NCBI RefSeq assembly: GCF_044324785.1
Contig: NZ_CP172127.1
From: Escherichia coli
Lineage (GTDB): Bacteria; Pseudomonadota; Gammaproteobacteria; Enterobacterales; Enterobacteriaceae
Reading direction: 5' to 3' (one strand)
Length of the DNA stretch: 64,000 nt
Part shown: in pieces, positions 1-64,000 of the stretch
Position numbering within the stretch: the stretch's first letter is position 1
Layout: each line of letters begins with the position of its first letter
Made by a program: the position numbers and the translations under genes
The notes under the pieces: generated by a model
Seen by the model: the letters and a program-made list of their open reading frames with translations, nothing else
The model's database searches: none
What the model was told of the DNA's origin: nothing

Positions 1-992
1 ACAATGCGGCTGGCAAAGTAATCCATATTGTCGTAAATCTTGCGCAGGGAATCGGCCGAGATTGTCAGGCTGGAGGCGCTGGCCCCGCTGATTTTGCCGG
101 TTTCCAGTAAATGCACCACCGATTCCTGTAGCACTTCCGAATACATCATAAACGGAGGAATTTCCGGGTTTTCCCCCAGACGCGCCATTACCGCATTATT
201 GATATTGCCCACGCCACTTTGCAGCGGCAGAAATTCCGGCGGAATACGCCCATGCGCCATTTCCTGCAACAAGAACGTGACCACGTTATCGGCAATCTGC
301 TGGCACATGGGATTTTGCTTATCCAGCATATTACCGGCGTCGGGCAAGTTGGTTTCCACGACGGCGACAATCTTTTTCGGATCGATTTGCACATAGCGGG
401 TACCGACGCGATCCATTGCATGGAAGATCGACACGCTATTGCGCCGCGGTGGCGCGCCAGGAATCACAATATCTGCCAGTTCTGCAACGCGCGGATCGTG
501 ATAGTGATTGAGTTCAATGATCACTTTCTTCGCCCGCAGCAGCCAGGTCGGCGCATTACCGATCCCGCTGGTTAACCAGACTCGACCATCCGGTGCCAGT
601 GCCGATGCTTCAATGACGGCAACATCAATGTCGCCGAAGAAACCGTAATTGACCATTTGCGCCACTTCGCTCAAATGCAGGTCAACGAAACTCACCGCGC
701 CCTGATTGATCTTTTTACGTAAACCGGACGATGTTTGATATGGCGCACGCCAGGAAACAGCATCGGCGTCAGAAAGTACATCGTCAGCGGCGGCGCTGAT
801 TGACGCACCCGTCAGCAGGCGAATTTGATACGGCTTTTTGGCCTCATGCTGTTCGTTAGCTCTGCGGGCAATCGCGGTGGGTAAGGCTTTCGGCGAACCC
901 GCTGGGGTAAAGCCGCTAAATGCCACCATGTCGTTATGCTGGATAATTTCTGCCGCTTCATCGGCGGTCATCCTTGTCCACTGAGTTTCCAT
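1..992 (-). CDS. scpC: propionyl-CoA:succinate CoA-transferase; 5-prime ~330 codons only, the 3-prime end runs off the window start
   Basis: Minus-strand frame open from window edge to ATG at 990-992; translation begins METQWTRMTADEAAEIIQHNDMVAFSGF; AAGGAG RBS just upstream; directly downstream of scpB. Confidence 0.85.
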   Translation of the reverse strand, partial: METQWTRMTADEAAEIIQHNDMVAFSGFTPAGSPKALPTAIARRANEQHEAKKPYQIRLLTGASISAAADDVLSDADAVSWRAPYQTSSGLRKKINQGAVSFVDLHLSEVAQMVNYGFFGDIDVAVIEASALAPDGRVWLTSGIGNAPTWLLRAKKVIIELNHYHDPRVAELADIVIPGAPPRRNSVSIFHAMDRVGTRYVQIDPKKIVAVVETNLPDAGNMLDKQNPMCQQIADNVVTFLLQEMAHGRIPPEFLPLQSGVGNINNAVMARLGENPEIPPFMMYSEVLQESVVHLLETGKISGASASSLTISADSLRKIYDNMDYFASRI

Positions 993-1015
993 TTTTACTC
1001 CTTCGTTCGCAGGGA

Positions 1016-1801
1016 TTAATGACCAACGAAATTAGGTTTACGTTTTTCGAGGAAAGCGTTCATCCCTTCCTGGTAATCTTCGCTGTCATAAACGGCGCGG
1101 CGCATCCCCTGAATACGTTCAAATTCATCGGAGTTCATGGTGTGCGCTTCGCCCAGTACACGCAGCTCTTCTTTGATAACGGCAATGGCTAACGGCGCTT
1201 TCTCAGAGATGTGGTGCGCCATTTGTAAGGTGAAATCTTCCAGTTCTTCCACTTCCACAACATGGTTGAGAATGCCGACAGCCAGCGCGCGCTGGGCTGT
1301 GATTGGCGAAGCGGTAAAAATCAGCTCTTTGACAATGTGGAAGCCCGCGTCGCGGGTCAGGTTGTGAATGCCGACCAGGTTATACGGGACGCCGAGGTTT
1401 ACAGGTGTCATTGAGAAGGTTGAGGTACTGGCGGCGATGATCAGATCGGAACTCATGATCATTTCAAATGCGCCACCCCAGACACTACCTTCCACCATCG
1501 AAATGATCGGTTTCGGGAATTTTTGGATCATGCGGGTGATTTGACGCAACGGATCATCATAGGAGAGCGGATCGCGACCGCCAGACGGTAGTTCGTGAAT
1601 ATCGTGACCTGCGGAGAAGACTTTGGATCCACTCGGCGCGCGCAAAATGATACAGCGAATTTCCGGCCGGTTGAGATCGCTTAACGCCTGCATAAGATCA
1701 TCAATAAAGACTTTACTTAAGGCATTAAGTTTTCGGCCATAGTTAAACTCAATGACCGCCACTTTGTTGATAGTGGCAACGTTCACATACTGATAAGACA
1801 T
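1016..1801 (-). CDS. scpB: methylmalonyl-CoA decarboxylase (enoyl-CoA hydratase/crotonase fold), 261 aa
   Basis: ORF track 1016..1843; start moved to internal ATG (MSYQYVNVATINKVAV) matching recalled N-terminus; crotonase-like sequence. Confidence 0.85.
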   Translation of the reverse strand: MSYQYVNVATINKVAVIEFNYGRKLNALSKVFIDDLMQALSDLNRPEIRCIILRAPSGSKVFSAGHDIHELPSGGRDPLSYDDPLRQITRMIQKFPKPIISMVEGSVWGGAFEMIMSSDLIIAASTSTFSMTPVNLGVPYNLVGIHNLTRDAGFHIVKELIFTASPITAQRALAVGILNHVVEVEELEDFTLQMAHHISEKAPLAIAVIKEELRVLGEAHTMNSDEFERIQGMRRAVYDSEDYQEGMNAFLEKRKPNFVGH

Positions 1802-1811
1802 AAAAATTCCT

Positions 1812-2807
1812 TTAATCAAAATATTGCGTCTGGATAAATTCACTGAGCTGTCGCAGGCCGGTGCGCGGTGAGAGCGTATTGTTTTTGACCGCTAAAAGCG
1901 TCTGGCGGTAATAGCGATCGAAATCTTCATTCGCGAACAGGTGATTCAGTACTTCTTCTTCGGTTTGTTTACGCAGCCATTCCACCGATTGTTGTTGCCG
2001 CACTTGTTGTAATCGACCACTGGCAGTTAGCGCGGTTTTGAAGTCGATGATGGCGTGCCAGATCTCATCGATTCCACGTTTTTCCAGTGCGCTACAAGTC
2101 AGAACCCGTGGCTGCCATTCGTCGTATTTACGTCGCAGAATATGCAGGGCACTCTCGTACATATGCCGGGCAATGGCGATATTGGTATGGTTATCGCCAT
2201 CGTCTTTGTTGATAACGATCAGATCTGCCACTTCCATCAGCCCCTTTTTAATGCCCTGCAGATCATCGCCGCCACCGGCAATTTGCAACGAGATAAAACA
2301 GTCCACCATGCGGGCGACTTCCGTTTCTGACTGCCCGACGCCAACCGTTTCGACAATCACTACGTCATAACCCGCCGCTTCGCATAACAGCATTAATTCC
2401 CGCGCTCGCTGACTGGCACCGCCCAGATGGCCGGAGGAGGGTACCGGGCGAATAAACGCCGCCTCGGCACGCGCCAGGTCATTCATGCGGGTTTTATCCC
2501 CGAGGATGCTACCGCCAGTGACCGGGCTGCTAGGATCGACCGCAATAACCGCAACCTTTAGTCCCTCACGAATCAACAACATGCCAAAGGCTTCAAGAAA
2601 GGTACTTTTCCCCGCGCCGGGTGTGCCGGTAACACCCAGTCGCAGGGCGTTACCACAGAACGGCATAATGGCATCAAGCAGCTGCGTACTTAGCGCCTGA
2701 TGACGCGGGTGACGGCTTTCCACCAGCGTCATGGCCTGGGCGAGCGTGGCACGCTCACCCTGACGTAAGCGGCGAATACTTTCTGCCAGCGTGGCTTCAT
2801 TAATCAT
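1812..2807 (-). CDS. argK: MeaB-like GTPase accessory protein of methylmalonyl-CoA mutase, 331 aa
   Basis: P-loop GTPGAGKST visible; overlaps scpA stop by 8 nt; operon position. Confidence 0.9.
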
Positions 2808-4944
2808 GATGCTGGCTTATTAGATTCAGTACGTCGCGCACGCTGTCGAGCATAGGCGTACCTGGACCATAAATCGCCGCCACGCCGCGCTCTTGCAGGA
2901 AGGCGTAATCCTGCGGCGGAATGACGCCACCGGCGACTACGCAGATATCTTCGCGTCCCCATTTTTTCAGCGCTTCGACCAGTTCCGGGATCAGCGTTTT
3001 ATGGCCGGCAGCCAGTGAGGATGCGCCCACTACGTGAACATCATTTTCTACTGCCAGGCGGGCGATCTCTTCAGGTGTAGAGAACATCGGGCTTAAATCT
3101 ACGTCGAAACCGAGATCGGAATAGGCGCTGGCGATCACTTTCGCGCCGCGATCGTGCCCATCCTGGCCCATTTTGGCGATCAGAATGCGCGGGCGACGAC
3201 CATTGTCGGCAAGGAACTGCTCCGTTTGCGCAACAATGGCATCGAACTCGGTGGCCGATTTCTCAGACTGATGATAGCTTTGCGCAATCACGCCGGTAAC
3301 ACACTGGCTTGGCACCAGATAACGGTCAAATGCCGCTTCCAGCGCATCGGAAATTTCACCAAGCGTTGCGCGAACGCGAGCGGCATTAACAGCGGCAGCC
3401 AGCAGGTTTTCGTTATGCTGTGCGGCGTGAGTCAGGGCGTTCAACGTGGCGGTTACGGCGGCATCATCACGGGTGGCGCGAATGCGTTCCAGTGAAGCAA
3501 TCTGCTCGTTACGCACCATCACGTTGTCGATCTCAAGTACATCGGTTTCGTCTTCGTGATCCAGTTTGTACTTATTGACACCAACGATGACACGCTTGCC
3601 CTGGTCGATCAACGACTGTTCGCGCGCGGAGGCCTCTTCGATCATTCGTTTTGGCAGACCTGCTTCGATCGCTTTCGCCATGCCACCGGCTTCGTCGATC
3701 TGTTGGATAATGGCTCTGGCTTGTTTGACGATTTGATCGGTCAGTGATTCAACGTAATAGGATCCGGCCAGTGGATCGACGGTGCGGCAGAGTTCTGATT
3801 CTTCCTGAATGATGATCTGGGTATTGCGGGCAATGCGTGCTGAGAAATCGGTAGGCAAACCAAGCGCTTCATCAAAGGCGTTGGTATGCAGTGACTGAGT
3901 ACCGCCCAGCGTTGCAGCCAGTGCTTCAATGGTGGTGCGGATAACGTTGTTATACGGATCCTGTTCAGTCAGGCTCCAGCCTGAGGTCTGGCAGTGGGTA
4001 CGCAGCGCCAGTGATTTAGGATCCTGTGCGCCAAATCCACTGACCGCTTCGCTCCATAAAAAACGTGCCGCACGCAACATGGCGACGTTCATAAACAGAT
4101 CCATGCCGATGCCGAAGAAGAACGACAGGCGAGGAGCGAAGTCATCAATTTTCAGCCCAGCGGATATTGCTGCTTTGATGTACTCAATCCCATCGGCGAG
4201 CGTAAATGCTACCTGCTGCACGCAGTTGGCACCCGCTTCACCCATGTGGTAACCGCTGATACTGATGGTATTAAATCGCGGCATGTTGCCGGAACACCAG
4301 GCGATGATGTCGGCGATAATGCGCATTGACGGTTTTGGCGGGTAAATATAGGTGTTGCGGCAGAGGTACTCTTTGAGGATATCGTTTTGAATGGTGCCGG
4401 TCAGTTTATCAGGTGTAACACCTTGCTCTTCCGCGGCGACGATATAAAACGCCAGTACTGGTAGCACTGCGCCATTCATGGTCATCGAAACCGACATTTT
4501 ATCCAGCGGGATCTGGTCGAACAGGACTTTCATATCTTCCACGGTGTCGATAGCGACGCCCGCTTTGCCGACGTCGCCCGCCACGCGTGGGTTATCGGAG
4601 TCGTAGCCTCGGTGGGTGGCAAGGTCAAACGCAACGGAAAGACCTTTTTGCCCGGCGGCCAGGTTACGGCGATAAAAAGCGTTGGACTCTTTTGCTGTTG
4701 AAAAACCAGCATACTGACGGATGGTCCACGGTTGGGCGGTATACATAGTGGCACGCGGGCCACGAACGTAGGGAGGCAAACCAGGAAGGGTACCTGTCAC
4801 CTCCAGATTATCGAGATCGGCTTCGGTATACAGCGGCTTGATGGCGATCCCTTCCGCGGTTTGCTGAACCAGCGAGTCGACAGTTTTCTCCCGACGGCTC
4901 AATTCCTTGTTGGCAAGCTGTTGCCACTCCTGCACGTTAGACAT
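2800..4944 (-). CDS. scpA: B12-dependent methylmalonyl-CoA mutase (Sbm), 714 aa
   Basis: ORF 2800..4965 trimmed to ATG giving [16 protein letters not shown]12-binding DxHxxG motif (GQDGHDRG) near C-terminus. Confidence 0.9.
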
Positions 4945-5112
4945 TATTTGCTCCGTAAAACGCAATCAAAATGAGGGTATTTGCGCCTACGGTGAGCTTT
5001 TTACGTGGGTTTGTCGCCAGCAAAAAAAATGCATTCAGACGTCGTTTTTTGCCGCCTGAGATTTGTCTATTTTGTGATGTGATTCAAGGAATACAAAAAG
5101 AAGTGAGGACAA

Positions 5113-5133
5113 CGCCTGATATGTGCTATCAGG
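5113..5133 (-). terminator. stem-loop (GCCTGATA/TATCAGGC arms) just downstream of argP stop
   Basis: Inverted repeat gcctgatatgtgctatcaggc read directly; no strong U-tract. Confidence 0.4.
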
Positions 5134-5147
5134 CATTATTTGATGGA

Positions 5148-6041
5148 TTAATCCTGACGAAGGACTTTGTGACCATAATCGAGTAACGCATCAGTGACTT
5201 TACGCATCATGCGGCTTTCAGGAGCAAAGCGGTGCCAGTAGAGCATCCGTCGTTGAAATAGCCCAGGCGTTAAGTCAATCAGTTCACCGCTGGCCAGCTC
5301 TTTCTCGATTTGCAGGTGCGGGATCATACAGCAGGTGGTGCCCTGGCGAGCAAGTTGCACGAACGCTTCTGAAGAATTAACGATATGGCACGGTACGCTG
5401 CCTGGGGGCAGATCGAAGTTTTGCTGCAAAAAGGCCTGGTGCATATCGTCAAGATGGTCAAAGGCGACCACTGGCGCTTTTAGCAGAGCCGAACGCGTTA
5501 CGCCGTTAGGGAAATATTTTTCGGCAAACGGTTTTGAGCTGACGAACAGATAGTCGAGCGCACCGAGCTTATCGACAAGACAACTCGGCAGCGCCTGATG
5601 TTGAATACTCACCGCGCCGACCACTTCGCCGCGGCGCAGACGTTCCTGAGTGCGGGTTTCATCTTCTACCTGCAAGTTGAGGCGGATAGGCGAATCAGCC
5701 AACACAGGAGCCAGCGCCGGAAGCAACCACGTCGCCAGACTGTCGGCGTTGACCGCCAGTGAAAGCAGCAGCGGAGTCGAACCGGTTTGTTCATCGCCCA
5801 GCCACTCTTCTTCCAGCAACTCCACCTGGCGTAGCAGTGCCAGCAGTTTTTGCCCTTGTTCTGTCGGGCGCGGTGGTACGGTACGCACCAACAGCGGCTG
5901 CCCGAACATATTTTCCAGTTGCTTAATGCGCTGTGAGACGGCTGATTGTGTAATGCACAGCTTTTGTGCCGCGCGCTCAAATCCTCGTTCACGTATCACC
6001 GCATCCAGTGCCTGTAATGTTCTGTAGTCCGGGCGTTTCAT
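5148..6041 (-). CDS. argP: LysR-family transcriptional regulator ArgP/IciA, 297 aa
   Basis: ORF 5148..6107 trimmed to ATG giving [43 protein letters not shown] (HTH). Confidence 0.9.
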
Positions 6042-6423
6042 TGCTGTTGTCTGCTCCTGGTAAATGCTTTTTCCTGCACTATGACACAATTTTGTGTCAG
6101 GTTGCATATACCGAAGCCGTCGGCGGGTAACATTTGTATTCGTGGTTAAACGCGCAGCTTAAAAGATCAGGGATTTGCGCTAATGCATTTCGCTCAGCGA
6201 GTTCGCGCCCTGGTTGTGTTGAATGGCGTGGCGTTATTGCCTCTGTTCGCACCGTGGAGCGGCATACCCAGACCGTTGTATGCTTTATTTGCCGGGCGAA
6301 AGGGGATGCCCGCCATTGCGCGATATTTTATGGATGAGTTAACCATGCGGCTTGCCAACGGGGTCTGAATCGCTTTTTTTGTATATAATGCGTGTGAAAT
6401 TTCATACCACAGGCGAAACGATC

Positions 6424-7083
6424 ATGACGCAGGATGAATTGAAAAAAGCAGTAGGATGGGCGGCACTTCAGTATGTTCAGCCCGGCACCATTGTTGGTGT
6501 AGGTACAGGTTCCACCGCCGCACACTTTATTGACGCGCTCGGTACAATGAAAGGCCAGATTGAAGGGGCCGTTTCCAGTTCAGATGCTTCCACTGAAAAA
6601 CTGAAAAGCCTCGGCATTCACGTTTTTGATCTCAACGAAGTCGACAGCCTTGGCATCTACGTTGATGGCGCAGATGAAATCAACGGCCACATGCAAATGA
6701 TCAAAGGCGGCGGCGCGGCGCTGACCCGTGAAAAAATCATTGCTTCGGTTGCGGAAAAATTTATTTGTATTGCCGACGCCTCCAAGCAGGTTGATATTCT
6801 GGGCAAATTCCCGCTGCCAGTAGAAGTTATCCCGATGGCACGTAGTGCAGTGGCGCGCCAGCTGGTGAAACTGGGCGGTCGTCCGGAATACCGTCAGGGC
6901 GTGGTGACCGATAATGGCAACGTGATCCTCGACGTCCACGGCATGGAAATCCTTGACCCGATAGCGATGGAAAACGCCATAAATGCGATTCCTGGCGTGG
7001 TGACTGTTGGCTTGTTTGCTAACCGTGGCGCGGACGTTGCGCTGATTGGTACACCTGACGGTGTCAAAACCATTGTGAAATGA
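6424..7083 (+). CDS. rpiA: ribose-5-phosphate isomerase A, 219 aa
   Basis: ORF 6352..7083 trimmed to ATG giving [31 protein letters not shown]. Confidence 0.9.
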
Positions 7084-7087
7084 TCTG

Positions 7088-7106
7088 ACGGGGGAACCTC
7101 CCCCGT
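7088..7106 (+). terminator. perfect 8-bp GC stem-loop (ACGGGGGA/TCCCCCGT) immediately after rpiA stop
   Basis: Inverted repeat read directly; followed by A-run not U-run, so terminator function uncertain. Confidence 0.4.
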
Positions 7107-7338
7107 TAAAAAAATTCTCTTCATTAAATTTGGTGACATGTGTCACGTTTTTACCTGGCTATTGTCGATTGCTCTAAATAAACCCTCTAAACCAGCATAT
7201 TCATCCAAGAAATACCTTTGCGTGATATTTCCTCAACATCGCGACGCAAACGTTCATATTGCCGCAATATTATTTTTTGATATGTTGAAAGGCGGATGCA
7301 AATCCGCACACAACATTTCAAAAGACAGGATTGGGTAA

Positions 7339-8571
7339 ATGGCAAAGGTATCGCTGGAGAAAGACAAGATTAAGTTTCTGCTGGTAGAAGGCGTGCACCA
7401 AAAGGCGCTGGAAAGCCTTCGTGCAGCGGGTTACACCAACATCGAATTTCACAAAGGCGCGCTGGATGATGAACAATTAAAAGAATCCATCCGCGATGCC
7501 CACTTCATCGGCCTGCGATCCCGTACCCATCTGACTGAAGACGTGATCAACGCCGCAGAAAAACTGGTCGCTATTGGCTGTTTCTGTATCGGAACAAACC
7601 AGGTTGATCTGGATGCGGCGGCAAAACGCGGTATCCCGGTATTTAACGCACCGTTCTCAAATACGCGCTCTGTTGCGGAGCTGGTGATTGGCGAACTGCT
7701 GCTGCTATTGCGCGGCGTGCCGGAAGCCAATGCTAAAGCGCACCGTGGCGTGTGGAACAAACTGGCGGCGGGTTCTTTTGAAGCGCGCGGCAAAAAGCTG
7801 GGTATCATCGGCTACGGTCATATTGGTACGCAATTGGGCATTCTGGCTGAATCGCTGGGAATGTATGTTTACTTTTATGATATTGAAAATAAACTGCCGC
7901 TGGGTAACGCCACTCAGGTACAGCATCTTTCTGACCTGCTGAATATGAGCGATGTGGTGAGTCTGCATGTACCAGAGAATCCGTCCACCAAAAATATGAT
8001 GGGCGCGAAAGAAATTTCACTAATGAAGCCCGGCTCGCTGCTGATTAATGCTTCGCGCGGTACTGTGGTGGATATTCCGGCGCTGTGTGACGCGCTGGCG
8101 AGCAAACATCTGGCGGGGGCGGCAATCGACGTATTCCCGACGGAACCGGCGACCAATAGCGATCCATTTACCTCTCCGCTGTGTGAATTCGACAACGTCC
8201 TTCTGACGCCACACATTGGCGGTTCGACTCAGGAAGCGCAGGAGAATATTGGCCTGGAAGTTGCGGGTAAATTGATCAAGTATTCTGACAATGGCTCAAC
8301 GCTCTCTGCGGTGAACTTCCCGGAAGTCTCGCTGCCACTGCACGGTGGGCGTCGTCTGATGCACATCCACGAAAACCGTCCGGGCGTGCTAACTGCGCTG
8401 AACAAAATCTTCGCCGAGCAGGGCGTCAACATCGCCGCGCAATATCTACAAACTTCCGCCCAGATGGGTTATGTGGTTATTGATATTGAAGCCGACGAAG
8501 ACGTTGCCGAAAAAGCTCTGCAGGCAATGAAAGCTATTCCGGGTACCATTCGCGCCCGCCTGCTGTACTAA
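7339..8571 (+). CDS. serA: D-3-phosphoglycerate dehydrogenase, 410 aa
   Basis: Full-length ORF; NAD-binding GIIGYGHIGTQLG; C-terminal ACT-like region. Confidence 0.95.
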   Translation: MAKVSLEKDKIKFLLVEGVHQKALESLRAAGYTNIEFHKGALDDEQLKESIRDAHFIGLRSRTHLTEDVINAAEKLVAIGCFCIGTNQVDLDAAAKRGIPVFNAPFSNTRSVAELVIGELLLLLRGVPEANAKAHRGVWNKLAAGSFEARGKKLGIIGYGHIGTQLGILAESLGMYVYFYDIENKLPLGNATQVQHLSDLLNMSDVVSLHVPENPSTKNMMGAKEISLMKPGSLLINASRGTVVDIPALCDALASKHLAGAAIDVFPTEPATNSDPFTSPLCEFDNVLLTPHIGGSTQEAQENIGLEVAGKLIKYSDNGSTLSAVNFPEVSLPLHGGRRLMHIHENRPGVLTALNKIFAEQGVNIAAQYLQTSAQMGYVVIDIEADEDVAEKALQAMKAIPGTIRARLLY

Positions 8572-8591
8572 TTCCCCTTCTCTGAAAATCA

Positions 8592-8623
8592 ACGGGCAGG
8601 TCACTGACTTGCCCGTTTTTTTA
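8592..8623 (+). terminator. rho-independent terminator of serA
   Basis: ACGGGCA...TGCCCGT stem followed by TTTTTTT. Confidence 0.75.
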
Positions 8624-8757
8624 TCGCTTCTCCACACCGTTGCCGCGTTGTGCATTCGGCTTTGCGAGTCTGCTCCAGAAAATAAATCAAAGTCAGATCA
8701 ATGCGTTGTGTTTATTTAATGGGGATTTACGATGGCAGGGCAGCATGGGGCTGTAAC

Positions 8758-8899
8758 GGTAAAGCCCTCACCGAAGCGAGGGCTTGAAGGAGAAGGGTTA
8801 TGATGCGACTTGTCATCATACTGATTGTACTGTTACTCATAAGTTTCCCAGCTTATTAACAGTCAGTCTCAGGGGAGGAGTCATCCTCCCTTACCCTTA
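8758..8899 (-). ncRNA. sibC: SibC antisense sRNA (antitoxin of ibsC); boundaries approximate
   Basis: Minus-strand TTGACA (8929-8934) - 17 nt - TAATTT (8906-8911) promoter; GCCCTC..GAGGGC hairpin plus UUU at 8764-8783; ~140 nt fully overlapping ibsC on opposite strand. Confidence 0.65.
8800..8859 (+). CDS. ibsC: type I toxin, 19-aa hydrophobic peptide IbsC (MMRLVIILIVLLLISFPAY)
   Basis: ATG ATG CGA CTT GTC ... TAT TAA read directly; GAAGGAGAAGG RBS 4-14 nt upstream; location in serA-ygfA intergenic region. Confidence 0.8.
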   Translation: MMRLVIILIVLLLISFPAY

Positions 8900-8959
8900 C
8901 TCACTAAATTAGGTTAAAGAATCAACGATGTCAATCAGGGCGATGCAGGTGTGTCGCCC

Positions 8960-9508
8960 TTACCACTCCCAGACTTTCGACGGTGTAACCACCGCAGGAA
9001 GTGGGATATCCCACTCTTCAACGGGGAGTTTTTCCACCAACTGACAATCATGCGCATAACCCACCGGTTGCATTTGATAGCGCTGCCAGTTTTGTAAGGT
9101 CCGATCATAAAAACCACCGCCCATTCCCAGGCGCTGACCGTACTCATCAAAGGCGACCAGCGGTGTGATCAACACGTCTAATCGGGAAAGGGGTAGCACG
9201 TCACGCACATCCAGTTTTGGCTCATGGATCTTCAACCTGTTCATCACCAGTTCGCTTTGCGGATGGTAATTCAGGAACAGCAAATTACCGGCACTAAAGG
9301 GATGCAAAACTGGAAGATATACGCGCTTACCGGCGCGCCAGAGTTGTTCTATGAGTGGCTGGGTGTCGAGTTCGCCATCAAAAGAGAGGAATACAGCGAC
9401 CGTATGCGCCATCACCACTGGGGGATACGTCATCATCCGGGTAGCGGCTTGTTGACCCATTTCCTGCTGTTGTTCCGGCGTTAACGCACGACGACGTTGC
9501 CGAATCAT
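8960..9508 (-). CDS. ygfA: 5-formyltetrahydrofolate cyclo-ligase family protein, 182 aa (alternative ATG at 9562 would give 200 aa)
   Basis: ORF 8960..9706 trimmed because its 5-prime 66 codons overlap the 6S RNA gene; MIRQRRRALTPEQQQEMGQQAATR N-terminus. Confidence 0.8.
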   Translation of the reverse strand: MIRQRRRALTPEQQQEMGQQAATRMMTYPPVVMAHTVAVFLSFDGELDTQPLIEQLWRAGKRVYLPVLHPFSAGNLLFLNYHPQSELVMNRLKIHEPKLDVRDVLPLSRLDVLITPLVAFDEYGQRLGMGGGFYDRTLQNWQRYQMQPVGYAHDCQLVEKLPVEEWDIPLPAVVTPSKVWEW

Positions 9509-9582
9509 TTTGCGGATTTCTTGTCGGGATAATGTCAGTGGGAGTTCTGGTAGTTGCGTCATGGCTGGTGCCAGATAAGAAG

Positions 9583-9766
9583 GGAATCTCCGAGATGCCG
9601 CCGCAGGCTGTAACCCTTGAACCCTTGGTTCAAGGTGAATGTGTCGTCGCAGTTTTAAGGCTTCTCGGACGGACCGAGCATGCTCACCAACCGCGGAGCG
9701 CCACATTCTTGTGGTATGAAATATCGGCTCAGGGGACTGGCCCGCTTGCGAACATCTCAGAGAAAT
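9583..9766 (-). ncRNA. ssrS: 6S RNA (RNA polymerase sigma70-holoenzyme regulator), ~184 nt
   Basis: Reverse complement reads ATTTCTCTGAGATGTTCGCAAGCGGGCCAGTCCCCTGAGCCGATATTTCATACCACAAGAATGTGGCGCTCCGCGGTTGGTGAGCATGCTCGGTCCGTCCGAGAAGCC..., matching the 6S RNA sequence as I recall it; immediately upstream of ygfA. Confidence 0.9.
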
Positions 9767-9807
9767 TTTGTCTTCACGGTTACTCTACCACAGTAAACCG
9801 AAAAGTG

Positions 9808-10203
<396 letters not shown>

Positions 10204-10304
10204 CTATAGCTACCCTGATGAGAAGAGACAAGCCCTTTTCTGGTCCACCAGGGCCCAAAGTGGTAGCATATCATGAATATTCCTCCCTTTGACGACGAAT
10301 GCTT

Positions 10305-10883
10305 ATGTCTATACAGAACGAAATGCCTGGTTACAACGAAATGAACCAGTATCTGAACCAACAAGGGACGGGTCTGACCCCTGCTGAGATGCATGGTTTA
10401 ATCAGCGGGATGATATGTGGCGGTAACGATGACAGCTCATGGCTGCCGCTACTTCACGACCTGACGAACGAAGGCATGGCTTTCGGTCATGAGCTGGCAC
10501 AGGCACTGCGTAAAATGCACTCTGCCACCAGCGATGCCCTGCAGGATGACGGCTTCCTTTTTCAGCTTTATCTGCCTGATGGCGATGATGTCAGCGTTTT
10601 CGATCGGGCTGATGCGCTGGCAGGTTGGGTCAATCACTTCCTGCTTGGTCTTGGCGTTACGCAACCGAAGCTGGACAAAGTGACCGGCGAAACCGGTGAA
10701 GCCATCGACGATCTGCGTAACATCGCGCAGCTGGGCTACGACGAAGACGAAGATCAGGAAGAGCTTGAAATGTCGCTTGAAGAGATCATCGAATACGTTC
10801 GTGTTGCCGCGCTGTTATGCCACGACACCTTTACTCATCCGCAACCGACCGCGCCAGAAGTACAAAAACCGACTCTACACTAA
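10305..10883 (+). CDS. ygfB: UPF0149 family protein YgfB, 192 aa
   Basis: ORF 10299..10883, start at second ATG ([17 protein letters not shown]). Confidence 0.85.
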
Positions 10884-10908
10884 AAACAAAAAACGTAAGG
10901 AGAGTGTT

Positions 10909-12234
10909 ATGAGTGAGATATCCCGGCAAGAGTTTCAGCGTCGCCGTCAGGCCCTGGTGGAGCAAATGCAACCCGGCAGCGCCGCGCTGATTTTTGCAGC
11001 ACCAGAAGTAACACGTAGCGCCGACAGCGAATACCCCTATCGTCAGAACAGTGACTTCTGGTACTTCACAGGCTTTAACGAACCGGAAGCGGTGCTGGTG
11101 CTGATTAAAAGCGACGACACTCATAACCACAGCGTTTTGTTTAACCGCGTTCGCGACCTGACGGCAGAGATCTGGTTTGGTCGTCGCTTAGGCCAGGATG
11201 CCGCGCCAGAGAAACTGGGCGTTGACCGCGCACTGGCATTCAGCGAAATTAATCAGCAACTTTATCAACTGCTTAATGGTCTGGATGTGGTTTACCACGC
11301 CCAGGGCGAATATGCGTATGCTGATGAAATCGTGAACAGTGCGCTGGAAAAACTGCGTAAAGGCTCGCGACAGAATCTCACCGCCCCGGCAACGATGATC
11401 GACTGGCGTCCCATGGTACATGAAATGCGCCTGTACAAATCACCAGAAGAGATTGCCGTACTTCGCCGCGCGGGGGAAATCACCGCCCTGGCGCATACCC
11501 GGGCGATGGAAAAATGCCGTCCGGGAATGTTCGAGTACCACCTGGAAGGCGAAATTCACCACGAATTTAACCGCCACGGCGCGCGCTATCCTTCCTATAA
11601 CACCATTGTCGGCAGCGGTGAAAACGGCTGCATTCTGCACTACACCGAAAACGAGTGTGAACTGCGTGACGGTGACCTGGTGTTGATTGACGCGGGTTGT
11701 GAATACAAAGGTTACGCTGGCGATATTACCCGCACCTTCCCGGTCAACGGCAAATTCACTCAGGCCCAGCGTGAAATCTACGACATTGTGCTGGAGTCTC
11801 TCGAAACCAGCCTGCGCCTGTATCGCCCGGGAACTTCCATTCAGGAAGTCACCGGTGAAGTGGTGCGTATCATGGTTAGCGGCCTGGTAAAACTCGGCAT
11901 CCTGAAAGGTGATGTTGATGAACTGATCGCTCAGAACGCCCATCGTCCTTTCTTTATGCATGGCCTTAGCCACTGGTTAGGACTGGATGTCCATGACGTT
12001 GGCGTTTATGGCCAGGATCGCTCGCGCATTTTGGAACCGGGCATGGTACTGACCGTAGAGCCAGGTCTGTATATCGCGCCGGATGCAGATGTGCCAGAAC
12101 AATATCGCGGTATCGGCATTCGTATTGAAGACGACATTGTGATTACCGAAACCGGCAACGAAAACCTCACCGCTAGCGTGGTGAAAAAGCCGGAAGAAAT
12201 CGAAGCGTTGATGGCAGCTGCGAGAAAGCAATGA
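10909..12234 (+). CDS. pepP: Xaa-Pro aminopeptidase (aminopeptidase P II), 441 aa
   Basis: ORF 10696..12234 trimmed to ATG at 10909 with AAGGAG RBS; MSEISRQEFQRRRQALVEQ; metal-binding HGLSHWLGLDVHD. Confidence 0.9.
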   Translation: MSEISRQEFQRRRQALVEQMQPGSAALIFAAPEVTRSADSEYPYRQNSDFWYFTGFNEPEAVLVLIKSDDTHNHSVLFNRVRDLTAEIWFGRRLGQDAAPEKLGVDRALAFSEINQQLYQLLNGLDVVYHAQGEYAYADEIVNSALEKLRKGSRQNLTAPATMIDWRPMVHEMRLYKSPEEIAVLRRAGEITALAHTRAMEKCRPGMFEYHLEGEIHHEFNRHGARYPSYNTIVGSGENGCILHYTENECELRDGDLVLIDAGCEYKGYAGDITRTFPVNGKFTQAQREIYDIVLESLETSLRLYRPGTSIQEVTGEVVRIMVSGLVKLGILKGDVDELIAQNAHRPFFMHGLSHWLGLDVHDVGVYGQDRSRILEPGMVLTVEPGLYIAPDADVPEQYRGIGIRIEDDIVITETGNENLTASVVKKPEEIEALMAAARKQ

Positions 12235-13409
12235 GCGTAATCATCGTCGGTGGCGGCATGGCGGGCGCGACGCTGGCGCTGGCTATTTCCCGGTTAAGTC
12301 ACGGGGCGCTGCCGGTACATTTGATTGAAGCGACTGCGCCAGAGTCACATGCTCATCCGGGCTTTGATGGACGAGCTATTGCGTTGGCGGCGGGCACTTG
12401 TCAGCAACTGGCGCGCATCGGCGTCTGGCAATCTCTGGCTGATTGCGCAACCGCCATCACTACCGTGCATGTCAGCGATCGTGGTCATGCCGGATTCGTC
12501 ACCCTCGCCGCAGAAGATTACCAACTGGCGGCGCTGGGGCAGGTTGTCGAATTGCACAATGTCGGGCAACGGCTGTTTGCATTGCTGCGCAAAGCACCTG
12601 GCGTAACGCTGCATTGTCCTGATCGCGTGGCTAACGTTGCCCGTACTCAGAGTCACGTTGAAGTGACGCTGGAGAGTGGCGAGACGCTGACGGGCTGCTT
12701 GCTGGTAGCCGCTGATGGCACCCATTCAGCGTTAGCCACTGTGTGCGGCGTTGACTGGCAGCAGGAGCCTTACGAACAACTGGCTGTGATTGCCAACGTT
12801 GCGACTTCCGTTGCGCACGAAGGGCGCGCTTTTGAACGCTTTACGCAACATGGCCCGCTGGCGATGTTGCCGATGTCTGACGGACGCTGTTCGCTGGTCT
12901 GGTGTCATCCACTGGAACGGCGCGAAGAGGTACTGTCTTGGAGCGACGAGAAGTTTTGCCGTGAACTCCAGTCGGCCTTTGGTTGGCGACTTGGGAAAAT
13001 TACCCACGCTGGTAAACGCAGTGCTTATCCGCTGGCGTTAACCCGCGCCGCCAGACCTATTACCCATCGTACCGTGCTGGTGGGCAATGCGGCGCAAACT
13101 CTGCACCCGATTGCCGGGCAAGGGTTCAACCTCGGTATGCGAGATGTCATGAGCCTTGCGGAAACCCTGACTCAGGCGCAGGAGCGCGGAGAAGACATGG
13201 GTGATTACGGCGTATTGTGCCGTTATCAGCAGCGTCGACAGAGCGATCGCGAAGCAACCATCGGTGTCACGGACAACCTTGTACATCTTTTTGCCAACCG
13301 TTGGACGCCGCTGGTTGTCGGGCGCAACATCGGGCTGATGGCAATGGAATTATTTACCCCGGCACGCGATGTGTTGGCGCAGCGCACCCTCGGTTGGGTC
13401 GCGCGTTGA
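12231..13409 (+). CDS. ubiH: 2-octaprenyl-6-methoxyphenol hydroxylase (FAD monooxygenase), 392 aa
   Basis: ATGA overlap with pepP stop; FAD fingerprint VIIVGGGMAGATLA. Confidence 0.9.
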   Translation: MSVIIVGGGMAGATLALAISRLSHGALPVHLIEATAPESHAHPGFDGRAIALAAGTCQQLARIGVWQSLADCATAITTVHVSDRGHAGFVTLAAEDYQLAALGQVVELHNVGQRLFALLRKAPGVTLHCPDRVANVARTQSHVEVTLESGETLTGCLLVAADGTHSALATVCGVDWQQEPYEQLAVIANVATSVAHEGRAFERFTQHGPLAMLPMSDGRCSLVWCHPLERREEVLSWSDEKFCRELQSAFGWRLGKITHAGKRSAYPLALTRAARPITHRTVLVGNAAQTLHPIAGQGFNLGMRDVMSLAETLTQAQERGEDMGDYGVLCRYQQRRQSDREATIGVTDNLVHLFANRWTPLVVGRNIGLMAMELFTPARDVLAQRTLGWVAR

Positions 13410-13431
13410 AGGCGGTTTTAAGGAATAAACA

Positions 13432-14634
13432 ATGCAAAGTGTTGATGTAGCCATTGTTGGCGGCGGCATGGTGGGGCTGGCGGTTGCCTGCGGCTTGCAG
13501 GGTAGTGGCTTACGCGTTGCCGTACTGGAGCAGCGCGTACCGGAACCTCTGGCGGCGGATGCACCACCACAACTGCGCGTTTCGGCTATCAATGCCGCCA
13601 GCGAAAAATTACTCACCCGTCTTGGCGTCTGGCAGGACATTCTCTCTCGTAGGGCCAGCTGTTATCACGGTATGGAAGTGTGGGACAAAGACAGCTTTGG
13701 TCACATTTCGTTTGACGATCAAAGCATGGGCTATAGCCATCTTGGGCATATCGTTGAAAATTCAGTGATTCACTACGCGCTGTGGAACAAAGCGCAGCAG
13801 TCGTCAGATATCACTCTGTTAGCCCCCGCAGAATTACAGCAGGTCGCCTGGGGAGAAAATGAAACCTTCCTGACGCTGAAAGATGGCAGCATGTTAACGG
13901 CGCGTCTGGTGATTGGCGCGGACGGCGCTAATTCCTGGTTGCGCAACAAAGCCGATATTCCGCTGACTTTCTGGGATTATCAGCATCACGCGCTGGTAGC
14001 GACCATTCGCACGGAAGAACCGCATGATGCGGTGGCGCGGCAGGTTTTCCATGGCGAAGGCATTCTGGCCTTTTTACCGCTTAGCGATCCGCATCTTTGC
14101 TCGATTGTCTGGTCACTGTCGCCAGAGGAAGCGCAGCGGATGCAGCAGGCAAGTGAAGACGAATTTAATCGCGCGTTAAATATCGCTTTTGATAATCGCC
14201 TGGGCTTATGCAAGGTTGAGAGCGAGCGTCAGGTGTTCCCGCTGACGGGGCGTTATGCCCGCCAGTTTGCCGCACACCGTCTGGCGTTGGTGGGCGACGC
14301 CGCGCATACTATTCACCCGCTCGCGGGGCAGGGCGTTAATCTCGGCTTTATGGATGCCGCAGAGCTGATTGCCGAACTGAAACGGTTGCATCGTCAGGGT
14401 AAAGACATCGGGCAGTACATTTACCTGCGTCGCTATGAGCGTAGCCGTAAGCACAGTGCGGCGCTGATGCTGGCTGGTATGCAGGGATTTCGCGATCTGT
14501 TTTCCGGTACCAATCCGGCGAAAAAACTGCTGCGTGATATTGGTCTGAAACTGGCCGACACGCTTCCTGGCGTTAAACCACAACTTATCCGCCAGGCAAT
14601 GGGATTAAACGATTTGCCTGAATGGCTGCGTTAA
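13432..14634 (+). CDS. ubiI: 2-octaprenylphenol hydroxylase (FAD monooxygenase), 400 aa
   Basis: FAD fingerprint VAIVGGGMVGLAVA; paralog of and adjacent to ubiH. Confidence 0.9.
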   Translation: MQSVDVAIVGGGMVGLAVACGLQGSGLRVAVLEQRVPEPLAADAPPQLRVSAINAASEKLLTRLGVWQDILSRRASCYHGMEVWDKDSFGHISFDDQSMGYSHLGHIVENSVIHYALWNKAQQSSDITLLAPAELQQVAWGENETFLTLKDGSMLTARLVIGADGANSWLRNKADIPLTFWDYQHHALVATIRTEEPHDAVARQVFHGEGILAFLPLSDPHLCSIVWSLSPEEAQRMQQASEDEFNRALNIAFDNRLGLCKVESERQVFPLTGRYARQFAAHRLALVGDAAHTIHPLAGQGVNLGFMDAAELIAELKRLHRQGKDIGQYIYLRRYERSRKHSAALMLAGMQGFRDLFSGTNPAKKLLRDIGLKLADTLPGVKPQLIRQAMGLNDLPEWLR

Positions 14635-14678
14635 AAATTTCTCCTCTGTTGTTTATTTGATACCCATCACACTTTCAT

Positions 14679-14706
14679 CTCCCGGTTTTTTCGCCGGGAG
14701 ATTTTC
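14679..14706 (+). terminator. rho-independent terminator after ubiI
   Basis: CTCCCGG...CCGGGAG stem followed by ATTTTCC. Confidence 0.55.
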
Positions 14707-14719
14707 CTCATTTGAAATA

Positions 14720-15081
14720 AACTAATTTCACCTCCGTTTTCGCATTATATTTTCTAATGTCACGAATTTTTGATTTAGTGTTTTTTGACATTTTTTCAGT
14801 TCTTAATATTGCTTTATTCAAATTAAGTTTCTCATCACATCATCTTTGTATAGAAACTGGAATGTTTTTTGGTTTTTTATTCTGTTGCTATTCTGGCGTT
14901 TTTTAACCATAAGCTAATGTGATGATCAATTTTACCTTATGGTTAACAGTCTGTTTCGGTGGTAAGTTCAGGCAAAAGAGAACGATTGCGTTGGGGACCG
15001 GGAGTGGCTCCGATGCTGGGTTTCGTGGTGATAATTTCGCCATGGAAAAGTTGTCAGCCCCGCTTATTCAATGAGGACAAG
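14720..15081 (+). promoter_or_regulatory. gcvTHP control region (AT-rich, CTAAT-containing)
   Basis: ~360-bp AT-rich leader upstream of gcvT with CTAAT motifs at 14722-14726 and 14754-14758; exact promoter not mapped. Confidence 0.45.
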
Positions 15082-16176
15082 ATGGCACAACAGACTCCTT
15101 TGTACGAACAACACACGCTTTGCGGCGCTCGCATGGTGGATTTCCACGGCTGGATGATGCCGCTGCATTACGGTTCGCAAATCGACGAACATCATGCGGT
15201 ACGTACCGATGCCGGAATGTTTGATGTGTCACATATGACCATCGTCGATCTTCGCGGCAGCCGCACCCGGGAGTTTTTGCGTTATCTGCTGGCGAACGAT
15301 GTGGCGAAGCTCACCAAAAGCGGCAAAGCCCTTTACTCGGGGATGTTGAATGCCTCTGGCGGTGTGATAGATGATCTCATCGTCTACTATTTTACTGAAG
15401 ATTTCTTCCGCCTCGTTGTTAACTCCGCCACCCGCGAAAAAGACCTCTCCTGGATCACCCAACACGCTGAACCTTTCGGCATCGAAATTACCGTTCGTGA
15501 TGACCTTTCCATGATTGCCGTGCAAGGGCCGAATGCGCAGGCAAAAGCTGCCACACTGTTTAATGACGCTCAGCGTCAGGCGGTGGAAGGGATGAAACCG
15601 TTCTTTGGCGTGCAGGCGGGCGATCTGTTTATTGCCACCACTGGTTATACCGGTGAAGCGGGCTATGAAATTGCGCTGCCCAATGAAAAAGCGGCCGATT
15701 TCTGGCGTGCGCTGGTGGAAGCGGGCGTTAAGCCATGCGGCCTGGGCGCGCGTGACACGCTGCGTCTGGAAGCGGGTATGAATCTTTATGGTCAGGAGAT
15801 GGACGAAACCATCTCTCCGTTAGCCGCCAACATGGGCTGGACTATCGCTTGGGAACCGGCAGATCGTGACTTTATCGGTCGTGAAGCCCTGGAAGTGCAG
15901 CGTGAGCATGGCACAGAAAAACTGGTTGGTCTGGTGATGACCGAAAAAGGCGTGCTGCGTAATGAACTGCCGGTACGCTTTACCGATGCGCAGGGCAACC
16001 AGCATGAAGGCATTATCACCAGCGGTACTTTCTCTCCGACGCTGGGTTACAGCATTGCGCTGGCGCGCGTGCCGGAAGGTATTGGTGAAACAGCGATTGT
16101 GCAAATTCGCAACCGTGAAATGCCGGTTAAAGTGACGAAACCTGTTTTTGTGCGTAACGGTAAAGCCGTCGCGTGA
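15082..16176 (+). CDS. gcvT: glycine cleavage system T protein (aminomethyltransferase), 364 aa
   Basis: ORF 14959..16176 trimmed to ATG at 15082 with [32 protein letters not shown]. Confidence 0.9.
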
Positions 16177-16199
16177 TTTACTTTTTTGGAGATTGATTG

Positions 16200-16589
16200 A
16201 TGAGCAACGTACCAGCAGAACTGAAATACAGCAAAGAACACGAATGGCTGCGTAAAGAAGCCGACGGCACTTACACCGTTGGTATCACCGAACATGCCCA
16301 GGAGCTGTTAGGCGATATGGTGTTTGTTGACCTGCCGGAAGTGGGCGCAACGGTTAGCGCGGGCGATGACTGCGCGGTTGCCGAATCAGTAAAAGCGGCG
16401 TCAGACATTTATGCGCCAGTAAGCGGTGAAATCGTGGCGGTAAACGACGCACTGAGCGATTCCCCGGAACTGGTGAACAGCGAACCGTATGCAGGCGGCT
16501 GGATCTTTAAAATCAAAGCCAGCGATGAAAGCGAACTGGAATCACTGCTGGATGCGACCGCATACGAAGCATTGTTAGAAGACGAGTAA
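16200..16589 (+). CDS. gcvH: glycine cleavage system H protein (lipoyl carrier), 129 aa
   Basis: [20 protein letters not shown]; lipoyl-lysine context [12 protein letters not shown]. Confidence 0.9.
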
Positions 16590-16707
16590 CGGCTTTATTC
16601 CTCTTCTGCGGGAGAGGATCAGGGTGAGGAACTTTTACGCCTCACCCTCACTCTCTTCGCAAGGAGAGAGGTTCACAATTCACTGCACGTTTCAGGAACC
16701 ATCGCTC

Positions 16708-19581
16708 ATGACACAGACGTTAAGCCAGCTTGAAAACAGCGGCGCTTTTATTGAACGCCATATCGGACCGGACGCCGCGCAACAGCAAGAAATGCTGAAT
16801 GCCGTTGGCGCACAATCGTTAAACGCGCTGACCGGCCAGATTGTGCCGAAAGATATTCAGCTTGCGACCCCGCCGCAGGTTGGCGCACCGGCGACCGAAT
16901 ACGCCGCGCTGGCGGAACTCAAGGCTATTGCCAGTCGCAATAAACGCTTCACGTCTTACATCGGCATGGGTTACACCGCCGTGCAGCTACCGCCGGTTAT
17001 TCTGCGTAACATGCTGGAAAATCCGGGCTGGTATACCGCGTATACTCCGTATCAACCTGAAGTCTCCCAGGGCCGCCTTGAAGCACTGCTCAACTTCCAG
17101 CAGGTAACGCTGGATTTGACCGGGCTGGATATGGCCTCTGCTTCTCTTCTGGACGAGGCCACTGCTGCCGCCGAAGCAATGGCGATGGCGAAACGCGTCA
17201 GCAAACTGAAAAATGCCAACCGCTTCTTCGTTGCTACTGACGTCCATCCGCAAACGTTGGATGTGGTACGTACTCGTGCCGAAACCTTTGGTTTTGAAGT
17301 GATTGTCGATGACGCGCAAAAAGTGCTCGACCATCAGGACGTCTTCGGCGTGCTGTTACAGCAGGTTGGCACAACCGGTGAAATCCACGACTACACTGCG
17401 CTCATCAGCGAACTGAAATCACGCAAAATTGTGGTCAGTGTCGCCGCCGATATTATGGCGCTGGTGCTGTTAACTGCGCCGGGTAAACAGGGCGCGGATA
17501 TTGTTTTTGGTTCGGCGCAACGCTTTGGCGTACCGATGGGTTACGGTGGCCCACACGCGGCATTCTTTGCGGCGAAAGACGAATACAAACGCTCAATGCC
17601 GGGCCGTATTATCGGTGTATCGAAAGATGCAGCTGGCAACACCGCTCTGCGCATGGCGATGCAGACTCGCGAGCAACATATTCGTCGTGAGAAAGCGAAC
17701 TCCAACATTTGTACTTCCCAGGTGCTGCTGGCAAACATCGCCAGCCTGTATGCCGTTTATCACGGCCCGGTTGGCCTGAAACGTATCGCTAACCGCATTC
17801 ACCGTCTGACCGATATCCTGGCGGCGGGCCTGCAACAAAAAGGTCTGAAACTGCGTCATGCGCACTATTTCGACACCTTGTGTGTGGAAGTGGCCGACAA
17901 AGCGGGCGTACTGACGCGTGCCGAAGCGGCTGAAATCAACCTGCGTAGCGATATCCTGAACGCGGTTGGGATCACCCTTGATGAAACCACCACGCGCGAA
18001 AACGTGATGCAGCTTTTCAGCGTGCTGCTGGGCGATAACCACGGGCTGGAGATCGACACGCTGGACAAAGACGTGGCTCACGACAGCCGCTCTATTCAGC
18101 CTGCGATGCTGCGCGACGACGAAATCCTCACCCATCCGGTGTTTAATCGCTACCACAGCGAAACCGAAATGATGCGCTATATGCACTCGCTGGAGCGTAA
18201 AGATCTGGCGCTGAATCAGGCGATGATCCCGCTGGGTTCCTGCACCATGAAACTGAACGCCGCCGCCGAGATGATCCCAATCACCTGGCCGGAATTTGCC
18301 GAACTGCACCCGTTCTGCCCGCCGGAACAGGCAGAAGGTTATCAGCAGATGATTGCGCAGTTGGCTGACTGGCTGGTGAAACTGACCGGTTACGACGCCG
18401 TTTGTATGCAGCCGAACTCTGGCGCACAGGGCGAATACGCGGGCCTGCTGGCGATTCGTCATTATCATGAAAGCCGCAACGAAGGGCATCGCGATATCTG
18501 CCTGATCCCTGCCTCTGCGCACGGCACTAACCCGGCTTCCGCGCATATGGCAGGCATGCAGGTGGTGGTTGTGGCGTGTGATAAAAACGGCAACATCGAT
18601 CTGACTGATCTGCGCGCGAAAGCAGAACAAGCGGGCGATAACCTCTCCTGTATCATGGTGACCTATCCTTCCACCCACGGCGTGTATGAAGAAACGATCC
18701 GTGAAGTGTGTGAAGTCGTGCATCAGTTCGGCGGTCAGGTTTACCTTGATGGCGCGAACATGAACGCCCAGGTCGGCATCACCTCACCGGGCTTTATTGG
18801 CGCGGACGTCTCGCACCTTAACCTGCATAAAACTTTCTGCATTCCGCACGGTGGCGGCGGCCCTGGTATGGGACCGATCGGCGTGAAAGCGCATCTGGCA
18901 CCGTTTGTGCCAGGTCATAGCGTGGTACAAATTGAAGGCATGTTAACCCGTCAGGGCGCGGTTTCTGCGGCACCGTTCGGTAGCGCCTCTATCCTGCCAA
19001 TCAGCTGGATGTACATCCGCATGATGGGCGCAGAAGGGCTGAAAAAAGCAAGCCAGGTGGCAATTCTTAACGCCAACTATATTGCCAGCCGCCTGCAGGA
19101 TGCCTTCCCGGTGCTGTATACCGGTCGTGACGGTCGCGTGGCGCACGAATGTATTCTCGATATTCGTCCGCTGAAAGAAGAAACCGGCATCAGCGAACTG
19201 GATATTGCCAAGCGTCTGATCGACTACGGTTTCCACGCGCCGACCATGTCATTCCCGGTGGCGGGTACGCTGATGGTTGAACCGACCGAATCCGAAAGCA
19301 AAGTGGAACTGGATCGCTTTATCGACGCGATGCTGGCTATCCGCGCAGAAATTGACCAGGTGAAAGCCGGTGTCTGGCCGCTGGAAGATAACCCGCTGGT
19401 GAACGCGCCGCACATTCAGAGCGAACTGGTCGCCGAGTGGGCGCATCCGTACAGCCGTGAAGTTGCGGTATTCCCGGCAGGCGTGGCAGACAAATACTGG
19501 CCGACAGTGAAACGTCTGGATGATGTTTACGGCGACCGTAACCTGTTCTGCTCCTGCGTACCGATTAGCGAATACCAGTAA
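16708..19581 (+). CDS. gcvP: glycine dehydrogenase (decarboxylating) P protein, 957 aa
   Basis: ORF 16624..19581 trimmed to ATG at 16708 ([21 protein letters not shown]); PLP-enzyme length and composition. Confidence 0.9.
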
Positions 19582-19603
19582 TTCACTGATTCGACTATTT
19601 TCT

Positions 19604-19626
19604 AAAGGCGCTTCGGCGCCTTTTTA
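19604..19626 (+). terminator. rho-independent terminator of gcvTHP
   Basis: AAAGGCGC-TTCG-GCGCCTTT hairpin with UUCG tetraloop followed by TTTTT. Confidence 0.8.
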
Positions 19627-19659
19627 GCTTGTTAATAAAGTGCGCTTTGTGTGTCGGAT

Positions 19660-19735
19660 GAAGCGTAAATATAAACTCCTGGAGTTCAATATATGACAGG
19701 AGCGCCAGGCCTGATGAGCGGGGCGCATCAGGCAC
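19660..19735. repeat. REP/BIME-like palindromic element between gcvP and bglA
   Basis: CGGATGAAGCGTAAA resembles REP consensus; perfect 8-bp inverted repeat GCCTGATG...CATCAGGC at 19709-19733. Confidence 0.45.
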
Positions 19736-19744
19736 ATCGGGTAA

Positions 19745-21205
<1,461 letters not shown>

Positions 21206-21222
21206 TTACAGGAAATAGTACC

Positions 21223-21534
21223 ATGCAGCCAAACGACATCACTTTTTTTCAACGTTTCCAGGATGACATTCTGGCTGGGCGTAAAACCATCACCATCCGC
21301 GACGAGTCTGAATCGCACTTCAAAACGGGTGATGTGCTTCGTGTCGGACGTTTTGAAGATGACGGTTATTTTTGCACGATTGAAGTCACCGCAACCTCAA
21401 CCGTAACGCTGGATACGCTGACGGAAAAACATGCAGAGCAGGAGAATATGACCCTGCCTGAACTGAAAAAGGTTATTGCTGACATCTATCCCGGCCAGAC
21501 ACAGTTTTATGTGATTGAATTTAAATGCCTTTAA
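21223..21534 (+). CDS. yqfB: ASCH-domain protein YqfB, 103 aa
   Basis: Full [31 protein letters not shown]; divergent from bglA with only 38 bp between start codons. Confidence 0.85.
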
Positions 21535-21694
21535 ATTGAACTCACGCCTGTTAGTTGAAATTTCGCATTTAATTTCATGATTTTTCGGAGATTAGTCTCA
21601 AATCAGAATTTATTTTAGCTAACAGGTGTTCACTGGAACTATTCTCAGTTACGCTGGAGAGGTATACATGTGCGTGTACGTTTCTCCGGAGTAA

Positions 21695-22357
<663 letters not shown>

Positions 22358-22393
22358 TGGGGGTACCTTTGTAGGCCTGAAAAGACACACCCG

Positions 22394-22428
22394 TGTCGCA
22401 TCAGGCGATAAATGCCTGATGCGACACA
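22394..22428. repeat. REP-like palindrome / bidirectional terminator between convergent yqfA and ygfZ
   Basis: GTGTCGCATCAGGC - gataaat - GCCTGATGCGACAC perfect 14-bp arms. Confidence 0.55.
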
Positions 22429-22433
22429 GAGAT

Positions 22434-23414
22434 TTACTCTTCGAGCGAATACGGCAGCGGCTCGATATGCAATGTATTCGCATCGTCACGCACGCGGAAG
22501 ATGCTGTCCGGTTCCATATCGTTATTCATGACGACCTGTACCACGACCTGACCATCTTCCAGTTTTACCGCAGCCAGCACGGTTCCGGTACGACGCCAGT
22601 TCTCGCCCATTTTCAGCTCTAAATCTTCACCAGCTTCCGGCAGTCGGCTGGCACTACCTGTCAGCAACCAGAGCGCGCGTTTGTTGGCACCACGGAATTT
22701 TGCTCGCGCCACCATCTCTTGTCCGGTATAGCAGCCTTTTTTAAAGCTGATGCCGCCCAGCGCCTGGAGGTTGGTCGCCTGTGGGATAAACTGCCCGCTG
22801 TTGGCGGCATCAATCACCGGGAAACCCGCTTCAATGTTTAATGCCAGCCACTGTTGGCTATTGTTCAGTTCCGCTTCACCGCGCAGTTTATCGGTCAGCA
22901 TATTGGCAGTAGCTTCATCGGTTACGATCAGGAAACGTTCTGCCGGGTGTTCGAACCATAGCAAAGTGGTCGCGCCTTCTTTAACTACCTGTTTTTCTTT
23001 CGAAGGCAGTTCACTAAAGATATTTGCCAGCGCGGCGCGCGCCTGAAAACCGGCAACACCAAGCAGCACACGCTCGTCGTCTGGCGCGATTGTCACTTTA
23101 GAGAACACCGCATATTTTTTCAGTTCAGTCAGCTGCGGTTCACGCACGCTGCGCCGTTCAATCCATGCAAAGCCATCGCCGTCGCGGAACAGACGTAAGT
23201 TGCTCCACATTTTGCCTTTGGCGTCGCAATGGGCGGCGAGCAGGTGCTGATCTTCTGTCATCTGGCTGACATCTGCTGTCACTTGACCCTGCATATATTT
23301 TTCGCTGTCCGCGCCAGTAATGTTGGCAAGCGCCCAGTCATCAAGCGTCATCAGCGTCAGTGGCAAACGGGCAGAAGCCGTAGGCTGACGGGGAGGAAAA
23401 GGTGTAAAAGCCAT
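22434..23414 (-). CDS. ygfZ: tRNA-modifying / Fe-S cluster repair folate-binding protein YgfZ, 326 aa
   Basis: Full [48 protein letters not shown]. Confidence 0.9.
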
Positions 23415-23644
23415 AATAGAGTCCTGAGTTGCTTAACGGCGTATTAATGACTAATGGTAAAAGAGCTATGAGGCAATGCAAGTGCTTTCACTACGCGATC
23501 TGTGCCTTCTGCGAGGCGACTTCCAAAAAAATGAAGCCCTTGAATTGTTGTGAATTAATTTCGCGATCGCGATTGTGTTTACTGATATTCCCGCAAAAGA
23601 AGTCGAAAAACACGTTACAATAGCGGGGTACTGGATTTTCGTGA

Positions 23645-24311
<667 letters not shown>

Positions 24312-24350
24312 AGATGACGGCAAAGCATATGCGCTAAGCCGTCAGTGACA

Positions 24351-24872
24351 TCAGGCGTAATGCTCTGCCATTTCGTTGAGGATTTGCTCGCACCAGTTCT
24401 GAATACGCTCGTCGCTAAGGTCATACTGATTGGTTTCGTCCAGCGCCAGGCCCACGAACAGTTGCCCGTCAGCTATCACCGGTTTCGGGCTGGTAAACTC
24501 ATATCCTTCCGTTGGCCAGTAGCCGACGAACTTCACGCCTTTGGTCGAGAGCTTTTCATGCAGCATACCGAGCGCATCGAGGAACCACTCGCCGTATCCC
24601 AGTTGATCGCCAAGCCCATACAGCGCAACAATTTTACCTTCAAGGTTCAGGTCGTCGAGCTGATCCCAGACGGCTTCCCAGTCTTCCTGGATTTCACCAA
24701 AATCCCAGGTCGGGATACCCAGAATGAGCACATCGTACTGCTCCATTAATTTCGGGGAGTCGTCCTTGAGGTTATGTAAGGTCACCAGTTCTGGGCCGAT
24801 AATATCGCGGATTTTTTCTGCCGCCATTTCGGTGTAACAGGTGCTGGAACCGTAAAAAAGACCCATATTCAT
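24351..24872 (-). CDS. fldB: flavodoxin 2, 173 aa
   Basis: Full [27 protein letters not shown]; flavodoxin FMN-binding N-terminus. Confidence 0.9.
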
Positions 24873-24983
24873 AACGTAAGCTTCTCGATTCTGCTGTGGC
24901 TTTTGTGGCTAGTGTATCAGAATCGCTTTAGTCACGGCACAATAAGGCATAATGGATCAAATGAGTGACCATAAGGGGCGCAA

Positions 24984-25880
24984 GTGAAACAGGATCTGGC
25001 ACGCATCGAGCAGTTTCTTGATGCTCTGTGGCTGGAAAAAAATCTGGCTGAAAATACGTTGAACGCTTACCGTCGCGATCTGTCAATGATGGTGGAGTGG
25101 TTGCATCACCGCGGGTTGACGCTGGCGACGGTGCAAAGTGACGATTTGCAGGCATTACTGGCAGAAAGGCTGGAGGGCGGGTATAAAGCCACCAGCTCAG
25201 CGCGTTTGCTGAGTGCAGTGCGTCGATTGTTCCAGTATCTTTATCGCGAAAAGTTTCGTGAAGACGATCCCAGTGCGCATCTCGCTTCACCGAAATTGCC
25301 ACAGCGTTTGCCAAAAGATTTAAGCGAAGCGCAGGTCGAACGTTTATTACAGGCACCATTAATTGATCAGCCACTGGAGCTACGCGATAAAGCCATGCTT
25401 GAAGTGTTGTATGCTACAGGGCTGCGTGTCTCTGAACTGGTCGGGCTGACAATGAGTGATATCAGCCTGCGTCAGGGCGTAGTGCGGGTCATTGGTAAAG
25501 GCAACAAAGAGCGCCTGGTACCGTTAGGTGAAGAGGCGGTTTACTGGCTGGAAACGTATCTCGAGCATGGGCGACCGTGGTTGTTGAACGGTGTCTCTAT
25601 TGATGTGTTGTTCCCCAGCCAGCGTGCGCAGCAGATGACGCGACAGACCTTCTGGCACCGCATTAAACATTATGCCGTGCTGGCGGGTATCGACAGCGAA
25701 AAGCTGTCACCGCATGTGTTGCGTCACGCTTTTGCCACTCACTTATTAAATCATGGTGCGGATTTACGCGTGGTGCAGATGCTACTGGGCCACAGCGATC
25801 TCTCCACCACGCAAATTTATACGCATGTCGCTACCGAGCGTCTGCGGCAACTTCATCAACAGCATCACCCGCGGGCGTGA
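24984..25880 (+). CDS. xerD: site-specific tyrosine recombinase XerD, 298 aa
   Basis: GTG start; C-terminal catalytic region HVLRHAFATHLL...LLGHSDLSTTQIYTH. Confidence 0.9.
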   Translation: MKQDLARIEQFLDALWLEKNLAENTLNAYRRDLSMMVEWLHHRGLTLATVQSDDLQALLAERLEGGYKATSSARLLSAVRRLFQYLYREKFREDDPSAHLASPKLPQRLPKDLSEAQVERLLQAPLIDQPLELRDKAMLEVLYATGLRVSELVGLTMSDISLRQGVVRVIGKGNKERLVPLGEEAVYWLETYLEHGRPWLLNGVSIDVLFPSQRAQQMTRQTFWHRIKHYAVLAGIDSEKLSPHVLRHAFATHLLNHGADLRVVQMLLGHSDLSTTQIYTHVATERLRQLHQQHHPRA

Positions 25881-25904
25881 TGTCTGAAAAGAACGGGAAG
25901 ATTT

Positions 25905-26615
25905 ATGAAGAAAGGTTTTATGTTGTTTACTTTGTTGGCGGCGTTTTCAGGCTTTGCTCAGGCTGATGACGCGGCAATTCAACAAACGTTAGCCAAAATG
26001 GGCATCAAAAGCAGCGATATTCAGCCTGCGCCCGTAGCGGGCATGAAGACAGTTCTGACTAACAGCGGTGTGTTGTACATCACCGATGATGGTAAACATA
26101 TCATTCAGGGGCCAATGTATGACGTTAGCGGCACGGCTCCGGTCAATGTCACCAATAAGATGCTGTTAAAGCAGTTGAATGCGCTTGAAAAAGAGATGAT
26201 CGTTTATAAAGCGCCTCAGGAAAAACACGTCATCACCGTGTTTACTGATATTACCTGTGGTTACTGCCACAAACTGCATGAGCAAATGGCAGACTACAAC
26301 GCGCTGGGGATCACCGTGCGTTATCTTGCTTTCCCGCGCCAGGGGCTGGACAGCGATGCAGAGAAAGAAATGAAAGCTATCTGGTGTGCGAAAGATAAAA
26401 ACAAAGCGTTTGATGATGTGATGGCCGGTAAAAGCGTCGCACCAGCCAGTTGCGACGTGGATATTGCCGACCATTACGCACTTGGCGTCCAGCTTGGCGT
26501 TAGCGGTACTCCGGCAGTTGTGCTGAGCAATGGCACACTTGTTCCGGGTTACCAGCCGCCGAAAGACATGAAGGAATTCCTCGACGAACACCAAAAAATG
26601 ACCAGCGGTAAATAA
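25905..26615 (+). CDS. dsbC: periplasmic disulfide isomerase DsbC, 236 aa
   Basis: Signal peptide MKKGFMLFTLLAAFSGFAQA; active site CGYC. Confidence 0.9.
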   Translation: MKKGFMLFTLLAAFSGFAQADDAAIQQTLAKMGIKSSDIQPAPVAGMKTVLTNSGVLYITDDGKHIIQGPMYDVSGTAPVNVTNKMLLKQLNALEKEMIVYKAPQEKHVITVFTDITCGYCHKLHEQMADYNALGITVRYLAFPRQGLDSDAEKEMKAIWCAKDKNKAFDDVMAGKSVAPASCDVDIADHYALGVQLGVSGTPAVVLSNGTLVPGYQPPKDMKEFLDEHQKMTSGK

Positions 26616-26620
26616 TTCGC

Positions 26621-28354
26621 GTGAAACAACAGATACAACTTCGTCGCCGTGAAGTCGATGAAACGGCAGACTTGCCCGCGGAATTGCCTCCCTTGCTGCG
26701 CCGTTTATACGCCAGCCGGGGAGTACGCAGTGCGCAGGAACTGGAACGCAGTGTTAAAGGGATGCTGCCCTGGCAGCAACTGAGCGGCGTCGAAAAGGCC
26801 GTTGAGATCCTTTACAACGCCTTTCGCGAAGGAACGCGGATTATTGTGGTCGGTGATTTCGACGCCGACGGTGCCACCAGCACGGCTCTAAGCGTGCTGG
26901 CGATGCGCTCGCTTGGTTGCAGCAATATCGACTACCTGGTTCCAAACCGTTTCGAAGACGGTTACGGCTTAAGCCCGGAAGTGGTCGATCAGGCCCATGC
27001 CCGTGGCGCGCAGTTAATTGTCACGGTGGATAACGGTATTTCCTCCCATGCGGGGGTTGAACACGCTCGCTCGTTGGGCATCCCGGTTATTGTTACCGAT
27101 CACCATTTGCCGGGCGACACATTACCCGCAGCGGAAGCGATCATTAACCCTAACTTGCGCGACTGTAATTTCCCGTCGAAATCACTGGCAGGCGTGGGTG
27201 TGGCGTTTTATCTGATGCTGGCGCTGCGCACCTTTTTGCGCGATCAGGGCTGGTTTGATGAGCGCGGCATCGCAATTCCTAACCTGGCAGAACTGCTGGA
27301 TCTGGTCGCGCTGGGGACAGTGGCGGACGTCGTGCCGCTGGACGCCAATAACCGCATCCTCACCTGGCAGGGGATGAGTCGCATCCGTGCCGGTAAGTGC
27401 CGTCCGGGGATTAAAGCGCTGCTGGAAGTGGCAAATCGCGATGCGCAAAAACTCGCCGCCAGCGATTTAGGTTTTGCGCTGGGGCCACGTCTTAATGCCG
27501 CCGGACGACTGGATGATATGTCCGTTGGTGTGGCGCTGTTGCTGTGCGACAACATCGGCGAAGCGCGCGTGCTGGCAAATGAACTCGATGCGCTAAACCA
27601 GACGCGAAAAGAGATCGAACAAGGAATGCAGGTTGAAGCCCTGACCCTGTGCGAGAAACTGGAGCGCAGCCGTGACACGCTACCCGGTGGGCTGGCAATG
27701 TATCACCCCGAATGGCATCAGGGCGTGGTCGGCATTCTGGCTTCGCGCATTAAAGAGCGTTTTCACCGCCCGGTTATCGCTTTTGCGCCAGCGGGCGACG
27801 GTACGTTAAAAGGTTCTGGTCGCTCGATTCAGGGGCTACACATGCGCGATGCGCTGGAGCGGTTAGACACGCTCTACCCTGGCATGATGCTCAAGTTTGG
27901 CGGTCATGCGATGGCGGCTGGTTTGTCGCTGGAAGAGGATAAATTCGAACTCTTTCAACAACGGTTTGGCGAACTGGTTACTGAGTGGCTGGACCCTTCG
28001 CTATTGCAAGGCGAAGTGGTGTCAGACGGCCCGTTAAGCCCGGCCGAAATGACCATGGAAGTGGCGCAGCTGCTGCGCGATGCTGGCCCGTGGGGGCAGA
28101 TGTTCCCGGAGCCGCTGTTTGACGGTCATTTCCGTCTGCTGCAACAGCGGCTGGTGGGCGAGCGTCATTTGAAGGTGATGGTCGAACCGGTCGGCGGCGG
28201 TCCACTGCTGGATGGTATTGCTTTTAATGTCGATACCGCCCTCTGGCCGGATAACGGCGTGCGCGAAGTGCAACTGGCTTACAAGCTCGATATCAACGAG
28301 TTTCGCGGCAACCGCAGCCTGCAAATTATCATCGACAATATCTGGCCAATTTAG
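26621..28354 (+). CDS. recJ: single-strand DNA-specific 5-prime-3-prime exonuclease RecJ, 577 aa
   Basis: GTG start; DHH motifs (VVGDFDADGATS, TDHH). Confidence 0.9.
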   Translation: MKQQIQLRRREVDETADLPAELPPLLRRLYASRGVRSAQELERSVKGMLPWQQLSGVEKAVEILYNAFREGTRIIVVGDFDADGATSTALSVLAMRSLGCSNIDYLVPNRFEDGYGLSPEVVDQAHARGAQLIVTVDNGISSHAGVEHARSLGIPVIVTDHHLPGDTLPAAEAIINPNLRDCNFPSKSLAGVGVAFYLMLALRTFLRDQGWFDERGIAIPNLAELLDLVALGTVADVVPLDANNRILTWQGMSRIRAGKCRPGIKALLEVANRDAQKLAASDLGFALGPRLNAAGRLDDMSVGVALLLCDNIGEARVLANELDALNQTRKEIEQGMQVEALTLCEKLERSRDTLPGGLAMYHPEWHQGVVGILASRIKERFHRPVIAFAPAGDGTLKGSGRSIQGLHMRDALERLDTLYPGMMLKFGGHAMAAGLSLEEDKFELFQQRFGELVTEWLDPSLLQGEVVSDGPLSPAEMTMEVAQLLRDAGPWGQMFPEPLFDGHFRLLQQRLVGERHLKVMVEPVGGGPLLDGIAFNVDTALWPDNGVREVQLAYKLDINEFRGNRSLQIIIDNIWPI

Positions 28355-28444
28355 CGTCATCTTCTCTATAAAAAAGAGCGTGGATTGGGTACAATCCCGC
28401 TCTTATCACCGCATTTTGACTAGCTCAATAAAAGAAATCAGACC

Positions 28445-29543
28445 ATGTTTGAAATTAATCCGGTAAATAATCGCATTCAGGACCTCACGGAACGCTCCGA
28501 CGTTCTTAGGGGGTATCTTTGACTATGACGCCAAGAAAGAGCGTCTGGAAGAAGTAAACGCCGAGCTGGAACAGCCGGATGTCTGGAACGAACCCGAACG
28601 CGCACAGGCGCTGGGTAAAGAGCGTTCCTCCCTCGAAGCCGTTGTCGATACCCTCGACCAAATGAAACAGGGGCTGGAAGATGTTTCTGGTCTGCTGGAA
28701 CTGGCTGTAGAAGCTGACGACGAAGAAACCTTTAACGAAGCCGTTGCTGAACTCGACGCTCTGGAAGAAAAACTGGCGCAGCTTGAGTTCCGCCGTATGT
28801 TCTCTGGCGAATATGACAGCGCCGACTGCTACCTCGATATTCAGGCAGGCTCTGGCGGTACGGAAGCACAGGACTGGGCGAGCATGCTTGAGCGTATGTA
28901 TCTGCGCTGGGCAGAATCGCGTGGTTTCAAAACTGAAATCATCGAAGAGTCGGAAGGTGAAGTGGCGGGTATTAAATCCGTGACGATCAAAATCTCCGGC
29001 GATTACGCTTACGGCTGGCTGCGTACAGAAACTGGCGTTCACCGCCTGGTGCGTAAGAGCCCGTTTGACTCCGGCGGTCGTCGCCACACGTCGTTCAGCT
29101 CTGCGTTTGTTTACCCGGAAGTTGATGATGATATTGATATCGAAATCAACCCGGCGGATCTGCGCATTGACGTTTATCGCGCGTCCGGCGCGGGCGGTCA
29201 GCACGTTAACCGTACCGAATCTGCGGTGCGTATTACTCACATCCCAACTGGGATCGTGACCCAGTGCCAGAACGACCGTTCCCAGCACAAGAACAAAGAC
29301 CAGGCCATGAAGCAGATGAAAGCGAAGCTTTATGAACTGGAGATGCAGAAGAAAAATGCCGAGAAGCAGGCGATGGAAGATAACAAATCCGACATCGGCT
29401 GGGGCAGCCAGATTCGTTCTTATGTCCTTGATGACTCCCGCATTAAAGATCTGCGCACCGGGGTAGAAACCCGCAACACGCAGGCCGTGCTGGACGGCAG
29501 CCTGGATCAATTTATCGAAGCAAGTTTGAAAGCAGGGTTATGA
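28445..29543 (+). CDS. prfB: peptide chain release factor 2, 365 aa, made by programmed +1 frameshift at codon 25/26 (CTT TGA C at 28517-28523)
   Basis: Frame 0 ATG 28445 [25 protein letters not shown] then in-frame TGA; +1 frame continues [18 protein letters not shown]... to 29543; SPF and GGQ motifs present. Confidence 0.9.
28508..28523 (+). promoter_or_regulatory. prfB autoregulatory frameshift site: internal Shine-Dalgarno AGGGGG then CTT TGA C
   Basis: Read directly: agggggtatctttgac. Confidence 0.9.
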
Positions 29544-29552
29544 GGAACCAAC

Positions 29553-31070
29553 ATGTCTGAACAACACGCACAGGGCGCTGACGCGGTAGTCGATCTTAAC
29601 AATGAACTGAAAACGCGTCGTGAGAAGCTGGCGAACCTGCGCGAGCAGGGGATTGCCTTCCCGAACGATTTCCGTCGCGATCATACCTCTGACCAATTGC
29701 ACGCAGAATTCGACGGTAAAGAGAACGAAGAACTGGAAGCGCTGAACATCGAAGTTGCCGTTGCTGGCCGCATGATGACCCGTCGTATTATGGGTAAAGC
29801 GTCTTTCGTTACCCTGCAGGATGTGGGTGGCCGCATTCAGCTGTACGTTGCCCGTGACGATCTGCCGGAAGGCGTTTACAACGAGCAGTTCAAAAAATGG
29901 GACCTCGGCGATATCCTCGGCGCGAAAGGTAAACTGTTCAAAACCAAAACTGGCGAACTGTCTATCCACTGCACCGAGCTGCGTCTGCTGACCAAAGCAC
30001 TGCGTCCGCTGCCGGATAAATTCCACGGCTTGCAGGATCAGGAAGCGCGCTATCGTCAGCGTTATCTGGATCTCATCTCTAACGATGAATCCCGCAACAC
30101 CTTTAAAGTGCGCTCGCAGATCCTCTCTGGTATTCGCCAGTTCATGGTGAACCGCGGCTTTATGGAAGTTGAAACGCCGATGATGCAGGTGATCCCTGGC
30201 GGTGCCGCTGCGCGTCCGTTCATCACCCACCATAATGCGCTGGATCTCGACATGTACCTGCGTATCGCGCCGGAACTGTACCTCAAGCGTCTGGTGGTCG
30301 GTGGCTTCGAGCGTGTATTCGAAATCAACCGTAACTTCCGTAACGAAGGTATTTCCGTACGTCATAACCCAGAGTTCACCATGATGGAACTCTATATGGC
30401 TTACGCAGATTACAAAGATCTGATCGAGCTGACCGAATCGCTGTTCCGTACTCTGGCACAGGATATTCTCGGTAAGACGGAAGTGACCTACGGCGACGTA
30501 ACGCTGGACTTCGGTAAGCCGTTCGAAAAACTGACCATGCGTGAAGCGATCAAGAAATATCGCCCGGAAACCGACATGGCGGATCTGGACAACTTCGACT
30601 CTGCGAAAGCGATTGCTGAATCTATCGGTATCCACGTTGAGAAGAGCTGGGGTCTGGGCCGTATCGTTACCGAGATCTTCGAAGAAGTGGCAGAAGCACA
30701 TCTGATTCAGCCGACCTTCATTACTGAATATCCGGCAGAAGTTTCTCCGCTGGCGCGTCGTAACGACGTTAACCCGGAAATCACTGACCGCTTTGAGTTC
30801 TTTATCGGTGGTCGTGAAATCGGTAACGGCTTTAGCGAGCTGAATGACGCGGAAGATCAGGCGCAGCGCTTCCTGGATCAGGTTGCCGCGAAAGACGCAG
30901 GTGACGACGAAGCGATGTTCTACGATGAAGATTATGTCACCGCACTGGAACACGGCTTACCGCCGACAGCAGGTCTGGGAATTGGTATCGACCGTATGGT
31001 AATGCTGTTCACCAACAGCCATACCATCCGCGACGTTATTCTGTTCCCGGCGATGCGTCCGGTGAAATAA
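29553..31070 (+). CDS. lysS: lysyl-tRNA synthetase (constitutive), 505 aa
   Basis: Full [36 protein letters not shown]; class II aaRS. Confidence 0.95.
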
Positions 31071-31090
31071 GCATTACGTTATGCTCACAA

Positions 31091-31116
31091 CCCCGGCAAA
31101 TGTCGGGGTTTTTTAT
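31091..31116. terminator. bidirectional terminator between convergent lysS and idi
   Basis: CCCCGGCAAATGTCGGGG hairpin followed by TTTTTTATTT. Confidence 0.75.
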
Positions 31117-31661
31117 TTAAGCTGGGCAAATGCAGATAATCGTTTTCTGGCTTCGCGATTTGTCGCCTGCATCACCATCCACGGACTGAACGCCCACGGT
31201 GTGGCATCAATACCGTGTAATACATCTGCTAAATCACACCATTGATAATCCATCACTTCATCATCGTTGATCTGTAACGCACTGGTCGTGCGTGCGGCAA
31301 ATACCGGACACACTTCATTTTCCACAATGCCATTCGGATCGGTGGCGCGGTAGCGAAAGTCAGGATAGACCAGTTCTGGTGCTGTTATTTCCACACCAAG
31401 CTCATAACGGCAACGGCGGATCACCGCGTCTTTGTTGCTTTCTCCCAGTTGTGGGTGCCCACAAACCGAGTTAGTCCACACGCCCGGCCACGCTTTTTTG
31501 CTAAGGGCGCGGCGGGTAACTAATAATTGCCCTTTGGCATTAAACAGCCAACTGGAGAACGCGAGATGTAAGAGAGTGTCTGCCGTGTGTGCGGCATACT
31601 TTTCCAACGTACCCGTGGGAACTCCCTGTGCATTCAATAAAATGACGTGTTCCGTTTGCAT
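31113..31661 (-). CDS. idi: isopentenyl-diphosphate delta-isomerase (Nudix), 182 aa
   Basis: Full [44 protein letters not shown]. Confidence 0.9.
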
Positions 31662-31910
31662 AATTTCTCACATGTAATTCTAATCACTCATCATTATAGA
31701 TAATTGAAGAGTGAAATGATTAACCAAGTGAGCGTTTATCGACAACCGCCCGTTTTGAGCGGATGTCGACAGGTAAAAACCATTTAAAAAAGCAGCATCA
31801 TATATTTGAAGCGACTTTCAATGGCCATTGCAACACAGTCAGAAATGACAGGAATAGAGAGAGTAAAAAGCAACAACAGACTGAATATAGCGCGCATTAA
31901 AAGATTCATA

Positions 31911-33359
31911 TTATTCTCCATGCTCATTTTTCTTCAGCTTGCGCATCAGAAGCCACATACGTACTGTCCTGACTTTTAAATCTTTATCAGAGACGGATTC
32001 CTTCACCAGATCAGCATGATGCTGATAGCCATTAAAGAAGACGTTCAGCACAACGGCGCTAAGGGTTGCGAGCATAATGCCGCTATGCAGCAACGGTTGC
32101 AGTACGGCCGGTAACTTAGAAAAGAAATCGTGAGAGAGCGTCGGAGTCATGCCAACGCCGAGACTGATCGCTACAATATAGAGGTTGTAACGGTTAGTGG
32201 TGTAGTTACAGCGCGACAGAATTCGAATCCCTGTCGCCAGTACCATGCCGAACATCACCAGCCCAGCGCCGCCCAGCACAAATTGCGGAATGGAGGCGAC
32301 CAGCACCGCCATTTTTGGCACCATGCCAAACAGGATTAATATAATTCCCGAAGAAATACACACCCAGCGGCTATGAACGCGCGTCACGCTAACCAGGCCA
32401 ACGTTTTGTGAAAATGACGTGTGGGGGAAGCTGTTAAACGTTCCGCCTATCATTGTTCCTACGCCATCGACACGCAGCCCGCGAATAATATCGTGTGAAG
32501 AGAGTTTACGACCGACTATTTCACCCAGTGCCAGGAACATCCCCATCGACTCGATAAACACGATGATTAACACGGCAGTCATGGTCAGAATGGAAACGGG
32601 ATCGAAAATCGGCATACCAAATGACATCGGCGTGACAATCGCAAACCATGAAGCATCATGTAGCCCGGATAAATTGACTTCATTCATCATCCACGAAAGT
32701 AAAAAGCCAAATACAATCCCCAGTAATACGGCGACGTTGGACATAAATCCTTTCGCATAGCGAGTAATGAGCAAGATAAAAATTAAGACGGCAAAGGAGA
32801 TCCCCAAATAAACGGGATTACCATATTGCGGATTCCCTTTACCTCCGGCGGCCCAGTCAATACCCACCTGAATGATGCTAAGTCCGATAGAAGTAATAAC
32901 CACACCGGTAACCAGTGGCGGGAATAAAGGCATCAAGCGACCGATAAGTGGCGCTAATAATGTGGTGATAAAACCCGCGGCGATAGTGGCACCAAATATC
33001 CCCAGCAGGCCGATATCCGGGTTCATCCCAATGGCTATCATTGGTGTTACAGCGGCGAAGGTCACCGACATAATCACCGGCAGGCGGATCCCCATAAAGC
33101 GGCCGATACCGATACATTGCAATAATGTGACGATTCCGCAGCAAAAGAGATCCGAGCTAATGAGCATCGCAATAGCTTCTTTTGAGAGGCCCAGTCGGTC
33201 ACCAATCATAAGAGGAACAGCGACTGCACCTGCGTACATGACAAGGACGTGTTGCAGACCGAGTATGATCAGCTTTCCTGGTGATAATATGCGGTCAACC
33301 TCATCAGTTGGGCGGTCTTGCCCTGAAGATGAGGAAAGTTGGGAATCTATGGCGCTCAT
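31911..33359 (-). CDS. uacT: NCS2-family uric acid permease, 482 aa
   Basis: ORF 31911..33488 trimmed to ATG with AGGAGA RBS (MSAIDSQLSSSSGQDRPTDE); ~12 hydrophobic segments. Confidence 0.85.
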   Translation of the reverse strand: MSAIDSQLSSSSGQDRPTDEVDRILSPGKLIILGLQHVLVMYAGAVAVPLMIGDRLGLSKEAIAMLISSDLFCCGIVTLLQCIGIGRFMGIRLPVIMSVTFAAVTPMIAIGMNPDIGLLGIFGATIAAGFITTLLAPLIGRLMPLFPPLVTGVVITSIGLSIIQVGIDWAAGGKGNPQYGNPVYLGISFAVLIFILLITRYAKGFMSNVAVLLGIVFGFLLSWMMNEVNLSGLHDASWFAIVTPMSFGMPIFDPVSILTMTAVLIIVFIESMGMFLALGEIVGRKLSSHDIIRGLRVDGVGTMIGGTFNSFPHTSFSQNVGLVSVTRVHSRWVCISSGIILILFGMVPKMAVLVASIPQFVLGGAGLVMFGMVLATGIRILSRCNYTTNRYNLYIVAISLGVGMTPTLSHDFFSKLPAVLQPLLHSGIMLATLSAVVLNVFFNGYQHHADLVKESVSDKDLKVRTVRMWLLMRKLKKNEHGE

Positions 33360-33428
33360 CAGTGTTTCTCCTTTCGCCCGCCAGAGTAAAAAGCAACCGT
33401 TTACGTTAATGAAACTGTCTAAACACAT

Positions 33429-33443
33429 GCTCGTGGAGTGCCA
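33429..33443 (-). promoter_or_regulatory. candidate sigma54 promoter upstream of uacT (TGGCAC-N5-GAGCA)
   Basis: Minus-strand CTGGCACTCCACGAGCA read by eye; GG and GC at correct 10-bp spacing; ~70 nt upstream of uacT ATG. Confidence 0.35.
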
Positions 33444-33794
33444 GTTTTTGCGAGGAAGGGGAGTTAGAGACAGGAATTGCGGAGGCAATCACATAATCGT
33501 GGTTAAACCACGAAAATGAGAAGAGAACCTGACAATGGAATTATCTGTAATTTTCTCATATTGATATTTCATTAATCATTCTGGCATGTCGCACTCTCGC
33601 TTTTAATCGTTTTTATCTGGATAGCGCTCTTTTGGTCGGCAATGTTGAAATAATGAAAGCGGCACAGATTGAGGGGCAATAATTTGAACTCAGTCGCAAA
33701 ATTATAATTAAAACGGTCATGCTACCTAATATATGCCCGTTTATTGCATCGCGAAATTTGAGAAGACATAACTCATTAAATGAAAGGGATGCAA

Positions 33795-35714
33795 ATGAAT
33801 AAGTTTATCGCTGCTGAAGCTGCGGAATGTATAGGCTGTCATGCTTGTGAAATTGCCTGTGCGGTGGCACATAATCAAGAAAACTGGCCGCTGAGTCACA
33901 GTGACTTTCGACCGCGTATCCACGTTGTAGGGAAAGGCCAGGCTGCGAATCCGGTGGCCTGCCATCACTGCAACAATGCTCCTTGCGTTACGGCTTGTCC
34001 GGTTAATGCTCTGACTTTCCAGCCCGATAGCGTACAACTGGACGAGCAAAAATGTATTGGTTGTAAAAGATGCGCAATCGCTTGCCCCTTTGGCGTCGTT
34101 GAGATGGTCGATACGATTGCGCAGAAATGCGACCTTTGTAACCAGCGCAGTTCCGGCACGCAAGCCTGTATTGAAGTCTGCCCAACACAGGCGTTACGGC
34201 TGATGGACGATAAAGGGTTGCAGCAGATAAAGGTGGCCCGCCAGCGCAAAACGGCAGCAGGAAAAGCGTCATCAGACGCTCAGCCATCTCGCAGTGCAGC
34301 GTTGCTCCCCGTTAACTCGCGTAAAGGCGCAGATAAAATTTCAGCGAGTGAACGGAAAACCCACTTTGGCGAAATTTATTGCGGGCTGGATCCACAACAA
34401 GCGACTTTTGAGAGTGACCGCTGTGTTTATTGCGCCGAAAAAGCTAACTGCAACTGGCATTGCCCGCTGCATAACGCTATTCCGGATTACATCCGTCTGG
34501 TGCAGGAAGGAAAGATTATTGAAGCGGCAGAACTTTGCCACCAGACCAGTTCCTTGCCAGAAATCTGCGGCAGAGTTTGCCCACAGGACCGTCTTTGTGA
34601 AGGCGCATGTACTTTGAAAGATCACTCTGGCGCAGTCTCTATCGGGAATCTGGAACGCTACATCACCGATACCGCGCTGGCGATGGGCTGGCGTCCCGAT
34701 GTCAGCAAAGTTGTTCCCCGTAGCGAAAAAGTGGCGGTGATTGGCGCAGGGCCTGCAGGGTTAGGGTGTGCTGATATTCTGGCGCGCGCAGGAGTTCAGG
34801 TTGATGTCTTTGATCGCCATCCAGAAATTGGCGGTATGCTGACTTTTGGCATACCTCCTTTCAAACTCGATAAAACGGTATTAAGCCAGCGGCGAGAGAT
34901 ATTCACCGCAATGGGAATCGACTTTCATCTTAACTGTGAAATTGGCCGCGATATTACCTTTAGCGATTTAACTTCTGAATATGATGCAGTTTTCATCGGC
35001 GTGGGGACTTACGGGATGATGCGAGCAGATCTGCCGCATGAAGATGCGCCCGGTGTCATTCAGGCTCTACCGTTCCTGACTGCCCATACCCGCCAGCTCA
35101 TGGGGTTGCCGGAGTCTGAAGAGTATCCGCTGACGGATGTGGAAGGTAAGCGAGTCGTGGTATTGGGCGGTGGCGATACGACCATGGATTGTTTGCGGAC
35201 TTCCATCCGCCTCAATGCCGCCAGCGTGACCTGCGCGTATCGTCGTGATGAAGTCAGTATGCCGGGCTCGCGCAAAGAGGTGGTCAATGCGCGCGAGGAA
35301 GGTGTTGAGTTTCAGTTCAATGTTCAGCCGCAATATATCGCTTGTGACGAAGATGGGCGTTTAACTGCGGTGGGCCTGATTCGTACAGCCATGGGTGAGC
35401 CGGGGCCGGATGGTCGCCGTCGTCCTCGTCCGGTAGCGGGTTCAGAATTTGAATTGCCCGCCGATGTTCTGATTATGGCCTTTGGTTTCCAGGCGCATGC
35501 CATGCCGTGGTTGCAGGGCAGCGGAATTAAACTCGATAAATGGGGCCTGATTCAAACCGGTGACGTTGGGTATTTACCTACCCAGACGCATCTGAAAAAA
35601 GTCTTTGCTGGTGGTGATGCAGTTCATGGCGCGGATCTGGTTGTCACTGCAATGGCCGCAGGAAGGCAGGCGGCGCGCGATATGTTAACTCTGTTTGATA
35701 CGAAGGCATCGTGA
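33795..35714 (+). CDS. ygfT: AegA-like oxidoreductase: N-terminal 4x[4Fe-4S] ferredoxin domain fused to GltD-like FAD/NAD(P) domain, 639 aa
   Basis: Four CxxCxxCxxxCP motifs; dinucleotide fingerprint [21 protein letters not shown]; start at third ATG of ORF 33780..35714. Confidence 0.85.
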
Positions 35715-36202
35715 TGAAATCGTTAATTATCGTTAATCCGGCTGACTGTATTGGCTGCCGTACTTGTGAAGTGGCCTGTGTGGTCGCTCACCCTTCAGAA
35801 CAGGAGTTGAATGCCGATGTCTTTTTACCCCGGCTGAAGGTACAGCGACTGGACTGCATCAGTGCGCCGGTGATGTGCCATCAGTGTGAAAACGCCCCTT
35901 GTGTTGGCGCTTGCCCCGTGGGAGCGCTGACGATGGGCGAGCAGGTGGTGCAGGCCAATTCTGCCCGTTGTATTGGCTGTCAGAGTTGCGTCAGTGCGTG
36001 CCCGTTTGGGATGATAACCATTCAGTCGTTGCCGGGGGATACCCGGCAACAAATTGTGAAATGCGATCTCTGTGAACAGCGGGAAGAGGGGCCTGCCTGC
36101 GTTGAATCTTGCCCGACACAGGCGCTGCAGTTGCTTACTGAAAGAGAACTCAGGCGAGTCCGCCAGCAGCGTATTGTTGCCAGCGGTGAGAATCCTCTCT
36201 GA
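35714..36202 (+). CDS. ygfS: 4x[4Fe-4S] ferredoxin-type electron-transfer protein, 162 aa
   Basis: Four Cys clusters ([55 protein letters not shown]); start overlaps ygfT stop. Confidence 0.85.
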
Positions 36203-36208
36203 AAGAAA

Positions 36209-36232
36209 TCTCCGCGCTGAAAGGCGCGGAGA
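36209..36232. terminator. bidirectional terminator between convergent ygfS and ghxQ
   Basis: Perfect 9-bp stem TCTCCGCGC-tgaaag-GCGCGGAGA; U-run on minus side. Confidence 0.65.
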
Positions 36233-36237
36233 ATCTA

Positions 36238-37605
36238 TTAGATTGCCCAACCACCCGCGTAAAATGCGACCAGTGCGGCAGTAATGATCACCGTACCAAT
36301 ATTCAGCTTTTGCCATTCGCGTGCAAAGACGCGGCCTACGACCAGTGTCACAAAGCCCAGCATAATACCGGTAACGATATTACAAGTCAGAACGATGAAC
36401 ACGGCACACACCAGGCCAGCCATAGCGTCAATAAAATCATTGAAATCCAGCTTCGAGACGTTACTTAACATCAGCAAACCTACGTACATCAGAGCGGGTG
36501 CAGTGGCGTAACCAGGGATCAAAAATGACAGCGGTGATAAGAACAAAATCAGCAGGAATAACGCCCCCACTACGGTTGCGGTCAACCCTGTTTTACCCCC
36601 GGCGGCGGTTCCTGCCGCTGATTCGATATAAACCGCTGCGGGCGCTGCGCCCACCAGGCCGGAGAATATTGAACTTACTGAGTCACTGGTCAGGGCTTTG
36701 CCGCCGTTGATGATCTGGTTGTCTTTATCCAACAAATTCGCCTGACCGGCGACGGCACGGATGGTGCCAGTGGCGTCGAACACTGCGGTCATCACCAATG
36801 CTAGTACACTCGGAAGTACAGTTGGCTGGAGTGCGCCCATAATATCGAGGCTGAAAATCAGAGACTTACCATCTTCGCCAGTCAGGCTTGGCATCGCCAC
36901 CAGACCGTGGTATTTCACCGCTGGATCAAAGATTAAGCCGATGATCGAGATGGCAATAATCACCAACAAGATCCCGCCGGGTACGCGGCACTTTTCCAGA
37001 CCGAAGATGACCGCCAGCCCCAGCAAGCTCATCATCACCGGGAAGGAGGTAAACGCACCGAGCGCCACCGGCAAGCCTTCAATCGGGTTTTTGATAACCA
37101 TTCCCACACCGTTAGCAGCAATCAGCAGCAGAAACAGGCCGATACCGATACCTGTACCGTGAGCGATACCCATGGGCAAATTACGTAAGATCCAGGTACG
37201 CACACCGGTTACGGAAATGGCGGTGAAGATGACGCCCATCAGAAAGACCGCGCCCAGTGCGACAGGAACGCTAATTTGTTGCCCGAGTACCAGACTGAAT
37301 GCGGTAAACGCCGTCAAGGAAATCGCGCAACCAATCGCCATTGGCAAATTGGCCCATAACCCCATCAGCAACGAGCCGAAGCCCGCGACCAGACAGGTGG
37401 CAACAAACACAGCTGCGGGAGGAAAACCTGCTTTGCCCAGCATTCCCGGAACGACGATAACGGAATAAACCATGGCCAGAAAGGTCGTTAAGCCAGCCAG
37501 TACTTCCTGACGAACGGTACTGCCACGAGCGGTAATTTTAAAATAATTATCCAGCGCGCCCTGTGGCTTTGGTGCGTCCGGTGTTTGTAGGATGTCTCCA
37601 GACAT
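36238..37605 (-). CDS. ghxQ: NCS2-family guanine/hypoxanthine permease, 455 aa
   Basis: Full ORF, polytopic membrane protein, AzgA-like; synonym ygfQ. Confidence 0.8.
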
Positions 37606-37640
37606 AATGATGTCCTCACGAGGATGTTAAAGTTTTATTA

Positions 37641-38960
37641 TTAGTTGCGTTCGTACACCAGACGACCATCAACGTAGGTGCGGTAGATCGAACGGTCATC
37701 GCCCAACGTCATCATCACGAACAATTTGTCGACTAAAGAAACAGAGTTGTCATAGCGCAGCTGCTGTAGCGGAGTGGCGGTGGGTTCCATCACCACGAAA
37801 TCAGCCTCTTTGCCAGGTAAAAAGTTGCCAATCAAATCGTCAAGGCCCAGAGATTTCGCTCCGCCGAGCGTGGCCAGGTAAAATGCTTCATATGCCGAGA
37901 GGCGATAGCCTTGTAGTTGCAACACTTTGTAGGCTTCGTTTAGCGTTTGCAGCATGTTGAAAGTTGTTCCGGCACCGATATCCGTTCCCATGCCCACTTT
38001 GACTTTCTTCTGCCATGCTTTTTTCAAGTTGAATAAGCCGCTGCCGAGGTAAAGGTTGGAGGTCGGACAGAAAGCAATGCTGGATTTGGTTTCGCTGAGA
38101 CGATCCCACTCTTTTTCTTCGAGATGGACGCAGTGAGCAAAGACACAGTTTTTACCTGTCAGGCCATACTGGTGATAAACATCCAGATAGCCATCATGTT
38201 CAGGATAAAGTTCTTTCACCCAGGCAATTTCATCTTTGTTTTCACAGAGATGGGTATGTACCCACGTATCCGGATATTCTTCTTTCAGGCGTTGCGCCAT
38301 CGCCATCTGTTCAGGTGACGATGTTGGGGCGAAGCGTGGTGTAATGGCATATAACAGACGGCCATTTTTATGCCAGCGTTCGATCAGTTCTTTGCTTTGG
38401 TGATAGCTACTTTCCGCCGTGTCGAGCAGATAATCTGGCGCATTACGGTCCATCATCACTTTACCGGCAATCATTCGCATATTGATATGACTGGCGGCTT
38501 CAAACAACGCATCCACAGATTGTGGATGAACCGTACCAAACACCAGTGCCGTAGTCGTACCGTTACGTAAAAGCTGCTTGATGAAGAACGCCGACATTTC
38601 GCGGGCGTACTCTAAATCCTCATAACGACGTTCAGTAGGGAAGGTGTGTTTATTCAACCACTCCAGCAATTGCTCACCATAGGCTCCCACCATTTCACTT
38701 TGCGGATAATGGATATGTGTATCGACAAAGCCCGGTACTATCAGTTTGCCGCGATAGTCGCGCACGCGAATGGTGTCAGGAATTTGATGCTTTCCGTTTT
38801 CCCATTCGCCAAACCATTCCACTTTTCCCTGTTTAATAAGTAATAAACCATCCTCAATAAACCGCAGCGCAGAGGCAATCTCTTCCGGGTTATCGACCGT
38901 ACGGGTGACATCAATAAAACTGCCTCGTACCGCTTTTAACGTGTGTTCTCCTGACATCAT
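37641..38960 (-). CDS. guaD: guanine deaminase (amidohydrolase superfamily), 439 aa
   Basis: ORF 37641..39080 trimmed to MMSGEHTLKAVRGSF; metal-binding VDTHIHYPQ. Confidence 0.9.
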   Translation of the reverse strand: MMSGEHTLKAVRGSFIDVTRTVDNPEEIASALRFIEDGLLLIKQGKVEWFGEWENGKHQIPDTIRVRDYRGKLIVPGFVDTHIHYPQSEMVGAYGEQLLEWLNKHTFPTERRYEDLEYAREMSAFFIKQLLRNGTTTALVFGTVHPQSVDALFEAASHINMRMIAGKVMMDRNAPDYLLDTAESSYHQSKELIERWHKNGRLLYAITPRFAPTSSPEQMAMAQRLKEEYPDTWVHTHLCENKDEIAWVKELYPEHDGYLDVYHQYGLTGKNCVFAHCVHLEEKEWDRLSETKSSIAFCPTSNLYLGSGLFNLKKAWQKKVKVGMGTDIGAGTTFNMLQTLNEAYKVLQLQGYRLSAYEAFYLATLGGAKSLGLDDLIGNFLPGKEADFVVMEPTATPLQQLRYDNSVSLVDKLFVMMTLGDDRSIYRTYVDGRLVYERN

Positions 38961-38974
38961 TGACTCCTTTACTG

Positions 38975-40375
38975 TTAATCCATCTCTTCCGCTGAGGTAA
39001 TACCAGGCAGAACGTTTTCCTGTCGGTAGCCACCAGGGAGGATAATATTTAATAAAATCGCAGTTAACCCGCCAGCACAAATAGGGTTTTCAACTAGTAC
39101 ATAAATAGAGGCTGGCAATATTTTAAAAATTTCGGGATCGTAGGAGACGCCAAGCCCTAAACCTAAAGAAGTGGCGACAATAAGTGTTTCTCGGCGCTTT
39201 AAACCGTTGGTGATGATGATGCGAATCCCTGCGATGGCAATCATGGAAAACATCAACGTCATTGCGCCTCCCAGAACTGCCGAGGGAATGGTCGTGAAGA
39301 AGCCGCCAATCATCGGAAACAAACCGAGGATAACCAGCATTACCGCGATGGTTCGCCCGACATAACGTGAAGCGACGCCAGTCATCTGAATAACCCCATT
39401 ATTTTGCGCAAACGTGGTTAAGGGTAATGAACCGACAGCGGAGGCGATAACAGAAACCAGACCATCTGCCAGCACGCCGCCTTTCAGTCGGGACTGATAC
39501 TCTTCCCCCTGAATGGGGCGGCGAGAAACCATTGCCGTGGCGGTGATATCGCCGACAGCTTCCAGCACGCTAAGCAAATAAATCGTGCCAACCACCAGGA
39601 ACTGATGGAAGCTGAAACTAAACCCGTATTTGAACGGATGCGGGATGGTGATTAACGGCAAATTGCGCATACTGCTGAAATCCACCATACCCAGGCATAA
39701 CGACGCGATATAACCGACGCATAGCCCAATGGCGATCCCTCCCATGCGTAGCAACGGACTGCGACAGCAGTTAAAGCCGATCACCACAATCAAAACCAAT
39801 AAACCAACGCCGAGATGTTCGTAATTGCCGAACGTACCGCTGCTTTTGGCTGCAAATCCTCCACCAAAATCGATAATGCCGACTTTAATCAGGCTTAAGC
39901 CGATCATCAGTACCACAATACCGCTGACAGTAGGCGTAATAACCCGACGTAAATAGGGCAGGATAAAAGAAGAGCCGACAACCAGAAATGCGCCAACGAA
40001 GGAGACGCCGAAGAGCGACGACATGATTAACTCTTCGTGAAAACCGTCGCTTTTCATGCTGCTGCCCAGCGCAATCATGACCGTAACAAATGAAAAATTG
40101 ACTGACTGAATTGAGAGAAGACCAGAACCGACGATGCCGTAGCGGTTTACTTGTAACCAGGTACCAATACCAGAGGCGATCATCGCCATAGAAACCAGAT
40201 AAGCGGTTGTTTCAGCGGAAAGCTGTAAGGCCGCACCCACGATTAACGCGGGGGTTACCATCGGAACGAAAATTGCCAACAGATGGGTAATGGCACCAAC
40301 GAGAGCCTGATGAAAGGGAGGGCGATCCTCCAGTTCAAATATAAGGTCAGAACCTGCATGGTTTATATCAGACAT
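38975..40375 (-). CDS. xanQ: NCS2-family xanthine permease, 466 aa
   Basis: ORF 38975..40588 trimmed to ATG at 40373-40375 with AGGAG RBS (MSDINHAGSDLIFELEDRPPFHQAL). Confidence 0.9.
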   Translation of the reverse strand: MSDINHAGSDLIFELEDRPPFHQALVGAITHLLAIFVPMVTPALIVGAALQLSAETTAYLVSMAMIASGIGTWLQVNRYGIVGSGLLSIQSVNFSFVTVMIALGSSMKSDGFHEELIMSSLFGVSFVGAFLVVGSSFILPYLRRVITPTVSGIVVLMIGLSLIKVGIIDFGGGFAAKSSGTFGNYEHLGVGLLVLIVVIGFNCCRSPLLRMGGIAIGLCVGYIASLCLGMVDFSSMRNLPLITIPHPFKYGFSFSFHQFLVVGTIYLLSVLEAVGDITATAMVSRRPIQGEEYQSRLKGGVLADGLVSVIASAVGSLPLTTFAQNNGVIQMTGVASRYVGRTIAVMLVILGLFPMIGGFFTTIPSAVLGGAMTLMFSMIAIAGIRIIITNGLKRRETLIVATSLGLGLGVSYDPEIFKILPASIYVLVENPICAGGLTAILLNIILPGGYRQENVLPGITSAEEMD

Positions 40376-40499
40376 CCCTTCACTCCTTTTAAAGTAAATT
40401 TGATCATCTGAATCAGTAAAATAAATTCCCACGAATTTGGGGCGCAGGACGCCTTGAGAACGGCTTATCTCATTTTCGCAGTCACTATTTAGTCGTCGT

Positions 40500-40530
40500 T
40501 CAAACAGAGAAACAGGCCGCCGAAGCGGCC
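40500..40530 (-). terminator. hairpin GGCCGC-cgaa-GCGGCC just downstream of xdhD stop, U-rich tail on minus strand
   Basis: Inverted repeat read directly; possible partial terminator before xanQ. Confidence 0.4.
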
Positions 40531-40539
40531 ATTTATTAT

Positions 40540-43410
40540 TTATATTTTTTCTAGCGCGGTGAGTATTTTCTCCGGTGTGAAATGCCATTCGCGTAACCAG
40601 ATGCCGCAGGCATCGTGAATTGCGGTAGCAATCGCCGGAGCTGCGCCATTTACACCGATTTCCGAGATCGATTTCGCCCCGAACGGGCCGACTTTATCGT
40701 CGCTCGGCACCAGCACAGCGCGGAAATCACGCGGAATGTCACCAATTTTCGGTGCGCCGTAACTGCGTAAATCACGCGTTAACGGGTGACCTTCGGCGTC
40801 ATAAATGATCTCTTCGCTCATACTGTGGCCGATAGCTCGCAGGGTAGCACCGTAGATTTGTCCCAATGCTAATTCCGGGTTGACCGGTGTACCGCAGTCC
40901 AGCAAGGCGTAGAATTTATCCAGGCGGATTTCACCCGTACGCGTATTGACGGCAACTTCAGCGAAGTTCGCGCCATACGGGAAGGCGAAATCAGGCGTGA
41001 TATAACTGCCAGTTCCCACCAGTGAACCAAAGCCGGTGCCGGTTTCGCCTTTATGGGCAATATCCCCGAAACTAACTTCGCCTTTCTTGCCGCGAACGAC
41101 GCCCGGCGTTGCTAGTTGAACATCTGCCACTGGCTCACCCAACATTTGTGCACCGTGGAACAGAATTTTCTCCCGCAGATTTTCTGCTGCCAAACGCGCC
41201 GCGTTACCCGAGAAGCAAGTACCGGACGAGGCATATGCGCCTTTATCAAACAACGCATGATCGGTATCACCGGAGATAACATGCACGTCCTGCGGTGGGC
41301 AGTGCAGCACTTCTGCTGCCAGTTTCGTCACCACAGTATCCAAACCAGTACCAATATCCGCACCGCCAGAATGAACGATAAAGGTGCCGTCCGATTCCAG
41401 TTTGATCATGCAGTTAGCCTGATCGATATCCGGGATCCCTGATTTCTGCATGATAATGGCGACGCCACGACCGATGTGCCAGTCACCGTTTTGTGGTTTT
41501 GGTGAAGACCATTGGATCATCTCGCGACCCTGACGCAGGATCTCTTCCAGTGCGCAGCTGGCGGCGGAAGGAACGGAGGTCGGCGCTTTACCTTCACCGA
41601 TTGCACCGAGAATTTTCAGCTCTTGCCCTTCGTGTACCCGGTTACGTTCGATAATTTCCAGTTGGTCGATCTGTAACTGTTCAGCCAGTTCCGCTAATGC
41701 CATGGTGATAGCGAAGTTACCTTTCGGTGCGCCATAACCCTGATAAGCACCATTTGGGCAAATGTTGCTGTAGTAGGTGGTGACCTGAAAATCGACGTTA
41801 TCGCACGGATATAACGGCAGCGACAGCGCCGGTCCGTTACACGGTACGGTGAGTGAGTGGTTGCCGTAAGGGCCAGTGTTGGCGCGGAAATCCATCTTCA
41901 CTGCCGTCAGGCGACCATCTTTTTTCGCTCCCAGTTTGACGGTGACTTTCGCGACGTGACGAGAGGTGTTAGCAATAAACTCTTCTTCACGGGTGTAGCG
42001 GAACAGTACCGGACGCCCGGTCACGCAGGTTGCCCAGGCGCACACTTCTTCCAGCAGGATGTCCTGTTTGGAACCAAAACCGCCGCCAACTCGCTCTTTA
42101 ATGACATGAACTTTATGCTGTTTCATGCCCACGAGGCGCGCGACCTGGCGGCGTAAGTGCCATGGTACCTGGGTGGAGGCGTGGATAACCAGACGATCGC
42201 CGTCCATACGGGTAAAGCAGATATGAGTTTCAGTCGGGCACTGCTGCGCCTGCGTTGAGTTATAGGTTCGCTCAATGATCACATCGGCATCGGCAAAGCC
42301 TTTGTCCATATCGCCGATATGACCATGAATACTGGCGGCGATATTTTTACGGGGGCGAGAACCGATCGGGAAGTTGATGATCATATGCTCGCCGCGCTGG
42401 GCTGCATGGCTGTTATCGTCTTCCAGAGTATCTGGCGCACCAGCAACATACACCACCGGTTCATCGTGCACGACAGGCGCATCTTCCGCCATTGCTTCGT
42501 CGATCGACATTACAGGTTTAAGCACTTCATATTCAACGTCGATGAGCTTCAGTGCTTCGAGCGCAATTTCTTCACTTTCTGCGACGACCGCAGCAACGCG
42601 ATCGCCGACGTGACGCATTTTCTTGCCGAACATACGGCGGTCAAGCGGTGACGGTTCCGGTGCGCTCTGACCGCCCGGGGTATAGTAGATATCCGGGCAA
42701 TTCAGGTGAGTAATAACGTGAACAACGCCCGGTAAGGCTTCAGCTTTGCTGACATCCAGATGAGTAATCAGTGCGTGAGCGTGTGGGCTACGTAACATTT
42801 TAATGACGCAGGCGTCAGCCGTTACGCGGTCTTCAACATAGCAGGGTTTCGCCTGCACCATTTTCGCGGCATCAGTTTTAGGATAATGCTTACCAATGAC
42901 TTCAAGGTCATCGCGGAAAGTTGGAGCTATATCAATGGTGGCCTGCGGATTATTTTTACGTGCAACCGCCAGTTCAATGACCTGATAGTATTGTTGCCAG
43001 CCTGCATCGCGGCTGAACAAACCAGAAAGCGCGTCGTCGATCTCTTCGCGGGTCGGTGCGGCAATGCGATCGAGAAGATCGGTGATAATCAGAGCCGCAG
43101 CTGGATCGTTATAACCAGACTGCACCACGCCAACATCAACCATTGCCTGTTGAACCAGACTTAACTCGTTCCATTTGCCCAGAGACTCTGCGGTACGAAT
43201 ATCTGCCTTCTCTAACTGTGCGGCGATAAGCAAGGACGCGTTAACGATATTACCGTTACAGATAATTGCGTCAGAACCGGCAAACCCGAATCCATCATCG
43301 CTGTTGCGTACAGAGTGCATTCCCATGTTAAACAACAGCTTTTGCACGTTTTCGCCTGGATTAACGGTTAGCTCCTGAGGCGCGCCATTTAAAGTAAAGT
43401 GGATGATCAT
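40540..43410 (-). CDS. xdhD: xanthine-dehydrogenase-family molybdopterin subunit with N-terminal degenerate (cysteine-less) 2Fe-2S-like domain, 956 aa
   Basis: Full ORF; N-terminal 150 aa align by eye to XdhC but lack its Cys motifs; large Mo-binding body. Confidence 0.85.
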   Translation of the reverse strand: MIIHFTLNGAPQELTVNPGENVQKLLFNMGMHSVRNSDDGFGFAGSDAIICNGNIVNASLLIAAQLEKADIRTAESLGKWNELSLVQQAMVDVGVVQSGYNDPAAALIITDLLDRIAAPTREEIDDALSGLFSRDAGWQQYYQVIELAVARKNNPQATIDIAPTFRDDLEVIGKHYPKTDAAKMVQAKPCYVEDRVTADACVIKMLRSPHAHALITHLDVSKAEALPGVVHVITHLNCPDIYYTPGGQSAPEPSPLDRRMFGKKMRHVGDRVAAVVAESEEIALEALKLIDVEYEVLKPVMSIDEAMAEDAPVVHDEPVVYVAGAPDTLEDDNSHAAQRGEHMIINFPIGSRPRKNIAASIHGHIGDMDKGFADADVIIERTYNSTQAQQCPTETHICFTRMDGDRLVIHASTQVPWHLRRQVARLVGMKQHKVHVIKERVGGGFGSKQDILLEEVCAWATCVTGRPVLFRYTREEEFIANTSRHVAKVTVKLGAKKDGRLTAVKMDFRANTGPYGNHSLTVPCNGPALSLPLYPCDNVDFQVTTYYSNICPNGAYQGYGAPKGNFAITMALAELAEQLQIDQLEIIERNRVHEGQELKILGAIGEGKAPTSVPSAASCALEEILRQGREMIQWSSPKPQNGDWHIGRGVAIIMQKSGIPDIDQANCMIKLESDGTFIVHSGGADIGTGLDTVVTKLAAEVLHCPPQDVHVISGDTDHALFDKGAYASSGTCFSGNAARLAAENLREKILFHGAQMLGEPVADVQLATPGVVRGKKGEVSFGDIAHKGETGTGFGSLVGTGSYITPDFAFPYGANFAEVAVNTRTGEIRLDKFYALLDCGTPVNPELALGQIYGATLRAIGHSMSEEIIYDAEGHPLTRDLRSYGAPKIGDIPRDFRAVLVPSDDKVGPFGAKSISEIGVNGAAPAIATAIHDACGIWLREWHFTPEKILTALEKI

Positions 43411-44186
43411 ACGGCTTCCTCCCCAGCCTGTTGGCAGTCGGCATACAGGTCGGCTACCAGAACTCCCGTGATATAGCGTTTATAGGCCACGCTGCCCCGC
43501 AAATCTTCCTGCGGGAAAATGGCGTTGGCGACAGCCTGTTCAAGTGCATTGCCTTCCAGATTTTGTTTTTCAACATCGTGCAGACGCAGGGCTTTACTGG
43601 CGACGCCATCCAGCGCAATTCGCATACCGTCGTGGTCTGTCATTGCAACGGCTGCCGTCACGACGGTTAAACCTGCCTGAGAACGGCTAATTTTGCGGGT
43701 CGCACAGGTGCGATACGGATCTTTAATGATAATTTCGGTTAGCAGGCGATCGCATGGGCAGGCCAGGTACTCTTCGATTGACAGTGTTTCGCCATTGCCA
43801 AAAACCAGTTCAGCATCCAGTGCCAGCAGGACGGGAAGCAGCACAGACTCTTCCTGCCGGGCGGCGATTTCACCACCAATGGTCGACTGATTACGAACAT
43901 GGCGAGAGTAGACAAAGCCGAGGGCTTCACGCAGTGCTGCAGGAATAAATCGCGCATCACGCAGTGGCTGCAAGCGAGACATTGCGCCAATCCGCAGTGC
44001 ACCGTTATCCCAGTCAACCCAGTCCAGTTCCAGATCCTGTAAGGAAATGGCAATCTTTTTATCGGTACGGGTTGGTGTAGCGTTGAGTTTGCTGCCCCCG
44101 GCGAACCAGACGGCTTCATCCTGGTAGCGGCGCTTCAGTTCCAGCGCCTGTTCGACAGAGTCGGGCCTGAAAAATTGTTCAATCAT
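43407..44186 (-). CDS. ygfM: FAD-binding subunit (CO-dehydrogenase flavoprotein-like) partner of XdhD, 259 aa
   Basis: Full ORF; 4-nt overlap with xdhD start; FAD-binding fold AVWFAGGSKL. Confidence 0.8.
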   Translation of the reverse strand: MIEQFFRPDSVEQALELKRRYQDEAVWFAGGSKLNATPTRTDKKIAISLQDLELDWVDWDNGALRIGAMSRLQPLRDARFIPAALREALGFVYSRHVRNQSTIGGEIAARQEESVLLPVLLALDAELVFGNGETLSIEEYLACPCDRLLTEIIIKDPYRTCATRKISRSQAGLTVVTAAVAMTDHDGMRIALDGVASKALRLHDVEKQNLEGNALEQAVANAIFPQEDLRGSVAYKRYITGVLVADLYADCQQAGEEAV

Positions 44187-44236
44187 CTTCTTTCCTTATT
44201 TAACCCTCTTCCCAGCGGGAAGAGGGTATTTGTCAT

Positions 44237-45565
44237 TTATGCCAACGCATCCATCCGACGCCACATACTGGCAGCGGCTTTTCTGGCTTGCGCATAAATG
44301 GAATCGCAATCGAAGTTAAACTGACGGTCTTCATAGACCATCACGCCATTGACCATCACGCTATGAACGCTGCCTGAGCCCATACCGAAAGCGATATGCC
44401 CGGCGATATTGTCTGCCAGCAGCGGTGTCGGCGAGTTGTAATCGCAAATGGTTAAATCGGCTTTGTAACCGGCTTCCAGAAGGCCAAATTTCGCGCCAAA
44501 GTTGCGGCTCATCAGTTCGTTGCCGTTAGCCAGTGCTTTGGCAAAACTGTCAGGCCACAGCGGACCACCCGCATCGCGATGTTTAAAGAAGGCAAATTTC
44601 ATCTCTTCAAACATGTCCGAACCAATGCCGTCCGTTCCCAACGCCAGATTGCGGATGTCGCTAAGGTGATGGTTGTAGCCGACATGGTTGTTCATGTTTG
44701 AACGGGCGTTATGCACCAGGAACGCATCGCGCTGATTGAGTAGGGCGATGTCATCTTTCGACAAGTACAGCCCATGAGCGACCAGCGTTTTGCTGTCGAT
44801 GAGATCGAATTGCGCCAGTCGTGCCAGCAGGTCTTTGCCGTACCAGTGGTGACTGTAGGAAACGTCATAAAGGTCTTCCGCAGCGTGAATATGCAAACCA
44901 CGACCTGTGGCTTTCACGGCTTCACGCAGCATCTCCAGACCGGCATCCGGCACGGTAAACGGCGCGTGAGCGCCGATATGTGCTTCCACCAGATACGGCT
45001 CGGTTGCTGCTTTCTTCGCCTCATCAATCTGACGGGCGAAGCGGATGTTTTCTTCTACACCTTCCTGCAACTCTTTGATGCCGTTGTTACGGTCAGTAGT
45101 TTCAAAACAGGTCATCGCGCGCAGGCCAACTTTTAAAAATGCGTTGCGCAATGTGGAGAGCGACCCGCCGATATACGCCGGAGAGGCATGGTGATCGATA
45201 ACCGATGTACATCCGCTCTTAATTGCTTCCAGGGTACAAATCAGTCCGCTGTAATAGAGCGACTCTTCATCAAGGGCGCGATCGAGTCGCCACCAGAGAT
45301 TTTTCAGCGTTGAGATGAAATCCGGGCAGGGGGCGATGTTTGCCATAATTCCGCGGGACAGCCCCGAGTAAAAATGGTTGTGCGAGCAGACAATTCCCGG
45401 CATCACAATCCGACCATGCATCTCTTTGTAGCTGGCATCGGGGTAGCGTTGCGTCAGGGCATCGCCGATAGCGACAATCACATCATTTTCGATGGCGATA
45501 TCAACGCCTTCCTGCACTTTCGCCGGGTGTAACTGCACTGCGGTGACATTCTTCAGAATCAACAT
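44237..45565 (-). CDS. ssnA: amidohydrolase-superfamily hydrolase (chlorohydrolase/aminohydrolase-like), 442 aa
   Basis: Metal-binding HxH (VCSHNHFYSG); full ORF. Confidence 0.85.
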   Translation of the reverse strand: MLILKNVTAVQLHPAKVQEGVDIAIENDVIVAIGDALTQRYPDASYKEMHGRIVMPGIVCSHNHFYSGLSRGIMANIAPCPDFISTLKNLWWRLDRALDEESLYYSGLICTLEAIKSGCTSVIDHHASPAYIGGSLSTLRNAFLKVGLRAMTCFETTDRNNGIKELQEGVEENIRFARQIDEAKKAATEPYLVEAHIGAHAPFTVPDAGLEMLREAVKATGRGLHIHAAEDLYDVSYSHHWYGKDLLARLAQFDLIDSKTLVAHGLYLSKDDIALLNQRDAFLVHNARSNMNNHVGYNHHLSDIRNLALGTDGIGSDMFEEMKFAFFKHRDAGGPLWPDSFAKALANGNELMSRNFGAKFGLLEAGYKADLTICDYNSPTPLLADNIAGHIAFGMGSGSVHSVMVNGVMVYEDRQFNFDCDSIYAQARKAAASMWRRMDALA

Positions 45566-45567
45566 GA

Positions 45568-48500
45568 TTACACCTCCACGCGGCCCAGCAGATAATGATG
45601 ATGCTGGTGGACATGGCTAATGATGCGGCACATATCGTTCAGCTCCGGTGGTACGTTGTTGAACTGACCTTCGCTGTCGATGTTTAACACCCAGCTTTGG
45701 TTATTCAGACGTACTCGTACCCGGCAATCTTCCACAAGGAAGCCTGGGTTGCTGCTGTTATCAAAGTCTTGCGACAGGCTGAAGACGGTGATTTTGTCTT
45801 TGTACGGTTTACCGTTCCACGGACAGAACTGAGCGCAGTTGCCGCATTCGTTACAGTAAGCGTCGAGGTGCAGCGTCTGGAAACGGTTCTGGAAGCCAGG
45901 GACCGCAATGGAGACGTTGGCGCGGTTCGGGCAGACATCCACACACTTGCTGCAAACGTAGTTACATTCAAGGCAGCGAGCAGCTTCCTGCGCGACAAAC
46001 GCATCACGATCGTCACTGTTCACCAGCGTGATAGAGATATCGCCTTTACGTTGATAGATTTCCGCCGGATTGACGTTGTTCCAGTATTTATCGTTCTGGT
46101 GGGAACGGATATTTTCCCGACTAAGGATGGCATCGGTCGCCCGACGCGCGGTTCCGACAGCAGCGACAATGGAGGATGGTCCGCGCTGTACGTCGCCGAT
46201 CATAAAGACGTCAGTCAGACGAGTTTCGCCATTATGGTCGACGTCTGGCCAGCCGTTTTTGTCCAGCGGCACGCCCATCGCATTCAGGGCTTCAGTATCC
46301 TGCTGTTCACCAATGGCGGTGATCAGGCTGTCTACATGCAGTGTTACTGTTTCGTTGGTTTCAACCGGACGGCGACGACCTTTCTCATCAGGTTCGCCAA
46401 GCGACATAACGCGCAAGGTTAAGGTGCCATCAGCATCGAAACGTTCCGGATTATTCAGGAAACGGAACTCCACGCCGTCGTGCAACGCTTCTTCATACTC
46501 TTCGCGCCATGCTGGCATCTCTTGCAGTGAACGACGGTAAACGACCGTTGCTTTTTCTACGCCTGGAACGCGTAACGCCGCACGAGCGCAGTCCATTGCC
46601 GTGTTACCCGCCCCGACAACGACCACATGTTTGCCCAGCTTGAGCGCTGTGCCCTTGTTGTATTCACGCAGGAAGGGGAGTGATTTCCAGACATTTTGGT
46701 TGTCGCCCGCCAGTTTCACACCGCTATTTTTATCAGTGCCGGTGGCAATCAGAACATAGTGGAAGCCCTGATTTTTTAACTGTTCAACGGTCAAATCGGG
46801 TGAGCAGCCATACTCAAATTTCACGCCGTGAGCGGCAACAAAATCGATATCGTGCTGAATTAACTCTGCAGGAATACGGAACTGAGGAATGATATTTTTC
46901 ACCACGCCGCCCGCATTGGCTTCGCGTTCAAACAGCGTAACCGGATGGCCCGCTCTGGCAAGGAAGTAACCTGCTGCCAGACCCGCCGGACCTGCACCAA
47001 TCACGGCAACCGGATGGCGTGAACCAGAACCGGCTGGTTTGTGCCAGCGTTGCTTATATTCATCCCAACCTTTTTCCAGCGCGACTTTTTTCAGTTCGCG
47101 GATATTCAGCGCACTGTCGTAATCCAGGCGGGTACAGTTGTATTGGCACTGGTGATCGCAAATATGACCGGTAATGGCGGGCAGGGCGTTGCGTTGGTAG
47201 ATGAGTTCCAGTGCGTCGGCATAGCGGTGTTCGCCAAGCAGACGGATGTATTCCGGAATATCCTGTTTAATGGCGCAAGCAGTAACGCACGGTGCAACGT
47301 AGCAGTCGGTCAGCGGCAGGTCTTCTGCCACTTCAATACGCTCTTCTGGCTTCCAGTGTTTCTGAGTGTATTCCATGGTTAACGCGTCTGCTGCCAGTTT
47401 GTTCAGTCGTTCGACGTCAACATGGTCAAGCCCCCAGGCGTCGGAGCCTTCCAGCTCGCGCATGCAGGCACTTAAGCGCAGATAGCCGCCAGGTTTCAGC
47501 AGGTCGGTTGCCATCGTGATAGGGCGAATACCAGTATCAAAAATATCGCGGATAGTCAGCTGACTGGCACCACCGGAATAAGAAATGGGCAGTTTGCCGT
47601 CAAAGGCGCGAGAGAGAACTGCTGCAACATTGATGGAGAGCGGGAACAGCGCACGGCCTGACATATACATCTCTTCACCAGGCAGTGCGCCTTTATTGTT
47701 GATGGTGCCGAGAGTGTTAGTCAGTTTTACGCCAAAGCCGAGTGATTTTTCTTTTGCCAGTGCCATCAGACGTTCCAGCATTTCCAGTGCTTGCGTCAGC
47801 TTGAGGTCGTGATCAAATGACTCTTCTTTTAAGCCTATGTAACCGAAACCGCAGACATCGAGGATCTCACGAACACGCGCGTACCCCAGTAAGGTCGGGT
47901 TGAGTTTCACAAAGGTATTGAGCCCTTTTTCTTCCAGCATGTAGCGGCAAATGGCTTCGATTTCATGCGGAGGACAGCCGTGCATGGTGGAGAGGGTGAC
48001 GCCCTGCACCATGCTGGTGGGGATGCGAGCGGGTAAGGCTTGCAAGCTTTCGCGTTTTTCCTGCAATCCGTGGCGGGCTAAAAATGCGTCATCCTGGAGT
48101 AATTTATTCAGCGTATCGCGATATTGAGCGAATTTCGGATGGTCAGATGCGTCCATCATATTGTCGATGAACTGTTGCATCGGCGGTTGCTTAATACCTT
48201 CGAGGTTGTAACCGACGCTCATATTAAAGATGAACGATTTACCGGAATCAGAAGGCTGGAACATCGCTTCGAGAAGGTGCAGGGCAAACCAGGCTTTGAG
48301 GTATTCATCCCAGGCTTTAAGCAGGGTAAATTCGGTGGACCATTCGGTGTTAAAGCACTCGTCTTCGGCATCAATACAGGGCTTTTCCAGCTCCAGGCGG
48401 TCAAGAATTTGGACGGTTTTTAGTTCGATGAAGCGTCCGCCAGTCAGCCAGGAAGTGACAATATTTTGCGCGAGCTGCGTGTGCGGGCCAGCGGCAGGGC

Positions 48501-48666
48501 CGACGGGAGTGGCACAGGTTTCACCGAAGACGCTAACAGTTTTACCTTTTACGGGTGAGTAAAACTGTTGCTCGGGAATACCAAAGATTGAGCGTTGTTG
48601 TTGGTATTCATCAAATATGCGCGTCAAAAGTTCCTCAAACGGAATGGGACGCATAATATCCCCCAT
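45568..48666 (-). CDS. ygfK: large Fe-S flavoprotein oxidoreductase (GltD/dihydropyrimidine-dehydrogenase-like with 4Fe-4S clusters), 1032 aa
   Basis: Dinucleotide fingerprints [28 protein letters not shown] and VVVVGAGNTAMDCARAAL; ferredoxin motifs CLECNYVCSKCVDVCP and CNECGNCAQFCP; AGGAG RBS. Confidence 0.85.
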   Translation of the reverse strand: MGDIMRPIPFEELLTRIFDEYQQQRSIFGIPEQQFYSPVKGKTVSVFGETCATPVGPAAGPHTQLAQNIVTSWLTGGRFIELKTVQILDRLELEKPCIDAEDECFNTEWSTEFTLLKAWDEYLKAWFALHLLEAMFQPSDSGKSFIFNMSVGYNLEGIKQPPMQQFIDNMMDASDHPKFAQYRDTLNKLLQDDAFLARHGLQEKRESLQALPARIPTSMVQGVTLSTMHGCPPHEIEAICRYMLEEKGLNTFVKLNPTLLGYARVREILDVCGFGYIGLKEESFDHDLKLTQALEMLERLMALAKEKSLGFGVKLTNTLGTINNKGALPGEEMYMSGRALFPLSINVAAVLSRAFDGKLPISYSGGASQLTIRDIFDTGIRPITMATDLLKPGGYLRLSACMRELEGSDAWGLDHVDVERLNKLAADALTMEYTQKHWKPEERIEVAEDLPLTDCYVAPCVTACAIKQDIPEYIRLLGEHRYADALELIYQRNALPAITGHICDHQCQYNCTRLDYDSALNIRELKKVALEKGWDEYKQRWHKPAGSGSRHPVAVIGAGPAGLAAGYFLARAGHPVTLFEREANAGGVVKNIIPQFRIPAELIQHDIDFVAAHGVKFEYGCSPDLTVEQLKNQGFHYVLIATGTDKNSGVKLAGDNQNVWKSLPFLREYNKGTALKLGKHVVVVGAGNTAMDCARAALRVPGVEKATVVYRRSLQEMPAWREEYEEALHDGVEFRFLNNPERFDADGTLTLRVMSLGEPDEKGRRRPVETNETVTLHVDSLITAIGEQQDTEALNAMGVPLDKNGWPDVDHNGETRLTDVFMIGDVQRGPSSIVAAVGTARRATDAILSRENIRSHQNDKYWNNVNPAEIYQRKGDISITLVNSDDRDAFVAQEAARCLECNYVCSKCVDVCPNRANVSIAVPGFQNRFQTLHLDAYCNECGNCAQFCPWNGKPYKDKITVFSLSQDFDNSSNPGFLVEDCRVRVRLNNQSWVLNIDSEGQFNNVPPELNDMCRIISHVHQHHHYLLGRVEV

Positions 48667-48748
48667 AACCCTCTCCTTAGCTTATACAGATATCATTGAG
48701 TGACCGGTGTTGAGAAATCCGGTGGTTTAGGGGGATAGAGCAACAATC

Positions 48749-48764
48749 GCACCACTCTTGCCAG
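48749..48764 (-). promoter_or_regulatory. candidate sigma54 promoter upstream of ygfK (CTGGCAAG-N4-GTGC)
   Basis: Minus-strand CTGGCAAGAGTGGTGCG read by eye; GG/GC spacing correct; ~85 nt upstream of ygfK ATG. Confidence 0.35.
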
Positions 48765-48817
48765 GTTTGGCGGGAAATATAAAAAAATGTGAGGCGGCTC
48801 GAAACTTAGGAGCTTTT

Positions 48818-48833
48818 TGTGAATGAACTCACA
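48818..48833. promoter_or_regulatory. perfect CRP core site TGTGA-N6-TCACA
   Basis: tttTGTGAatgaacTCACAgg read directly in ygfK upstream region. Confidence 0.5.
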
Positions 48834-48987
48834 GGTGCCAAATGAGAATTAAAATCACTCCTGAAAATTATTATTGCCAGCCCATTTATCACTTTTTCTC
48901 TTTTCTCAAAATCAGTGATTCCTTATCATTATGATAAAGAGAACTGGAAGGGTTAAATATTTGAACGCAATCGTTTAACTACGTTTT

Positions 48988-49566
48988 CTAAATTTCAGTA
49001 TACCTTTTTTTCGCTGTAATAAAGTCGTCCGGAGTATCAATATCTAAAATTATTTCTGCATTTTCTATTTCGACGGAATAATGTTCTCCCATAAGGAGTG
49101 CCTGACGCATATTGGTGATATTGGGACGCTGGATTGCCTGCATCAGGCATGGCTTTGACACTAAAATCGGATGGCCGGGAATGCCATTATGGAGTGGCAG
49201 TATTGCGCCATCATTTCGTAACGACCAGATTTTCCTAAAAATATCGATGGTGAGGGTAGGCATGTCACCGTGGGTGAGAAAACAATATTCTGTTTGTACC
49301 GCGGGTACTGCGGCCTTTACTGATGTTAGTAAACCCTGTGCATAATCTGGGTTATGGATAATAGTGATATTGCTCTGGTTCGCATAACGCTTGTGCAGTT
49401 CATTACCACGATAGCCGGTGACTAAAATAATTCGGCTACAAAACTGCAACGCATTTTTGATACTTGTATCAAGAATTGTTCCCTGTTGCCAGGGTAACAT
49501 CATTTTCCATTGCCCCATTCTTGATGATAATCCGGCAGCGGTAATTATACAGTCGATGGCTGACAT
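48988..49566 (-). CDS. mocA: molybdenum cofactor cytidylyltransferase (MobA-like nucleotidyltransferase), 192 aa
   Basis: N-terminal ITAAGLSSRMG nucleotidyltransferase motif; full ORF. Confidence 0.85.
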   Translation of the reverse strand: MSAIDCIITAAGLSSRMGQWKMMLPWQQGTILDTSIKNALQFCSRIILVTGYRGNELHKRYANQSNITIIHNPDYAQGLLTSVKAAVPAVQTEYCFLTHGDMPTLTIDIFRKIWSLRNDGAILPLHNGIPGHPILVSKPCLMQAIQRPNITNMRQALLMGEHYSVEIENAEIILDIDTPDDFITAKKRYTEI

Positions 49567-49668
49567 AGTGGTTCCATTATTTATAGGGGCTAATAACGCC
49601 TGATAATTGCGTTACTTCCTGATGGATTAAGTTGGGGATAATTTATCCCAGAGAGGTCATAAAGACTC

Positions 49669-50439
49669 GTGAAAAGTATAGTTGACCCATCGGCATTATT
49701 CATTGATTTAGGCGCGCAGAAACGTCCCACTGTGATTTCTGTTGTTGGGGCTGGGGGGAAAACCAGCTTGCTTTTTTGGCTGGCAGAACTGATCCAGGCT
49801 AGCGGCAGGCGTGTGTTAATCACTACGACGACACATATGTTTATGCCAACGTCTCACTGGCCCGTGGTTTTCTGTCGTGATCCCGCCATGCTTCCTCATG
49901 CGTCTCTTACATCCCCCATTTCATTTTGTTTTCACAGCTGGAAAGCGAACCAGGGAAAAGTGCAGGGATTTATGCCAGAAGCGATTGATGCACTGGTGCA
50001 ACGACCAGAGTGTGACGTAATTCTCATTGAGGCAGATGGCTCGCGTGGAATGCCGTTAAAAGCGCCTGATGAGCACGAACCTTGCATACCCAAAAGCAGT
50101 TGCTGCGTGATTGCTGTGATGGGAGGACATATTTTGGGCGCGAAAGTGAGCACAGAAAATGTCCATCGCTGGTCGCAGTTTGCTGATATTACCGGGTTAA
50201 CACCTGATGCAACCTTGCAACTGAGCGATCTCGTTGCGCTGGTTCGCCACCCTCAGGGCGCATTTAAAAACGTACCGCAAGGTTGTCGGCGAGTCTGGTT
50301 CATTAACCGTTTTTCTCAATGTGAGAATGCGATTGCGCAAAGCGAGCTCCTTCAACCGCTGCAACAACACGACGTAGAGGCAATCTGGCTGGGCGATATA
50401 CAAGAACATCCTGCAATCGCGCGCAGATTTGTGAATTAG
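49669..50439 (+). CDS. yqeC: P-loop protein YqeC (selenium-dependent molybdenum hydroxylase accessory family), 256 aa
   Basis: GTG start; Walker-A-like VVGAGGKTSLL. Confidence 0.8.
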   Translation: MKSIVDPSALFIDLGAQKRPTVISVVGAGGKTSLLFWLAELIQASGRRVLITTTTHMFMPTSHWPVVFCRDPAMLPHASLTSPISFCFHSWKANQGKVQGFMPEAIDALVQRPECDVILIEADGSRGMPLKAPDEHEPCIPKSSCCVIAVMGGHILGAKVSTENVHRWSQFADITGLTPDATLQLSDLVALVRHPQGAFKNVPQGCRRVWFINRFSQCENAIAQSELLQPLQQHDVEAIWLGDIQEHPAIARRFVN

Positions 50440-50486
50440 CGGCCCGGGTATTCCGGGTTACTGAAAGGATATCCATTGAGGTTGGT

Positions 50487-52112
50487 ATGAATATTTTCAC
50501 AGAGGCTGCAAAACTCGAAGAGCAAAATTGTCCGTTTGCGATGGCGCAAATTGTTGATAGCCGAGGCTCGACTCCCCGCCATTCTGCACAAATGTTAGTG
50601 CGCGCCGATGGCTCTATCGTCGGTACAATTGGTGGCGGAATGGTTGAGCGGAAGGTGATTGAAGAGTCGCTTCAGGCATTGCAGGAGCGTAAGCCGCGAT
50701 TATTCCATGGACGTATGGCTCGTAACGGTGCGGATGCTGTCGGGTCAGATTGTGGAGGTGCAATGTCAGTATTTATCAGCGTCCATGGTATGCGTCCACG
50801 TCTGGTGTTGATTGGCGCGGGGCATGTCAACCGGGCGATAGCCCAGAGTGCGGCGCTATTAGGATTTGATATTGCCGTTGCTGATATTTATCGCGAAAGC
50901 CTCAATCCTGAACTATTCCCACCATCAACCACGCTTCTCCATGCTGAGTCGTTTGGTGCAGCAGTGGAAGCACTGGATATTCGCCCTGATAATTTTGTCC
51001 TGATTGCCACGAATAATCAGGATCGTGAAGCCCTCGACAAACTCATTGAACAGCCCATTGCATGGTTGGGGTTGCTGGCAAGTCGTCGCAAGGTTCAGCT
51101 TTTCCTGCGTCAATTGCGTGAGAAAGGCGTGGCTGAAGAACATATTGCCCGTTTACATGCGCCCGTTGGTTACAACATAGGTGCGGAAACGCCGCAGGAG
51201 ATCGCCATCAGCGTGCTGGCAGAAATATTACAGGTGAAAAATAACGCGCCGGGTGGGCTGATGATGAAACCTTCTCATCCTTCCGGACACCAGCTGGTGG
51301 TGATTCGCGGTGCGGGAGATATCGCCAGTGGTGTGGCGCTACGTCTGTATCATGCGGGTTTTAAAGTGATCATGCTGGAAGTGGAAAAACCGACAGTGAT
51401 TCGTTGTACCGTGGCGTTTGCCCAGGCCGTGTTCGATGGCGAAATGACGGTCGAAGGCGTCACTGCCCGCCTGGCAACCAGCTCTGCGGAAGCGATGAAA
51501 CTTACCGAACGCGGATTCATCCCTGTGATGGTAGATCCCGCCTGTTCATTGCTTGATGAACTGAAACCGCTTTGCGTGGTGGACGCTATTCTGGCGAAAC
51601 AGAATTTGGGTACGCGGGCAGATATGGCACCAGTAACAATCGCGCTTGGGCCGGGCTTTACTGCTGGGAAGGATTGCCATGCGGTAATTGAAACAAATCG
51701 CGGGCACTGGCTCGGTCAGGTGATTTACTCTGGTTGTGCGCAGGAGAATACCGGTGTTCCCGGCAATATTATGGGGCATACCACCCGACGGGTGATCCGT
51801 GCTCCTGCTGCAGGCATTATGCGATCCAACGTGAAATTAGGCGATCTGGTGAAAGAGGGCGATGTGATTGCCTGGATTGGTGAGCATGAAATTAAAGCAC
51901 CGTTGACGGGGATGGTGCGTGGCTTGTTGAACGACGGACTGGCGGTGGTCGGTGGTTTTAAAATTGGTGATATCGATCCACGTGGTGAAACGGCTGATTT
52001 CACCAGCGTTTCTGATAAAGCCCGGGCAATTGGCGGCGGCGTACTTGAGGCGTTAATGATGTTGATGCATCAGGGCGTGAAAGCGACAAAAGAAGTGCTG
52101 GAAGTGGCTTAA
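50487..52112 (+). CDS. yqeB: XdhC/CoxI-family maturation protein with two Rossmann-like domains, 541 aa
   Basis: LVLIGAGHVNRAIA and VVIRGAGDIASGVA dinucleotide-like motifs; full ORF. Confidence 0.8.
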   Translation: MNIFTEAAKLEEQNCPFAMAQIVDSRGSTPRHSAQMLVRADGSIVGTIGGGMVERKVIEESLQALQERKPRLFHGRMARNGADAVGSDCGGAMSVFISVHGMRPRLVLIGAGHVNRAIAQSAALLGFDIAVADIYRESLNPELFPPSTTLLHAESFGAAVEALDIRPDNFVLIATNNQDREALDKLIEQPIAWLGLLASRRKVQLFLRQLREKGVAEEHIARLHAPVGYNIGAETPQEIAISVLAEILQVKNNAPGGLMMKPSHPSGHQLVVIRGAGDIASGVALRLYHAGFKVIMLEVEKPTVIRCTVAFAQAVFDGEMTVEGVTARLATSSAEAMKLTERGFIPVMVDPACSLLDELKPLCVVDAILAKQNLGTRADMAPVTIALGPGFTAGKDCHAVIETNRGHWLGQVIYSGCAQENTGVPGNIMGHTTRRVIRAPAAGIMRSNVKLGDLVKEGDVIAWIGEHEIKAPLTGMVRGLLNDGLAVVGGFKIGDIDPRGETADFTSVSDKARAIGGGVLEALMMLMHQGVKATKEVLEVA

Positions 52113-52120
52113 ATGAAAAT

Positions 52121-52146
52121 GGCCGGATGGTATTACCCACCCGGCC
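52121..52146. terminator. hairpin between convergent yqeB and yqeA
   Basis: GGCCGG...CCGGCC inverted repeat flanked by A/T. Confidence 0.45.
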
Positions 52147-52152
52147 TTTAAA

Positions 52153-53085
52153 TTACTGACAAATCACCGTTCCGGTTTTGCCTTCAATCCCTTCTTTCGC
52201 TTTGCTCAATACGGTAATCAGTGCTTCACGACCTGCGCGAGAGCGAGCAAACGAGGCGGCAGCTTCCACTTTAGGCAGCATAGAACCTTTCGCAAAATGA
52301 CCTTCTTCGATAAAGCGTTCAGCATCACTTAATGACAGGCGATCGAGCCACTGTTCATTCTCTTTACCGAAGTTAATGGCCACTTTTTCTACCGCAGTCA
52401 GAATGATCAGCATATCGGCATCAATCATCTCTGCTAAACGGGCGCTGGCCCAGTCTTTATCAATAACCGCGCTGGCACCACGCAGATGGTTACCTTCACG
52501 AATAACAGGAATACCACCACCGCCAACGGTGATCACTACCTGGCCTGCATCTACCAGAGCTTTAACCGTTTCTTTTTCAATGATATCAACCGGTTTTGGC
52601 GAGGCAACAACACGGCGATAGCCGCGACCAGCATCTTCTTTCAGAGTGTAACCCTGTTTTGTCAGTTGCTCTGCTTCCTGCTCGGTAAAGAACGAACCGA
52701 TCGGCTTGGTCGGGTTGAGGAATGCCGGATCGTTAGCATCGACTTCGACCTGGGTAACCAGCGTTGCTACAGGTTTATTAATGCCACGAGAAAGCAGTTC
52801 TTCTCTTAAGGCGTTTTGTAGATCGTAACCAATATAGCCCTGGCTTAAGGCAACACAGACAGACATCGGCAGCATTGGCGAGTGCGCTTCAGTTTTTGCG
52901 GCAGCTTCAAAGGCCTGGTTAATCATGCCCACCTGTGGCCCGTTACCATGAGTGACGATGACCTCATGTCCCTGGGCAATTAAATCAACAATTGCCTGAG
53001 AAGTAATTTTTACCGCTTTCATTTGTCCGGCCAGGTCGTCGCCCAGCGCATTCCCGCCCAGGGCGAGAACAATTTTCTTACTCAT
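52153..53085 (-). CDS. yqeA: carbamate kinase-like protein, 310 aa
   Basis: Amino-acid-kinase family N-terminus MSKKIVLALGGNALG; full ORF. Confidence 0.85.
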   Translation of the reverse strand: MSKKIVLALGGNALGDDLAGQMKAVKITSQAIVDLIAQGHEVIVTHGNGPQVGMINQAFEAAAKTEAHSPMLPMSVCVALSQGYIGYDLQNALREELLSRGINKPVATLVTQVEVDANDPAFLNPTKPIGSFFTEQEAEQLTKQGYTLKEDAGRGYRRVVASPKPVDIIEKETVKALVDAGQVVITVGGGGIPVIREGNHLRGASAVIDKDWASARLAEMIDADMLIILTAVEKVAINFGKENEQWLDRLSLSDAERFIEEGHFAKGSMLPKVEAAASFARSRAGREALITVLSKAKEGIEGKTGTVICQ

Positions 53086-53132
53086 TTTTCCTCACTCATC
53101 ATTCTTGATTGTGTATAGATCCCTGGCAGTGG

Positions 53133-54518
53133 TTAGAGCACGGGAGGGACAAACGGTTTGCGTCGCAGGAATCGACCTCGCCCGGCTTTGCCTGTAAAGG
53201 TGCCGTCACAGAAAATCGTTTCACCACGGGATAAGGTTCTGACAATCGCGCCCTGACAGGTAAAACCCTCCCATGGCGAATAGTCAGCGTTGTCGTGGAG
53301 ATGGCGATGCTGAATTTGTTGGCTCTGACGTGGGTCGATAATCACCACGTCGCCATCGGAACCGGGCGCTAATAATCCTTTTTGCGGCCACAGGCCAAAC
53401 AGCCTGGCGGGCATCGCGCTGGTTAATTCAACAAAACGTTCCGGTGTTATACGTCCCGTCATTACGCCACTGGAAAACAGTAACTGCATGCGGTTTTCCA
53501 CACCGGGTAAGCCATTTGGGCAGCGACTGAAATCGCCTTTAGAAATTTGCAGGCGTTGAGCCATTGAGAACGTGCAGTGATCGGTCGCCACCACGTCAAT
53601 CGCACCATCGCTGATGCCACACCACAGTTTGTCCTGCTCGCGTACGTTACGCAGCGGTGGGCTAAGAATGAACTTCATGCCATCTTCTGTATCGTAACTG
53701 CGTTCGTCCAACAGGAGATATTGTGGGCAGGTTTCAACCCAGACTGGCTGGTGATTCGCACGGGCAAGACGCAGATAATCCAGACCTAAGCCGTTAGACA
53801 GGTGCACGATATAGAGCGGGGCGTTACCGGCAATTTGTGCCAGGTTAATCATGCGGGCGATGGCTTCCGCTTCGCATTCCAGAGGGCGACTCAAGGCGTG
53901 ATAGCGCGGCGCGGTTAACCCTGCGGCGATAAACTCCGCCCGCTTGCTGGCGATAGCTGCATCATTTTCCGGGTGCACGGTGGTCAGCGCGCCGGACTCA
54001 TGCAAGCGGCGTAACGCCTGCAAAACCTCGTCATCGTTGAGTTTGTATTGATAGGTTAAATAGAGTTTAAAACTGCTCAGTCCTTCTTCGACCATCATCG
54101 GAATTTCGTCGAGGATGGCGTGATTAATGTGCTGGATCACACCGTGAAAGCTGTAGTCGATGACCGCCTTATGGGCGGCATAGCCACGATAAACCTCCAG
54201 TTGATGGCGTAACCGACAGCCGTTTGGGCCAAATCCCATATGGTCAATAATGGTTGTTGTACCGCCACACGCAGCTGCGCGGGTACCGGTAAAAAAATCA
54301 TCACAACTGCGCGCGATGCCGACATCAATATTGAAATGCGTATGGACATCCACGCCGCCAGGGAAAACGTAACAGCCAGTGGCATCAATTTCTTCATACG
54401 GGAGCTGCGGCGAAATATTGTTGCCCAACTGGCGAACAATCCCGCTTTCAATCAGCAAATCCTGTTTGGCTTGTCCATCTGCGTTAACGACAGTGCCGTT
54501 TTTGATCAATACGCGCAT
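53133..54518 (-). CDS. hyuA: cyclic amidohydrolase (D-hydantoinase/dihydropyrimidinase family), 461 aa
   Basis: ORF 53133..54530 trimmed to MRVLIKNGTVVNADG with GGAG RBS; metal-binding GGVDVHTHF. Confidence 0.85.
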   Translation of the reverse strand: MRVLIKNGTVVNADGQAKQDLLIESGIVRQLGNNISPQLPYEEIDATGCYVFPGGVDVHTHFNIDVGIARSCDDFFTGTRAAACGGTTTIIDHMGFGPNGCRLRHQLEVYRGYAAHKAVIDYSFHGVIQHINHAILDEIPMMVEEGLSSFKLYLTYQYKLNDDEVLQALRRLHESGALTTVHPENDAAIASKRAEFIAAGLTAPRYHALSRPLECEAEAIARMINLAQIAGNAPLYIVHLSNGLGLDYLRLARANHQPVWVETCPQYLLLDERSYDTEDGMKFILSPPLRNVREQDKLWCGISDGAIDVVATDHCTFSMAQRLQISKGDFSRCPNGLPGVENRMQLLFSSGVMTGRITPERFVELTSAMPARLFGLWPQKGLLAPGSDGDVVIIDPRQSQQIQHRHLHDNADYSPWEGFTCQGAIVRTLSRGETIFCDGTFTGKAGRGRFLRRKPFVPPVL

Positions 54519-54528
54519 AGCAAACTCC

Positions 54529-54553
54529 AAAAACCCTCCGGCGAACCGGAGGG
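54529..54553 (-). terminator. terminator-like hairpin (CCCTCCGG-ttcg-CCGGAGGG + UUUUU) between ygeY and hyuA, U-tract abutting the hyuA RBS
   Basis: Read directly on minus strand: CCCTCCGGTTCGCCGGAGGGTTTTTGGAGTTTGCTATG. Confidence 0.5.
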
Positions 54554-54570
54554 GAATAAGTGAAGAGTAA

Positions 54571-55782
54571 TTATTCGGTTGCCAGCCAGCTTAACGGGAT
54601 TGCAGCGTACATCGCGGCACAGGTCACCAGGTGAGATTTCCAGGTTTTTTCGTTAGGTGCATGCGCTTCAGGTTCTTTACCCGGGCCAAAGCCGATCACC
54701 GGAATGCCGTGACGGCCCATGATAGATACGCCGTTAGTTGAGAAGGTCCACTTATCAACAACCGGCGCTTTGCCAAACAGCCCTTCGTAGGCATTCACCA
54801 GTGCTTTAACGGTGAAGTGATCTTCTTCCACTTTCCAGGTCGGGAAGTAGCATTCGGTTGGGTAAACCAGGCCAGTCCAGGACGGACGGTCGTAGTTGTA
54901 CATAGAAACAACCGCGTTAGCTTTCTGTACTGCAGGCAGGGCGCGGATTTCGTCCAGCGCGCCTTCCCAGGTTTCGCCCCAGGTCAGACGGCGGTCAATA
55001 GAGACGGCGCAGCTATCTGCTACTGCGCAACGGCTTGGGGATGTGAAGAAGATTTCAGAAACGGTGAGGGTGCCTTTGCCGAGGAATTCGTCATAACCCA
55101 GACGTTGGGAGAGTTCTTGTAATTCGCCAAGAATCGGACCCATTTTGAAAATGGCGTTGTCACCGCGTTCTGGTGCAGAACCGTGGCAGCTAACACCCTG
55201 AACATCAATACGAATTTCCATACGACCGCGTTGACCACGGTATACCTGGCAATCAGTCGGTTCAGTACTGACCACAAATTCCGGGCGAATGCCGGATTGT
55301 TCAATAATGTACTGCCAGCACAGACCGTCGCAGTCTTCTTCCTGCACCGTACCGGTAACCAGCAGGGTATATTCATCTTCCAGACCGAGGTCTTTAATGA
55401 TTTTACCGGCATAAACCATAGAGGCCATGCCGCCTTCCTGGTCGGAAGTACCGCGACCACCGATCAGTTCATCAGTTTCCATGCCTTCGTACGGATCGAA
55501 GTCCCAGTTTTTGATGTTGCCAATGCCGACGGTATCAATATGAGCGTCCATTGCCACCAGACGCGGGCCGTGGCCGATATAACCGAGAACGTTGCCCATC
55601 GGGTCGATTTCAACTTTATCGAAGCCGACTTTTTCCATCTCTTCTTTAATACGATGTACTACGCGTTTTTCATCGCAGCTTTCACTGGGAATAGCAACCA
55701 TATCGCGCAGAAAGCGAGTCATGTCTGCCTGGTAATCTTTTGCTTTTTCAAGAATCAGTTTGAATGGAATATTCTTAGCCAT
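54571..55782 (-). CDS. ygeY: M20-family metallopeptidase/deacylase (ArgE/DapE-like), 403 aa
   Basis: Full ORF; M20 family features (e.g. HIDTVG). Confidence 0.85.
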
Positions 55783-55839
55783 TATTTTTCTCCAGATTTT
55801 TTACTCCCCGTTTTGCGGGGAGCAGTTCCAATAGGGTGA

Positions 55840-57036
55840 TTAAGGTGCTACAGCGTGTTTGCCTTCCCAGACAACTTCGCGGTAGTGCTTCACGTCTGTG
55901 TCGCCTTCAGTGCTGATAACCAGCACTACGGCATCTTTGTTCAGCGCCAGTTTTTCCATCAGGCTTTGACGTTGCGGGTGATAATGAACCGCTGCGAGAA
56001 CGCCCAAACCGACAGCGCCAGATTCACCGGAGATGATGCGTGGATCGTTGCCGTACGGATTACCCAGTACGCGCATACCTAATGCGGCAACGCTGTCCTG
56101 GCAGGAGATGAATTGGGTGGCGCAGTTACGTAGGATTTCCCAGCCCAGCGGGTTAGGTTCGCCACAGGCCAGGCCTGCCATGATGGTGGCCATATCACCG
56201 CCAACGTTGACGATGTCGCCTTTGACGCCAGAGCGATAAATACAGTCAGCTTTGTCAGGTTCAACAATAATGCTGTGCAGATTTTGCGGGCTGTAGACGT
56301 CGACCAGATAACCCAGCACACCACCAGCCATTGCACCGACACCGGCTTGCAGCAGAACGTGCGTCGGGGTTACGCCCATTTCACGCATTTGCTCGACGGC
56401 TTCATCTGCCAGTGTTGCGTAGCCTTGCATGATCCAGGTTGGGATTTTGGTGTAACCTTCCCAGGCGGTATCTTGCACCACTTCCCAGCCGTGCTGCTGC
56501 GCGTGTTGCATGGTCAGGCGAACGGTATCGTCATAGTTCATATCCGTGACGATGCACTCGGCACCGAGGTTCAGAATGGCGTCAACGCGTTCCTGAGCAG
56601 AACCTTTCGGCATGTAAATCACCGCATTCTGTCCGAGTTGCTGTGCTGCCCACGCCACACCGCGCCCGTGGTTGCCGTCGGTGGTGGTCGCGAAAGTCAT
56701 TTTTTCGCCGATGGCATTTTTCAGGTGCTCAAATGACAGCGTTTCGATATCAAGATGATATTTTTCGCACAATAATTGAGCGATGGCGTATGCACCGCCG
56801 AGCATTTTGAAGGCGTTCAGACCGAATCGTTTTGATTCGTCTTTGACGAGAATTTTCTTCACACCAAAAAGGTTTGCGAGATCGTCCAGCGCACAAAGCG
56901 GTGTTGGGCGATAACCAGCAATTTTCTGGTGGAACTGGCGCGCCAGTTTGGCCTGGCTTTGCGAAAAGAGCGGTGATGTTTCGCCGTTGAAAAATTTGTT
57001 ATCGGCGATATCAATCTTCAATGAGAAAACGGACAT
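55840..57036 (-). CDS. ygeX: PLP-dependent 2,3-diaminopropionate ammonia-lyase, 398 aa
   Basis: Fold-type-II PLP motif around SKRFGLNAFKMLGG; full ORF; synonym dpaL. Confidence 0.85.
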   Translation of the reverse strand: MSVFSLKIDIADNKFFNGETSPLFSQSQAKLARQFHQKIAGYRPTPLCALDDLANLFGVKKILVKDESKRFGLNAFKMLGGAYAIAQLLCEKYHLDIETLSFEHLKNAIGEKMTFATTTDGNHGRGVAWAAQQLGQNAVIYMPKGSAQERVDAILNLGAECIVTDMNYDDTVRLTMQHAQQHGWEVVQDTAWEGYTKIPTWIMQGYATLADEAVEQMREMGVTPTHVLLQAGVGAMAGGVLGYLVDVYSPQNLHSIIVEPDKADCIYRSGVKGDIVNVGGDMATIMAGLACGEPNPLGWEILRNCATQFISCQDSVAALGMRVLGNPYGNDPRIISGESGAVGLGVLAAVHYHPQRQSLMEKLALNKDAVVLVISTEGDTDVKHYREVVWEGKHAVAP

Positions 57037-57093
57037 ATCCTATCCTTTTGGCCTCTGGAAATAGAGGGCCGACCAGCTGATCGGCCCGAGGGG

Positions 57094-58284
57094 TTATTTC
57101 ACGCGTTCTTGCGCTTCTTTCAGCAGTTGCTCGAGCAGTGCACCTGGTTTGGCGTATTTACGGGACAGGATCATCGCGGCGATGATATAAGGCTTCCAGC
57201 TGGCTTCTTTGTAGGTCGCGATACGGTATTTTTCGAATACGCCTTCAGTCACTTCACCTTCTTTGCAGGATACGCCGCTGATATCAGCTGGCAGGCAGTG
57301 CATGTACAGGGCTTCGCCATCACGGGTCAGTTCCATCATCTCTTCGGTGCAATGCCAGTCTTTGTGCTGAGCGTTCTGCGCCAGACACTGTTTTTCCAGT
57401 GCTTTTAAGCCTTCGTGATCGTTAGCGCGCAGCAATTCAGTACGCTCTTCCATCACTTTGTAAGGTGCCCATGACTTCGGATAAACGATGTCTGCGTCTT
57501 TGAAGGCTTCTTCCATGCTGGTGACCTGACGGAAGCTACCGCCGGAGGCTTTAGCATTGTTTTTAGCGACTTCAACGACATCCGGGATCAGGTCGTAGCC
57601 TTCCGGATGGGCCAGGGTGACATCCATACCGAAGCGAGTCATCAGACCGATGATGCCTTGTGGTACAGAGAGCGGTTTGCCATAGCTTGGGGAGTAGGCC
57701 CAGGTCATGGCGATTTTTTTACCTTTCAGGTTTTCCAGTGAACCAAAGTGTTCACGTAACCATGCGAGGTCAGCCATTGACTGAGTCGGGTGGTCAATAT
57801 CGCATTGCAGGTTCACTAAAGCCGGACGCTGCGGCAGTACGCCCTGCTTGTAGCCGTCATCAAGTGCAGCGCCAACTTCACGCATATAAGCGTTGCCTGC
57901 GCCCAGATACATATCGTCACGAATACCGATGGCATCGGCGCAGAAGGAGATCATATTGGCGGTTTCACGCACGGTTTCGCCGTGAGCGATTTGTGATTTG
58001 CCTTCGTCGAGATCTTGCTGTGCAAGGCCGAGCAGGTTAAGCGCGGAAGCATAAGAGAAGCGGGTACGGGTGGAGTTGTCGCGGAATACGGAAATACCTA
58101 ATCCACTATTAAAGACTTTGGTTGAGATGTTTTCAGCACGCAGTGCTTTTAATGCTGCGGCAACGTCCAGTACTTGTTTCAGTTCATCTGGCGTCTGTTC
58201 CCACGTTAACAAAAAATCTTTCTCGTGAAGGTGAGAGGTCAGCGAATTGATATCCTTAATCAGCTCATTAACAGTTTTCATCAT
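57094..58284 (-). CDS. ygeW: carbamoyltransferase (ATCase/OTCase family) of unknown substrate, 396 aa
   Basis: Carbamoyl-phosphate-binding STRTR motif and HCLP motif both present. Confidence 0.85.
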   Translation of the reverse strand: MMKTVNELIKDINSLTSHLHEKDFLLTWEQTPDELKQVLDVAAALKALRAENISTKVFNSGLGISVFRDNSTRTRFSYASALNLLGLAQQDLDEGKSQIAHGETVRETANMISFCADAIGIRDDMYLGAGNAYMREVGAALDDGYKQGVLPQRPALVNLQCDIDHPTQSMADLAWLREHFGSLENLKGKKIAMTWAYSPSYGKPLSVPQGIIGLMTRFGMDVTLAHPEGYDLIPDVVEVAKNNAKASGGSFRQVTSMEEAFKDADIVYPKSWAPYKVMEERTELLRANDHEGLKALEKQCLAQNAQHKDWHCTEEMMELTRDGEALYMHCLPADISGVSCKEGEVTEGVFEKYRIATYKEASWKPYIIAAMILSRKYAKPGALLEQLLKEAQERVK

Positions 58285-58760
58285 AAAGTCCCGGTAGTGG
58301 AATGACAGGCAAAGAGGTTTATTTCACTGTGACTTGCCAAAAGTGATTGGTCTTTTCACAGCTATACCTGGGACTAACAATAACTATGCCAGAATTATCC
58401 AAGCGGCTGCAAAAGACTAATTTGACGGGTAATGTGTGGGGTTGATCACAAATTGATGCCAGCTTCTGGTTGTTTGTAAAATACGAAAACGTTTGGCTTT
58501 TTTTATCGCGTTATTTATTTGCTGCTAAGTATCAGAAATAAGATAAAGGGGCAGGTTATCCCTCGTCAGTTTGATAAACTCACCGCCGTAATTCTCATAT
58601 TGATATAGAAATGTGATATCTCTTCCATAATTTCATTAGAAAGTGATAAAAATCTTATGTTTTTATCAAAGCCAATTTCGTCTGAGTTAATATCATCATG
58701 ATCTGTGAACCATCAACGTCTTCAATGATCGACTTTTAAGTAAGTCTGGAAGGTAAAGCT

Positions 58761-60539
58761 ATGGAGCTTGCTACTACGCAGTCAGTACTGATGCAAATTC
58801 AACCGACAATTCAGCGTTTTGCCAGAATGCTTGCCAGCGTTTTGCAGCTTGAGGTTGAGATCGTTGATGAAAACTTGTGTCGCGTCGCCGGAACGGGCGC
58901 GTATGGGAAGTTTCTTGGTCGCCAGTTGAGCGGCAACTCACGCCTGCTCCGCCACGTCCTGGAAACGAAAACTGAAAAAGTTGTGACACAATCTCGCTTC
59001 GATCCCCTTTGCGAAGGTTGCGATAGTAAAGAAAATTGCCGTGAAAAAGCATTTCTGGGTACGCCTGTCATTTTACAGGATCGTTGTGTTGGGGTGATAA
59101 GTTTGATTGCCGTTACCCACGAGCAACAAGAACATATCAGTGATAATTTACGCGAATTTTCTGATTACGTTCGCCATATATCCACCATTTTTGTTTCGAA
59201 ACTTCTGGAGGATCAGGGGCCAGGAGATAACATCAGTAAAATATTCGCGACCATGATCGATAATATGGATCAGGGCGTATTAGTTGTTGATGATGAAAGT
59301 CGGGTTCAGTTTGTTAATCAGACTGCCTTAAAAACACTCGGTGTTGTGCAAAATAATATTATTGGGAAACCTATCCGTTTCAGACCATTAACATTTGAGA
59401 GTAATTTTACCCATGGACATATGCAGCATATTGTTTCGTGGGACGATAAAAGTGAATTAATCATTGGTCAATTGCATAACATTCAGGGCCGACAATTATT
59501 TTTAATGGCGTTTCACCAATCGCATACCAGTTTTTCTGTAGCAAATGCACCTGATGAACCGCATATTGAACAATTGGTTGGCGAGTGCCGTGTTATGCGG
59601 CAATTAAAACGACTCATTAGCCGTATTGCACCCAGCCCATCCAGCGTTATGGTGGTTGGTGAAAGCGGCACGGGTAAAGAAGTCGTCGCCCGTGCAATCC
59701 ATAAGTTGAGCGGAAGACGGAATAAACCTTTTATTGCTATCAACTGTGCCGCGATTCCGGAGCAGCTTCTGGAGAGCGAACTGTTCGGTTATGTTAAAGG
59801 CGCATTTACTGGCGCTTCTGCCAACGGTAAAACAGGGTTGATTCAGGCGGCGAATACGGGCACGCTGTTTCTCGATGAAATAGGTGATATGCCATTAATG
59901 TTGCAGGCTAAATTACTGCGCGCTATTGAGGCGCGTGAAATTCTGCCGATTGGTGCCAGTAGCCCAATACAAGTCGACATCCGCATCATTTCTGCAACTA
60001 ATCAGAATTTGGCCCAGTTCATTGCCGAAGGTAAATTCCGCGAAGATCTCTTCTACCGACTTAATGTTATCCCGATAACTCTTCCACCGCTGCGTGAACG
60101 TCAGGAAGATATTGAACTACTAGTGCATTACTTTTTACATCTGCATACCCGTCGTCTGGGATCGGTTTATCCTGGCATTGCTCCTGATGTCGTCGAAATA
60201 TTGCGTAAGCATCGTTGGCCCGGAAACCTGCGCGAGTTAAGCAATTTGATGGAATATCTGGTTAACGTTGTTCCTTCAGGTGAAGTTATCGATAGCACGC
60301 TATTGCCGCCAAATCTGCTGAATAATGGCACAACGGAACAAAGTGATGTAACAGAGGTCAGCGAGGCGCACCTCGCACTCGATGATGCGGGCGGCACGGC
60401 GCTGGAGGAGATGGAAAAGCAAATGATCCGCGAGGCGCTTTCACGTCATAACAGCAAGAAGCAAGTTGCTGATGAACTGGGCATCGGCATTGCTACGCTC
60501 TATCGCAAGATTAAAAAATATGAGTTGTTAAACACATAA
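58761..60539 (+). CDS. ygeV: sigma54-dependent transcriptional activator (bEBP) with N-terminal sensor domain, 592 aa
   Basis: Walker A GESGTGKE, sigma54-contact GAFTGA, C-terminal HTH IGIATLYRKIKKY. Confidence 0.9.
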   Translation: MELATTQSVLMQIQPTIQRFARMLASVLQLEVEIVDENLCRVAGTGAYGKFLGRQLSGNSRLLRHVLETKTEKVVTQSRFDPLCEGCDSKENCREKAFLGTPVILQDRCVGVISLIAVTHEQQEHISDNLREFSDYVRHISTIFVSKLLEDQGPGDNISKIFATMIDNMDQGVLVVDDESRVQFVNQTALKTLGVVQNNIIGKPIRFRPLTFESNFTHGHMQHIVSWDDKSELIIGQLHNIQGRQLFLMAFHQSHTSFSVANAPDEPHIEQLVGECRVMRQLKRLISRIAPSPSSVMVVGESGTGKEVVARAIHKLSGRRNKPFIAINCAAIPEQLLESELFGYVKGAFTGASANGKTGLIQAANTGTLFLDEIGDMPLMLQAKLLRAIEAREILPIGASSPIQVDIRIISATNQNLAQFIAEGKFREDLFYRLNVIPITLPPLRERQEDIELLVHYFLHLHTRRLGSVYPGIAPDVVEILRKHRWPGNLRELSNLMEYLVNVVPSGEVIDSTLLPPNLLNNGTTEQSDVTEVSEAHLALDDAGGTALEEMEKQMIREALSRHNSKKQVADELGIGIATLYRKIKKYELLNT

Positions 60540-60548
60540 CCTCAGTGA

Positions 60549-60576
60549 ATCCGGCCTGAATTCAGGCCGGATATCC
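60549..60576. terminator. perfect palindrome ATCCGGCCTGAATTCAGGCCGGAT followed by CCTTTT between convergent ygeV and xdhC
   Basis: Read directly. Confidence 0.7.
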
Positions 60577-60578
60577 TT

Positions 60579-61058
60579 TTACTTCGTTTTCTCGCAATCC
60601 AGAACTGTATTTACAATCATCTGATACCCCGTGCAGCGACAAAGATTTCCCGCCAGACCGCGACGAATTTCCGTAATGGTTAATGGCTTCTCGCGTGGTT
60701 TCGCCAACATTGCCGTGGTAGCCATAATCAGGCCTGGCGTACAAAACCCGCACTGCACCGCGCCGGATTTCGCATAAGCCTGCTGAACATGAGAAAGTTT
60801 TCCGCCTTTCGCTTCACCTTCCAGCGTGCGGATCTCTTTTCCTTCAGCCCAGGCGGCAAGGTATAAGCAACTGTCTATTGCTGTGCCGTCGACCAGCACC
60901 GTACAGGCACCACATTCACCCACGCAGCACCCTTGTTTGACACTTAACAGTCCTTGATCGCGGAGTAATTCCGAGAGCGGCATGCCTGGTGCGGCGTGAA
61001 GCTGAAAAGGCATCCCGTTAATGGTGCATTCGATGGTAATTGTTTCGCTGTGATTCAT
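60579..61058 (-). CDS. xdhC: xanthine dehydrogenase 2x[2Fe-2S] subunit, 159 aa
   Basis: [18 protein letters not shown] and CRCTGY motifs. Confidence 0.9.
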
Positions 61059-61933
61059 TGCAATTTTCCCCCCGCCGCGGCGACGGCTTCGCTAATCACT
61101 TTTTTGGTCATCGTCTGGATGAGATGCAGACGAAACTCTTTACTGGCCCGCCATGAAGAACGCGGGGCGACATCTTGCAGGACAGATTCGCTGATAGCTT
61201 CCAGCGTTTGCAGGTTTAATGGCGCATTTTGTGCAGTCTGTTCGGCATGTTGGCAGCGAATCGGCGTTGGCGCGGCAACACCAAATGCCAGACGTAATTC
61301 GCTGAAATTGCCGTTATCCAGTCGGCAATGTGCGGCGCAGCCAATCGTTGAAATATCCATTGCGTCGCGCATGGCATATTTAAAATGCGCGCTGCCCGCG
61401 TGTTCTTTCGGCTGGGGCGGAAAATGAAAGGCGACAAGGATTTCGTCATGCTCAAGAGACACTTTGCCCGGCCCAGTGTGAAAGCCATTAATCGGGACGA
61501 AACGAACACCGCGCGGGGAGTGAATCTCCAGTTTCGCGTCATAAATTAGCGTTGGCGTGGCAGAATCTGCGCTGGTAGCACCGTTGCAAATATTTCCACC
61601 GTAGGTAGCGACGTTACGGATCTGCGGTCCGGCAATGGATGAGGCCGCAGCACATAACGCCGGGAGATGACGTTGAGTTACAGGATCTTCAATGAGCTGG
61701 GTAAATGTCGTTGCAGAGCCGATACGTAGCGAGCCATCTTCCGCCAGCGTAATTCCCCGCAGCTCCGCCAGATTGTGAATATCAACAATATGGCGATAAC
61801 GGTCATTGTGATGGTGGAGCTGAATCAGTACGTCAGTGCCACCGGCGAGCAGTTTGGCCTGCGGGTTGTCAGCCAGCAGGTTGATGGCATCGGCAAGGGT
61901 TGCTGCGCGATGGTAAGAAGCAAAATCAAACAT
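61055..61933 (-). CDS. xdhB: xanthine dehydrogenase FAD-binding subunit, 292 aa
   Basis: Full ORF; FAD-binding N-terminus LLAGGTDVL; 4-nt overlap with xdhC. Confidence 0.9.
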
Positions 61934-61943
61934 GATGTTATCC

Positions 61944-64000
61944 TCAAATCAATCCTGCCAGATGGAACTCTTCATATAACCGTTTTGGCGTCAGCGGCAG
62001 TGTATTGATTGCAACACCGGTAGCCATCTTCACCGCGTTACGAATAGCAGCGGCAACAGGAATTATGGGTGGCTCACCCAGTGACTTATGTCCGTATGCG
62101 GATTGCGGCTCATTGATTTCGACGAACGCGCTTTCCAGTTGTGGCAGATCCGGCATGGTCGGCATTTTGTAATCCAGCAGATTGGGGTTACGGACCACGC
62201 CGCTTTTCGCATCAATGATCATCTCTTCAAATAGCGCCCAGCCAATGCCCATTCCCATTCCGCCGTGTACCTGACCTTCTGCCAGTAGCGGATTAAGAAT
62301 ATGGCCCGAATCATGAACGTTGAGGATGCGGTTGATGGTGACTTTGCACAGCGCAATATCGATCGTCAGATCAACAAAGGTACAGCCAAATGCCGGTGGG
62401 TTAGTGGTGGTTTTGATGGAGCTTTCAGCAGAGAGCTGCCCGCCGCGTTCAGGGTGGTAGAAAGCGTCCATCGCCAAATCTTTTAACGACATTAACGGCT
62501 CTTCCGGTCGTTCAATCAGCACGATATGGCCTTTTATCAGGGTCAGATTCATCGCTGACTGATGTAGCATGACTGCGGCGTGAGCGATGATTTTCTCTTT
62601 TAATAACAGTGCCGCACTGCGCAGCGCAGGCGCGGCAACATAGCTCTGGCGTGAGGCAAATGCGCCGGGATCGAACGGCGTAACGTCGGTATCTTGTGTT
62701 GAAATAACGCGAACGTCGCTGACCGGAACCCCCACGGTTTCTGCCACCATTTGCGAGAAGACAGTGTCGGCACCCTGACCGATTTCTGTCGCGCCGCTTT
62801 GCACGTTGATGGTTCCATCCTGATTCATCAACAGGCGCGCGCCTGCTATTTCTACGCCGACAGGCCAGGTGTTAGAGGTGTAGCTAAAACAGGCGACGCC
62901 AACGCCGCGGCGTAAATTGCCTTGCTGGTTCTGGCACTCTGCACGGCGTTTTTCCCATTCAAAGATTTTCCGGCCTTTTTCAAGACACTCCGGCAACCCT
63001 GCGCTGTAAATACGTTTGCCTGTGAGCGGATTAGCATCTCCTTCGCGGGCGGCGTTGCGTAAACGAATTTCAACAGGATCAATACCTAACGCTGTCGCGG
63101 CGTCATCAAGCATAGACTCAACGGCAAATACGACTTGTGGCGCGCCATAACCACGCATCGCACCAGCCGAGGGGAGGTTGGTATAGCAGGTCTTTGAACT
63201 GTAAGCGTAGGCACAACGAGGATAAAGGTAAGCGACTTTATTCCCCCCCGCAGAAGCGATGGAGTGCCCGTGAGATGCATAAGCGCCGGTGTTAGACAGA
63301 ACATCCAGACTATAACCTTTCAATGTTCCGTCGCGGTTCACGCCCATTTGCCCGTCAATAGTGAAAGCGTGGCGGGTTCGGGTTGCGAGGAAACATTCTT
63401 CACGACTAAGGGAAACTTTCACCGGAATGCCGCCAAGCTTGCTGGTCAGGAATGCCGCCATTGGCTCTTCCAGAACATCCTGTTTATTACCAAAACCGCC
63501 ACCGACAAACGGTTTGATAACTCGTACGCATGACCAGGGAATATCCAGCGCCTGACCAACGACGCGGCGAACAATGTGCGGGATCTGGGTGCTGGAAACG
63601 ATGGTAATTCGAGAGTCATCCTCCATCCATGCCAGCGATGTCACGCTTTCCATGTGACAATGTTGAATGACCGGCGTCTGATAGTGCCCCTGTACCTGGT
63701 AGTCGGCGGCATCGATTGTTTGTTGGACATTACCCGTCGACATCGTGCTTTGTTTTAGTAAATTGCCGCCGTTATGGATTGGTGCAGCGTCATCTGCCAG
63801 CGCCGCTTCTGGCGTGGTGATAACGGGTAATTCTTGCCACTCAATGCTGACCAATTGCGCCGCTTTTTCTGCCGTGAGTTCATCACGGGCCACGACGATG
63901 GCAACGGCGTCACCATGATGACGAACATGGCGAGTTAGCAGTGCGCGATCGGCGGTATCGCGCTTGTTTTCGTCAAGTGTCCAGGCATGCCCAGCTGTAG
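61944..64000 (-). CDS. xdhA: xanthine dehydrogenase molybdopterin-binding subunit; 3-prime ~685 codons only, the start lies beyond the window end
   Basis: Frame stays open upstream of the ORF-track start through to position 64000; Mo-hydroxylase family sequence. Confidence 0.85.
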   Translation of the reverse strand, partial: TAGHAWTLDENKRDTADRALLTRHVRHHGDAVAIVVARDELTAEKAAQLVSIEWQELPVITTPEAALADDAAPIHNGGNLLKQSTMSTGNVQQTIDAADYQVQGHYQTPVIQHCHMESVTSLAWMEDDSRITIVSSTQIPHIVRRVVGQALDIPWSCVRVIKPFVGGGFGNKQDVLEEPMAAFLTSKLGGIPVKVSLSREECFLATRTRHAFTIDGQMGVNRDGTLKGYSLDVLSNTGAYASHGHSIASAGGNKVAYLYPRCAYAYSSKTCYTNLPSAGAMRGYGAPQVVFAVESMLDDAATALGIDPVEIRLRNAAREGDANPLTGKRIYSAGLPECLEKGRKIFEWEKRRAECQNQQGNLRRGVGVACFSYTSNTWPVGVEIAGARLLMNQDGTINVQSGATEIGQGADTVFSQMVAETVGVPVSDVRVISTQDTDVTPFDPGAFASRQSYVAAPALRSAALLLKEKIIAHAAVMLHQSAMNLTLIKGHIVLIERPEEPLMSLKDLAMDAFYHPERGGQLSAESSIKTTTNPPAFGCTFVDLTIDIALCKVTINRILNVHDSGHILNPLLAEGQVHGGMGMGIGWALFEEMIIDAKSGVVRNPNLLDYKMPTMPDLPQLESAFVEINEPQSAYGHKSLGEPPIIPVAAAIRNAVKMATGVAINTLPLTPKRLYEEFHLAGLI

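Follow-up and report, generated by a model that had tools for sequence, protein, structure and literature searches.

Introduction

How does the scpA-meaB(argK)-scpB-scpC locus analyzed here compare with the systems that it most resembles? Its direct counterpart is the sbm-ygfD-ygfG-ygfH operon of Escherichia coli K-12, which contains the same genes in the same order, with the same junctions and the same position between argP and srsR/ygfI; it is the same locus in another strain. The first-pass annotation of this DNA stated that the operon is usually described as silent, and the literature does describe it so (PMC3850637, PMC5512728). The cloned operon supplied with B12 yields propionate or 1-propanol (PMC3850637). 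In wild-type K-12, propionate made by the operon route is undetectable (PMC3850637), which counts against a maintained function.

The Wood-Werkman, or succinate, pathway of propionibacteria and gut anaerobes includes the same B12-dependent step from succinyl-CoA to methylmalonyl-CoA, recycles CoA by means of a CoA-transferase, and makes propionate. These organisms employ a heterodimeric mutase, an epimerase, and either a biotin-dependent transcarboxylase or a Na+-pumping decarboxylase (PMC5512728 and general knowledge). In contrast, in the window (the whole 64,000-nucleotide stretch of DNA that was analyzed) the mutase is single-chain, no epimerase is linked, and decarboxylation falls to a soluble enzyme of the crotonase fold, so that energy is not conserved. 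The match of ScpA to human MMUT (927 bits) is at least as good as its match to P. shermanii MutB (900 bits). ScpA and MeaB are homologous to the human MMUT-MMAA and Methylobacterium MCM-MeaB pairs, with the P-loop and DxHxxG motifs kept, and Froese et al. 2009 (cited in PMC3901258) reported that Sbm and YgfD interact physically. However, MMUT-MMAA and MCM-MeaB run catabolically, from methylmalonyl-CoA to succinyl-CoA, whereas in this operon ScpA and MeaB are coupled to a decarboxylase, which implies that the net reaction runs the other way.

Two further comparisons concern ScpC and regulation. The window ScpC is a class I CoA-transferase of the family that includes Acetobacter AarC and Pseudomonas putida ScpC (E = 2e-130 to PDB 4EU3). 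Those two enzymes serve acetate metabolism outside a mutase operon (PMC9927547), whereas the window ScpC scores best with the YgfH subfamily model and its gene lies inside a mutase operon. Finally, as with LysR regulators encoded beside the catabolic operons that they control, srsR is co-inherited with the enzyme genes and a conserved dyad precedes the first of them. Unlike those systems, srsR is convergent at the operon 3' end, the candidate dyad is 33 bp rather than the classical 15-bp T-N11-A, and scpA is not a member of the published SrsR regulon.

Gene content and protein identity

The window is E. coli chromosomal DNA, and its positions 1-4944 hold the known "sleeping beauty mutase" operon (sbm-ygfDGH), a real but ordinary finding. 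The first-pass annotation had named the operon correctly, as NCBIfam, Pfam, and structure matches attest; it had not stated the strand, which is minus for all four genes. The scpA gene (sbm; 2800-4944; 714 aa) encodes the adenosylcobalamin-dependent methylmalonyl-CoA mutase, meaB (argK/ygfD; 1812-2807; 331 aa) the G-protein chaperone of the mutase, and scpB (ygfG; 1016-1801; 261 aa) a biotin-independent methylmalonyl-CoA decarboxylase of the crotonase fold. All three are complete, and their translations in the window contain no internal stops. The fourth gene, scpC (ygfH; 1-992), encodes the propionyl-CoA:succinate CoA-transferase and continues past the window start, so only its 5' part (330 of 492 codons) is present. 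The earlier statement that all four genes are intact thus holds for scpA, meaB, and scpB, and for scpC it cannot be read from the window. Six complete genomes match positions 1-6000 with 100% identity; scpC is complete in these identical genomes, and it is full-length at 3514-4992 of one such locus (L001). The allele is rare: over the first 6 kb, an identity of at least 99% is reached in only 8 of 5425 genomes.

The genes are tightly packed. The argK ATG (2807-2805) and the scpA stop codon (2802-2800) confirm the annotated 8-nt overlap, and the meaB-scpB and scpB-scpC gaps (10 and 23 nt) each contain a Shine-Dalgarno-like AGGA or GGAG. The two sequence motifs previously read as preserved are indeed kept: the B12-binding DxHxxG motif is DGHDRG at ScpA residues 595-600, and the MeaB P-loop is GTPGAGKST at residues 61-69.

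Every protein scores above its curated NCBIfam cut-off, using equivalog models for ScpA (NF006944; 1251.8 bits, cut-off 876), MeaB (NF006958; 493.8 bits, cut-off 329), and ScpB (NF008506; 486.8 bits, cut-off 257) and a subfamily model for full-length ScpC (TIGR03458; 754.5 bits, cut-off 658.7). The Pfam domains, which in ScpC are AcetylCoA_hydro and AcetylCoA_hyd_C, are above cut-off as well. ScpB matches the solved E. coli structure PDB 1EF8 (also 6N92) over residues 1-261 (E = 5e-172), MeaB matches the solved E. coli structure PDB 2P67, and ScpA lines up with 1REQ and human MMUT in its RQY, GYH, and CRNTY active-site stretches and in its B12-binding residues. Relative to K-12, ScpA differs at 6 residues, MeaB at 3, ScpB at 1, and ScpC at 2. 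Three substitutions in the window strain, ScpA Y295F and A500T and MeaB V210I, fall at columns that show no variation, or almost none, in other species (46-47 of 47).

A conserved dyad and a linked LysR-type gene

What might control the operon? A Shine-Dalgarno GGAG (4951-4954, minus strand) lies 6 nt 5' of the scpA ATG and is kept in most genera of an upstream alignment covering 24 genera or species. Farther upstream, a conserved block, TGGCGACAA ... AAAAAGCTCACCGTA (4966-5019, minus strand), is the presumed promoter location and has a single polymorphic site among six intact E. coli loci, in which the 150 nt upstream of scpA are nearly invariant. The block is followed by a conserved 33-bp dyad, GCAAAAAA-N17-TTTTTTGC (5020-5052), a candidate operator 76 nt upstream of the scpA ATG. 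In 32 species loci the dyad lies 72-76 nt upstream of scpA, with no variation in its arms or in the 17 nt between them, and the spacing is constant even across genera whose flanking intergenic sequence does not align. In five Yersinia loci the left arm varies and the spacing is unchanged, and operon remnants in phylogroup B2 carry a 32-bp version. In 1.49 Mb, the only other hits to a relaxed form of the pattern are in five Citrobacter loci, where it lies upstream of srsR. The two arms do not pair in the predicted RNA fold. Beyond the dyad, just past the argP stop codon, a hairpin (5114-5134, minus strand) is the likely argP terminator and divides argP from the scpA control region; in strain E09 two changes in its stem, A>G and T>C, compensate for each other. 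The minus strand upstream of scpA has no match to the sigma-70 consensus, and no riboswitch was detected there, which counts against a maintained function.

The LysR-type gene srsR/ygfI (HTH_1 and LysR_substrate domains) abuts scpC convergently, just outside the window. It is adjacent in all 47 species loci with enough flanking sequence, over at least seven unrelated genomic contexts, with an eighth in Hafnia. The SrsR family is small: its 56 clusters all share 61% identity or more with the query and come from the same taxa as the operon. Because srsR always accompanies the four genes and a dyad of fixed spacing stands 5' of scpA, SrsR/YgfI may be the operon's switch. As the most likely regulator, it would bind the dyad at 5020-5052, presumably in response to an inducing signal. 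The linkage of the five genes and the conserved dyad are the two results that are new here.

Several observations weigh against the SrsR link. None of the 10 peaks obtained by genomic SELEX with SrsR lies at scpA (PMC9181523). The published SrsR boxes repeat directly every 15 bp, unlike the 33-bp dyad. Matches to the published box are weakly enriched (3 sites of at least 8/11 versus 0.61 expected, a result equaled by ~2% of shuffles). An orphan SrsR homologue (68% identity) lies beside cadBA with no scp genes nearby, and srsR is intact in the operon-less ATCC 25922 and broken in O157:H7, which retains the operon. It is therefore conceivable, at somewhat worse than even odds, that the operon lacks a dedicated regulator: the dyad would be bound by another factor, such as the LysR neighbor ArgP or a nucleoid protein favoring A-tracts, or transcription would read through from argP, and srsR would be hitch-hiking. 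LysR regulators are usually divergent from their targets, and the convergent position of srsR at the 3' end fits this alternative, as do the SELEX result, the orphan homologue, the low information content of the A/T-tract dyad arms, and the location of argP directly upstream in Escherichia, Citrobacter, Salmonella, and Klebsiella. However, the dyad and srsR are both kept in three genera that lack an adjacent argP (Yersinia, Kosakonia, and Superficieibacter), and argP is followed by the hairpin terminator. Likewise, conservation extends beyond A/T richness to the GC ends of the dyad and the exact 17-nt spacer, the adjacency of srsR holds in Aeromonas sp. and Hafnia loci as well, and adjacency in 47 of 47 loci over at least seven contexts is difficult to explain by chance.

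Pathway and physiological role

The established biochemistry of the four proteins gives the following cycle. ScpA with adenosylcobalamin, kept active by the G-protein MeaB, converts succinyl-CoA to methylmalonyl-CoA; ScpB decarboxylates methylmalonyl-CoA to propionyl-CoA; and ScpC transfers CoA from propionyl-CoA to new succinate, freeing propionate and regenerating succinyl-CoA. E. coli does not synthesize cobalamin de novo (PMC3850637 and general knowledge), so the pathway can operate only when corrinoids come from the surroundings, such as the gut.

Whether this succinate-to-propionate cycle is complete is disputed. According to PMC5512728, a methylmalonyl-CoA epimerase is required, and propionate derived from glucose needs a foreign one, because ScpA yields the (R)-isomer and the (S)-isomer is the one that decarboxylases reportedly use. 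According to PMC10832534, ScpA and ScpB are sufficient, and scpA-argK-scpB in Pseudomonas taiwanensis gives propionyl-CoA in mineral medium. No epimerase gene is linked to the module in at least eight contexts examined.

The epimerase requirement and the missing linkage would fit a different role, one that we consider unlikely: the genes would be kept for methylmalonyl-CoA and propionyl-CoA arising from amino-acid or odd-chain breakdown, or ScpC alone would be kept as a succinyl-CoA:acetate CoA-transferase, and succinate decarboxylation would be a test-tube or overexpression activity. Consistent with such a role, operon overexpression raises propionate from amino acids and enables isoleucine degradation (PMC5512728), a 2026 preprint casts the pathway as leading from branched-chain amino acids to propionate (bioRxiv 10.64898/2026.01.15.699719), and ScpC, which resembles AarC (PDB 4EU3), also passes the NCBIfam succinyl-CoA:acetate CoA-transferase model (601.8 bits, cut-off 500). 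Against it stand the work of Haller et al., according to PMC10832534, the P. taiwanensis result, and the arrangement of the genes themselves: in every species, the order and tight junctions are fixed and all four genes are co-inherited, which argues for one working unit.

Selection and loss within E. coli

Is the operon in use, or is it a relic? Within E. coli (six diverse loci or lineages, with synonymous divergence of 3-7%), pN/pS is 0.058 for scpA, 0.057 for meaB, 0.012 for scpB, and 0.062 for scpC, compared with 0.044 and 0.033 for the neighbors argO and srsR. Comparisons with other species (E. albertii, E. whittamii, Citrobacter, and S. arizonae), where dS is at least 0.7, give dN/dS of 0.015-0.056. 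None of the four genes contains an internal stop across 47-48 species. In addition, according to the 2026 preprint, deletion of the native operon abolishes the effect of a dnaK mutant on C. elegans (bioRxiv 10.64898/2026.01.15.699719). The first-pass annotation had argued for conditional use from the lack of stops in one strain; that suggestion now draws support from strong purifying selection both within E. coli and between species, genes free of stops in 47-48 species, deeply conserved non-coding DNA upstream of scpA, and the reported deletion phenotype.

The accompanying claim that the operon shows no sign of decay holds for the window strain and fails for the species as a whole. The operon interior is retained in 4310 of 5426 complete E. 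coli genomes, and 1114 (20.5%) share a single 4.27-kb deletion junction, at which an scpA stub is joined to the tail of scpC. The carriers include ST131, ATCC 25922, and SE15, which belong to phylogroup B2, and the remnant has since lost another 63 bp and 39 bp. Sporadic loss mediated by IS1 is also seen (strain MB51) and counts against a maintained function, as does the success of the operon-less 20.5% as major pathogens and commensals.

That the operon is a cryptic, unused relic now being lost, and intact here only for want of time to accumulate disabling mutations, is very improbable: its silence in laboratory strains, the ancient deletion with its eroding remnant, the MB51 event, the lack of a consensus promoter upstream of scpA, and the three substitutions at conserved columns are in its favor, but pN/pS of 0.01-0.06 and the dN/dS values are incompatible with neutral drift and largely refute it, and the stop-free genes, the non-coding upstream DNA conserved between genera, and the reported deletion phenotype also speak against it.

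We propose, with a probability of roughly 80%, that the operon is a functional gene set kept by selection, with SrsR/YgfI and the 33-bp dyad as its most likely switch. Its low expression in the laboratory would then reflect a non-consensus promoter and dependence on a regulator rather than dead genes. Given the shared 4.27-kb deletion, the further erosion of the remnant, and the sporadic IS1-mediated loss, the operon is maintained in most E. coli lineages and dispensable in at least one large one.

Identity and Layout of the Operon

Window positions 1–6000 are E. coli chromosome; six complete genomes match them at 100% identity, and most others at about 98%. The annotation of strain XDL, whose record is identical to the window over this interval (XDL record coordinate minus 4000 gives the window coordinate), gives the gene order srsR, scpC, scpB, meaB, scpA, argP, rpiA, serA. 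The operon genes all lie on the minus strand: scpA at 2800–4944 (714 aa), meaB (argK) at 1812–2807 (331 aa), scpB at 1016–1801 (261 aa), and scpC with its start at 992. The first-pass annotation called all four genes intact; this holds for scpA, meaB, and scpB, each of which is complete, but scpC is cut by the window edge, with 330 of its 492 codons inside. It is complete in the genomes that share sequence identity across positions 1–6000. The tight junctions reported for the operon are borne out by the sequence: the scpA stop and the argK start overlap by 8 nt, gaps of 10 nt and then 23 nt follow, and AGGA or GGAG is found in both gaps. Judged by their layout, the four co-oriented genes have junctions tight enough that they could be co-transcribed. 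The order scpA-argK-scpB-scpC is unchanged in 47 species loci, and in E. coli the locus lies between argP and srsR.

Protein identity was assigned by a score above the cut-off of the curated NCBIfam model. ScpA scores 1251.8 bits against the equivalog model NF006944 (cut-off 876), MeaB scores 493.8 bits against the equivalog NF006958 (cut-off 329), and ScpB scores 486.8 bits against the equivalog NF008506 (cut-off 257), the last over positions 1–261 of 261. Full-length ScpC, taken from a genome identical over window positions 1–6000, scores 754.5 bits against the subfamily model TIGR03458 (cut-off 658.7). The Pfam domains of the four proteins are as expected. In ScpA the mutase barrel (PF01642) spans residues 28–539 and the C-terminal B12-binding domain (PF02310) residues 586–701; in ScpC the C-terminal domain (residues 317–461) falls mostly beyond the window edge, the window holding residues 1–330. 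ScpA can be aligned over its full length with human MMUT and P. shermanii MutB, and its RQY78, GY232-H233, and R196 align with their counterparts in 1REQ chain A and human MMUT. From the P. shermanii structure, we take these Tyr, His, and Arg residues to be those of the active site and the His of the DxHxxG motif to be the lower cobalt ligand. Both motifs said to be preserved are present: DxHxxG reads DGHDRG at ScpA residues 595–600, and the MeaB P-loop reads GTPGAGKST at residues 61–69. MeaB and ScpB match the solved structures from E. coli (PDB 2P67, E = 3e-218; PDB 1EF8/6N92, E = 5e-172), and ScpC resembles 2NVV and AarC, succinyl-CoA:acetate CoA-transferase. Differences from K-12 are few: 6 of 714 residues in ScpA, three in MeaB, one in ScpB (V9A), and two in ScpC. 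Three of them, ScpA Y295F, ScpA A500T, and MeaB V210I, sit at columns that are invariant or nearly so elsewhere (46–47 of 47), and all three are conservative changes. The locus is thus correctly identified as an already known operon, which is textbook material and a metabolic-engineering workhorse. For K-12 ScpA, the B12-dependent interconversion of succinyl-CoA and methylmalonyl-CoA was shown in literature cited in PMC5512728 and PMC3850637.

A Possible Allele Mosaic and Neighboring Features

The scp/argP allele of the window is rare: of 5425 genomes, just 8 match it at 99% identity or above. The next 27.7 kb (window 6001–33694) is only 98.8% identical to XDL, as against 100% at positions 1–6000, and a further 25.7 kb (33695–59362) is absent from XDL, which has in its place an IS1 beside a truncated sigma-54 activator gene. 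The IS1 and IS4 features in the XDL annotation are not features of the window. These patterns suggest that recombination has produced a mosaic whose boundary is near argP/rpiA.

Several small features lie beside the operon. A hairpin after argP (5114–5134) carries a compensatory pair in strain E09 (GCCTGATAGCACATATCAGGC to GCCTGGTAATACATACCAGGC), which is consistent with a functional terminator stem. Between argP and rpiA, a small plus-strand ORF (6183–6368), 186–231 nt long across genomes, is annotated variously as a hypothetical protein, as a “LysR substrate-binding domain-containing protein”, or not at all; it has the appearance of a LysR-family gene fragment. The sole Rfam match in positions 1–9000 is a SIB RNA on the minus strand at 8784–8934 (RF00113, 136.5 bits, E = 8e-29). 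It coincides with the ibsC annotation of an identical genome, between serA and fau, and the two together would constitute a Sib/Ibs type I toxin-antitoxin pair. A second Ibs copy is present at the serA-fau site in O157:H7 and in an O112ab:H8 strain.

Selection on the Operon and Its Loss in Part of E. coli

Is the operon a silent relic? Among six E. coli loci (the window allele, K-12 NCM3722, O157:H7, 042, O112ab:H8, and E09), where synonymous diversity of the scp genes is 3–7%, pN/pS is 0.058 for scpA, 0.057 for meaB, 0.012 for scpB, and 0.062 for scpC. The neighboring genes give 0.044 (argO), 0.033 (srsR), 0.006 (argP), and 0 (rpiA and serA). Comparison with E. albertii, E. whittamii, C. amalonaticus, and S. 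enterica subsp. arizonae gives a between-species dN/dS of 0.015–0.056, with dS at least 0.66 and saturating in the more distant pairs. A ScpB scan of one genome per species found 48 loci, in genera that include Escherichia, Citrobacter, the Klebsiella oxytoca group, Yokenella, Kosakonia, Yersinia, Sodalis, and Acerihabitans; its Salmonella loci are arizonae and diarizonae. Across 47–48 species loci there is no internal stop in any of the four operon genes. The operon is under purifying selection and is not a silent relic.

The compared loci include three records that carry this enterobacterial module under odd names, a “Bacillota bacterium” MAG, “Martelella alba”, and “Aeromonas sp. RU39B”. 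The MAG contig also encodes a 96%-identical ArgP, and contamination or misassignment seems a likelier source than a genuine distant transfer, at any rate in the case of the MAG.

The published picture of expression is mixed. The operon has been described as hardly expressed, possibly from an inactive or weak promoter, and Sbm as an apo-enzyme unless cobalamin is supplied (PMC3850637). Froese 2009, as cited in PMC3901258, reported expression of Sbm and an interaction between it and YgfD. The encoded cycle was judged incomplete without methylmalonyl-CoA epimerase, with the operon mainly raising propionate from amino acids (PMC5512728), but this incompleteness has been disputed in a study that obtained propionyl-CoA with scpA-argK-scpB in Pseudomonas in mineral medium (PMC10832534). 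None of the genomic contexts examined links a methylmalonyl-CoA epimerase to the module. In a 2026 preprint, a dnaK mutant no longer has its effect on a C. elegans proteasome reporter once the native operon is deleted (bioRxiv 10.64898/2026.01.15.699719), which implies that the native operon is active under some condition. The first-pass annotation called the operon reportedly cryptic and argued for conditional use; selection, conservation across species, conserved regulatory DNA, and this deletion phenotype all back that argument.

The same annotation saw no sign of decay. This is true of the present strain but not of the species, in which one large clade carries a deletion. Of 5426 complete E. 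coli genomes, only 4310 contain the operon interior, and 1114 genomes share one common deletion junction, a proportion (20.5%) that is not a population frequency since the complete-genome collection is skewed to clinical isolates. The deletion removed 4273 bp and fused scpA, at window position 3926, with the final 154 nt of scpC, and its junction spans an imperfect 15-nt microhomology, TCAATGrTrGTGCGG. The scpA stub later lost 63 bp between 9-bp repeats (GGATCCTGT), and a further 39 bp is missing from the stub of ATCC 25922. Carriers include EC958, JJ1886, and other O25b:H4-ST131 strains, SE15, ATCC 25922, an O18:H1 strain, and an APEC O2:K1:H4 strain, all of which we take to belong to phylogroup B2. 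The deletion has the look of a single ancient event passed down through the B2 clade, including ST131, ST73, and ST95, and we found no description of it in the literature searched. Strain MB51 has a separate, IS1-associated deletion of the operon, and 34 further genomes have partial operon coverage.

A Conserved Dyad Upstream of scpA

The 150 nt ahead of the scpA start codon are almost invariant among intact E. coli loci. In the upstream DNA of 24 species, only a few blocks can be aligned and the remaining spacer cannot. The sharpest of the conserved blocks is a perfect dyad, GCAAAAAA-N17-TTTTTTGC, which lies at window positions 5020–5052, is always 33 bp long, and sits 72–76 nt before the scpA ATG. 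It is found in 32 loci from Escherichia, Citrobacter, Salmonella, Klebsiella, Yokenella, Kosakonia, and Superficieibacter, and in five Yersinia loci the left arm is the variant C[CT]AATAAT with unchanged spacing. With the exception of the srsR upstream region of five Citrobacter loci, a relaxed form of the pattern has no other match on either strand of 1.49 Mb. In E. coli, the related motif upstream of srsR has a different spacing and degenerate arms, and we make no claim of srsR autoregulation from these motifs. B2 genomes, where the operon is dead, have a 32-bp dyad from which one T is gone. Since the spacing is fixed while the spacer sequence varies, the dyad points to a protein-binding site. 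An RNA hairpin or attenuator was considered and rejected, as the minimum-free-energy fold leaves the arms unpaired and its z-score is only −1.98.

Other upstream elements were sought. An Rfam E-value search of positions 1–9000 found no cobalamin riboswitch or other Rfam element upstream of scpA. On the scpA strand there is no sigma-70 consensus promoter, and the conserved block offers no convincing −35/−10 hexamers or sigma-54 site.

Co-inheritance with srsR

In all 47 loci with enough flanking sequence, a homologue of srsR (ygfI), a LysR-type regulator gene, comes after scpC in convergent orientation, at 58–99% identity. Outside this five-gene block, the neighbors differ between genus groups. 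The flanks are argP and yggE from Escherichia to Yokenella, fructosamine kinase and YniB in Yersinia, flavin reductase and a 3-hydroxyisobutyrate-dehydrogenase-like gene in Sodalis, Kup and FlgT in the Aeromonas sp. record, and amylase and AcpH in Superficieibacter; one flank is an autotransporter in Kosakonia, an MFS transporter in the Acerihabitans group, and an AI-2E transporter in Hafnia. The adjacency of srsR spans at least seven flank types among the 47 species loci, and more when Hafnia and a metagenome contig are counted. In every context these flanks are unrelated housekeeping genes, and none supplies an epimerase, an adenosyltransferase, or a transporter as an informative neighbor.

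The association is also seen from the side of the regulator. In a database of 5.8 billion proteins the SrsR family comprises only 56 clusters, all of which share 61% identity or more with the query and come from the taxa of the operon. Three of four contexts sampled from this family are scp-linked (Hafnia, a metagenome contig, and a contig with the E. coli-type context), and the fourth is an orphan that adjoins cadBA in an organism of 41% GC. The conserved unit thus comprises five genes, a co-inheritance that makes SrsR the obvious candidate regulator.

Could SrsR Be the Switch?

We propose that SrsR, acting at the dyad, would control scpA-meaB-scpB-scpC, and that the operon may be silent in laboratory cultures because a dedicated switch has been overlooked. 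In its full form, this proposal holds that SrsR is the cognate switch, working via the dyad in response to some metabolite, and that the five genes are one horizontally mobile module; we give it a probability of roughly 0.4. The evidence for SrsR as the regulator of the operon is suggestive only.

In current descriptions, SrsR is a stationary-phase stress regulator. Genomic SELEX gave ten peaks, scpA not among them, and the SrsR box TCAGATTTTGC was defined from tandem repeats in a prophage (PMC9181523). Direct control of fucAO, one proposed target, has been disproved (PMC11011485). No paper in the literature searched links ygfI with methylmalonyl or sbm. We also note that the published footprint, located in the K-12 yfdO/yfdP spacer (L065 5447–5517), consists of five direct repeats TCAGATTTTGACGG(G) with a 15-bp period, each itself nearly palindromic; the source paper gives only the 11-bp boxes.

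How well does the published box fit the dyad? The dyad arms and the box share a TTTTGC core, and on the opposite strand the left arm reads TCGTTTTTTGC, which matches the box at 8 of 11 positions. The DNA upstream of scpA has three sites that agree with the box at 8 or more of 11 positions, where 0.61 would be expected, and about 2% of shuffles do as well. The boxes in the prophage repeat directly every 15 bp, an architecture unlike that of the 33-bp dyad. With enrichment this weak and an architecture this different, we do not accept the published box as proof of binding to the dyad.

The fate of srsR (2621–3517 in the XDL record, beyond the window) likewise bears on the proposal that SrsR switches the operon. 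It is disrupted more often than the scp enzyme genes. W193amber (TGG to TAG) is found in two lineages, O157:H7 and the E. albertii type strain, with the identical codon change in both. The B2 strain EC28 carries S92ochre, Y. proxima also has a stop, a prophage interrupts the gene in an O112ab:H8 strain and an IS1 in MB51, and the protein database holds many shortened E. coli SrsR clusters. In ATCC 25922, srsR is intact and the operon is gone, whereas in O157:H7 srsR is dead and the operon is kept; these patterns weaken a simple model of one regulator for one operon.

Implications

Confirming the operon adds little in itself. Strong constraint on it holds across most E. coli and roughly 50 further Enterobacterales species. 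Its loss turns crypticity into a lineage-specific ecological question, namely how B2 strains manage without it. The absence of an epimerase from all contexts bears on the dispute over the completeness of the cycle. Finally, the co-inheritance of srsR and the fixed geometry of the dyad offer a concrete and cheap experimental handle on a silence that has been puzzling for 25 years and on what ends it. What remains of most interest is a testable hypothesis: that SrsR/YgfI, at the 33-bp dyad, may switch the sleeping-beauty operon.

What the first reader, a model, noticed from the sequence alone, without database searches (positions are those of the whole stretch)
8745..8910. Type I toxin-antitoxin pair ibsC/sibC hidden in the serA-ygfA intergenic region
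A 19-codon ORF (MMRLVIILIVLLLISFPAY) with a strong RBS sits inside a region that, on the opposite strand, has a near-consensus sigma70 promoter (TTGACA-17-TAATTT) and a terminator hairpin delimiting a ~140-nt antisense RNA. This arrangement is not visible to ordinary ORF calling.
Basis: partly seen in the sequence, partly recalled or inferred. Interest (0 to 1): 0.5.

Follow-up and report, generated by a model that had tools for sequence, protein, structure and literature searches.

The report
Known E. coli ibsC/sibC toxin-antitoxin pair

Summary
Window 8800..8859 (+) encodes MMRLVIILIVLLLISFPAY behind an AAGGAG Shine-Dalgarno. On the minus strand, 8934..8784 matches Rfam RF00113 (SIB_RNA) at 136.5 bits against a gathering score of 56.

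An ungapped 98% alignment to E. coli K-12 MG1655 places SibC at 8898..8758 (-), 141 nt, between serA and fau (ygfA), as in K-12 (sibC b4446, ibsC b4665). RefSeq annotates the same ORF as "toxin IbsC" in genomes with an identical intergenic region.

Published K-12 work shows that the peptide depolarises the membrane and kills when overexpressed. It also shows that SibC represses ibsC through two recognition domains: TRD1, which targets the ORF, and TRD2, which targets the ribosome-binding site.

The only coding difference from K-12 is codon 17, CCA (Pro) here against AGC (Ser). It lies in the apical loop of TRD1. The exact 61-nt core carrying it is in 939 of 5,422 complete E. coli genomes, and Pro is the family consensus at that position.

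Verdict: already known, low interest. Toxicity and expression of this particular allele are inferred, not tested.

The parts
8929..8934 (-). sibC promoter -35 hexamer TTGACA
   Evidence: Read. The pattern is unique in the window and appeared in 0 of 100 shuffles. TTGAC is invariant in the five K-12 sib promoters. It also forms positions 1-6 of the Rfam SIB_RNA model.
8906..8911 (-). sibC promoter -10 hexamer TAATTT (3 of 6 matches to TATAAT; 17-nt spacer; 7 nt to the transferred +1)
   Evidence: T, A and the final T are invariant among paralogs. The consensus scan does not call it. An E-sigmaS ChIP-seq peak was reported at the K-12 sibC promoter (PMC4447067).
8758..8898 (-). SibC antitoxin RNA, 141 nt (ends transferred from the K-12 annotation)
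   Evidence: K-12 sibC b4446 is 141 nt and aligns without gaps. Rfam RF00113 scores 136.5 bits. The MFE fold is -55.3 kcal/mol, z = -4.9. The consensus fold with the paralogs has 44 pairs, 10 of them with compensatory changes.
8831..8853 (-). TRD1 of SibC (+46..+68; P5 arm and apical loop), which pairs within the ibsC ORF. It differs from K-12 at +49..+51.
   Evidence: Domain limits come from Han et al. 2010 (PMC2943612), transferred through alignment A1. The loop position comes from the fold. Differences were counted.
8784..8800 (-). TRD2 of SibC (+99..+115; single-stranded J1/7), complementary to the ibsC Shine-Dalgarno and start codon. Identical to K-12.
   Evidence: PMC2943612. C107, C109 and C110 map to window 8792, 8790 and 8789, the Gs of AAGGAG. 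Identity to K-12 is shown.
8762..8785 (-). SibC intrinsic terminator hairpin (10 bp, UUCG loop) followed by UUUACC
   Evidence: Fold of -17.8 kcal/mol, z = -4.5. Four stem pairs show compensatory changes among paralogs.
8740..8898 (+). ibsC mRNA (159 nt as defined by Han et al.; the 5' end comes from primer extension in K-12, the 3' end is nominal)
   Evidence: PMC2943612 gives a 159-nt mRNA with an 18-nt 5' overhang beyond the SibC 3' end. The numbering cross-check G50/G51/G53 = 8789/8790/8792 holds. The fold is -63.1 kcal/mol, z = -5.0.
8787..8792 (+). ibsC Shine-Dalgarno AAGGAG, 7 nt upstream of the ATG
   Evidence: Read. Identical to K-12.
8800..8859 (+). ibsC coding sequence: 19 codons plus stop, MMRLVIILIVLLLISFPAY
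   Evidence: Translation. RefSeq WP_071525914.1 'toxin IbsC' sits at the same place in strain N3. 18 of 19 residues match K-12 IbsC.
8848..8850 (+). Codon 17: CCA (Pro) here, AGC (Ser) in K-12. This is SibC +49..+51 in the TRD1 apical loop.
   Evidence: The exact 61-nt core containing it is in 939 of 5,422 complete genomes.
8871..8892 (+). Hairpin after the ibsC stop codon (9 bp, GUCA loop), the mirror image of the SibC 5' hairpin P2. Probable ibsC 3' structure or terminator.
   Evidence: Fold. The loop bases 8881-8882 differ from K-12 but the stem is unchanged.
8706..8733 (+). Candidate ibsC promoter (TTGTGT, 16 nt, TACGAT), 6 nt upstream of the transferred +1. The hexamers are inferred only.
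   Evidence: Han et al. report conserved promoter elements upstream of the mapped start, but the figure is not held. TACGAT is conserved among ibsC alleles but not across paralog groups. The scanner does not call it.

Best explanation
This is the chromosomal type I toxin-antitoxin pair ibsC/sibC of Escherichia coli. The plus strand gives a ~159-nt mRNA (about 8740..8898) that encodes IbsC, a 19-residue hydrophobic peptide. When made in excess, IbsC inserts into the inner membrane, depolarises it and stops growth. The minus strand gives the 141-nt SibC RNA (8898..8758) from a promoter with a perfect -35. SibC is fully complementary to the whole functional mRNA. It first contacts the mRNA through two exposed regions. 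One is the apical loop of its long P5 arm (TRD1, 8853..8831), which pairs inside the ORF. The other is a single-stranded stretch before its terminator (TRD2, 8800..8784), which covers the Shine-Dalgarno and start codon. Pairing then spreads, blocking translation and making the duplex a substrate for RNase III, so the toxin is kept off. The copy in this window is a common natural allele. Codon 17 is Pro instead of the K-12 Ser, and the same three bases change the TRD1 loop. Because both RNAs are read from the same DNA, complementarity is preserved automatically. What is shown here: sequence identity, family membership, synteny, predicted structures and allele frequency. What is taken from published K-12 work: transcript ends, toxicity, and the TRD1/TRD2 mechanism. 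What is inferred: that this Pro17 allele is expressed, toxic and repressed in the same way.
For: Rfam RF00113 SIB_RNA matches at 136.5 bits (gathering score 56), full length 1-147. The region aligns without gaps at 98% to K-12 sibC b4446 / ibsC b4665 in the same serA-fau position. The ORF translation is identical to RefSeq 'toxin IbsC' WP_071525914.1. 5,425 of 5,426 complete E. coli genomes carry the intergenic region. The SibC fold has z = -4.9 and reproduces the published P1, P2, P5, P6, J1/7 and terminator layout. 10 of 44 consensus pairs show compensatory changes among paralogs. The promoter pattern is unique in the window and its core is conserved in all five K-12 sib genes. The mechanism comes from Han et al. 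2010, PMC2943612, and the review PMC8309996. The paper's pairings G50/G51/G53 with C110/C109/C107 fall exactly on the AAGGAG Gs after coordinate transfer. TRD2, the SD, the start codon and all other codons are identical to K-12. Pro at residue 17 also occurs in K-12 IbsB and IbsE. The allele's 61-nt core is in 939 of 5,422 genomes.
Against: Nothing contradicts it. The gaps are these. There are no expression data for this strain. Toxicity and repression have been demonstrated for the K-12 Ser17 allele, and I found no test of Pro17. The founding paper (Fozo et al. 2008) and the IbsC mutagenesis paper (Mok et al. 2010) are not in the held library, so their results are cited second-hand. The -10 hexamer and the terminator tail are weak by consensus, and the generic scanner calls neither. 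The physiological role of chromosomal Ibs/Sib pairs remains unknown in the literature.
Confidence: 0.95

Rival explanations
1. The locus is a decayed, non-functional copy. The Ser17-to-Pro change would break the C-terminal part of the helix and abolish toxicity, leaving an inert ORF plus an sRNA with nothing to repress.
For: Per the review PMC8309996, the C-terminal residues (6-19) of IbsC are required for toxicity. Pro is a helix breaker. Pro17 IbsC itself has not been tested, as far as the held literature shows.
Against: Pro occupies the same position in K-12 IbsB and IbsE, the latter annotated as a toxic peptide, and Pro is the family consensus there. Position 17 is the most variable residue in the family (S, P, Q, A, H), which indicates tolerance. 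The ORF, SD and start codon are intact, and the rest is identical to K-12. The allele's 61-nt core is present without disruption in 939 genomes.
Confidence: 0.04
2. The RNA is the only functional product. SibC would act mainly in trans on other targets, or the element would be just a 'QUAD' intergenic repeat, and the short ORF would be incidental.
For: The repeats were first described as intergenic repeats or sRNAs before the ORF was recognised (Rudd 1999, cited). A 19-codon ORF on its own is not statistically remarkable. SibC has been used as a scaffold for trans-acting artificial sRNAs (PMC3616725).
Against: The ORF keeps its frame, its M-M start, its hydrophobic core and its S-F-x-x-Y end across five paralogs and all sampled alleles, despite nucleotide divergence. 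A canonical SD sits 7 nt upstream. Published work shows toxicity of Ibs peptides and lethality of ibs expression without the cognate Sib.
Confidence: 0.01

Closest known systems
ibsC/sibC of Escherichia coli K-12 MG1655 (b4665 / b4446; SibC formerly RygC / QUAD1c)
   Same: Same intergenic position (serA-fau). Same 141-nt RNA and 60-nt ORF in the same register. Same promoter hexamers, SD, TRD2 and terminator. Ungapped identity of 98% over 230 nt, and 18 of 19 residues identical.
   Different: Codon 17 is CCA (Pro) instead of AGC (Ser), which is three bases in the TRD1 apical loop (SibC +49..+51). Two bases differ in the loop of the 5' hairpin (8881-8882) and one in the promoter spacer (8915). 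The UUCA (YUNR) tetranucleotide in the ibsC mRNA loop is absent here, while the SibC loop keeps CUGG.
Paralogous pairs ibsA/sibA, ibsB/sibB, ibsD/sibD, ibsE/sibE (Rfam RF00113 SIB_RNA)
   Same: Same architecture: an 18-19-aa hydrophobic ORF wholly inside a ~140-nt antisense RNA. Same secondary structure with compensatory changes, and a conserved -35 and -10 core.
   Different: Different loci (yegL-mdtA and yqiK-hldE). They are 68-84% identical at the peptide level. TRD1 differs from the window's at 2-7 positions, and TRD2 differs from it in all four paralogs. Han et al. identify these two domains as the discriminators between cognate and non-cognate pairs.
Other type I toxin-antitoxin pairs with small membrane toxins (hok/Sok, ldr/Rdl, tisB/IstR-1, shoB/OhsC, zorO/OrzO)
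   Same: A small hydrophobic toxin whose mRNA is repressed by base pairing with an sRNA. Overexpression depolarises the membrane.
   Different: In Ibs/Sib the antitoxin spans the entire functional mRNA, including the ribosome-binding site and ORF. The peptide is among the shortest, at 19 aa. There is no sequence similarity to those families.

Membership tests
Sib antitoxin RNA (Rfam RF00113 SIB_RNA) | Match to the family covariance model at or above the curated gathering score | tested here: met
   136.5 bits against a gathering score of 56, E = 5e-28, model positions 1-147 of 147, window 8934..8784 (-). Note that the model begins at the -35 box, so its coordinates are not the transcript's.
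Sib antitoxin RNA (Rfam RF00113 SIB_RNA) | Conserved secondary structure (P1 closing stem, 5' hairpin, long P5 arm, P6 hairpin, terminator) supported by covariation | tested here: met
   The MFE fold has z = -4.9. The consensus of the window plus five K-12 Sib RNAs has 44 pairs, 10 of them with both-sides changes. The sample is small (6 sequences, 2 nearly identical).
Sib antitoxin RNA (Rfam RF00113 SIB_RNA) | Own promoter and intrinsic terminator delimiting a ~140-nt transcript | tested here: met
   By sequence only. TTGACA-17-TAATTT is unique in the window and its core is conserved in the paralogs. The terminator hairpin has z = -4.5. Transferred ends give 141 nt. A generic consensus scan calls neither element.
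Sib antitoxin RNA (Rfam RF00113 SIB_RNA) | The RNA is actually transcribed and accumulates | not testable with these tools
   Shown by Northern blot for K-12 in the literature (PMC2943612, PMC4447067). There are no expression data for this strain.
Ibs type I toxin | An 18-19-residue, highly hydrophobic ORF on the strand opposite to Sib and wholly inside it, with its own SD | tested here: met
   8800..8859 (+) lies inside 8758..8898 (-). AAGGAG sits 7 nt upstream. 19 aa: MMRLVIILIVLLLISFPAY.
Ibs type I toxin | Sequence similarity to characterised Ibs peptides | tested here: met
   95% identical to K-12 IbsC and 68-84% identical to IbsA, B, D and E. M1, M2, I6, I7, L11, L12, S15 and Y19 are invariant. 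The sequence is identical to RefSeq WP_071525914.1 'toxin IbsC'. Pfam and NCBIfam profile scans could not be run because the peptide is below the tools' minimum lengths.
Ibs type I toxin | Toxic on overexpression (membrane depolarisation, loss of viability) | not testable with these tools
   Reported for K-12 IbsC with Ser17 (review PMC8309996). I found no test of the Pro17 allele.
ibsC/sibC orthologue specifically (rather than another Ibs/Sib copy) | Conserved genomic position between serA and fau (ygfA), and the C-type TRD2 | tested here: met
   The gene order rpiA-serA-[ibsC/sibC]-fau-ssrS-zapA is the same as in K-12. TRD2 is identical to K-12 SibC and distinct from all paralogs.
Type I toxin-antitoxin system | The antitoxin RNA represses the toxin mRNA by base pairing, with cognate specificity | not testable with these tools
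   Demonstrated for the K-12 pair by co-transformation, gel shift and structure probing (PMC2943612). Here only the perfect complementarity (same DNA) and the conservation of TRD2, the SD and the start codon can be shown.

The most novel reading that the evidence does not exclude
The most novel reading not excluded is that codon 17 of Ibs, which is the apical TRD1 loop of Sib, acts as a diversifying 'address'. On this reading it is kept different between the Ibs/Sib copies that share a cell, and RNA-level selection for orthogonality drives amino-acid change at a tolerant position of the toxin. Several observations hint at this. The CCA/AGC dimorphism has no intermediates in the sampled genomes. 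Five different residues (S, P, Q, A, H) occur at this one position. In strain N3, which has this ibsC allele, the two yqiK-hldE copies carry Gln and His with TRD1s that are 3-4 nt away. A corollary is that the YUNR motif in the ibsC mRNA loop, proposed as important for first contact, is dispensable, because this allele, whose 61-nt core is in 939 of 5,422 complete genomes, lacks it.
Probability: 0.3. Interest if true: 0.25.

Novelty: already known. Interest (0 to 1): 0.07.

Why it matters
It matters little as a discovery. The ibsC/sibC pair was described in 2008, its recognition mechanism was dissected in 2010, the RNA is an Rfam family, and the toxin is routinely annotated in RefSeq. The finding's value is as a positive control: a reader working from raw sequence correctly recovered a 19-codon gene and its antisense RNA. 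There is a minor practical point. Automated RefSeq annotation of non-K-12 genomes lists ibsC but not sibC, so half of the pair is still missing from most records. A minor biological point is that the natural Pro17 allele changes the very loop that makes first contact with the target. It could serve as a ready-made natural variant for testing how much of TRD1 and the YUNR motif is really needed.

Tried and rejected
(1) The generic sigma-70 and terminator scan over 8560..8980 found neither the sibC promoter nor its terminator, only the serA terminator. I did not take this as evidence of absence, because the -10 (3 of 6) and the T-poor tail fall below the scanner's thresholds, while paralog conservation and folding support both.

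(2) Fozo et al. 2008 and Mok et al. 2010 could not be read. A search for Fozo 2012 found only citing papers. Their results are cited through Han et al. 2010 and a 2021 review.

(3) Pfam, NCBIfam and PADLOC profile scans of the peptide were not possible, because 19 aa is below the tools' minimum lengths. Identity to RefSeq and K-12 proteins was used instead.

(4) A position-by-position comparison with strain N3 looked like massive divergence. This was a register artefact from a few indels. blastn shows one collinear 64-kb alignment at 99.0%.

(5) I considered whether the Pro17 allele brings SibC's TRD1 close enough to SibD's to cause cross-talk, since it is 2 nt from K-12 SibD against 4 nt for K-12 SibC. 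This got no support. In strain N3, which carries this allele, the D/E-locus copies have themselves diverged and are 3-4 nt away, and TRD2 is distinct. N3 is only a 99% proxy for the window's strain.

(6) A sub-threshold Rfam hit to sraA at 8583..8687 (-), 20.5 bits against a gathering score of 56, E = 0.88, was dismissed as chance.

(7) The ibsC promoter hexamers could not be confirmed. They are conserved among ibsC alleles but not across paralog groups, and the published figure is not held.

Full report
OBSERVATION. Window 8800..8859 on the plus strand translates to MMRLVIILIVLLLISFPAY followed by a stop. At 19 codons it falls below the 20-aa floor of the ORF lister and is absent from its output. 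AAGGAG lies at 8787..8792, 7 nt before the ATG.

On the minus strand, TTGACA (8934..8929), a 17-nt spacer and TAATTT (8911..8906) are present. This composite pattern occurs once in the 64-kb window and in none of 100 dinucleotide-preserving shuffles. 'Near-consensus' holds for the -35 and the spacer only. The -10 matches TATAAT at 3 of 6 positions, and a generic sigma-70 scan does not call the promoter.

The hairpin AAGCCCUCGC-UUCG-GUGAGGGCUU (8785..8762, minus strand) folds at -17.8 kcal/mol, z = -4.5. It is followed by UUUACC, a T-poor tail that the terminator scan also misses. The flanking genes are serA (7339..8571, +) and 5-formyltetrahydrofolate cyclo-ligase fau/ygfA (8960..9562, -).

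WHAT IT IS. Three independent comparisons identify the locus.

First, an Rfam scan of the whole window gives two matches above gathering score. One is 6S RNA at 9583..9766 (-). The other is SIB_RNA (RF00113) at 8934..8784 (-), with 136.5 bits against a gathering score of 56, over the whole model. The Rfam model starts at the -35 box, so its coordinates are not those of the transcript.

Second, the 388-nt serA-fau intergenic region is found in 5,425 of 5,426 complete E. coli genomes. It is 100% identical in six of the listed genomes, where RefSeq annotates the ORF as 'type I toxin-antitoxin system toxin IbsC' (WP_071525914.1).

Third, the curated K-12 MG1655 record carries sibC (b4446, 141 nt) and ibsC (b4665, 60 nt, wholly inside sibC on the other strand) between fau and serA. 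The window aligns to it without gaps at 98% identity.

Transferring the K-12 ends gives SibC = 8898..8758 (-) and ibsC = 8800..8859 (+). The window as a whole is ordinary core E. coli chromosome. It is collinear with strain N3 at 99.0% over 64 kb, running scpC ... argP-rpiA-serA-ibsC-fau-ssrS-zapA-ygfB-pepP ... xdhA.

ANATOMY. The 141-nt RNA folds at -55.3 kcal/mol, z = -4.9. The predicted fold has the following parts:
- a closing stem P1 (+1..+6 with +101..+106);
- a 5' hairpin (+9..+26);
- a long arm whose apical loop is +48..+55;
- a hairpin at +79..+100;
- a single-stranded stretch at +107..+113;
- the terminator.

This is the layout described by Han et al. 2010 from structure probing (PMC2943612). 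A consensus fold of the window's SibC with the five K-12 Sib RNAs has 44 pairs, 10 of which keep pairing through changes on both sides, including four in the terminator stem. In the promoters, TTGAC and the T, A and final T of the -10 are invariant in all six sequences.

Han et al. mapped the ibsC mRNA start by primer extension and used a 159-nt mRNA with an 18-nt 5' overhang beyond the SibC 3' end. That puts ibsC +1 at window 8740. As a check, the paper states that G50, G51 and G53 of the mRNA pair with C110, C109 and C107 of SibC. With these coordinates, those positions are window 8789, 8790 and 8792, exactly the Gs of AAGGAG.

The hairpin after the ibsC stop codon (8871..8892) is the mirror image of the SibC 5' hairpin, and the SibC terminator is the mirror image of a hairpin in the ibsC 5' leader. 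The ibsC promoter hexamers (candidate TTGTGT-16-TACGAT, 8706..8733) are inferred only. They are conserved among ibsC alleles but not across paralog groups.

HOW IT WORKS. From the literature, all of it on K-12: Ibs peptides of 18-19 hydrophobic residues damage the envelope and are lethal when over-produced, and constitutive Sib RNA represses them (citing Fozo et al. 2008). IbsC depolarises the membrane within minutes and induces the psp operon, and residues 6-19 are needed for toxicity (review PMC8309996).

SibC has two independent target-recognition domains. TRD1 (+46..+68, P5 loop) targets the ORF. TRD2 (+99..+115, J1/7) targets the translation-initiation region. Initial contacts spread into flanking sequence, and the duplex is cut by RNase III in vitro. 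Swapping TRD1 or TRD2 for those of SibD retargets SibC to ibsD. E-sigmaS binds the sibC promoter region in ChIP-seq, and two SibC species are seen on Northern blots (PMC4447067).

In the window, TRD1 is 8853..8831 and TRD2 is 8800..8784. TRD2, the SD, the start codon and 18 of 19 codons are identical to K-12. I therefore infer the same mechanism here. Expression, toxicity and repression of this particular allele are not shown.

WHAT DIFFERS FROM K-12. Inside the transcribed region there are two differences.

The first is in the loop of the 5' hairpin (8881-8882), which leaves the stem intact.

The second is the whole of codon 17, CCA (Pro) against AGC (Ser). This corresponds to SibC +49..+51, in the apical TRD1 loop. 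Because both RNAs come from the same DNA, complementarity is preserved.

The exact 61-nt core around this codon is in 939 of 5,422 complete genomes. In seven sampled sequences, codon 17 is either CCA or AGC, with no intermediates. Other natural alleles (V5A, and F16L in an O157:H7 strain) keep the ORF intact.

Pro is also found at this position in K-12 IbsB and IbsE, with Gln in IbsA and Ala in IbsD. In strain N3 the two yqiK-hldE copies have Gln and His. Residue 17 is thus the family's most variable position, and Pro is its consensus, which argues against the idea that this allele is disabled.

Two small consequences follow. The UUCA (YUNR) tetranucleotide in the ibsC mRNA loop, which Han et al. 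suggested might matter for first contact, is absent here (UUCC), while the SibC loop keeps a YUNR (CUGG). Also, the window's TRD1 is 2 nt from K-12 SibD's TRD1 rather than 4. However, in strain N3, which has this allele, the D/E-locus copies are 3-4 nt away and TRD2 is distinct, so I see no evidence of lost discrimination.

COMPARISON AND NOVELTY. Every sequence-level defining feature of the Sib RNA family, the Ibs toxin family and the sibC/ibsC orthologue was tested and met. The functional features (transcription, toxicity, cognate repression) cannot be tested with these tools and rest on K-12 experiments. The locus is already known, and the allele is a common natural variant.

The claim that the arrangement is invisible to ordinary ORF calling is only partly true. 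A length-filtered ORF list misses it, but PGAP annotates ibsC in RefSeq genomes. What PGAP leaves out in non-K-12 records is sibC.

VERDICT. Observation confirmed. Interpretation supported. Already known. Interest is low (0.07). The only mildly open thread is whether the hypervariable codon 17 / TRD1 loop is kept different among co-resident copies by selection for orthogonality. That could be tested on the 5,426 complete genomes, but it is suggested here by only two genomes.

Noticed in passing
window 9583..9766 (-): 6S RNA (ssrS), Rfam RF00013 at 139.8 bits. It lies upstream of fau on the same strand as sibC, so ssrS, fau and sibC are co-directional.
   Followed up: partly
window 8935..8960 (-): The fau stop codon (8960) is only 26 nt from the sibC -35. 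The hairpin between them is weak (the 46-nt segment containing it has z = -1.6) and has no T-run. Read-through from the ssrS-fau operon into sibC therefore seems possible and might contribute to the second, longer SibC species reported on Northern blots (PMC4447067).
   Followed up: partly
window 8591..8617 (+): A strong intrinsic terminator follows serA: a 12-bp stem (7 G-C pairs) and then TTTTTAT. It was the only terminator the generic scan called in the intergenic region.
   Followed up: no
window 8848..8850; L014 214..273 and 590..649: Residue 17 of Ibs peptides, which is the apical TRD1 loop of Sib RNAs, is the family's hypervariable spot. It is S or P in ibsC alleles, Q, P, A and P in K-12 IbsA, B, D and E, and Q and H in the two yqiK-hldE copies of strain N3. 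The CCA/AGC dimorphism showed no intermediates in 7 sampled sequences. It could have arisen by two compensating 2-nt indels (TTTC[CC]AGC-TTAT against TTTC-AGC[GC]TTAT).
   Followed up: partly
window 8669..8737: The region upstream of the ibsC transcription start is much more divergent between E. coli lineages than the transcribed ibsC/sibC segment 8740..8898. Strains E2865 and O157:H7 86-24 differ from the window at 16-20 positions upstream, against 2-4 in the transcribed segment. The candidate -10 TACGAT is unchanged.
   Followed up: no
window 1812..2807 (-): meaB/argK (methylmalonyl-CoA mutase-associated GTPase) is an intact 331-aa ORF here, but is annotated as frameshifted in the otherwise 99%-identical strain N3.
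   Followed up: partly
L001 / L010 (strain N3) against L002 (K-12): RefSeq PGAP records annotate the ibsC CDS but not the sibC ncRNA. Only the curated K-12 record lists sibC. The antitoxin half of the pair is therefore missing from the PGAP-annotated records examined here.
   Followed up: partly
window about 28440..29540 (+), by collinearity with L010: prfB, with its programmed +1 frameshift, lies in the window according to the N3 annotation. The small proteins YqfH and YqfG lie near 31.7-31.9 kb. Coordinates were not re-verified in the window itself.
   Followed up: no
window 8583..8687 (-): A sub-threshold Rfam hit to sraA (20.5 bits against a gathering score of 56, E = 0.88) overlaps the serA terminator region. 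I judged it to be chance.
   Followed up: yes

Follow-up and report, generated by a model that had tools for sequence, protein, structure and literature searches.

Where does the fau (ygfA) gene of Escherichia coli begin, when its reading frame stays open into the gene of a structured RNA lying immediately upstream? The question arises in a 64,000-nt stretch of E. coli DNA (assembly GCF_044324785.1, contig NZ_CP172127.1), which we analysed as a whole and call the window, and in which an ORF listing reports an ATG-initiated frame of 248 aa at 8960..9706 on the minus strand, overlapping 124 of the 184 nt of the 6S RNA gene ssrS (9583..9706). Two more in-frame ATGs follow on this strand, at 9562-9560 (200 aa) and at 9508-9506 (182 aa), and the extension amounts to 66 codons relative to 9508 (248 minus 182) or to 48 codons relative to 9562. 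The 248-codon ORF, the candidate ATGs and the 66-codon extension are all present in the DNA just as a first, sequence-only reading of the window had described them. Taken as a whole, the locus is best explained, and we say so with high confidence, as a dual-function ssrS-fau (ygfA) transcription unit, in which the 248-codon ORF is a chance frame and fau most likely runs from 9562 and encodes 200 aa.

A region of 1 kb matches that of E. coli strain XDL with 100% identity, and among 5426 complete E. coli genomes the locus was found in 5425. Within 8700..10300, read on the minus strand, zapA comes to its end and is followed, after a gap of 41 nt, by a segment of 184 nt, a pyrimidine-rich spacer of 20 nt and an ORF ending at 8960 (Table 1). 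The gene order in E. coli is zapA-ssrS-fau(ygfA)-sibC/ibsC-serA, and the RefSeq annotation across the locus lists pepP, ygfB, zapA, ssrS, fau, ibsC, and serA. The ssrS-ygfA (fau) unit of K-12 (b2911-b2912) is the same locus with the same order (zapA-ssrS-fau-sibC/ibsC-serA), and the two differ by strain-level substitutions only, e.g., in the segment QRYQMQ of the protein encoded here, the Fau core being 98.4% identical. The K-12 unit has reportedly been described as dual-function before, by Hsu and colleagues in 1985, by Kim and Lee in 2004, and by Chae and colleagues in 2011.

Table 1. Features of the ssrS-fau locus, ordered along the direction of transcription (positions are those of the window).
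Feature	Position	Strand	Basis or status
zapA, upstream of ssrS; holds the distal promoter candidate	9808..10137	-	PF05164 ZapA, E 8.7e-21; RefSeq
P2-like distal ssrS promoter candidate inside zapA; -35 TTGCAA (10026..10021), 17-nt spacer, -10 TAGAGT (10003..9998)	9998..10026	-	by eye
P1-like proximal ssrS promoter; -35 ATGACA, 18-nt spacer, TG-extended -10 TAGAGT	9782..9811	-	consensus scan, 9/12 matches
ssrS, 6S RNA gene, mature RNA of 184 nt	9583..9766	-	Rfam RF00013; identity with K-12; RefSeq ssrS annotation
Spurious 48-codon 5' extension from ATG 9706, over the 3' two-thirds of ssrS and the spacer	9563..9706	-	judged non-coding
Spacer from the 6S 3' end to the fau start, 20 nt, pyrimidine-rich, no Shine-Dalgarno sequence, CTTCTTATCTGGCACCAGCC	9563..9582	-	sequence
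C-rich, G-poor (rut-like) stretch, spacer plus the first ~19 fau codons	9505..9582	-	composition
fau (ygfA) CDS, 5-formyltetrahydrofolate cyclo-ligase, 200 aa; ATG 9562, stop 8962-8960	8960..9562	-	best-supported model
Internal ATG, Met19 of the 200-aa protein; start of the 182-aa model (K-12 NC_000913.3, UniProt)	9506..9508	-	probably not the main start
SIB RNA	8934..8784	-	Rfam covariance-model scan

A covariance-model scan of the whole window against Rfam gave two matches above the gathering score, 6S/SsrS and SIB RNA. The sequence-only reading had recognised 6S RNA on the minus strand and had named such a search as the way to check it; the search recovers a full-length 6S at 9766..9583, with 139.8 bits (E 2.2e-28, cmscan) against a curated gathering score of 46.4 bits for RF00013, and the match covers positions 1-187 of the 187 in the model without truncation. 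The alignment to the model keeps the consensus structure line with non-canonical pairs at two places only, and the gene is identical to K-12 ssrS (100% over 184 nt). When the precursor is folded for minimum free energy (z = -3.3), the 184-nt segment pairs its 5' end with its 3' end, which forms a long closing stem enclosing internal loops. ssrS is the founding member of the 6S family and belongs to RF00013 on every criterion that we checked, the match being full-length, with the family consensus structure and no notable difference. An RNA of this sequence, which is identical in K-12, binds the sigma70-RNA polymerase holoenzyme and is a template for pRNA synthesis (PMC3299989).

The stop-free frame reaches back to 9784/9785 and therefore crosses the whole of ssrS, not only the part that follows ATG 9706. 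Two readings of this open frame can be set against each other, a chance absence of stops or a genuine 248-aa isoform of YgfA initiated at ATG 9706 within 6S, in which case the same DNA would be dual-coding for RNA and protein. The isoform has in its favour that all of ssrS is free of stops in Escherichia and that the 248-aa model has been deposited repeatedly (e.g., AJE57453.1 or CBJ02606.1, in at least 1000 contigs), but these database entries are the output of gene callers that choose the longest ORF and do not constitute protein evidence. A run of 74 stop-free codons such as that upstream of ATG 9562 appears in about 4.7% of shuffles with the same base composition, so that chance suffices as an explanation.

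For the comparison between species, the homologous locus was taken from 68 species representatives, the 6S and the protein core were located in each, and the frame was walked upstream from there. 6S lies directly upstream of the 5-formyltetrahydrofolate cyclo-ligase (5-FCL) gene in 60 Enterobacteriaceae loci and in four Pasteurellaceae loci; one Colwellia locus, in which a 6S match at the gathering threshold was absent, was excluded from this synteny count. Species counts hereafter refer to those 60 Enterobacteriaceae loci, in all of which 6S is full-length. Among them the ygfA frame stands in all three phases to the 6S 3' end (phases 0, 1, and 2 in 19, 23, and 18 loci, respectively), and an ATG within 6S occurs in five loci only, all of them Escherichia. 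In the non-Escherichia loci an in-frame stop closes the frame 47–72 nt into 6S, or even before 6S is reached. The 41 codons overlapping 6S gave zero matches to NCBIfam families, the PF01812 match to the 248-aa translation does not begin before residue 61, and a Shine-Dalgarno (SD) sequence is absent at ATG 9706, which moreover lies inside the folded part of an RNA that is abundant and excised from the transcript. Judged by these comparisons, the 248-codon ORF is an artefact, a chance stop-free frame whose extension into ssrS is non-coding, and the 248-aa isoform can be regarded as effectively refuted, with next to no probability left to it. The sequence-only reading had dismissed the longer ORF in the same way, and both the changing phase between genera and the confinement to Escherichia of an ATG inside 6S bear it out.

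Public databases hold three incompatible models of this one sequence, with 248, 200, and 182 aa, and once the longest is set aside the disagreement concerns the two ATGs downstream of 6S. The curated K-12 gene model (NC_000913.3, b2912) has 549 nt/182 aa and starts at K-12 position 3,056,241, the equivalent of 9508, as does UniRef 5FCL_ECOLI, whereas PGAP annotates 603 nt/200 aa from the equivalent of 9562 (54 nt earlier, at 3,056,187 in K-12) in XDL (whose sequence is identical), in O157:H7, and in re-sequenced K-12 MG1655. If fau started at ATG 9508, the 74 nt between 6S and this codon would be an untranslated leader. Besides the curated annotation, this reading can claim the presence of the 182-aa form in hundreds of contigs and its scores, which are well above the family cut-offs (NF007661 423.6 bits, TIGR02727 170.8 bits). 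A methionine is also kept at the 9508-equivalent codon in 11 of the 60 species, namely in every Escherichia locus that was examined and in a small number of other genera. In the remaining 49, however, this position is not a start codon, being occupied by Leu, Ile, Val, Thr, Gln, Phe, His, or Tyr and never by GTG or TTG, while an in-frame ATG past the 6S 3' end is found in every one of the 60. It lies 14–24 nt downstream of 6S in 57 species and 99–125 nt downstream in three, and it sits 14–18 codons upstream of the 9508-equivalent codon. The same arrangement is seen in the Pasteurellaceae, with 6S at 124–131 bits, an ATG 12–15 nt later and no Met at the 9508 equivalent.

The variation between the two ATGs also argues against an untranslated leader. 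Mean column entropies there are 0.74, 0.43, and 1.29 for codon positions 1, 2, and 3, compared to 0.47, 0.47, and 1.44 in the undisputed fau core, and codons 11–16 (SRQEIR) show 0.47, 0.10, and 1.13. By this measure the codons between the two ATGs display third-position-biased variation of the coding type, i.e., the supposed leader varies like coding sequence, and it encodes an invariant R-x-x-I-R motif. The two arginines, R13 and R17, are located at the start of helix 1 and are invariant in the alignment. Phmmer alignments place them opposite K10 and R14 of human MTHFS (3HXT), K2 and R6 of Bacillus subtilis YqgN (1YDM), and the K and R at the corresponding sites of Aquifex MTHFS (1SOU). K10 and R14 of the human enzyme are residues that we take to contact the phosphates of ATP; a literature search for support for these roles found none.

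Profile coverage and predicted structure point in the same direction. The 200-aa form covers positions 1-182 of the 182 in TIGR02727 (with residues 13–194) and 2-198 of the 198 in NF007661, but the 182-aa form enters TIGR02727 only at position 8 and spans 17-198 of NF007661, losing the first 7 and the first 16 positions, respectively. Position 1 of PF01812 aligns six residues upstream of Met19, and full coverage of PF01812, TIGR02727, and NF007661 is obtained only with the 200-aa form. In the AlphaFold model (pLDDT 79, pTM 0.79) residues 1–8 are predicted to be disordered and helix 1 comprises residues 13–25, so that Met19 falls in the middle of this helix and a protein initiated at 9508 would begin mid-helix. 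The complete 5-FCL domain, including the N-terminal helix with its basic K/R-x-x-[IL]-R motif, is found in the 200-aa model only.

Signals for ribosome binding help little in this choice. Anti-SD duplex energies are -0.7, -1.5, and -0.7 kcal/mol for ATGs 9706, 9562, and 9508, with a background mean of -2.2 and a value of -7.8 for zapA. An SD sequence is absent at all three candidate ATGs, including 9508, and SD strength therefore does not discriminate between them. A full-text literature search gave no direct protein or ribosome-profiling evidence on the ygfA start codon, and ygfA, fau, b2912, and P0AC28 are absent from the TRAINSPOTTER N-terminomics supplements; as N-terminal proteomics or initiation profiling for fau was not found in the literature, the start at 9562 is a strong inference and not a demonstration. 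On conservation, codon-position variation, sequence content, profile coverage, and predicted structure, ATG 9562, 20 nt past the 6S 3' end, is nevertheless most likely the start of fau, and initiation at 9508 as the gene's main start appears improbable. The sequence-only reading had placed the start of ygfA downstream of 6S, at ATG 9508 or alternatively at 9562. Both ATGs exist and the extension upstream of them appears non-coding, so this part of the claim stands, but of its two starts it is the alternative one, present in 60 of 60 species, that the comparison favours, and not the first-named, which is Met in 11 of 60. Because Escherichia keeps Met19, some minor initiation at 9508 may occur.

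The protein encoded from 9562 is, by sequence and predicted fold, a member of the 5-formyltetrahydrofolate cyclo-ligase/MTHFS family on every criterion checked. It scores 161.4 bits with PF01812 (positions 1-186 of 186; cut-off 27 bits), 444.6 bits with NF007661 (cut-off 343), and 179.1 bits with TIGR02727 (cut-off 84.9), and the four best sequence matches to solved structures have E-values of 5.6e-22 to 6.6e-16. A Foldseek comparison of the model with 1YDM, 1SOU, 2JCB, and 3HXT gave E-values of 1e-11 to 1e-14 and TM scores of 0.68–0.77. Fau thus shares with this family (PF01812, TIGR02727, NF007661; 1YDM, 2JCB, 1SOU, 3HXT) both HMM scores at the equivalog level and the fold, and differs from it in that the enterobacterial proteins carry a short variable N-terminal tail before helix 1 (E. 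coli residues 1–12), whose codons lie in the C-rich stretch downstream of 6S. E. coli YgfA is said to convert 5-formyl-THF to 5,10-methenyl-THF in an ATP-dependent reaction, in work by Jeanguenin and colleagues from 2010.

How fau is transcribed is bound up with the RNA gene in front of it. ssrS and fau lie on one strand, 20 nt apart (9583 to ATG 9562), with no intrinsic terminator between them; the terminator scan found none between 9766 and 9134 on the minus strand. Upstream of 6S, the P1-like site predicts that transcription starts about 9 nt before the 5' end of mature 6S, and P1 as mapped by Kim and Lee in 2004 presumably starts 9 nt upstream of mature 6S. The P2-like site, with 8 of 12 matches, falls under the scan threshold; its position fits the P2 start of the same authors, which we take to lie about 224 nt upstream of mature 6S. 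Overall the consensus promoter scan did not exceed chance, with two sites found where 1.6 are expected, so that both assignments are positional and not statistical. The existence of P1 and P2 upstream of 6S has been reported (PMC12152304). A terminator-like site within fau (9133..9118, minus strand) was judged to be due to chance, as one such site was found and 1.9 are expected in shuffles.

Co-transcription of 6S RNA and ygfA is described in the literature, together with a widely conserved linkage of the two (PMC2848244, PMC7641849, PMC4064990), and during 6S maturation RNase E/G and exonucleases remove additional 5' and 3' sequence (PMC12152304). In Coxiella burnetii ssrS is located in the 5' UTR of ygfA (PMC4064990), which resembles E. 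coli in that 6S is followed directly by a 5-FCL gene of the same orientation. The beta- and gamma-proteobacterial ZapA-SsrS-(FAU1)-EVE arrays (PMC7641849) share the same-strand 5-FCL gene directly downstream of 6S, but E. coli has no EVE gene downstream and carries the SibC/IbsC toxin-antitoxin locus there instead. The proposal made from sequence alone, a co-transcribed ssrS-ygfA unit that needs processing, agrees with what has been published (PMC2848244, PMC7641849, and PMC3299989, which cites Chae et al. 2011).

A bla insertion in ssrS had no polar effect on ygfA (PMC2848244), which is not what a strictly dicistronic arrangement would predict.

Could fau then be expressed mainly from a promoter of its own and not by read-through from ssrS, the two genes being merely adjacent? 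The missing polarity of the bla insertion speaks for this, as do the three species in which the spacer between 6S and fau measures 99–125 nt and leaves room for a promoter. Read-through from the bla cassette can, however, account for the missing polarity. With a gap of 20 nt to ATG 9562 the promoter would need to sit inside the 6S gene, and in the consensus scan the minus strand was free of promoter-like sites from 9782 to 9133. Tight spacing is kept in 57 of 60 Enterobacteriaceae, and in the Pasteurellaceae, and published work reports co-transcription with a linkage conserved across proteobacteria (PMC3299989, PMC2848244, PMC7641849, PMC4064990). We therefore rate an independent fau promoter as very improbable.

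In published descriptions of the dual-function unit that we favour, transcription begins at promoters upstream of 6S, RNase E/G cuts out the 6S 5' end, and most transcripts end Rho-dependently shortly into ygfA. Exonucleases would trim these terminated transcripts back to the 6S closing stem, giving the mature 3' end, and the full fau message would presumably be carried by read-through transcripts only. Termination was reportedly placed about 90 nt downstream in the 2011 study by Chae.

The composition of the DNA between 6S and the fau core is relevant here. The C/G ratio of the stretch 9582..9505 is 2.36, which corresponds to the 99.4th percentile of 78-nt windows on the same strand, and an equivalent C-rich, G-poor stretch was found in 60 of 60 species (C/G of 1.56–3.75, median at the 99.45th percentile within each locus). 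Across these species the composition is kept although the sequence itself is poorly conserved, and in 57 of the 60 the spacer is 14–24 nt long and CT-rich. Judged by its composition, the conserved stretch 9582..9505 is the likely Rho loading site. A literature search combining ssrS and bicyclomycin found no E. coli data.

Rho-dependent termination within ygfA has been described (in PMC3299989, citing Chae et al. 2011), and the rut-like composition seen here agrees with it.

With the start of fau at 9562, the rut-like stretch would lie almost entirely inside the first ~19 codons and not in an untranslated leader. One tentative possibility, rather unlikely on present evidence, is that initiation at ATG 9562 masks the Rho site and so determines how much 6S RNA is made relative to Fau. 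Ribosomes initiating at the SD-less 9562, which follows the closing stem of 6S by 20 nt, would cover the site where Rho loads and permit read-through, whereas a failed initiation would leave the site exposed and lead to termination, followed by 3' trimming into 6S RNA.

Overall, the 6S RNA gene, its linkage to ygfA/fau, their co-transcription, and Rho-dependent 3' end formation were all known before, and the locus holds little new biology; its value is one of annotation, with the disagreement on the start codon as the sole residue of interest. The K-12 reference and UniProt model is probably 18 residues too short and lacks R13 and R17, the invariant arginines near the beginning of helix 1, and YgfA cloned or modelled from the 182-aa entry may therefore be truncated. 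The locus also makes plain why non-coding RNA genes should be masked ahead of ORF calling. If masking of Rho by initiating ribosomes were true, it would explain why the DNA encoding the variable N-terminal tail of the protein stays C-rich from genus to genus, and why 57 of 60 species keep a distance of 14–24 nt between the 6S 3' end and the start codon.

The most divergent match was E. coli Z1323HEC0477 (94.8% identity), where a 6-nt in-frame deletion within the variable N-terminal tail of Fau (locus L003, 1339..1935) removes two residues (…ELPLTLSRQ… becoming …ELPLSRQ…) and leaves a protein of 198 aa. An indel that preserves the frame is consistent with this tail segment of Fau being coding. 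A different case is the homologue of Enterobacter sp. EA-1 (locus L067, 1501..1878), which runs into a stop after only 126 codons and shows a low apparent identity in the conserved core (55%), suggesting a frameshift or pseudogene, or else an assembly error.

The spacer between the 6S RNA gene and fau, typically of about 20 nt, has been widened by inserted sequence to 99–125 nt in three loci, listed in the table below together with the features found downstream of fau. As for ssrS itself, its length is 183 nt in the K-12 reference record (L002, 1484..1666) versus 184 nt according to both PGAP (L001, 1635..1818) and the Rfam alignment, the two models differing by a single base at the 3' end. 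On the ygfB side, mechanical ORF calling in the window gave an ORF of 194 aa (10299..10883, plus strand) starting at ATG 10299, for which no SD-like sequence was found, while the RefSeq ygfB (579 nt) starts two codons downstream, at 10305.

Features adjoining fau in the window and expanded 6S-fau spacers in homologous loci
Feature	Location	Strand	Organism	Remarks
SibC antitoxin RNA	window 8784..8934	-	E. coli	Rfam RF00113, 136.5 bits
ibsC toxin gene, 19 aa	window 8800..8859	+	E. coli	antisense to SibC; translation MMRLVIILIVLLLISFPAY
Expanded 6S-fau spacer	L030 1399..1500		Klebsiella spallanzanii	
Expanded 6S-fau spacer	L037 1376..1500		Enterobacter sp. 10-1	
Expanded 6S-fau spacer	L050 55..153		uncultured Klebsiella	

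On its downstream side, fau is adjoined by a type I toxin-antitoxin pair, SibC/ibsC, whose toxin has the protein accession WP_071525914.1, as opposed to WP_010723220.1 in K-12. An additional Ibs-family toxin gene, presumably accompanied by a second Sib RNA, occurs in E. coli O157:H7 (L072, 1642..1701) and in several other strains (matches H33–H37 and H39), mostly isolated from cattle or veal. The gene is borne by an insertion of approximately 390 bp, absent from the window, which separates fau from ibsC. When a 1-kb query was compared with E. coli genomes, 6058 places were found in 5425 records, with no more than two per genome and one place located on a plasmid; the surplus places are probably copies of the Sib/Ibs repeat at other chromosomal sites.

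Follow-up and report, generated by a model that had tools for sequence, protein, structure and literature searches.

The window that we analysed is a stretch of 64,000 nucleotides of Escherichia coli (contig NZ_CP172127.1), and the locus considered here is the complete intergenic region between the ubiI stop at 14634 and the gcvT ATG at 15082, i.e., 14635–15081 (447 bp, 36.5% GC). The gcvT-gcvH-gcvP operon (15082..19581, + strand) lies directly 3' of this region and comprises gcvT (15082–16176), gcvH (16200–16589), and gcvP (16708–19581), all on the + strand, while ubiI lies on the upstream side. These gene coordinates are those of the RefSeq annotation of the identical E. coli strain XDL (NZ_CP043033.1), with which the 521 bases spanning the region share 100% identity. 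The GC content drops to a minimum of 27.5% over 14700–14899, compared with 53–62% in the flanking genes, and the description of about 440 bp of AT-rich DNA in front of gcvT given in an earlier note on this DNA agrees well with these measurements.

The region is matched in 5,425 of the 5,426 complete E. coli genomes. The alignment to a characterized gcv region, which the earlier note had proposed as a check, gave 96% identity to K-12 MG1655 over 481 columns without gaps. The window is the same as K-12 at the CTAAT cores, the promoter block, the PurR-type box, the CRP-type site, and the terminator, and the differences, about 20 substitutions, all fall outside the core sites and all but 2 of them inside 14760–14898. 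Judged by its sequence, 14635–15081 is the gcvTHP control region, the counterpart of the E. coli K-12 gcv control region. The feature is already known, being the characterized gcvTHP control region of E. coli, and as a discovery it is minor, since it ranks among the classic E. coli promoters with several regulators. The use of the present analysis lies in a clean annotation of the terminator, the CRP-type site, the GcvA operators, the Lrp spacer, the promoter, the PurR box, the untranslated region (UTR), and yqfI. Its additions are comparative only: the invariant operator spacing, the family-wide form of the operators, the lineage-specific middle CTAAT, and a spacer evolving at a neutral rate.

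CTAAT motifs and predicted GcvA operators

The intergenic region contains three CTAAT motifs, starting at 14722, 14754, and 14914, all of them on the + strand; none is found on the - strand of 14635–15081. Base composition alone predicts 0.38–0.69 occurrences on one strand (P = 0.006–0.03) or 0.8–1.4 on both strands (P = 0.05–0.17), and thus the CTAAT count by itself is weak evidence, marginally above chance. We judged the motifs to be real because they are conserved across species and not because of their number. Homologous regions were retrieved with a degenerate DNA pattern covering codons 1–12 of gcvT, which yielded 71 Enterobacteriaceae loci; the alignment set consists of 65 species, i.e., 64 retrieved loci plus the window, those in which the whole intergenic region could be delimited. 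A typical Enterobacteriaceae ubiI–gcvT region is also found in CACSKA010000005.1, a contig labelled Chryseobacterium sp. 18061; its CTAAT/ATTAG positions are those of Citrobacter sp. 18056 from the same project, and the contig is probably a contamination or a mislabelled assembly.

The CTAAT at 14722 is kept in all 65 species and that at 14914 in 64, but the CTAAT at 14754 is present in only 19 of these 65 Enterobacteriaceae. The middle motif thus appears as a lineage-specific element of Escherichia and a few other genera, and by this alignment broad conservation across the Enterobacteriaceae holds for just two of the three CTAATs. The blocks that are at least 95% identical to the window over the 65 species are 14707–14731, 14738–14758, 14909–14925, 14937–14972, 14977–14992, and the Shine-Dalgarno region.

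The predicted upstream GcvA-binding region (sites 3 and 2; 14704..14763, + strand, boundaries approximate) contains the CTAAT at 14722–14726, an inverted partner ATTAT at 14744–14748, and the CTAAT at 14754–14758. The ATTA at 14744, located 17 bp past the first CTAAT, is kept in 65/65 species, and it is extended to ATTAG in 48 of them and to ATTAT in the window. The predicted promoter-proximal GcvA site 1 (14906..14943, + strand, boundaries approximate) contains the CTAAT at 14914–14918 and, 17 bp downstream, a conserved cTTAT at 14936–14940, the same N17 arrangement as at site 3. The upstream and proximal operators are also the mutual best internal match (22/37 positions, P~0.03). The form shared by the family is, on this comparison, that of two similar operators in the same orientation, with the predicted consensus CTAAT-N17-(A/C)TTA(G/T). 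The claim that the region carries CTAAT motifs of the GcvA type is therefore confirmed: three are present, those at 14722 and 14914 are conserved, and they match the published GcvA motif in the orthologous K-12 region.

The earlier note also stated that no ORF explains this stretch, which is not entirely correct: a small antisense ORF of 27 codons, yqfI, is annotated at 14708–14791 (- strand; RefSeq annotation and translation), antisense to gcvT and over GcvA sites 3/2. Its presence leaves the gcv-control interpretation unaffected. The YqfI allele of the window is MSKNTKSKIRDIRKYNAKTEVKLVYFK, which differs from that of K-12 at residues 9–11. SPA-tagged YqfI has been detected in K-12, and the ORF has also been seen in ribosome profiling (PMC6001520), so that the conserved part of the region might be attributed to yqfI and its own promoter instead of to gcv regulation, the more so as the C-terminal half of the ORF coincides with the strongly conserved block 14707–14758. 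We regard this explanation as very unlikely. Conservation of the ORF is restricted to Escherichia and a few Citrobacter; its ATG is absent or its stop lost in most genera, among which are Salmonella, Klebsiella pneumoniae, and the majority of Citrobacter, although the DNA block is still conserved there. Moreover, yqfI accounts for just 84 bp out of 447, and it varies within E. coli, being truncated in some strains such as Combat13F7. Since the block 14707–14758 is conserved where yqfI is broken, its conservation would reflect the GcvA operator, and yqfI was rejected as its cause and treated as a lineage-restricted overlapping feature.

Predicted promoter, accessory sites, and gcvT leader

The predicted sigma-70 promoter of gcvT (14940..14975, + strand) consists of a weak -35 element, TGGTTA (14940–14945), a 17-bp spacer, and the -10 element TAAGTT (14963–14968), and it would place the transcription start at about 14975 (±2). 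The block TGGTTA-N17-TAAGTT is conserved (mean 0.80, 65 species). A scan with consensus models called no strong promoter and no terminator in the region, and the absence of a consensus promoter fits an activator-dependent one. When E. coli evolved in long-term stationary phase, one specific mutation disrupting the -35 hexamer of gcvT was found in 5/5 populations, and mutations in the gcvA promoter arose later, contingent on it (bioRxiv 10.1101/2020.08.11.246462; 10.1101/2024.03.21.586114). This recurrence indicates that the gcvTHP control region is a repeated target of adaptation.

A PurR-type operator, AAGAGAACGATTGCGT, lies at 14976–14991 (+ strand) and departs from ANGMAAACGTTTKCNT at 2 positions. 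No other block of the region is as well conserved (0.92, 65 species), and with the start placed as above the operator would overlap the transcription start. At the other end of the region, the CRP-type site TTTGAtacccaTCACA (14656–14671, + strand) has 1 mismatch to TGTGA-N6-TCACA, and its right half, ATCACAC, is at least 95% conserved over the 65 species. Wonderling and Stauffer reportedly described, in 1999, a CRP site centred near -313 in the gcv region. In K-12 the GcvA sites are placed at -271 to -214 and -69 to -34, the Lrp-bound stretch at -229 to -92, PurR over +1, and CRP near -313; set on a start at about 14975, these coordinates match the conserved blocks within 2 bp.

The CRP-type site is followed by the intrinsic terminator hairpin of ubiI (14677..14702, + strand), with a 10-bp stem, a 6-nt loop, and a T-rich tail. 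Its predicted fold of -17.6 kcal/mol has a z-score of -5.2, and none of 200 shuffled sequences was as stable. In strain YZ22PE165 (NZ_CP139130.1), an IS1 (2288-2985 of that locus) is inserted at the equivalent of window position ~14686, with the ubiI stop/terminator region on one side and GcvA site 3 on the other, and it splits the CRP-type site from the remaining control region.

The putative 5' UTR of gcvT (14975..15081, + strand, about 107 nt) ends with the Shine-Dalgarno sequence GAGGA (15073–15077). The term leader, which the earlier note applied to the whole stretch, thus suits only these ~107 nt (~14975–15081); the rest would be upstream regulatory DNA plus the ubiI terminator. Glycine riboswitches precede the gcv genes in many species (PMC13104608), and the putative UTR can form three hairpins, so that the stretch could be read as mainly a cis-acting RNA leader, either a riboswitch or an attenuator, controlling gcvT after the start of transcription. 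Several results argue against it. An Rfam scan with 4,227 families (E <= 1) over 13500–16500 on both strands matched nothing, and the predicted fold of the UTR is not significant (z = -1.78; 13/200 shuffles as stable). Across species the UTR is 75–132 nt long, with a conservation of just 0.68, and the bulk of the 447 bp lies upstream of the predicted start. The absence of any Rfam match together with that of a significant UTR structure points to no riboswitch, and the RNA leader, largely rejected on these two grounds, is to our judgement extremely improbable.

Spacing of the operators and variation of the spacer

The first and the third CTAAT are separated by 191–193 bp in every one of the 65 species (sd 0.54). 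Among 14 E. coli strains, 13 have a distance of 192–193 bp, and in the other, SCU-176, the anchor motif was not found. In each species, the -10 hexamer follows the proximal CTAAT at a distance of 49–50 bp. The neighbouring segments vary in length by 57–187 bp: that from the ubiI stop to the operator measures 60–247 bp and that from the -10 to the ATG 75–132 bp. The intergenic regions of Leclercia adecarboxylata NCTC13032 (609 bp) and Intestinirhabdus alba (539 bp) have their extra length between the ubiI stop and GcvA site 3, and the distance from site 3 to site 1 is still 193 bp.

Within this interval, the sequence of 14762–14905 is only ~50% identical to the window across the 65 species. The AT-rich spacer (14760..14898, 139 bp, + strand), where the literature leads us to expect the binding and bending by Lrp, is therefore fixed in length and free in sequence, which is the pattern predicted by a phase-dependent DNA loop. 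These comparative spacing data give independent support to the published DNA-looping model. An AA/TT signal of period 11 in the spacer is above that of shuffled sequences, a mere hint of intrinsic curvature because the species compared are related.

The spacer is also the variable part of the region within E. coli. Over 14755–14905, 3,976 of the 5,425 genomes (73%) are 80–90% identical to the window and 3/5,425 are at least 99% identical, so that the haplotype of the window is rare. Among 13 E. coli strains (the window and 12 retrieved strains, spread along the identity ranking), nucleotide diversity (pi) is 0.10 in the spacer vs 0.013 and 0.008 in the flanking intergenic segments. At 4-fold degenerate sites it is 0.065 in ubiI and 0.058 in gcvT, the value of the spacer being ~1.6 times the mean of both, and at those of the adjacent ubiI 3' end it is 0.104, equal to that of the spacer. 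A single indel, of 1 bp, was found in the 13-strain sample. Strains FDAARGOS_1281 and 2900 show no difference from the window in the 521 bp on either side, yet they differ from it at 12 of 94 positions within 14800–14893. The spacer haplotypes look like recombination mosaics, and within E. coli its rate of change is close to neutral. The data do not support hypermutation or diversifying selection there, since the haplotypes are mosaic and their diversity equals the 4-fold one of the ubiI 3' end; because the latter also reaches 0.10, neutral drift and short recombination tracts suffice.

Our literature search found no prior mention of the variability of the ubiI–gcvT intergenic region. It is conceivable, although we consider it unlikely, that the spacer haplotypes set Lrp occupancy or curvature and thereby tune the expression of gcv (or yqfI) between lineages under diversifying selection; if true, they would represent natural regulatory variation and not a neutral filler. 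The two flanking genes differ in diversity as well: the ubiI 3' end (14100–14620) is 90–95% identical in 882 genomes and has a 4-fold pi of 0.10, while the gcvT 5' end (15100–15620) is at least 99% identical in 1,794 genomes and has a 4-fold pi of 0.009. So sharp a contrast between the two sides suggests that a boundary of recombination or ancestry lies here.

The same data bear on a reading in which the stretch would be an unconstrained AT-rich spacer, or horizontally acquired DNA silenced by H-NS, carrying its CTAATs by chance. The number of CTAATs, not strongly significant by composition, and the about neutral rate of the central 139 bp would be in agreement with it. Nevertheless, gene order and sequence blocks are conserved in 65 Enterobacteriaceae species, the two CTAATs are kept in 65/65 and 64/65 of them at the fixed distance given above, and pi within E. 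coli is 0.008–0.013 in the flanking intergenic segments vs ~0.06 at 4-fold sites. These conservation data refute an unconstrained or horizontally acquired spacer, to which we assign a practically negligible probability.

Proposed control of gcvTHP and relation to known systems

We are highly confident that the region is the E. coli gcvTHP control region, in which GcvA, GcvR, Lrp, PurR, and CRP inputs would act on a weak sigma-70 promoter. The identity of the region, the motif positions, their conservation, and their spacing come from the sequence, binding and the loop from the K-12 literature, and we infer the start and the boundaries. According to this proposal, the weak promoter (-10 TAAGTT at 14963, start near 14975) would drive the glycine-cleavage operon. 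The LysR-type regulator GcvA would bind two operators, one far upstream (14722–14748) and one abutting the -35 (14914–14940), the former probably extended in Escherichia by the extra CTAAT at 14754, and the intervening ~190 bp of AT-rich DNA would be occupied and bent by Lrp. At low glycine, GcvA and GcvR would jointly hold both operators in a repression loop; glycine binding to GcvR would release the loop, and GcvA could then activate from its upstream position. Purine repression may be added by PurR at its box over the predicted start (14976–14991), and the CRP-type site at 14656–14671 may add a carbon-source input. The designation of the stretch as a multi-input control region holds because a predicted PurR-type box and a CRP-type site are found beside the GcvA motifs, and the GcvA/GcvR/Lrp repression loop is published for K-12.

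The K-12 gcv region studied by the Stauffer laboratory is alike in its locus and flanking genes. According to PMC5002191, Wilson et al. (1995) obtained DNase I footprints of GcvA of 35 and 57 bp upstream of gcvTHP, which share 5'-CTAAT-3', a motif important by mutagenesis. These sizes fit the two conserved blocks, the 57-bp footprint the upstream one and the 35-bp footprint the promoter-proximal one, and the three CTAATs of the region lie at the positions where such footprints would be expected. The GcvA consensus has been given as T-N11-A containing CTAAT (PMC3658693). A repression loop of GcvA, GcvR, and Lrp that is released by glycine has been described (PMC13104608), and a cloned gcvTHP promoter was induced by glycine in minimal medium (PMC7019758). 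The region of the window differs from that of K-12 by the substitutions mentioned above, which lie mostly in the spacer and also alter the three YqfI residues.

The divergent gcvA–gcvB promoter region shares with gcvTHP the regulator GcvA and the CTAAT element in inverted half-sites (PMC5002191), but there they have the form ATTAG-N5-CTAAT and are adjacent to the promoter, with centres at -65 and -43. In gcvTHP the pairs are instead CTAAT-N17-ATTA(G/T), and the activating operator would lie ~250 bp upstream and act through the Lrp-bent spacer. The gcvT leaders with a glycine riboswitch (Rfam Glycine family) have the pathway and the glycine signal in common with the region, but they are RNA elements, whereas the control of gcvTHP here would be exerted by proteins on DNA, in a region without an Rfam match.

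Elsewhere in the window, Rfam identified a Sib antitoxin RNA (8784-8934, - strand), opposite the annotated ibsC toxin gene (8800–8859), and the 6S RNA (ssrS; 9583-9766, - strand), both of them ordinary content of E. coli. An IS1A and a 5'-truncated gene for a sigma-54-type regulator lie between uacT and xdhC (~33700-35650), where a gene block of K-12 appears to be missing. Further downstream, an IS4 element splits ygeA, and a tRNA-Gly adjoins yqeG (~47400-49550). Finally, at the 5' end of a gene encoding a DUF4139-domain protein there are a PurR-type box (58483-58498, 1 mismatch) and a CRP-type site (58435-58450, 1 mismatch), their counts being within the chance expectation for the window.

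Follow-up and report, generated by a model that had tools for sequence, protein, structure and literature searches.

REP elements are imperfect palindromes of 30-40 nt that form a stem-loop and usually occur in pairs as BIMEs; a conserved GTAG 5' of the palindrome foot is needed for binding by TnpA-REP, and the REPs of Escherichia coli fall into types y, z1, and z2 (PMC3333891). YgfF, the product of ygfF, has glucose 1-dehydrogenase activity in vitro (PMC10645960), an assignment that has been accepted as a correct prediction (PMC12506659). A search of the literature on ygfF returned function-prediction and promoter papers only, in which polymorphism between gcvP and bglA is not covered. The order in K-12 MG1655 is bglA (b2901), ygfF (b2902), and gcvP (b2903), and the stop codons of bglA and gcvP lie 1,066 bp apart. 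Here we analyse the corresponding junction in a 64,000-nucleotide stretch of an E. coli genome (henceforth the window), in which ygfF is missing. The spacer is very probably the empty allele of a variable gcvP/bglA slot, which arose once and long ago by the loss of a cassette.

The gcvP and bglA genes of the window are convergent and their stop codons are separated by exactly 163 bp (19582-19744), the distance given in a sequence-only reading of this DNA; the bglA stop reads TTA on the plus strand (19745-19747). Running from gcvP to bglA, the spacer contains a terminator hairpin, a unique box (A-box), a decayed REP half, a linker, a REP-like palindrome, and a 10-bp tail (Table 1). The encoded BglA is 99% identical to K-12 BglA over 479 residues by tblastn. 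Strain XDL is 100% identical to the window over 1,163 bp (19082-20244), and its RefSeq annotation shows gcvP (2,874 nt) and bglA (1,434 nt) with nothing in between. An Rfam scan (E <= 1) found no Rfam family in 19300-20000. A 53-codon ORF (19693-19854) that starts in the linker after GGAG and runs antisense into bglA was rejected as almost certainly spurious, because its ATG is ATT in the alleles of O157, Nissle 1917 (EcN), and PE164. The 3' part of gcvP together with the whole of bglA (18182-21178) diverges by 3-4% from K-12, O157, and EcN alike, and only 7 of 5,426 complete E. coli genomes match 19082-20244 at 99% identity or more; the strain appears to belong to a relatively uncommon lineage.

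Table 1. Features of the gcvP-bglA junction, in window coordinates
Feature	Position	Strand	Description	Basis
gcvP (glycine decarboxylase)	16708-19581	+	957 codons plus TAA stop (19579-19581)	ORF list
Intrinsic-terminator hairpin	19604-19625		AAAGGCGC-TTCG-GCGCCTTT, T5 on the plus strand	inverted repeat, folding
A-box	19628-19651		CTTGTTAATAAAGTGCGCTTTGTG, 24 bp, first window-specific sequence relative to K-12	BLAST breakpoint
REP1	19652-19684		decayed REP half in iREP orientation, TGTCGGATGAAGCGTAAA..., without terminal CTAC	alignment
Linker	19685-19704		TTCAATATATGACAGGAGCG, 20 bp, joins the two REP-like elements	
REP2	19705-19734		REP-like imperfect palindrome CCAGGCCTGATGAGCGGGGCGCATCAGGCA	inverted repeat, folding
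Tail	19735-19744		CATCGGGTAA, 10 bp, abuts the bglA stop codon	BLAST breakpoint
bglA (6-phospho-beta-glucosidase A)	19745-21178	-	convergent with gcvP	ORF list

The window and K-12 share the flanking genes, their orientation, and the gcvP terminator hairpin, and the flanks are 97% identical. BLAST homology continues through the terminator to 19627 at 99.6% identity and resumes exactly at the bglA stop (19745) at 97.5% identity. Between these points, however, the window has 117 bp where K-12 has 1,020 bp, in which ygfF stands between a GC-rich palindromic repeat and a REP-like hairpin. The K-12 gene order expected by the sequence-only reading is correct, and K-12 does not have the same 163-bp junction but a 1,066-bp interval with ygfF. 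BLASTN at word size 7 against K-12 detected no ygfF remnant in the 117 bp, and a tblastn search with K-12 YgfF detected no YgfF or SDR homologue anywhere in the 64-kb window (best E = 0.27), which confirms that the expected short-chain dehydrogenase gene is absent. The palindromic repeat in the K-12 gcvP-ygfF spacer is ~130 bp long (CCCTCGCCCCTTTGGGGAGAGGG...CCCTCTCCCTGAAAGGGCGAGGGG; L001, 7975-8100, reverse strand), and we take it to be BoxC-like; about half of it is found in E. ruysiae-type loci (L105-L108, about 2420-2450).

The arms of the terminator hairpin (AAAGGCGC, 19604-19611, and GCGCCTTT, 19616-19623) enclose a TTCG loop and run into the T5 at 19621-19625, giving a G+C-rich hairpin directly before a U-tract as expected of an intrinsic terminator. 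The GGCGC/GCGCC stem is extendable to 8 bp and folds at -12.7 kcal/mol on the plus strand and -12.3 on the minus strand (z = -2.9 and -3.4, respectively), in agreement with the clean terminator noticed from the letters alone. A promoter/terminator pattern scanner called no terminator in 19400-19950; we set this result aside since folding gives a clear hairpin with a T-run, the scanner presumably having missed it because three of the five T's are counted into its maximal stem. Hairpin and T-run are invariant in all aligned E. coli, E. albertii, and Salmonella sequences and are present in Citrobacter sp. FP75. The hairpin would act as the gcvTHP terminator. Intrinsic terminators between convergent genes may be bidirectional, and this one resembles such terminators in having a single G+C-rich hairpin that is preceded by an A-run and followed by a T-run, comparable folding energies for the two strands, and convergent genes on its two sides. 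It departs from the model in that the minus-strand U-tract is short (the minus strand offers an A-run and a short T-run, UUU AG AAAA) and in that REP2 sits between bglA and the hairpin. Because the hairpin is nearly symmetric, it could also stop read-through from bglA, making 19604-19625 a candidate bidirectional terminator for gcvTHP and, distally, for bglA.

The REP-like element reported from the letters was recovered as REP2, and a second, decayed half (REP1) was found beside it. The REP2 arms (GCCTGATGAGC, 19709-19719, and GCGCATCAGGC, 19723-19733) are 11 nt long and 91% complementary with a gap of 3 nt, and the palindrome folds at -17.6 kcal/mol on the plus strand and -16.1 on the minus strand. 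It is extragenic, lying between the gcvP and bglA stops, and is conserved in O157, EcN, and PE164, while E. albertii has a homologous intact copy (CTCTGATAAGCGTAGCGCATCAGACA) at the same relative position. We take REP2 to resemble the z2 type, with about 25 of 30 positions matching the z2 consensus. REP1 is degenerate and recognisable only through intact orthologues in alleles that carry a transporter gene in the same slot (see below): it aligns to TGTCGGATGCAGTGTGAGCACCTTATTCAGGCTAC in Salmonella (L093) and to TGTCGGATGCCGCGTGAGTGC...CAAGCTAC in E. coli SWHEFF_68, both of which retain the CTAC, whereas REP1 has lost the CTAC and its second arm. The pair thus has a BIME-like layout, with REP1 in iREP and REP2 in REP orientation across a 20-bp linker, a 30-nt G+C-rich extragenic palindrome, and a location at the 3' ends of convergent genes. 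In contrast to a canonical BIME, CCAG instead of GTAG precedes GCCTGATG in the window, O157, EcN, and PE164. With GTAG absent from REP2 and an arm and CTAC absent from REP1, "REP-like" is the right word, and both elements appear to be decayed relics rather than canonical elements competent for TnpA-REP. REP2 would be the first hairpin in the bglA 3' UTR, a position of the kind usual for REP elements. Only one other clear REP cluster was found in the window, at 22370-22430 (containing GTAGGCCTGAAAAG...CGCATCAGGC), where a REP pair, GTAGGCCTGAAAAGACACACCCGTGTCGCATCAGGC followed by GCCTGATGCGACAC..., occupies the trhA-ygfZ spacer.

To place the junction within the species, we used 5,426 complete E. 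coli genomes. A ygfF gene is present in 3,057 of them, near full length in 3,053 (about 56%), and the short junction in 2,360, with 2,348 covering at least 80% of the query (about 43%); a transporter cassette accounts for a further 17 genomes plus one remnant. By identity to the window, the short junctions comprise 398 at 99% or above, 36 at 95-99%, 4 at 90-95%, and 1,922 at 80-90%. They therefore form two sequence types, the window type (about 434 genomes, the minority) and the O157/B2 type (1,922), which differ by about 12% over 171 bp, mostly within 19650-19705. Short junctions of 163-165 bp with the same endpoints and architecture as the window, although with the divergence just given and of the commoner type, are found in O157:H7, O55:H7, EcN, LF82, and an ST131 strain, and APEC IMT5155 also has the short junction; the ygfF-positive strains include K-12, ATCC 8739, and E24377A. 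By phylogroup, these ygfF-positive and short-junction strains correspond roughly to A/B1 and B2/E, respectively. Alignment of the window with O157:H7, EcN (B2), and PE164 placed the endpoints of the short junction at the same positions, and these shared endpoints argue for a single origin of the empty allele.

These counts bear on whether a deletion or rearrangement occurred in this genome in particular, as the sequence-only reading had proposed. Loss of ygfF as a derived state is upheld by the comparison with other genera given below, but the loss is not private, as the same junction is found in 2,348 of the 5,426 genomes. A recent private deletion or an assembly artefact would have nothing to recommend it beyond the contrast with K-12, and the identical junction of XDL, the matches at 99% or more in 398 genomes, and the homologues in 2,348 refute it, leaving it a negligible prospect. 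The empty junction is an ordinary, old, and widespread presence/absence polymorphism, already visible in public annotation; it is neither specific to this genome nor a new kind of element.

Several individual genomes show other changes at the locus. E. coli 2017-02-2CC (L005, 4786-5766) has the transposase gene of IS621 (IS110 family) between gcvP and ygfF, in a repeat-rich spacer; IS621 targets REP sequences. In HS-02 (L004, 2983-3047) the junction is 65 bp, a further ~100 bp being deleted between the A-box and the bglA stop, and the stop codon of bglA is TAG. In HH97 (L003, 2500-3010) the ygfF region consists of GC-rich, homopolymer-ridden sequence in which ygfF can be recognised only by its final ~47 bp. 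The region has no annotated CDS, and it looks as if the assembly or consensus went wrong locally, not as if the strain really differed.

We searched genome contigs with the GcvP C-terminus to collect a sample of matches in relatives, and used exact-protein look-ups for the contexts in E. albertii, Salmonella, and E. ruysiae-type loci. Among the matches listed, ygfF directly follows gcvP in the same orientation in Citrobacter werkmanii, Citrobacter sp. FP75, Enterobacter cloacae, and Superficieibacter, lies within about 0.8 kb downstream of gcvP in Rahnella, Yersinia, and Pantoea, and lies up to ~3.2 kb downstream in one Enterobacter sp.; the only non-coli Escherichia among them is E. albertii, on a contig that stops 324 bp beyond gcvP. 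These YgfF proteins are 83% to 66% identical to that of K-12, the more distant taxa having the lower values, and Citrobacter has the order gcvP-ygfF-REP(s)-bglA, as in K-12. E. ruysiae-type loci read gcvP, a 167-bp spacer, ygfF, and bglA, with ygfF 93.4% identical to that of K-12 and flanks at 95-96%. E. coli ws5-3 (L089, 1267-1500) carries a divergent ygfF allele, 93% identical to K-12, and in its gcvP-ygfF spacer a REP pair (BIME) stands between two copies of the gcvP terminator hairpin; the 90% cluster of its YgfF includes a sequence labelled E. ruysiae and Escherichia MULTISPECIES, which is the protein encoded by the E. ruysiae-type loci. Judged by gene order, ygfF is ancestral for the family and was present in the genus, and the empty state is derived, because gcvP-ygfF adjacency is conserved in other genera and in E. 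ruysiae-type loci.

The opposite polarity, in which the short junction is ancestral and both ygfF and the transporter were inserted later into an empty spacer, could draw on the age and wide distribution of the empty allele, on the absence of ygfF from E. albertii and Salmonella as well, and on the signs of horizontal movement in the transporter cassette. Against it stand the adjacency of gcvP and ygfF in seven other genera across Enterobacterales, with identity declining with distance as above, and the 93% DNA identity of ygfF in E. ruysiae-type loci, both of which fit vertical descent, as well as the K-12 ygfF leader TTTTTCTCGGAAAAACAAATG, which matches the leaders of Citrobacter sp. FP75 and ws5-3. 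Moreover, Enterobacter sp. Bisph1 (L012, 6491-6700) and Mangrovibacter (L022, about 6530-6560) have independent internal ygfF deletions, with N- and/or C-terminal parts of the gene surviving between gcvP and bglA, so that loss of ygfF is recurrent. We consider insertion into an ancestrally empty spacer very improbable and, for ygfF, largely refuted.

A third state of the slot is occupied by a transporter gene. In Salmonella enterica, gcvP is followed by a 297-codon "transporter" gene of the Phenol_MetA_deg family and then by bglA (L093, 10427-11822), and the transporter occupies the same slot in E. albertii (L102, 3538-4937) and in the 17 E. coli genomes mentioned above, for example SWHEFF_68 (L100, 2369-3763). 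The SWHEFF_68 gene is annotated at 750 nt instead of 894 because of an early in-frame TAG. In WB61 (L101, 134-3122), a deletion begins at the 3' end of gcvP and reaches into the transporter gene; since both genes are annotated as partial pseudogenes, this strain may be without a working glycine cleavage P-protein.

In an alignment of the DNA that follows gcvP, the left end of transporter-type alleles proved collinear with the A-box, REP1, linker, and REP2 of the window. The A-box has 2-3 mismatches in 24 to the transporter-type alleles of SWHEFF_68 and Salmonella, matches E. albertii at about 17 of 24 positions, and is partial in E. ruysiae-type loci. The linker, in the form TTCAATATAT(T)(A/G)CAG, is common to the Salmonella and SWHEFF_68 alleles and was not found in the ygfF alleles compared (K-12, ws5-3, and E. 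ruysiae-type). Collinearity thus extends over the ~120 bp next to gcvP (terminator, A-box, REP1, and linker, with REP2 in E. albertii). Beyond REP2, by contrast, transporter alleles have about 1.24 kb before the bglA stop, made up of AT-rich sequence leading up to the gene, the gene, and a terminator hairpin of its own, whereas the window goes straight to bglA; homology to every other allele resumes at 19745, directly after the tail. The left ~120 bp of the junction thus appear to have their orthologue in the DNA that precedes the transporter cassette, and, given the collinear A-box, REP1, linker, and REP2, the short allele is structurally closest to a transporter-type allele minus its cassette. 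The E. ruysiae-type ygfF allele shares pieces of the left part (CTTGCTGATAA and CGTAAATAT), so left-flank homology is not exclusive to transporter alleles, and similarity between REPs is weak evidence of orthology because REP elements are multicopy. We also tried the E. albertii sequence past REP2 as a decayed ygfF 3' end and rejected it (56/300 and 16/300 shuffles equalled the match); this sequence is the upstream region of the transporter gene. A similarity between the K-12 ygfF-upstream sequence and a stretch of E. albertii termed region B (CAGTTTGTTAG) was equalled by 20/500 shuffles and is suggestive only.

These comparisons suggest how the empty allele may have formed. The slot has three main states in Escherichia: ygfF (an SDR glucose 1-dehydrogenase), the Phenol_MetA_deg transporter, and nothing. 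Most likely, the ancestor of the empty allele had the transporter cassette or, failing that, the region upstream of it, and a segment of about 1.24 kb from the second REP to the bglA stop would then have been removed. Left behind would be the gcvP terminator, the short unique box, the decayed BIME-like pair, and a 10-bp tail fused to the bglA stop, and the REP2 hairpin and the shared terminator would now provide the bglA 3' end signals. This single old loss would since have been passed down through several phylogroups, probably with recombination helping it to spread. The last gene to go need not have been ygfF, the transporter being the other candidate. A possible relic in the tail, CGGGTAAT (19738-19745), corresponds to the right arm of the E. 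albertii cassette terminator hairpin (15/1000 shuffles score as well). The direction of the change between short and transporter alleles, deletion or insertion, rests on this one 8-mer, a match chosen post hoc. The sequence-only reading had pictured a deletion from the K-12 arrangement; the derived loss stands, but the junction is not a simple scar, as its 117 bp are orthologous to the left end of transporter alleles.

Alternatively, ygfF could have been cut directly from a K-12- or E. ruysiae-like allele in an ancestor by recombination between REPs upstream and downstream of the gene, leaving REP2 as a hybrid. Such REPs exist: ygfF alleles have downstream REP-like hairpins (GACCGGATGCAAC...TTGCATCCGGTAC in K-12, GGGCGGATGCAACGC...GCGTCGCATCCGTC in E. 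ruysiae-type loci, and a single REP or BIME in Citrobacter), REPs precede ygfF in ws5-3, and the insertion of IS621 seen in one genome likewise shows that the gcvP-ygfF spacer varies. In addition, the right arm of REP2 with the tail, GCATCAGGCACATCGGGTAATTA, resembles K-12 GCATCCGGTACTTCATCGACTTA (34/1000 shuffles) and also E. ruysiae-type ...CATCTAATCA; within the tail, this same comparison sets CATCGGGTAATT beside K-12 CATCCGGTACTT. This shuffle support is weak, however, and no better than that for the relic of the transporter cassette. Among the matches listed by megablast, none from A-box to REP2 overlaps an annotated ygfF; the linker TTCAATATATGACAG occurs only in transporter-type alleles, the ygfF alleles compared being without it; and the E. 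albertii REP2 is upstream of the transporter cassette, not beside bglA. No parental configuration for a REP-REP deletion was present among the ygfF alleles compared. We therefore regard direct removal of ygfF as unlikely, though worth keeping in view, and favour loss of a cassette from a transporter-type progenitor. Microhomology-mediated deletion and REP-REP recombination are both possible mechanisms for the loss, whichever gene went last; the REP-mediated rearrangement put forward by the sequence-only reading is weakly suggested, with the resemblance of the tail to the K-12 arm (34/1000 shuffles) set against the rival relic (15/1000).

The transporter cassette itself has probably moved between genera. 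The E. coli cassette is 96.1% identical to that of Salmonella and 89.5% to that of E. albertii, but in their flanks the E. coli transporter alleles match Salmonella at 88-92% identity and E. albertii at 95-96%, placing the cassette closer to the former and the flanks closer to the latter. Because of these opposed identities, the transporter alleles now seen in E. coli may have been acquired recently instead of representing the progenitor. The transporter state is common to E. albertii and Salmonella, and the ygfF state to E. ruysiae-type loci and part of E. coli, namely K-12-like strains, as well as to most other Enterobacterales. We tentatively entertain, at somewhat less than even chances, a locus with three states (ygfF, Phenol_MetA_deg transporter, or empty) whose alleles are older than the species or move between them. 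On this view, the contrast between cassette and flanks would imply allele replacement between genera by homologous recombination in the conserved flanks.

For E. coli, these results make ygfF an accessory gene, absent from lineages including O157:H7, Nissle (EcN), LF82, and ST131, and the K-12 gene order is therefore not to be assumed at gcvP-bglA. The frequent and repeated loss of ygfF suggests that the gene is dispensable. The locus offers a small example of turnover in a REP-rich spacer between convergent genes and could serve as a lineage marker; the mildly interesting part is the three-state, partly trans-species nature of the slot.

Follow-up and report, generated by a model that had tools for sequence, protein, structure and literature searches.

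The locus at positions 28445-29543 of the E. coli DNA analysed here (one stretch of 64,000 nucleotides, hereafter the window) raises the question of how a prfB gene, whose opening frame ends after 25 codons, encodes a complete release factor 2 (RF2). We consider it nearly certain from the sequence that this chromosomal prfB, which is of E. coli type but not that of K-12, encodes RF2 via the canonical programmed +1 ribosomal frameshift, and the analysis found nothing that speaks against this reading. The frameshift is real and intact, and it is a textbook feature that has already been known for decades.

Direct reading and translation of 28300-29700 placed the start codon of prfB at ATG 28445-28447. 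The frame opened by this codon (frame 0) extends over 28445-28522, where 25 sense codons, the last of them CTT at 28517-28519, are followed by a premature TGA as codon 26 (28520-28522). The same ORF of 25 aa appears in the mechanical ORF list. The initial annotation had described 25 sense codons and then CTT TGA C; the count of 25 holds, but CTT is itself the 25th codon and does not follow 25 others. In the +1 frame, the sequence can be read from GAC at 28521 to TGA at 29541-29543, corresponding to 1023 nt or 340 codons plus the stop codon. The RF2 coding sequence is split between the two frames by the in-frame stop near codon 26 as follows:

28445 to 28519, plus strand: frame-0 segment of prfB, codons 1-25 (by translation; residues 1-25 are identical in PDB 1GQE and K-12 RF2)
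28521 to 29543, plus strand: +1 segment of prfB, codons 26-365 (from GAC, Asp26, to Leu365) and the terminal TGA (by translation, with SPF at residues 205-207 and GGQ at residues 250-252)

Joining the two frames at codon 25/26, as the initial annotation had proposed, indeed recovered a protein of 25 + 340 = 365 aa. This product is 100% identical to RefSeq WP_001701073.1, the product of the joined prfB CDS assigned by PGAP in strains 2012C-4502, N3 and O157:H7 F3113. The solved structure of E. coli RF2 (PDB 1GQE) could be aligned to the joined product over residues 1-365 with an E-value of 8e-241, the sole difference being Leu in our sequence versus Val in 1GQE at ...KLYE[L/V]EMQ.... The NCBIfam model for peptide chain release factor 2 (TIGR00020) scored 525.9 bits against a curated cut-off of 370, and its alignment runs unbroken over residues 12-362, spanning the codon 25/26 junction. 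The RF1 models reached 305.7 and 303.8 bits on the same product, which is below their own cut-offs as well as below the score of the RF2 model. The Pfam domains PCRF (207.5 bits) and RF-1 (146 bits) cover residues 31-219 and 228-337, respectively. The joined product also carries two release-factor tripeptides, of which SPF is responsible for stop-codon recognition. GGQ is the catalytic motif of the release factor (PMC5373646).

The sequence around the junction, 28508-28523, reads AGGGGG-TAT-CTT-TGA-C and contains every element of the published frameshift motif at the correct spacing:

28508 to 28513, plus strand: internal Shine-Dalgarno-like element AGGGGG (by reading; matches the consensus AGGGGG in PMC12421855)
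28514 to 28516, plus strand: 3-nt spacer TAT, encoding Tyr24 (spacing as in the published motif)
28517 to 28520, plus strand: slippery CTTT, on which the Leu tRNA re-pairs from CUU to UUU according to the literature (by reading)
28520 to 28523, plus strand: premature in-frame TGA followed by C at 28523, a weak and RF2-specific stop context according to the literature (by reading)

The purine-rich Shine-Dalgarno-like element lies 3 nt 5' of CTT and 6 nt 5' of the stop codon, CTT T directly precedes and overlaps the stop, and the C after the stop provides the weak termination context. The premature stop is the RF2-readable TGA that the published definition requires, never the RF1-specific TAG (PMC12421855). 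The start at ATG 28445, the CTT TGA C and the AGGGGG 3 nt upstream had all been named in the initial annotation, which called the site intact; direct reading bore this out to the base. In a simple duplex calculation with the generally known sequence of the 16S rRNA 3' tail (no rRNA gene lies within the 64-kb window), AGGGGG falls within the 10-nt segment of the strongest predicted pairing in the prfB mRNA, at -11.7 kcal/mol, followed by a next-best segment at 28952 with -11.4 kcal/mol. No structured RNA was detected at prfB by an Rfam scan of the whole 64-kb window at the gathering thresholds.

A chance occurrence of the motif was considered and ruled out: a search for AGGGGGNNNCTTTGAC allowing at most one mismatch found a single match in the 64 kb, both strands taken together, as opposed to the 0.04 expected from shuffled sequences. 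Moreover, the motif occupies codons 22-26 of an RF2 homologue, and because of this placement it is not a chance match.

How such a motif operates has been established for E. coli prfB, in which the in-frame TGA is at codon 26 and the Shine-Dalgarno-like sequence six nt upstream of the stop, while CTT before the stop creates the slippery CTTT and C after it makes the stop weak (PMC12421855). Abundant RF2 terminates translation at this stop; under a shortage of RF2, the ribosome pauses and its anti-Shine-Dalgarno sequence pairs with the Shine-Dalgarno-like element, the tRNA in the E site is displaced, and the Leu tRNA in the P site slips by +1 so that GAC is read, by which RF2 autoregulates its own production (PMC12421855). 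In the present allele, ribosomes initiating at ATG 28445 would read 25 codons until CUU (Leu25) occupies the P site and the weak UGA-C the A site. The codon order suggests that TAT (Tyr24) would then be the E-site codon. Plentiful RF2 would lead to termination at UGA and release of a 25-residue peptide, whereas a shortage of RF2 would let the ribosome pause and AGGGGG, 3 nt upstream, pair with the anti-Shine-Dalgarno tail of the 16S rRNA. The Leu tRNA would slip from CUU to UUU, and the ribosome would decode GAC (Asp26) in the +1 frame and carry on to 29543 to produce the 365-aa RF2, which would in this way limit its own synthesis. Frameshifting in this strain is made probable by the near-identity of its prfB to alleles that have been studied experimentally. 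That the shift occurs on the ribosome, as well as its efficiency and the autoregulation, would carry over from the literature on E. coli alleles with the identical motif (PMC12421855; PMC5373646). From ribosome profiling, native-locus frameshifting was estimated at about 28% in K-12 and about 21% with RF2 bearing Ala246, as in E. coli B (Baggett, Zhang and Gross, PLoS Genet 2017, PMC5373646).

Rather than by slippage of the ribosome, the frame could be restored at the RNA level, with the T run as the place of editing or of slippage during transcription, or UGA could be read through. The sequence offers no support for such a correction, albeit the level at which a frame is corrected is indistinguishable by sequence alone. 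Transcriptional slippage is known to require long homopolymer runs, whereas the T run in CTTT has only three bases. Readthrough of UGA in frame 0 would encounter a second TGA two codons further on in this allele (28526-28528), and its product would not be RF2. Published in vitro and in vivo work on E. coli places the event on the ribosome (PMC12421855; profiling in PMC5373646). We therefore regard an RNA-level correction or readthrough as very improbable compared with the programmed ribosomal frameshift.

To a naive ORF caller, the single-base break of the frame could also resemble an indel introduced by sequencing or assembly; alternatively, it could reflect an inactivating mutation that turned prfB into a pseudogene. 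We compared the locus with 5426 complete E. coli genomes, a collection that excludes Shigella. By megablast, the 1401-nt region 28300-29700 is present as one copy in 5425 of the 5426 genomes with a best identity of 99.6%, and the matches always lie under the features recJ, prfB and lysS. The 61-nt frameshift region (28485-28545) was matched in 5422 of the 5426 genomes, being 100% identical in 997 of these 5422 and falling into the 95-99% identity band in the other 4425; the matches sampled from this band had 98.4% identity, corresponding to one mismatch. The same break and motif in 5422 of 5426 independently sequenced genomes argue against an error or a pseudogene, as does the annotation of reference genomes with a programmed frameshift. 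A random indel would not yield AGGGGG, the 3-nt spacer, CTTT and TGA-C together, and both frames jointly encode native RF2, the structure of which has been solved. The chance that the break is an indel or an inactivating mutation instead of a programmed frameshift is, in our view, vanishingly small.

One of the 5426 genomes lacked a match to the recJ-prfB-lysS region, and four lacked the 61-nt region at megablast sensitivity. In one assembly, the replicon carrying the recJ-prfB-lysS region bears a plasmid label. These genomes are possibly assembly or labelling oddities.

In the annotation of strain 2012C-4502 by PGAP, prfB is a two-piece joined CDS noted as 'programmed frameshift', whose locus positions 3146-4244 correspond exactly to 28445-29543 of the window, in agreement with the comparison to annotated prfB suggested in the initial annotation. 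The joined prfB with the note 'programmed frameshift' was also assigned by PGAP in strain N3 and the O157:H7 strain, and b2891 of K-12 MG1655 is annotated as a joined CDS. The mechanical ORF list, by contrast, contains for the +1 frame only 28662-29543, an ORF of 293 aa starting from ATG 28662, which is Met73 of RF2. As the initial annotation had noted, only the post-shift segment from an internal Met is visible there. From plain ORF calling, this locus would emerge as an ORF of 25 aa plus an RF2 truncated to 293 aa, and recoding-aware annotation such as PGAP is needed. The mis-call expected of automated annotation accordingly applies to a plain ORF caller but not to PGAP, which emits the joined CDS. 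The frameshift matters here only as a check of annotation and does not make any open question testable; as the textbook case of autoregulatory +1 frameshifting, it should be present in practically all E. coli genomes.

Taken at face value, the ORF list would imply two separate products without any frameshift, namely a 25-aa peptide and a truncated RF2 initiated at Met73. We discount this reading as practically excluded, since residues 26-72 are encoded upstream in the +1 frame, where translation of the region revealed no ATG, GTG or TTG between the upstream stop TAA 28464 and 28662 (28467-28661), and these residues match RF2 perfectly and belong to the RF2 chains of solved structures (aligned over 1-365), with the RF2 model aligning from residue 12 over the junction and Pfam PCRF from residue 31. 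A conserved coding sequence without a start codon means that the ribosome must enter it from frame 0, in line with the programmed frameshift.

The frameshift motif was first described from the E. coli prfB sequence itself. In a bacteria-wide survey, it was found in 64% of 12,753 genomes with the hyper-conserved consensus AGGGGG, 3-nt spacing, CTTT, TGA and C, and the present allele shares all these elements without any difference (Prince, Lin and Feaga, mBio 2025, PMC12421855). The E. coli prfB systems behind WP_001701073.1 and K-12 b2891 share with our sequence the start codon, the 25-codon first frame, the motif, the +1 frame, the length of 365 aa and recJ and lysS as neighbours, and the coordinates coincide exactly with those of the annotated joined CDS. 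Compared with K-12, 15 of the 1099 nt of prfB are different, and the protein differs from K-12 RF2 (b2891/NP_417367.1) in one amino acid, residue 246, which is Ala in our sequence (GCG, 29180-29182) and Thr in K-12. Thr246 is specific to K-12 and confers lower activity, while strains other than K-12 usually carry the more active Ala246 (PMC5373646). Judging from this residue, the window does not come from a K-12 strain, and the RF2 encoded by it is the usual, more active form.

Within the frameshift region, a single difference distinguishes our sequence from both K-12 and the O157:H7 strain compared: position 28526 is T instead of C. This position is the third base of Tyr27 (TAT versus TAC), synonymous in the +1 frame and outside the motif. 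In frame 0, T28526 creates a second TGA-C two codons past the programmed stop (CTT TGA CTA TGA C; 28526-28529), whereas with C at this position frame 0 would stay open for about 33 more codons. There is a slim chance that this tandem frame-0 stop might slightly alter either what happens to ribosomes reading through UGA or the mRNA context around it, and that, together with RF2 bearing Ala246, it might thereby shift the autoregulatory set-point of RF2. The analysis gave no evidence that T28526 affects function, and it has no known significance.

The gene order xerD-dsbC-recJ-prfB-lysS-idi-yqfH-yqfG-uacT is that of the E. coli core chromosome. Downstream of prfB, two features are of relevance for its transcript:

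29553 to 31070, plus strand: lysS, lysine--tRNA ligase, starting 9 nt past the prfB stop (ORF list and reference annotation)
31089 to 31110, plus strand: terminator-like hairpin with a T run 3' of lysS (consensus match only)

The stop codon TGA of prfB overlaps the Shine-Dalgarno sequence GAGGA of lysS, and a terminator scan found no terminator between the two genes. The 9-nt gap and the lack of an intervening terminator suggest that prfB and lysS form one operon, or transcription unit, and the hairpin at 31089-31110 is likely to be the end of this transcript. A simple scan for sigma-70 consensus promoters gave none in the recJ-prfB gap and did not locate the prfB promoter; its one hit lies inside a coding sequence and is fewer than shuffled sequences give, which makes it not meaningful. 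The 90-nt gap between recJ and prfB, with a predicted fold of -22.1 kcal/mol as a whole, contains a strong inverted repeat (AAGAGCG-T-GGATTG ... CAATCC-CGCTCTT) at 28374-28404, directly past the recJ stop. The flanking T/A runs make this repeat terminator-like mainly on the minus strand, and it may serve to terminate recJ or work as a bidirectional terminator.

Elsewhere, the window contains no tRNA genes. Rfam identified 6S RNA (ssrS; score 139.8 bits) at 9583-9766 and, with 136.5 bits, a Sib antitoxin RNA at 8784-8934, both on the minus strand, the latter opposite the ibsC toxin gene. Both RNAs lie where E. coli has them, between serA and fau/zapA, an ordinary arrangement.

Collinearity with E. 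coli genomes extends over the whole 64-kb window. Among the 5426 complete genomes, the best match reaches only 99.5% identity for 1-16000, 98.6% for 16001-41000 and 99.2% for 41001-64000, and the best-matching strain changes between these parts. Compared with strain N3, the differences vary from 0 to 49 per kb with peaks at 27001-28000 (recJ) and 38001-39000. By its distribution along the sequence, this divergence forms a mosaic pattern typical of recombination. The DNA may stem from an E. coli lineage that is sparsely represented among the sequenced genomes, or from a Shigella, which the collection does not include. Local GC content drops to 0.45 at 48001-50000, near mocA/yqeC, and to 0.43 at 58001-60000, within a segment whose matches list ygeV and xdhA, versus about 0.52 elsewhere.
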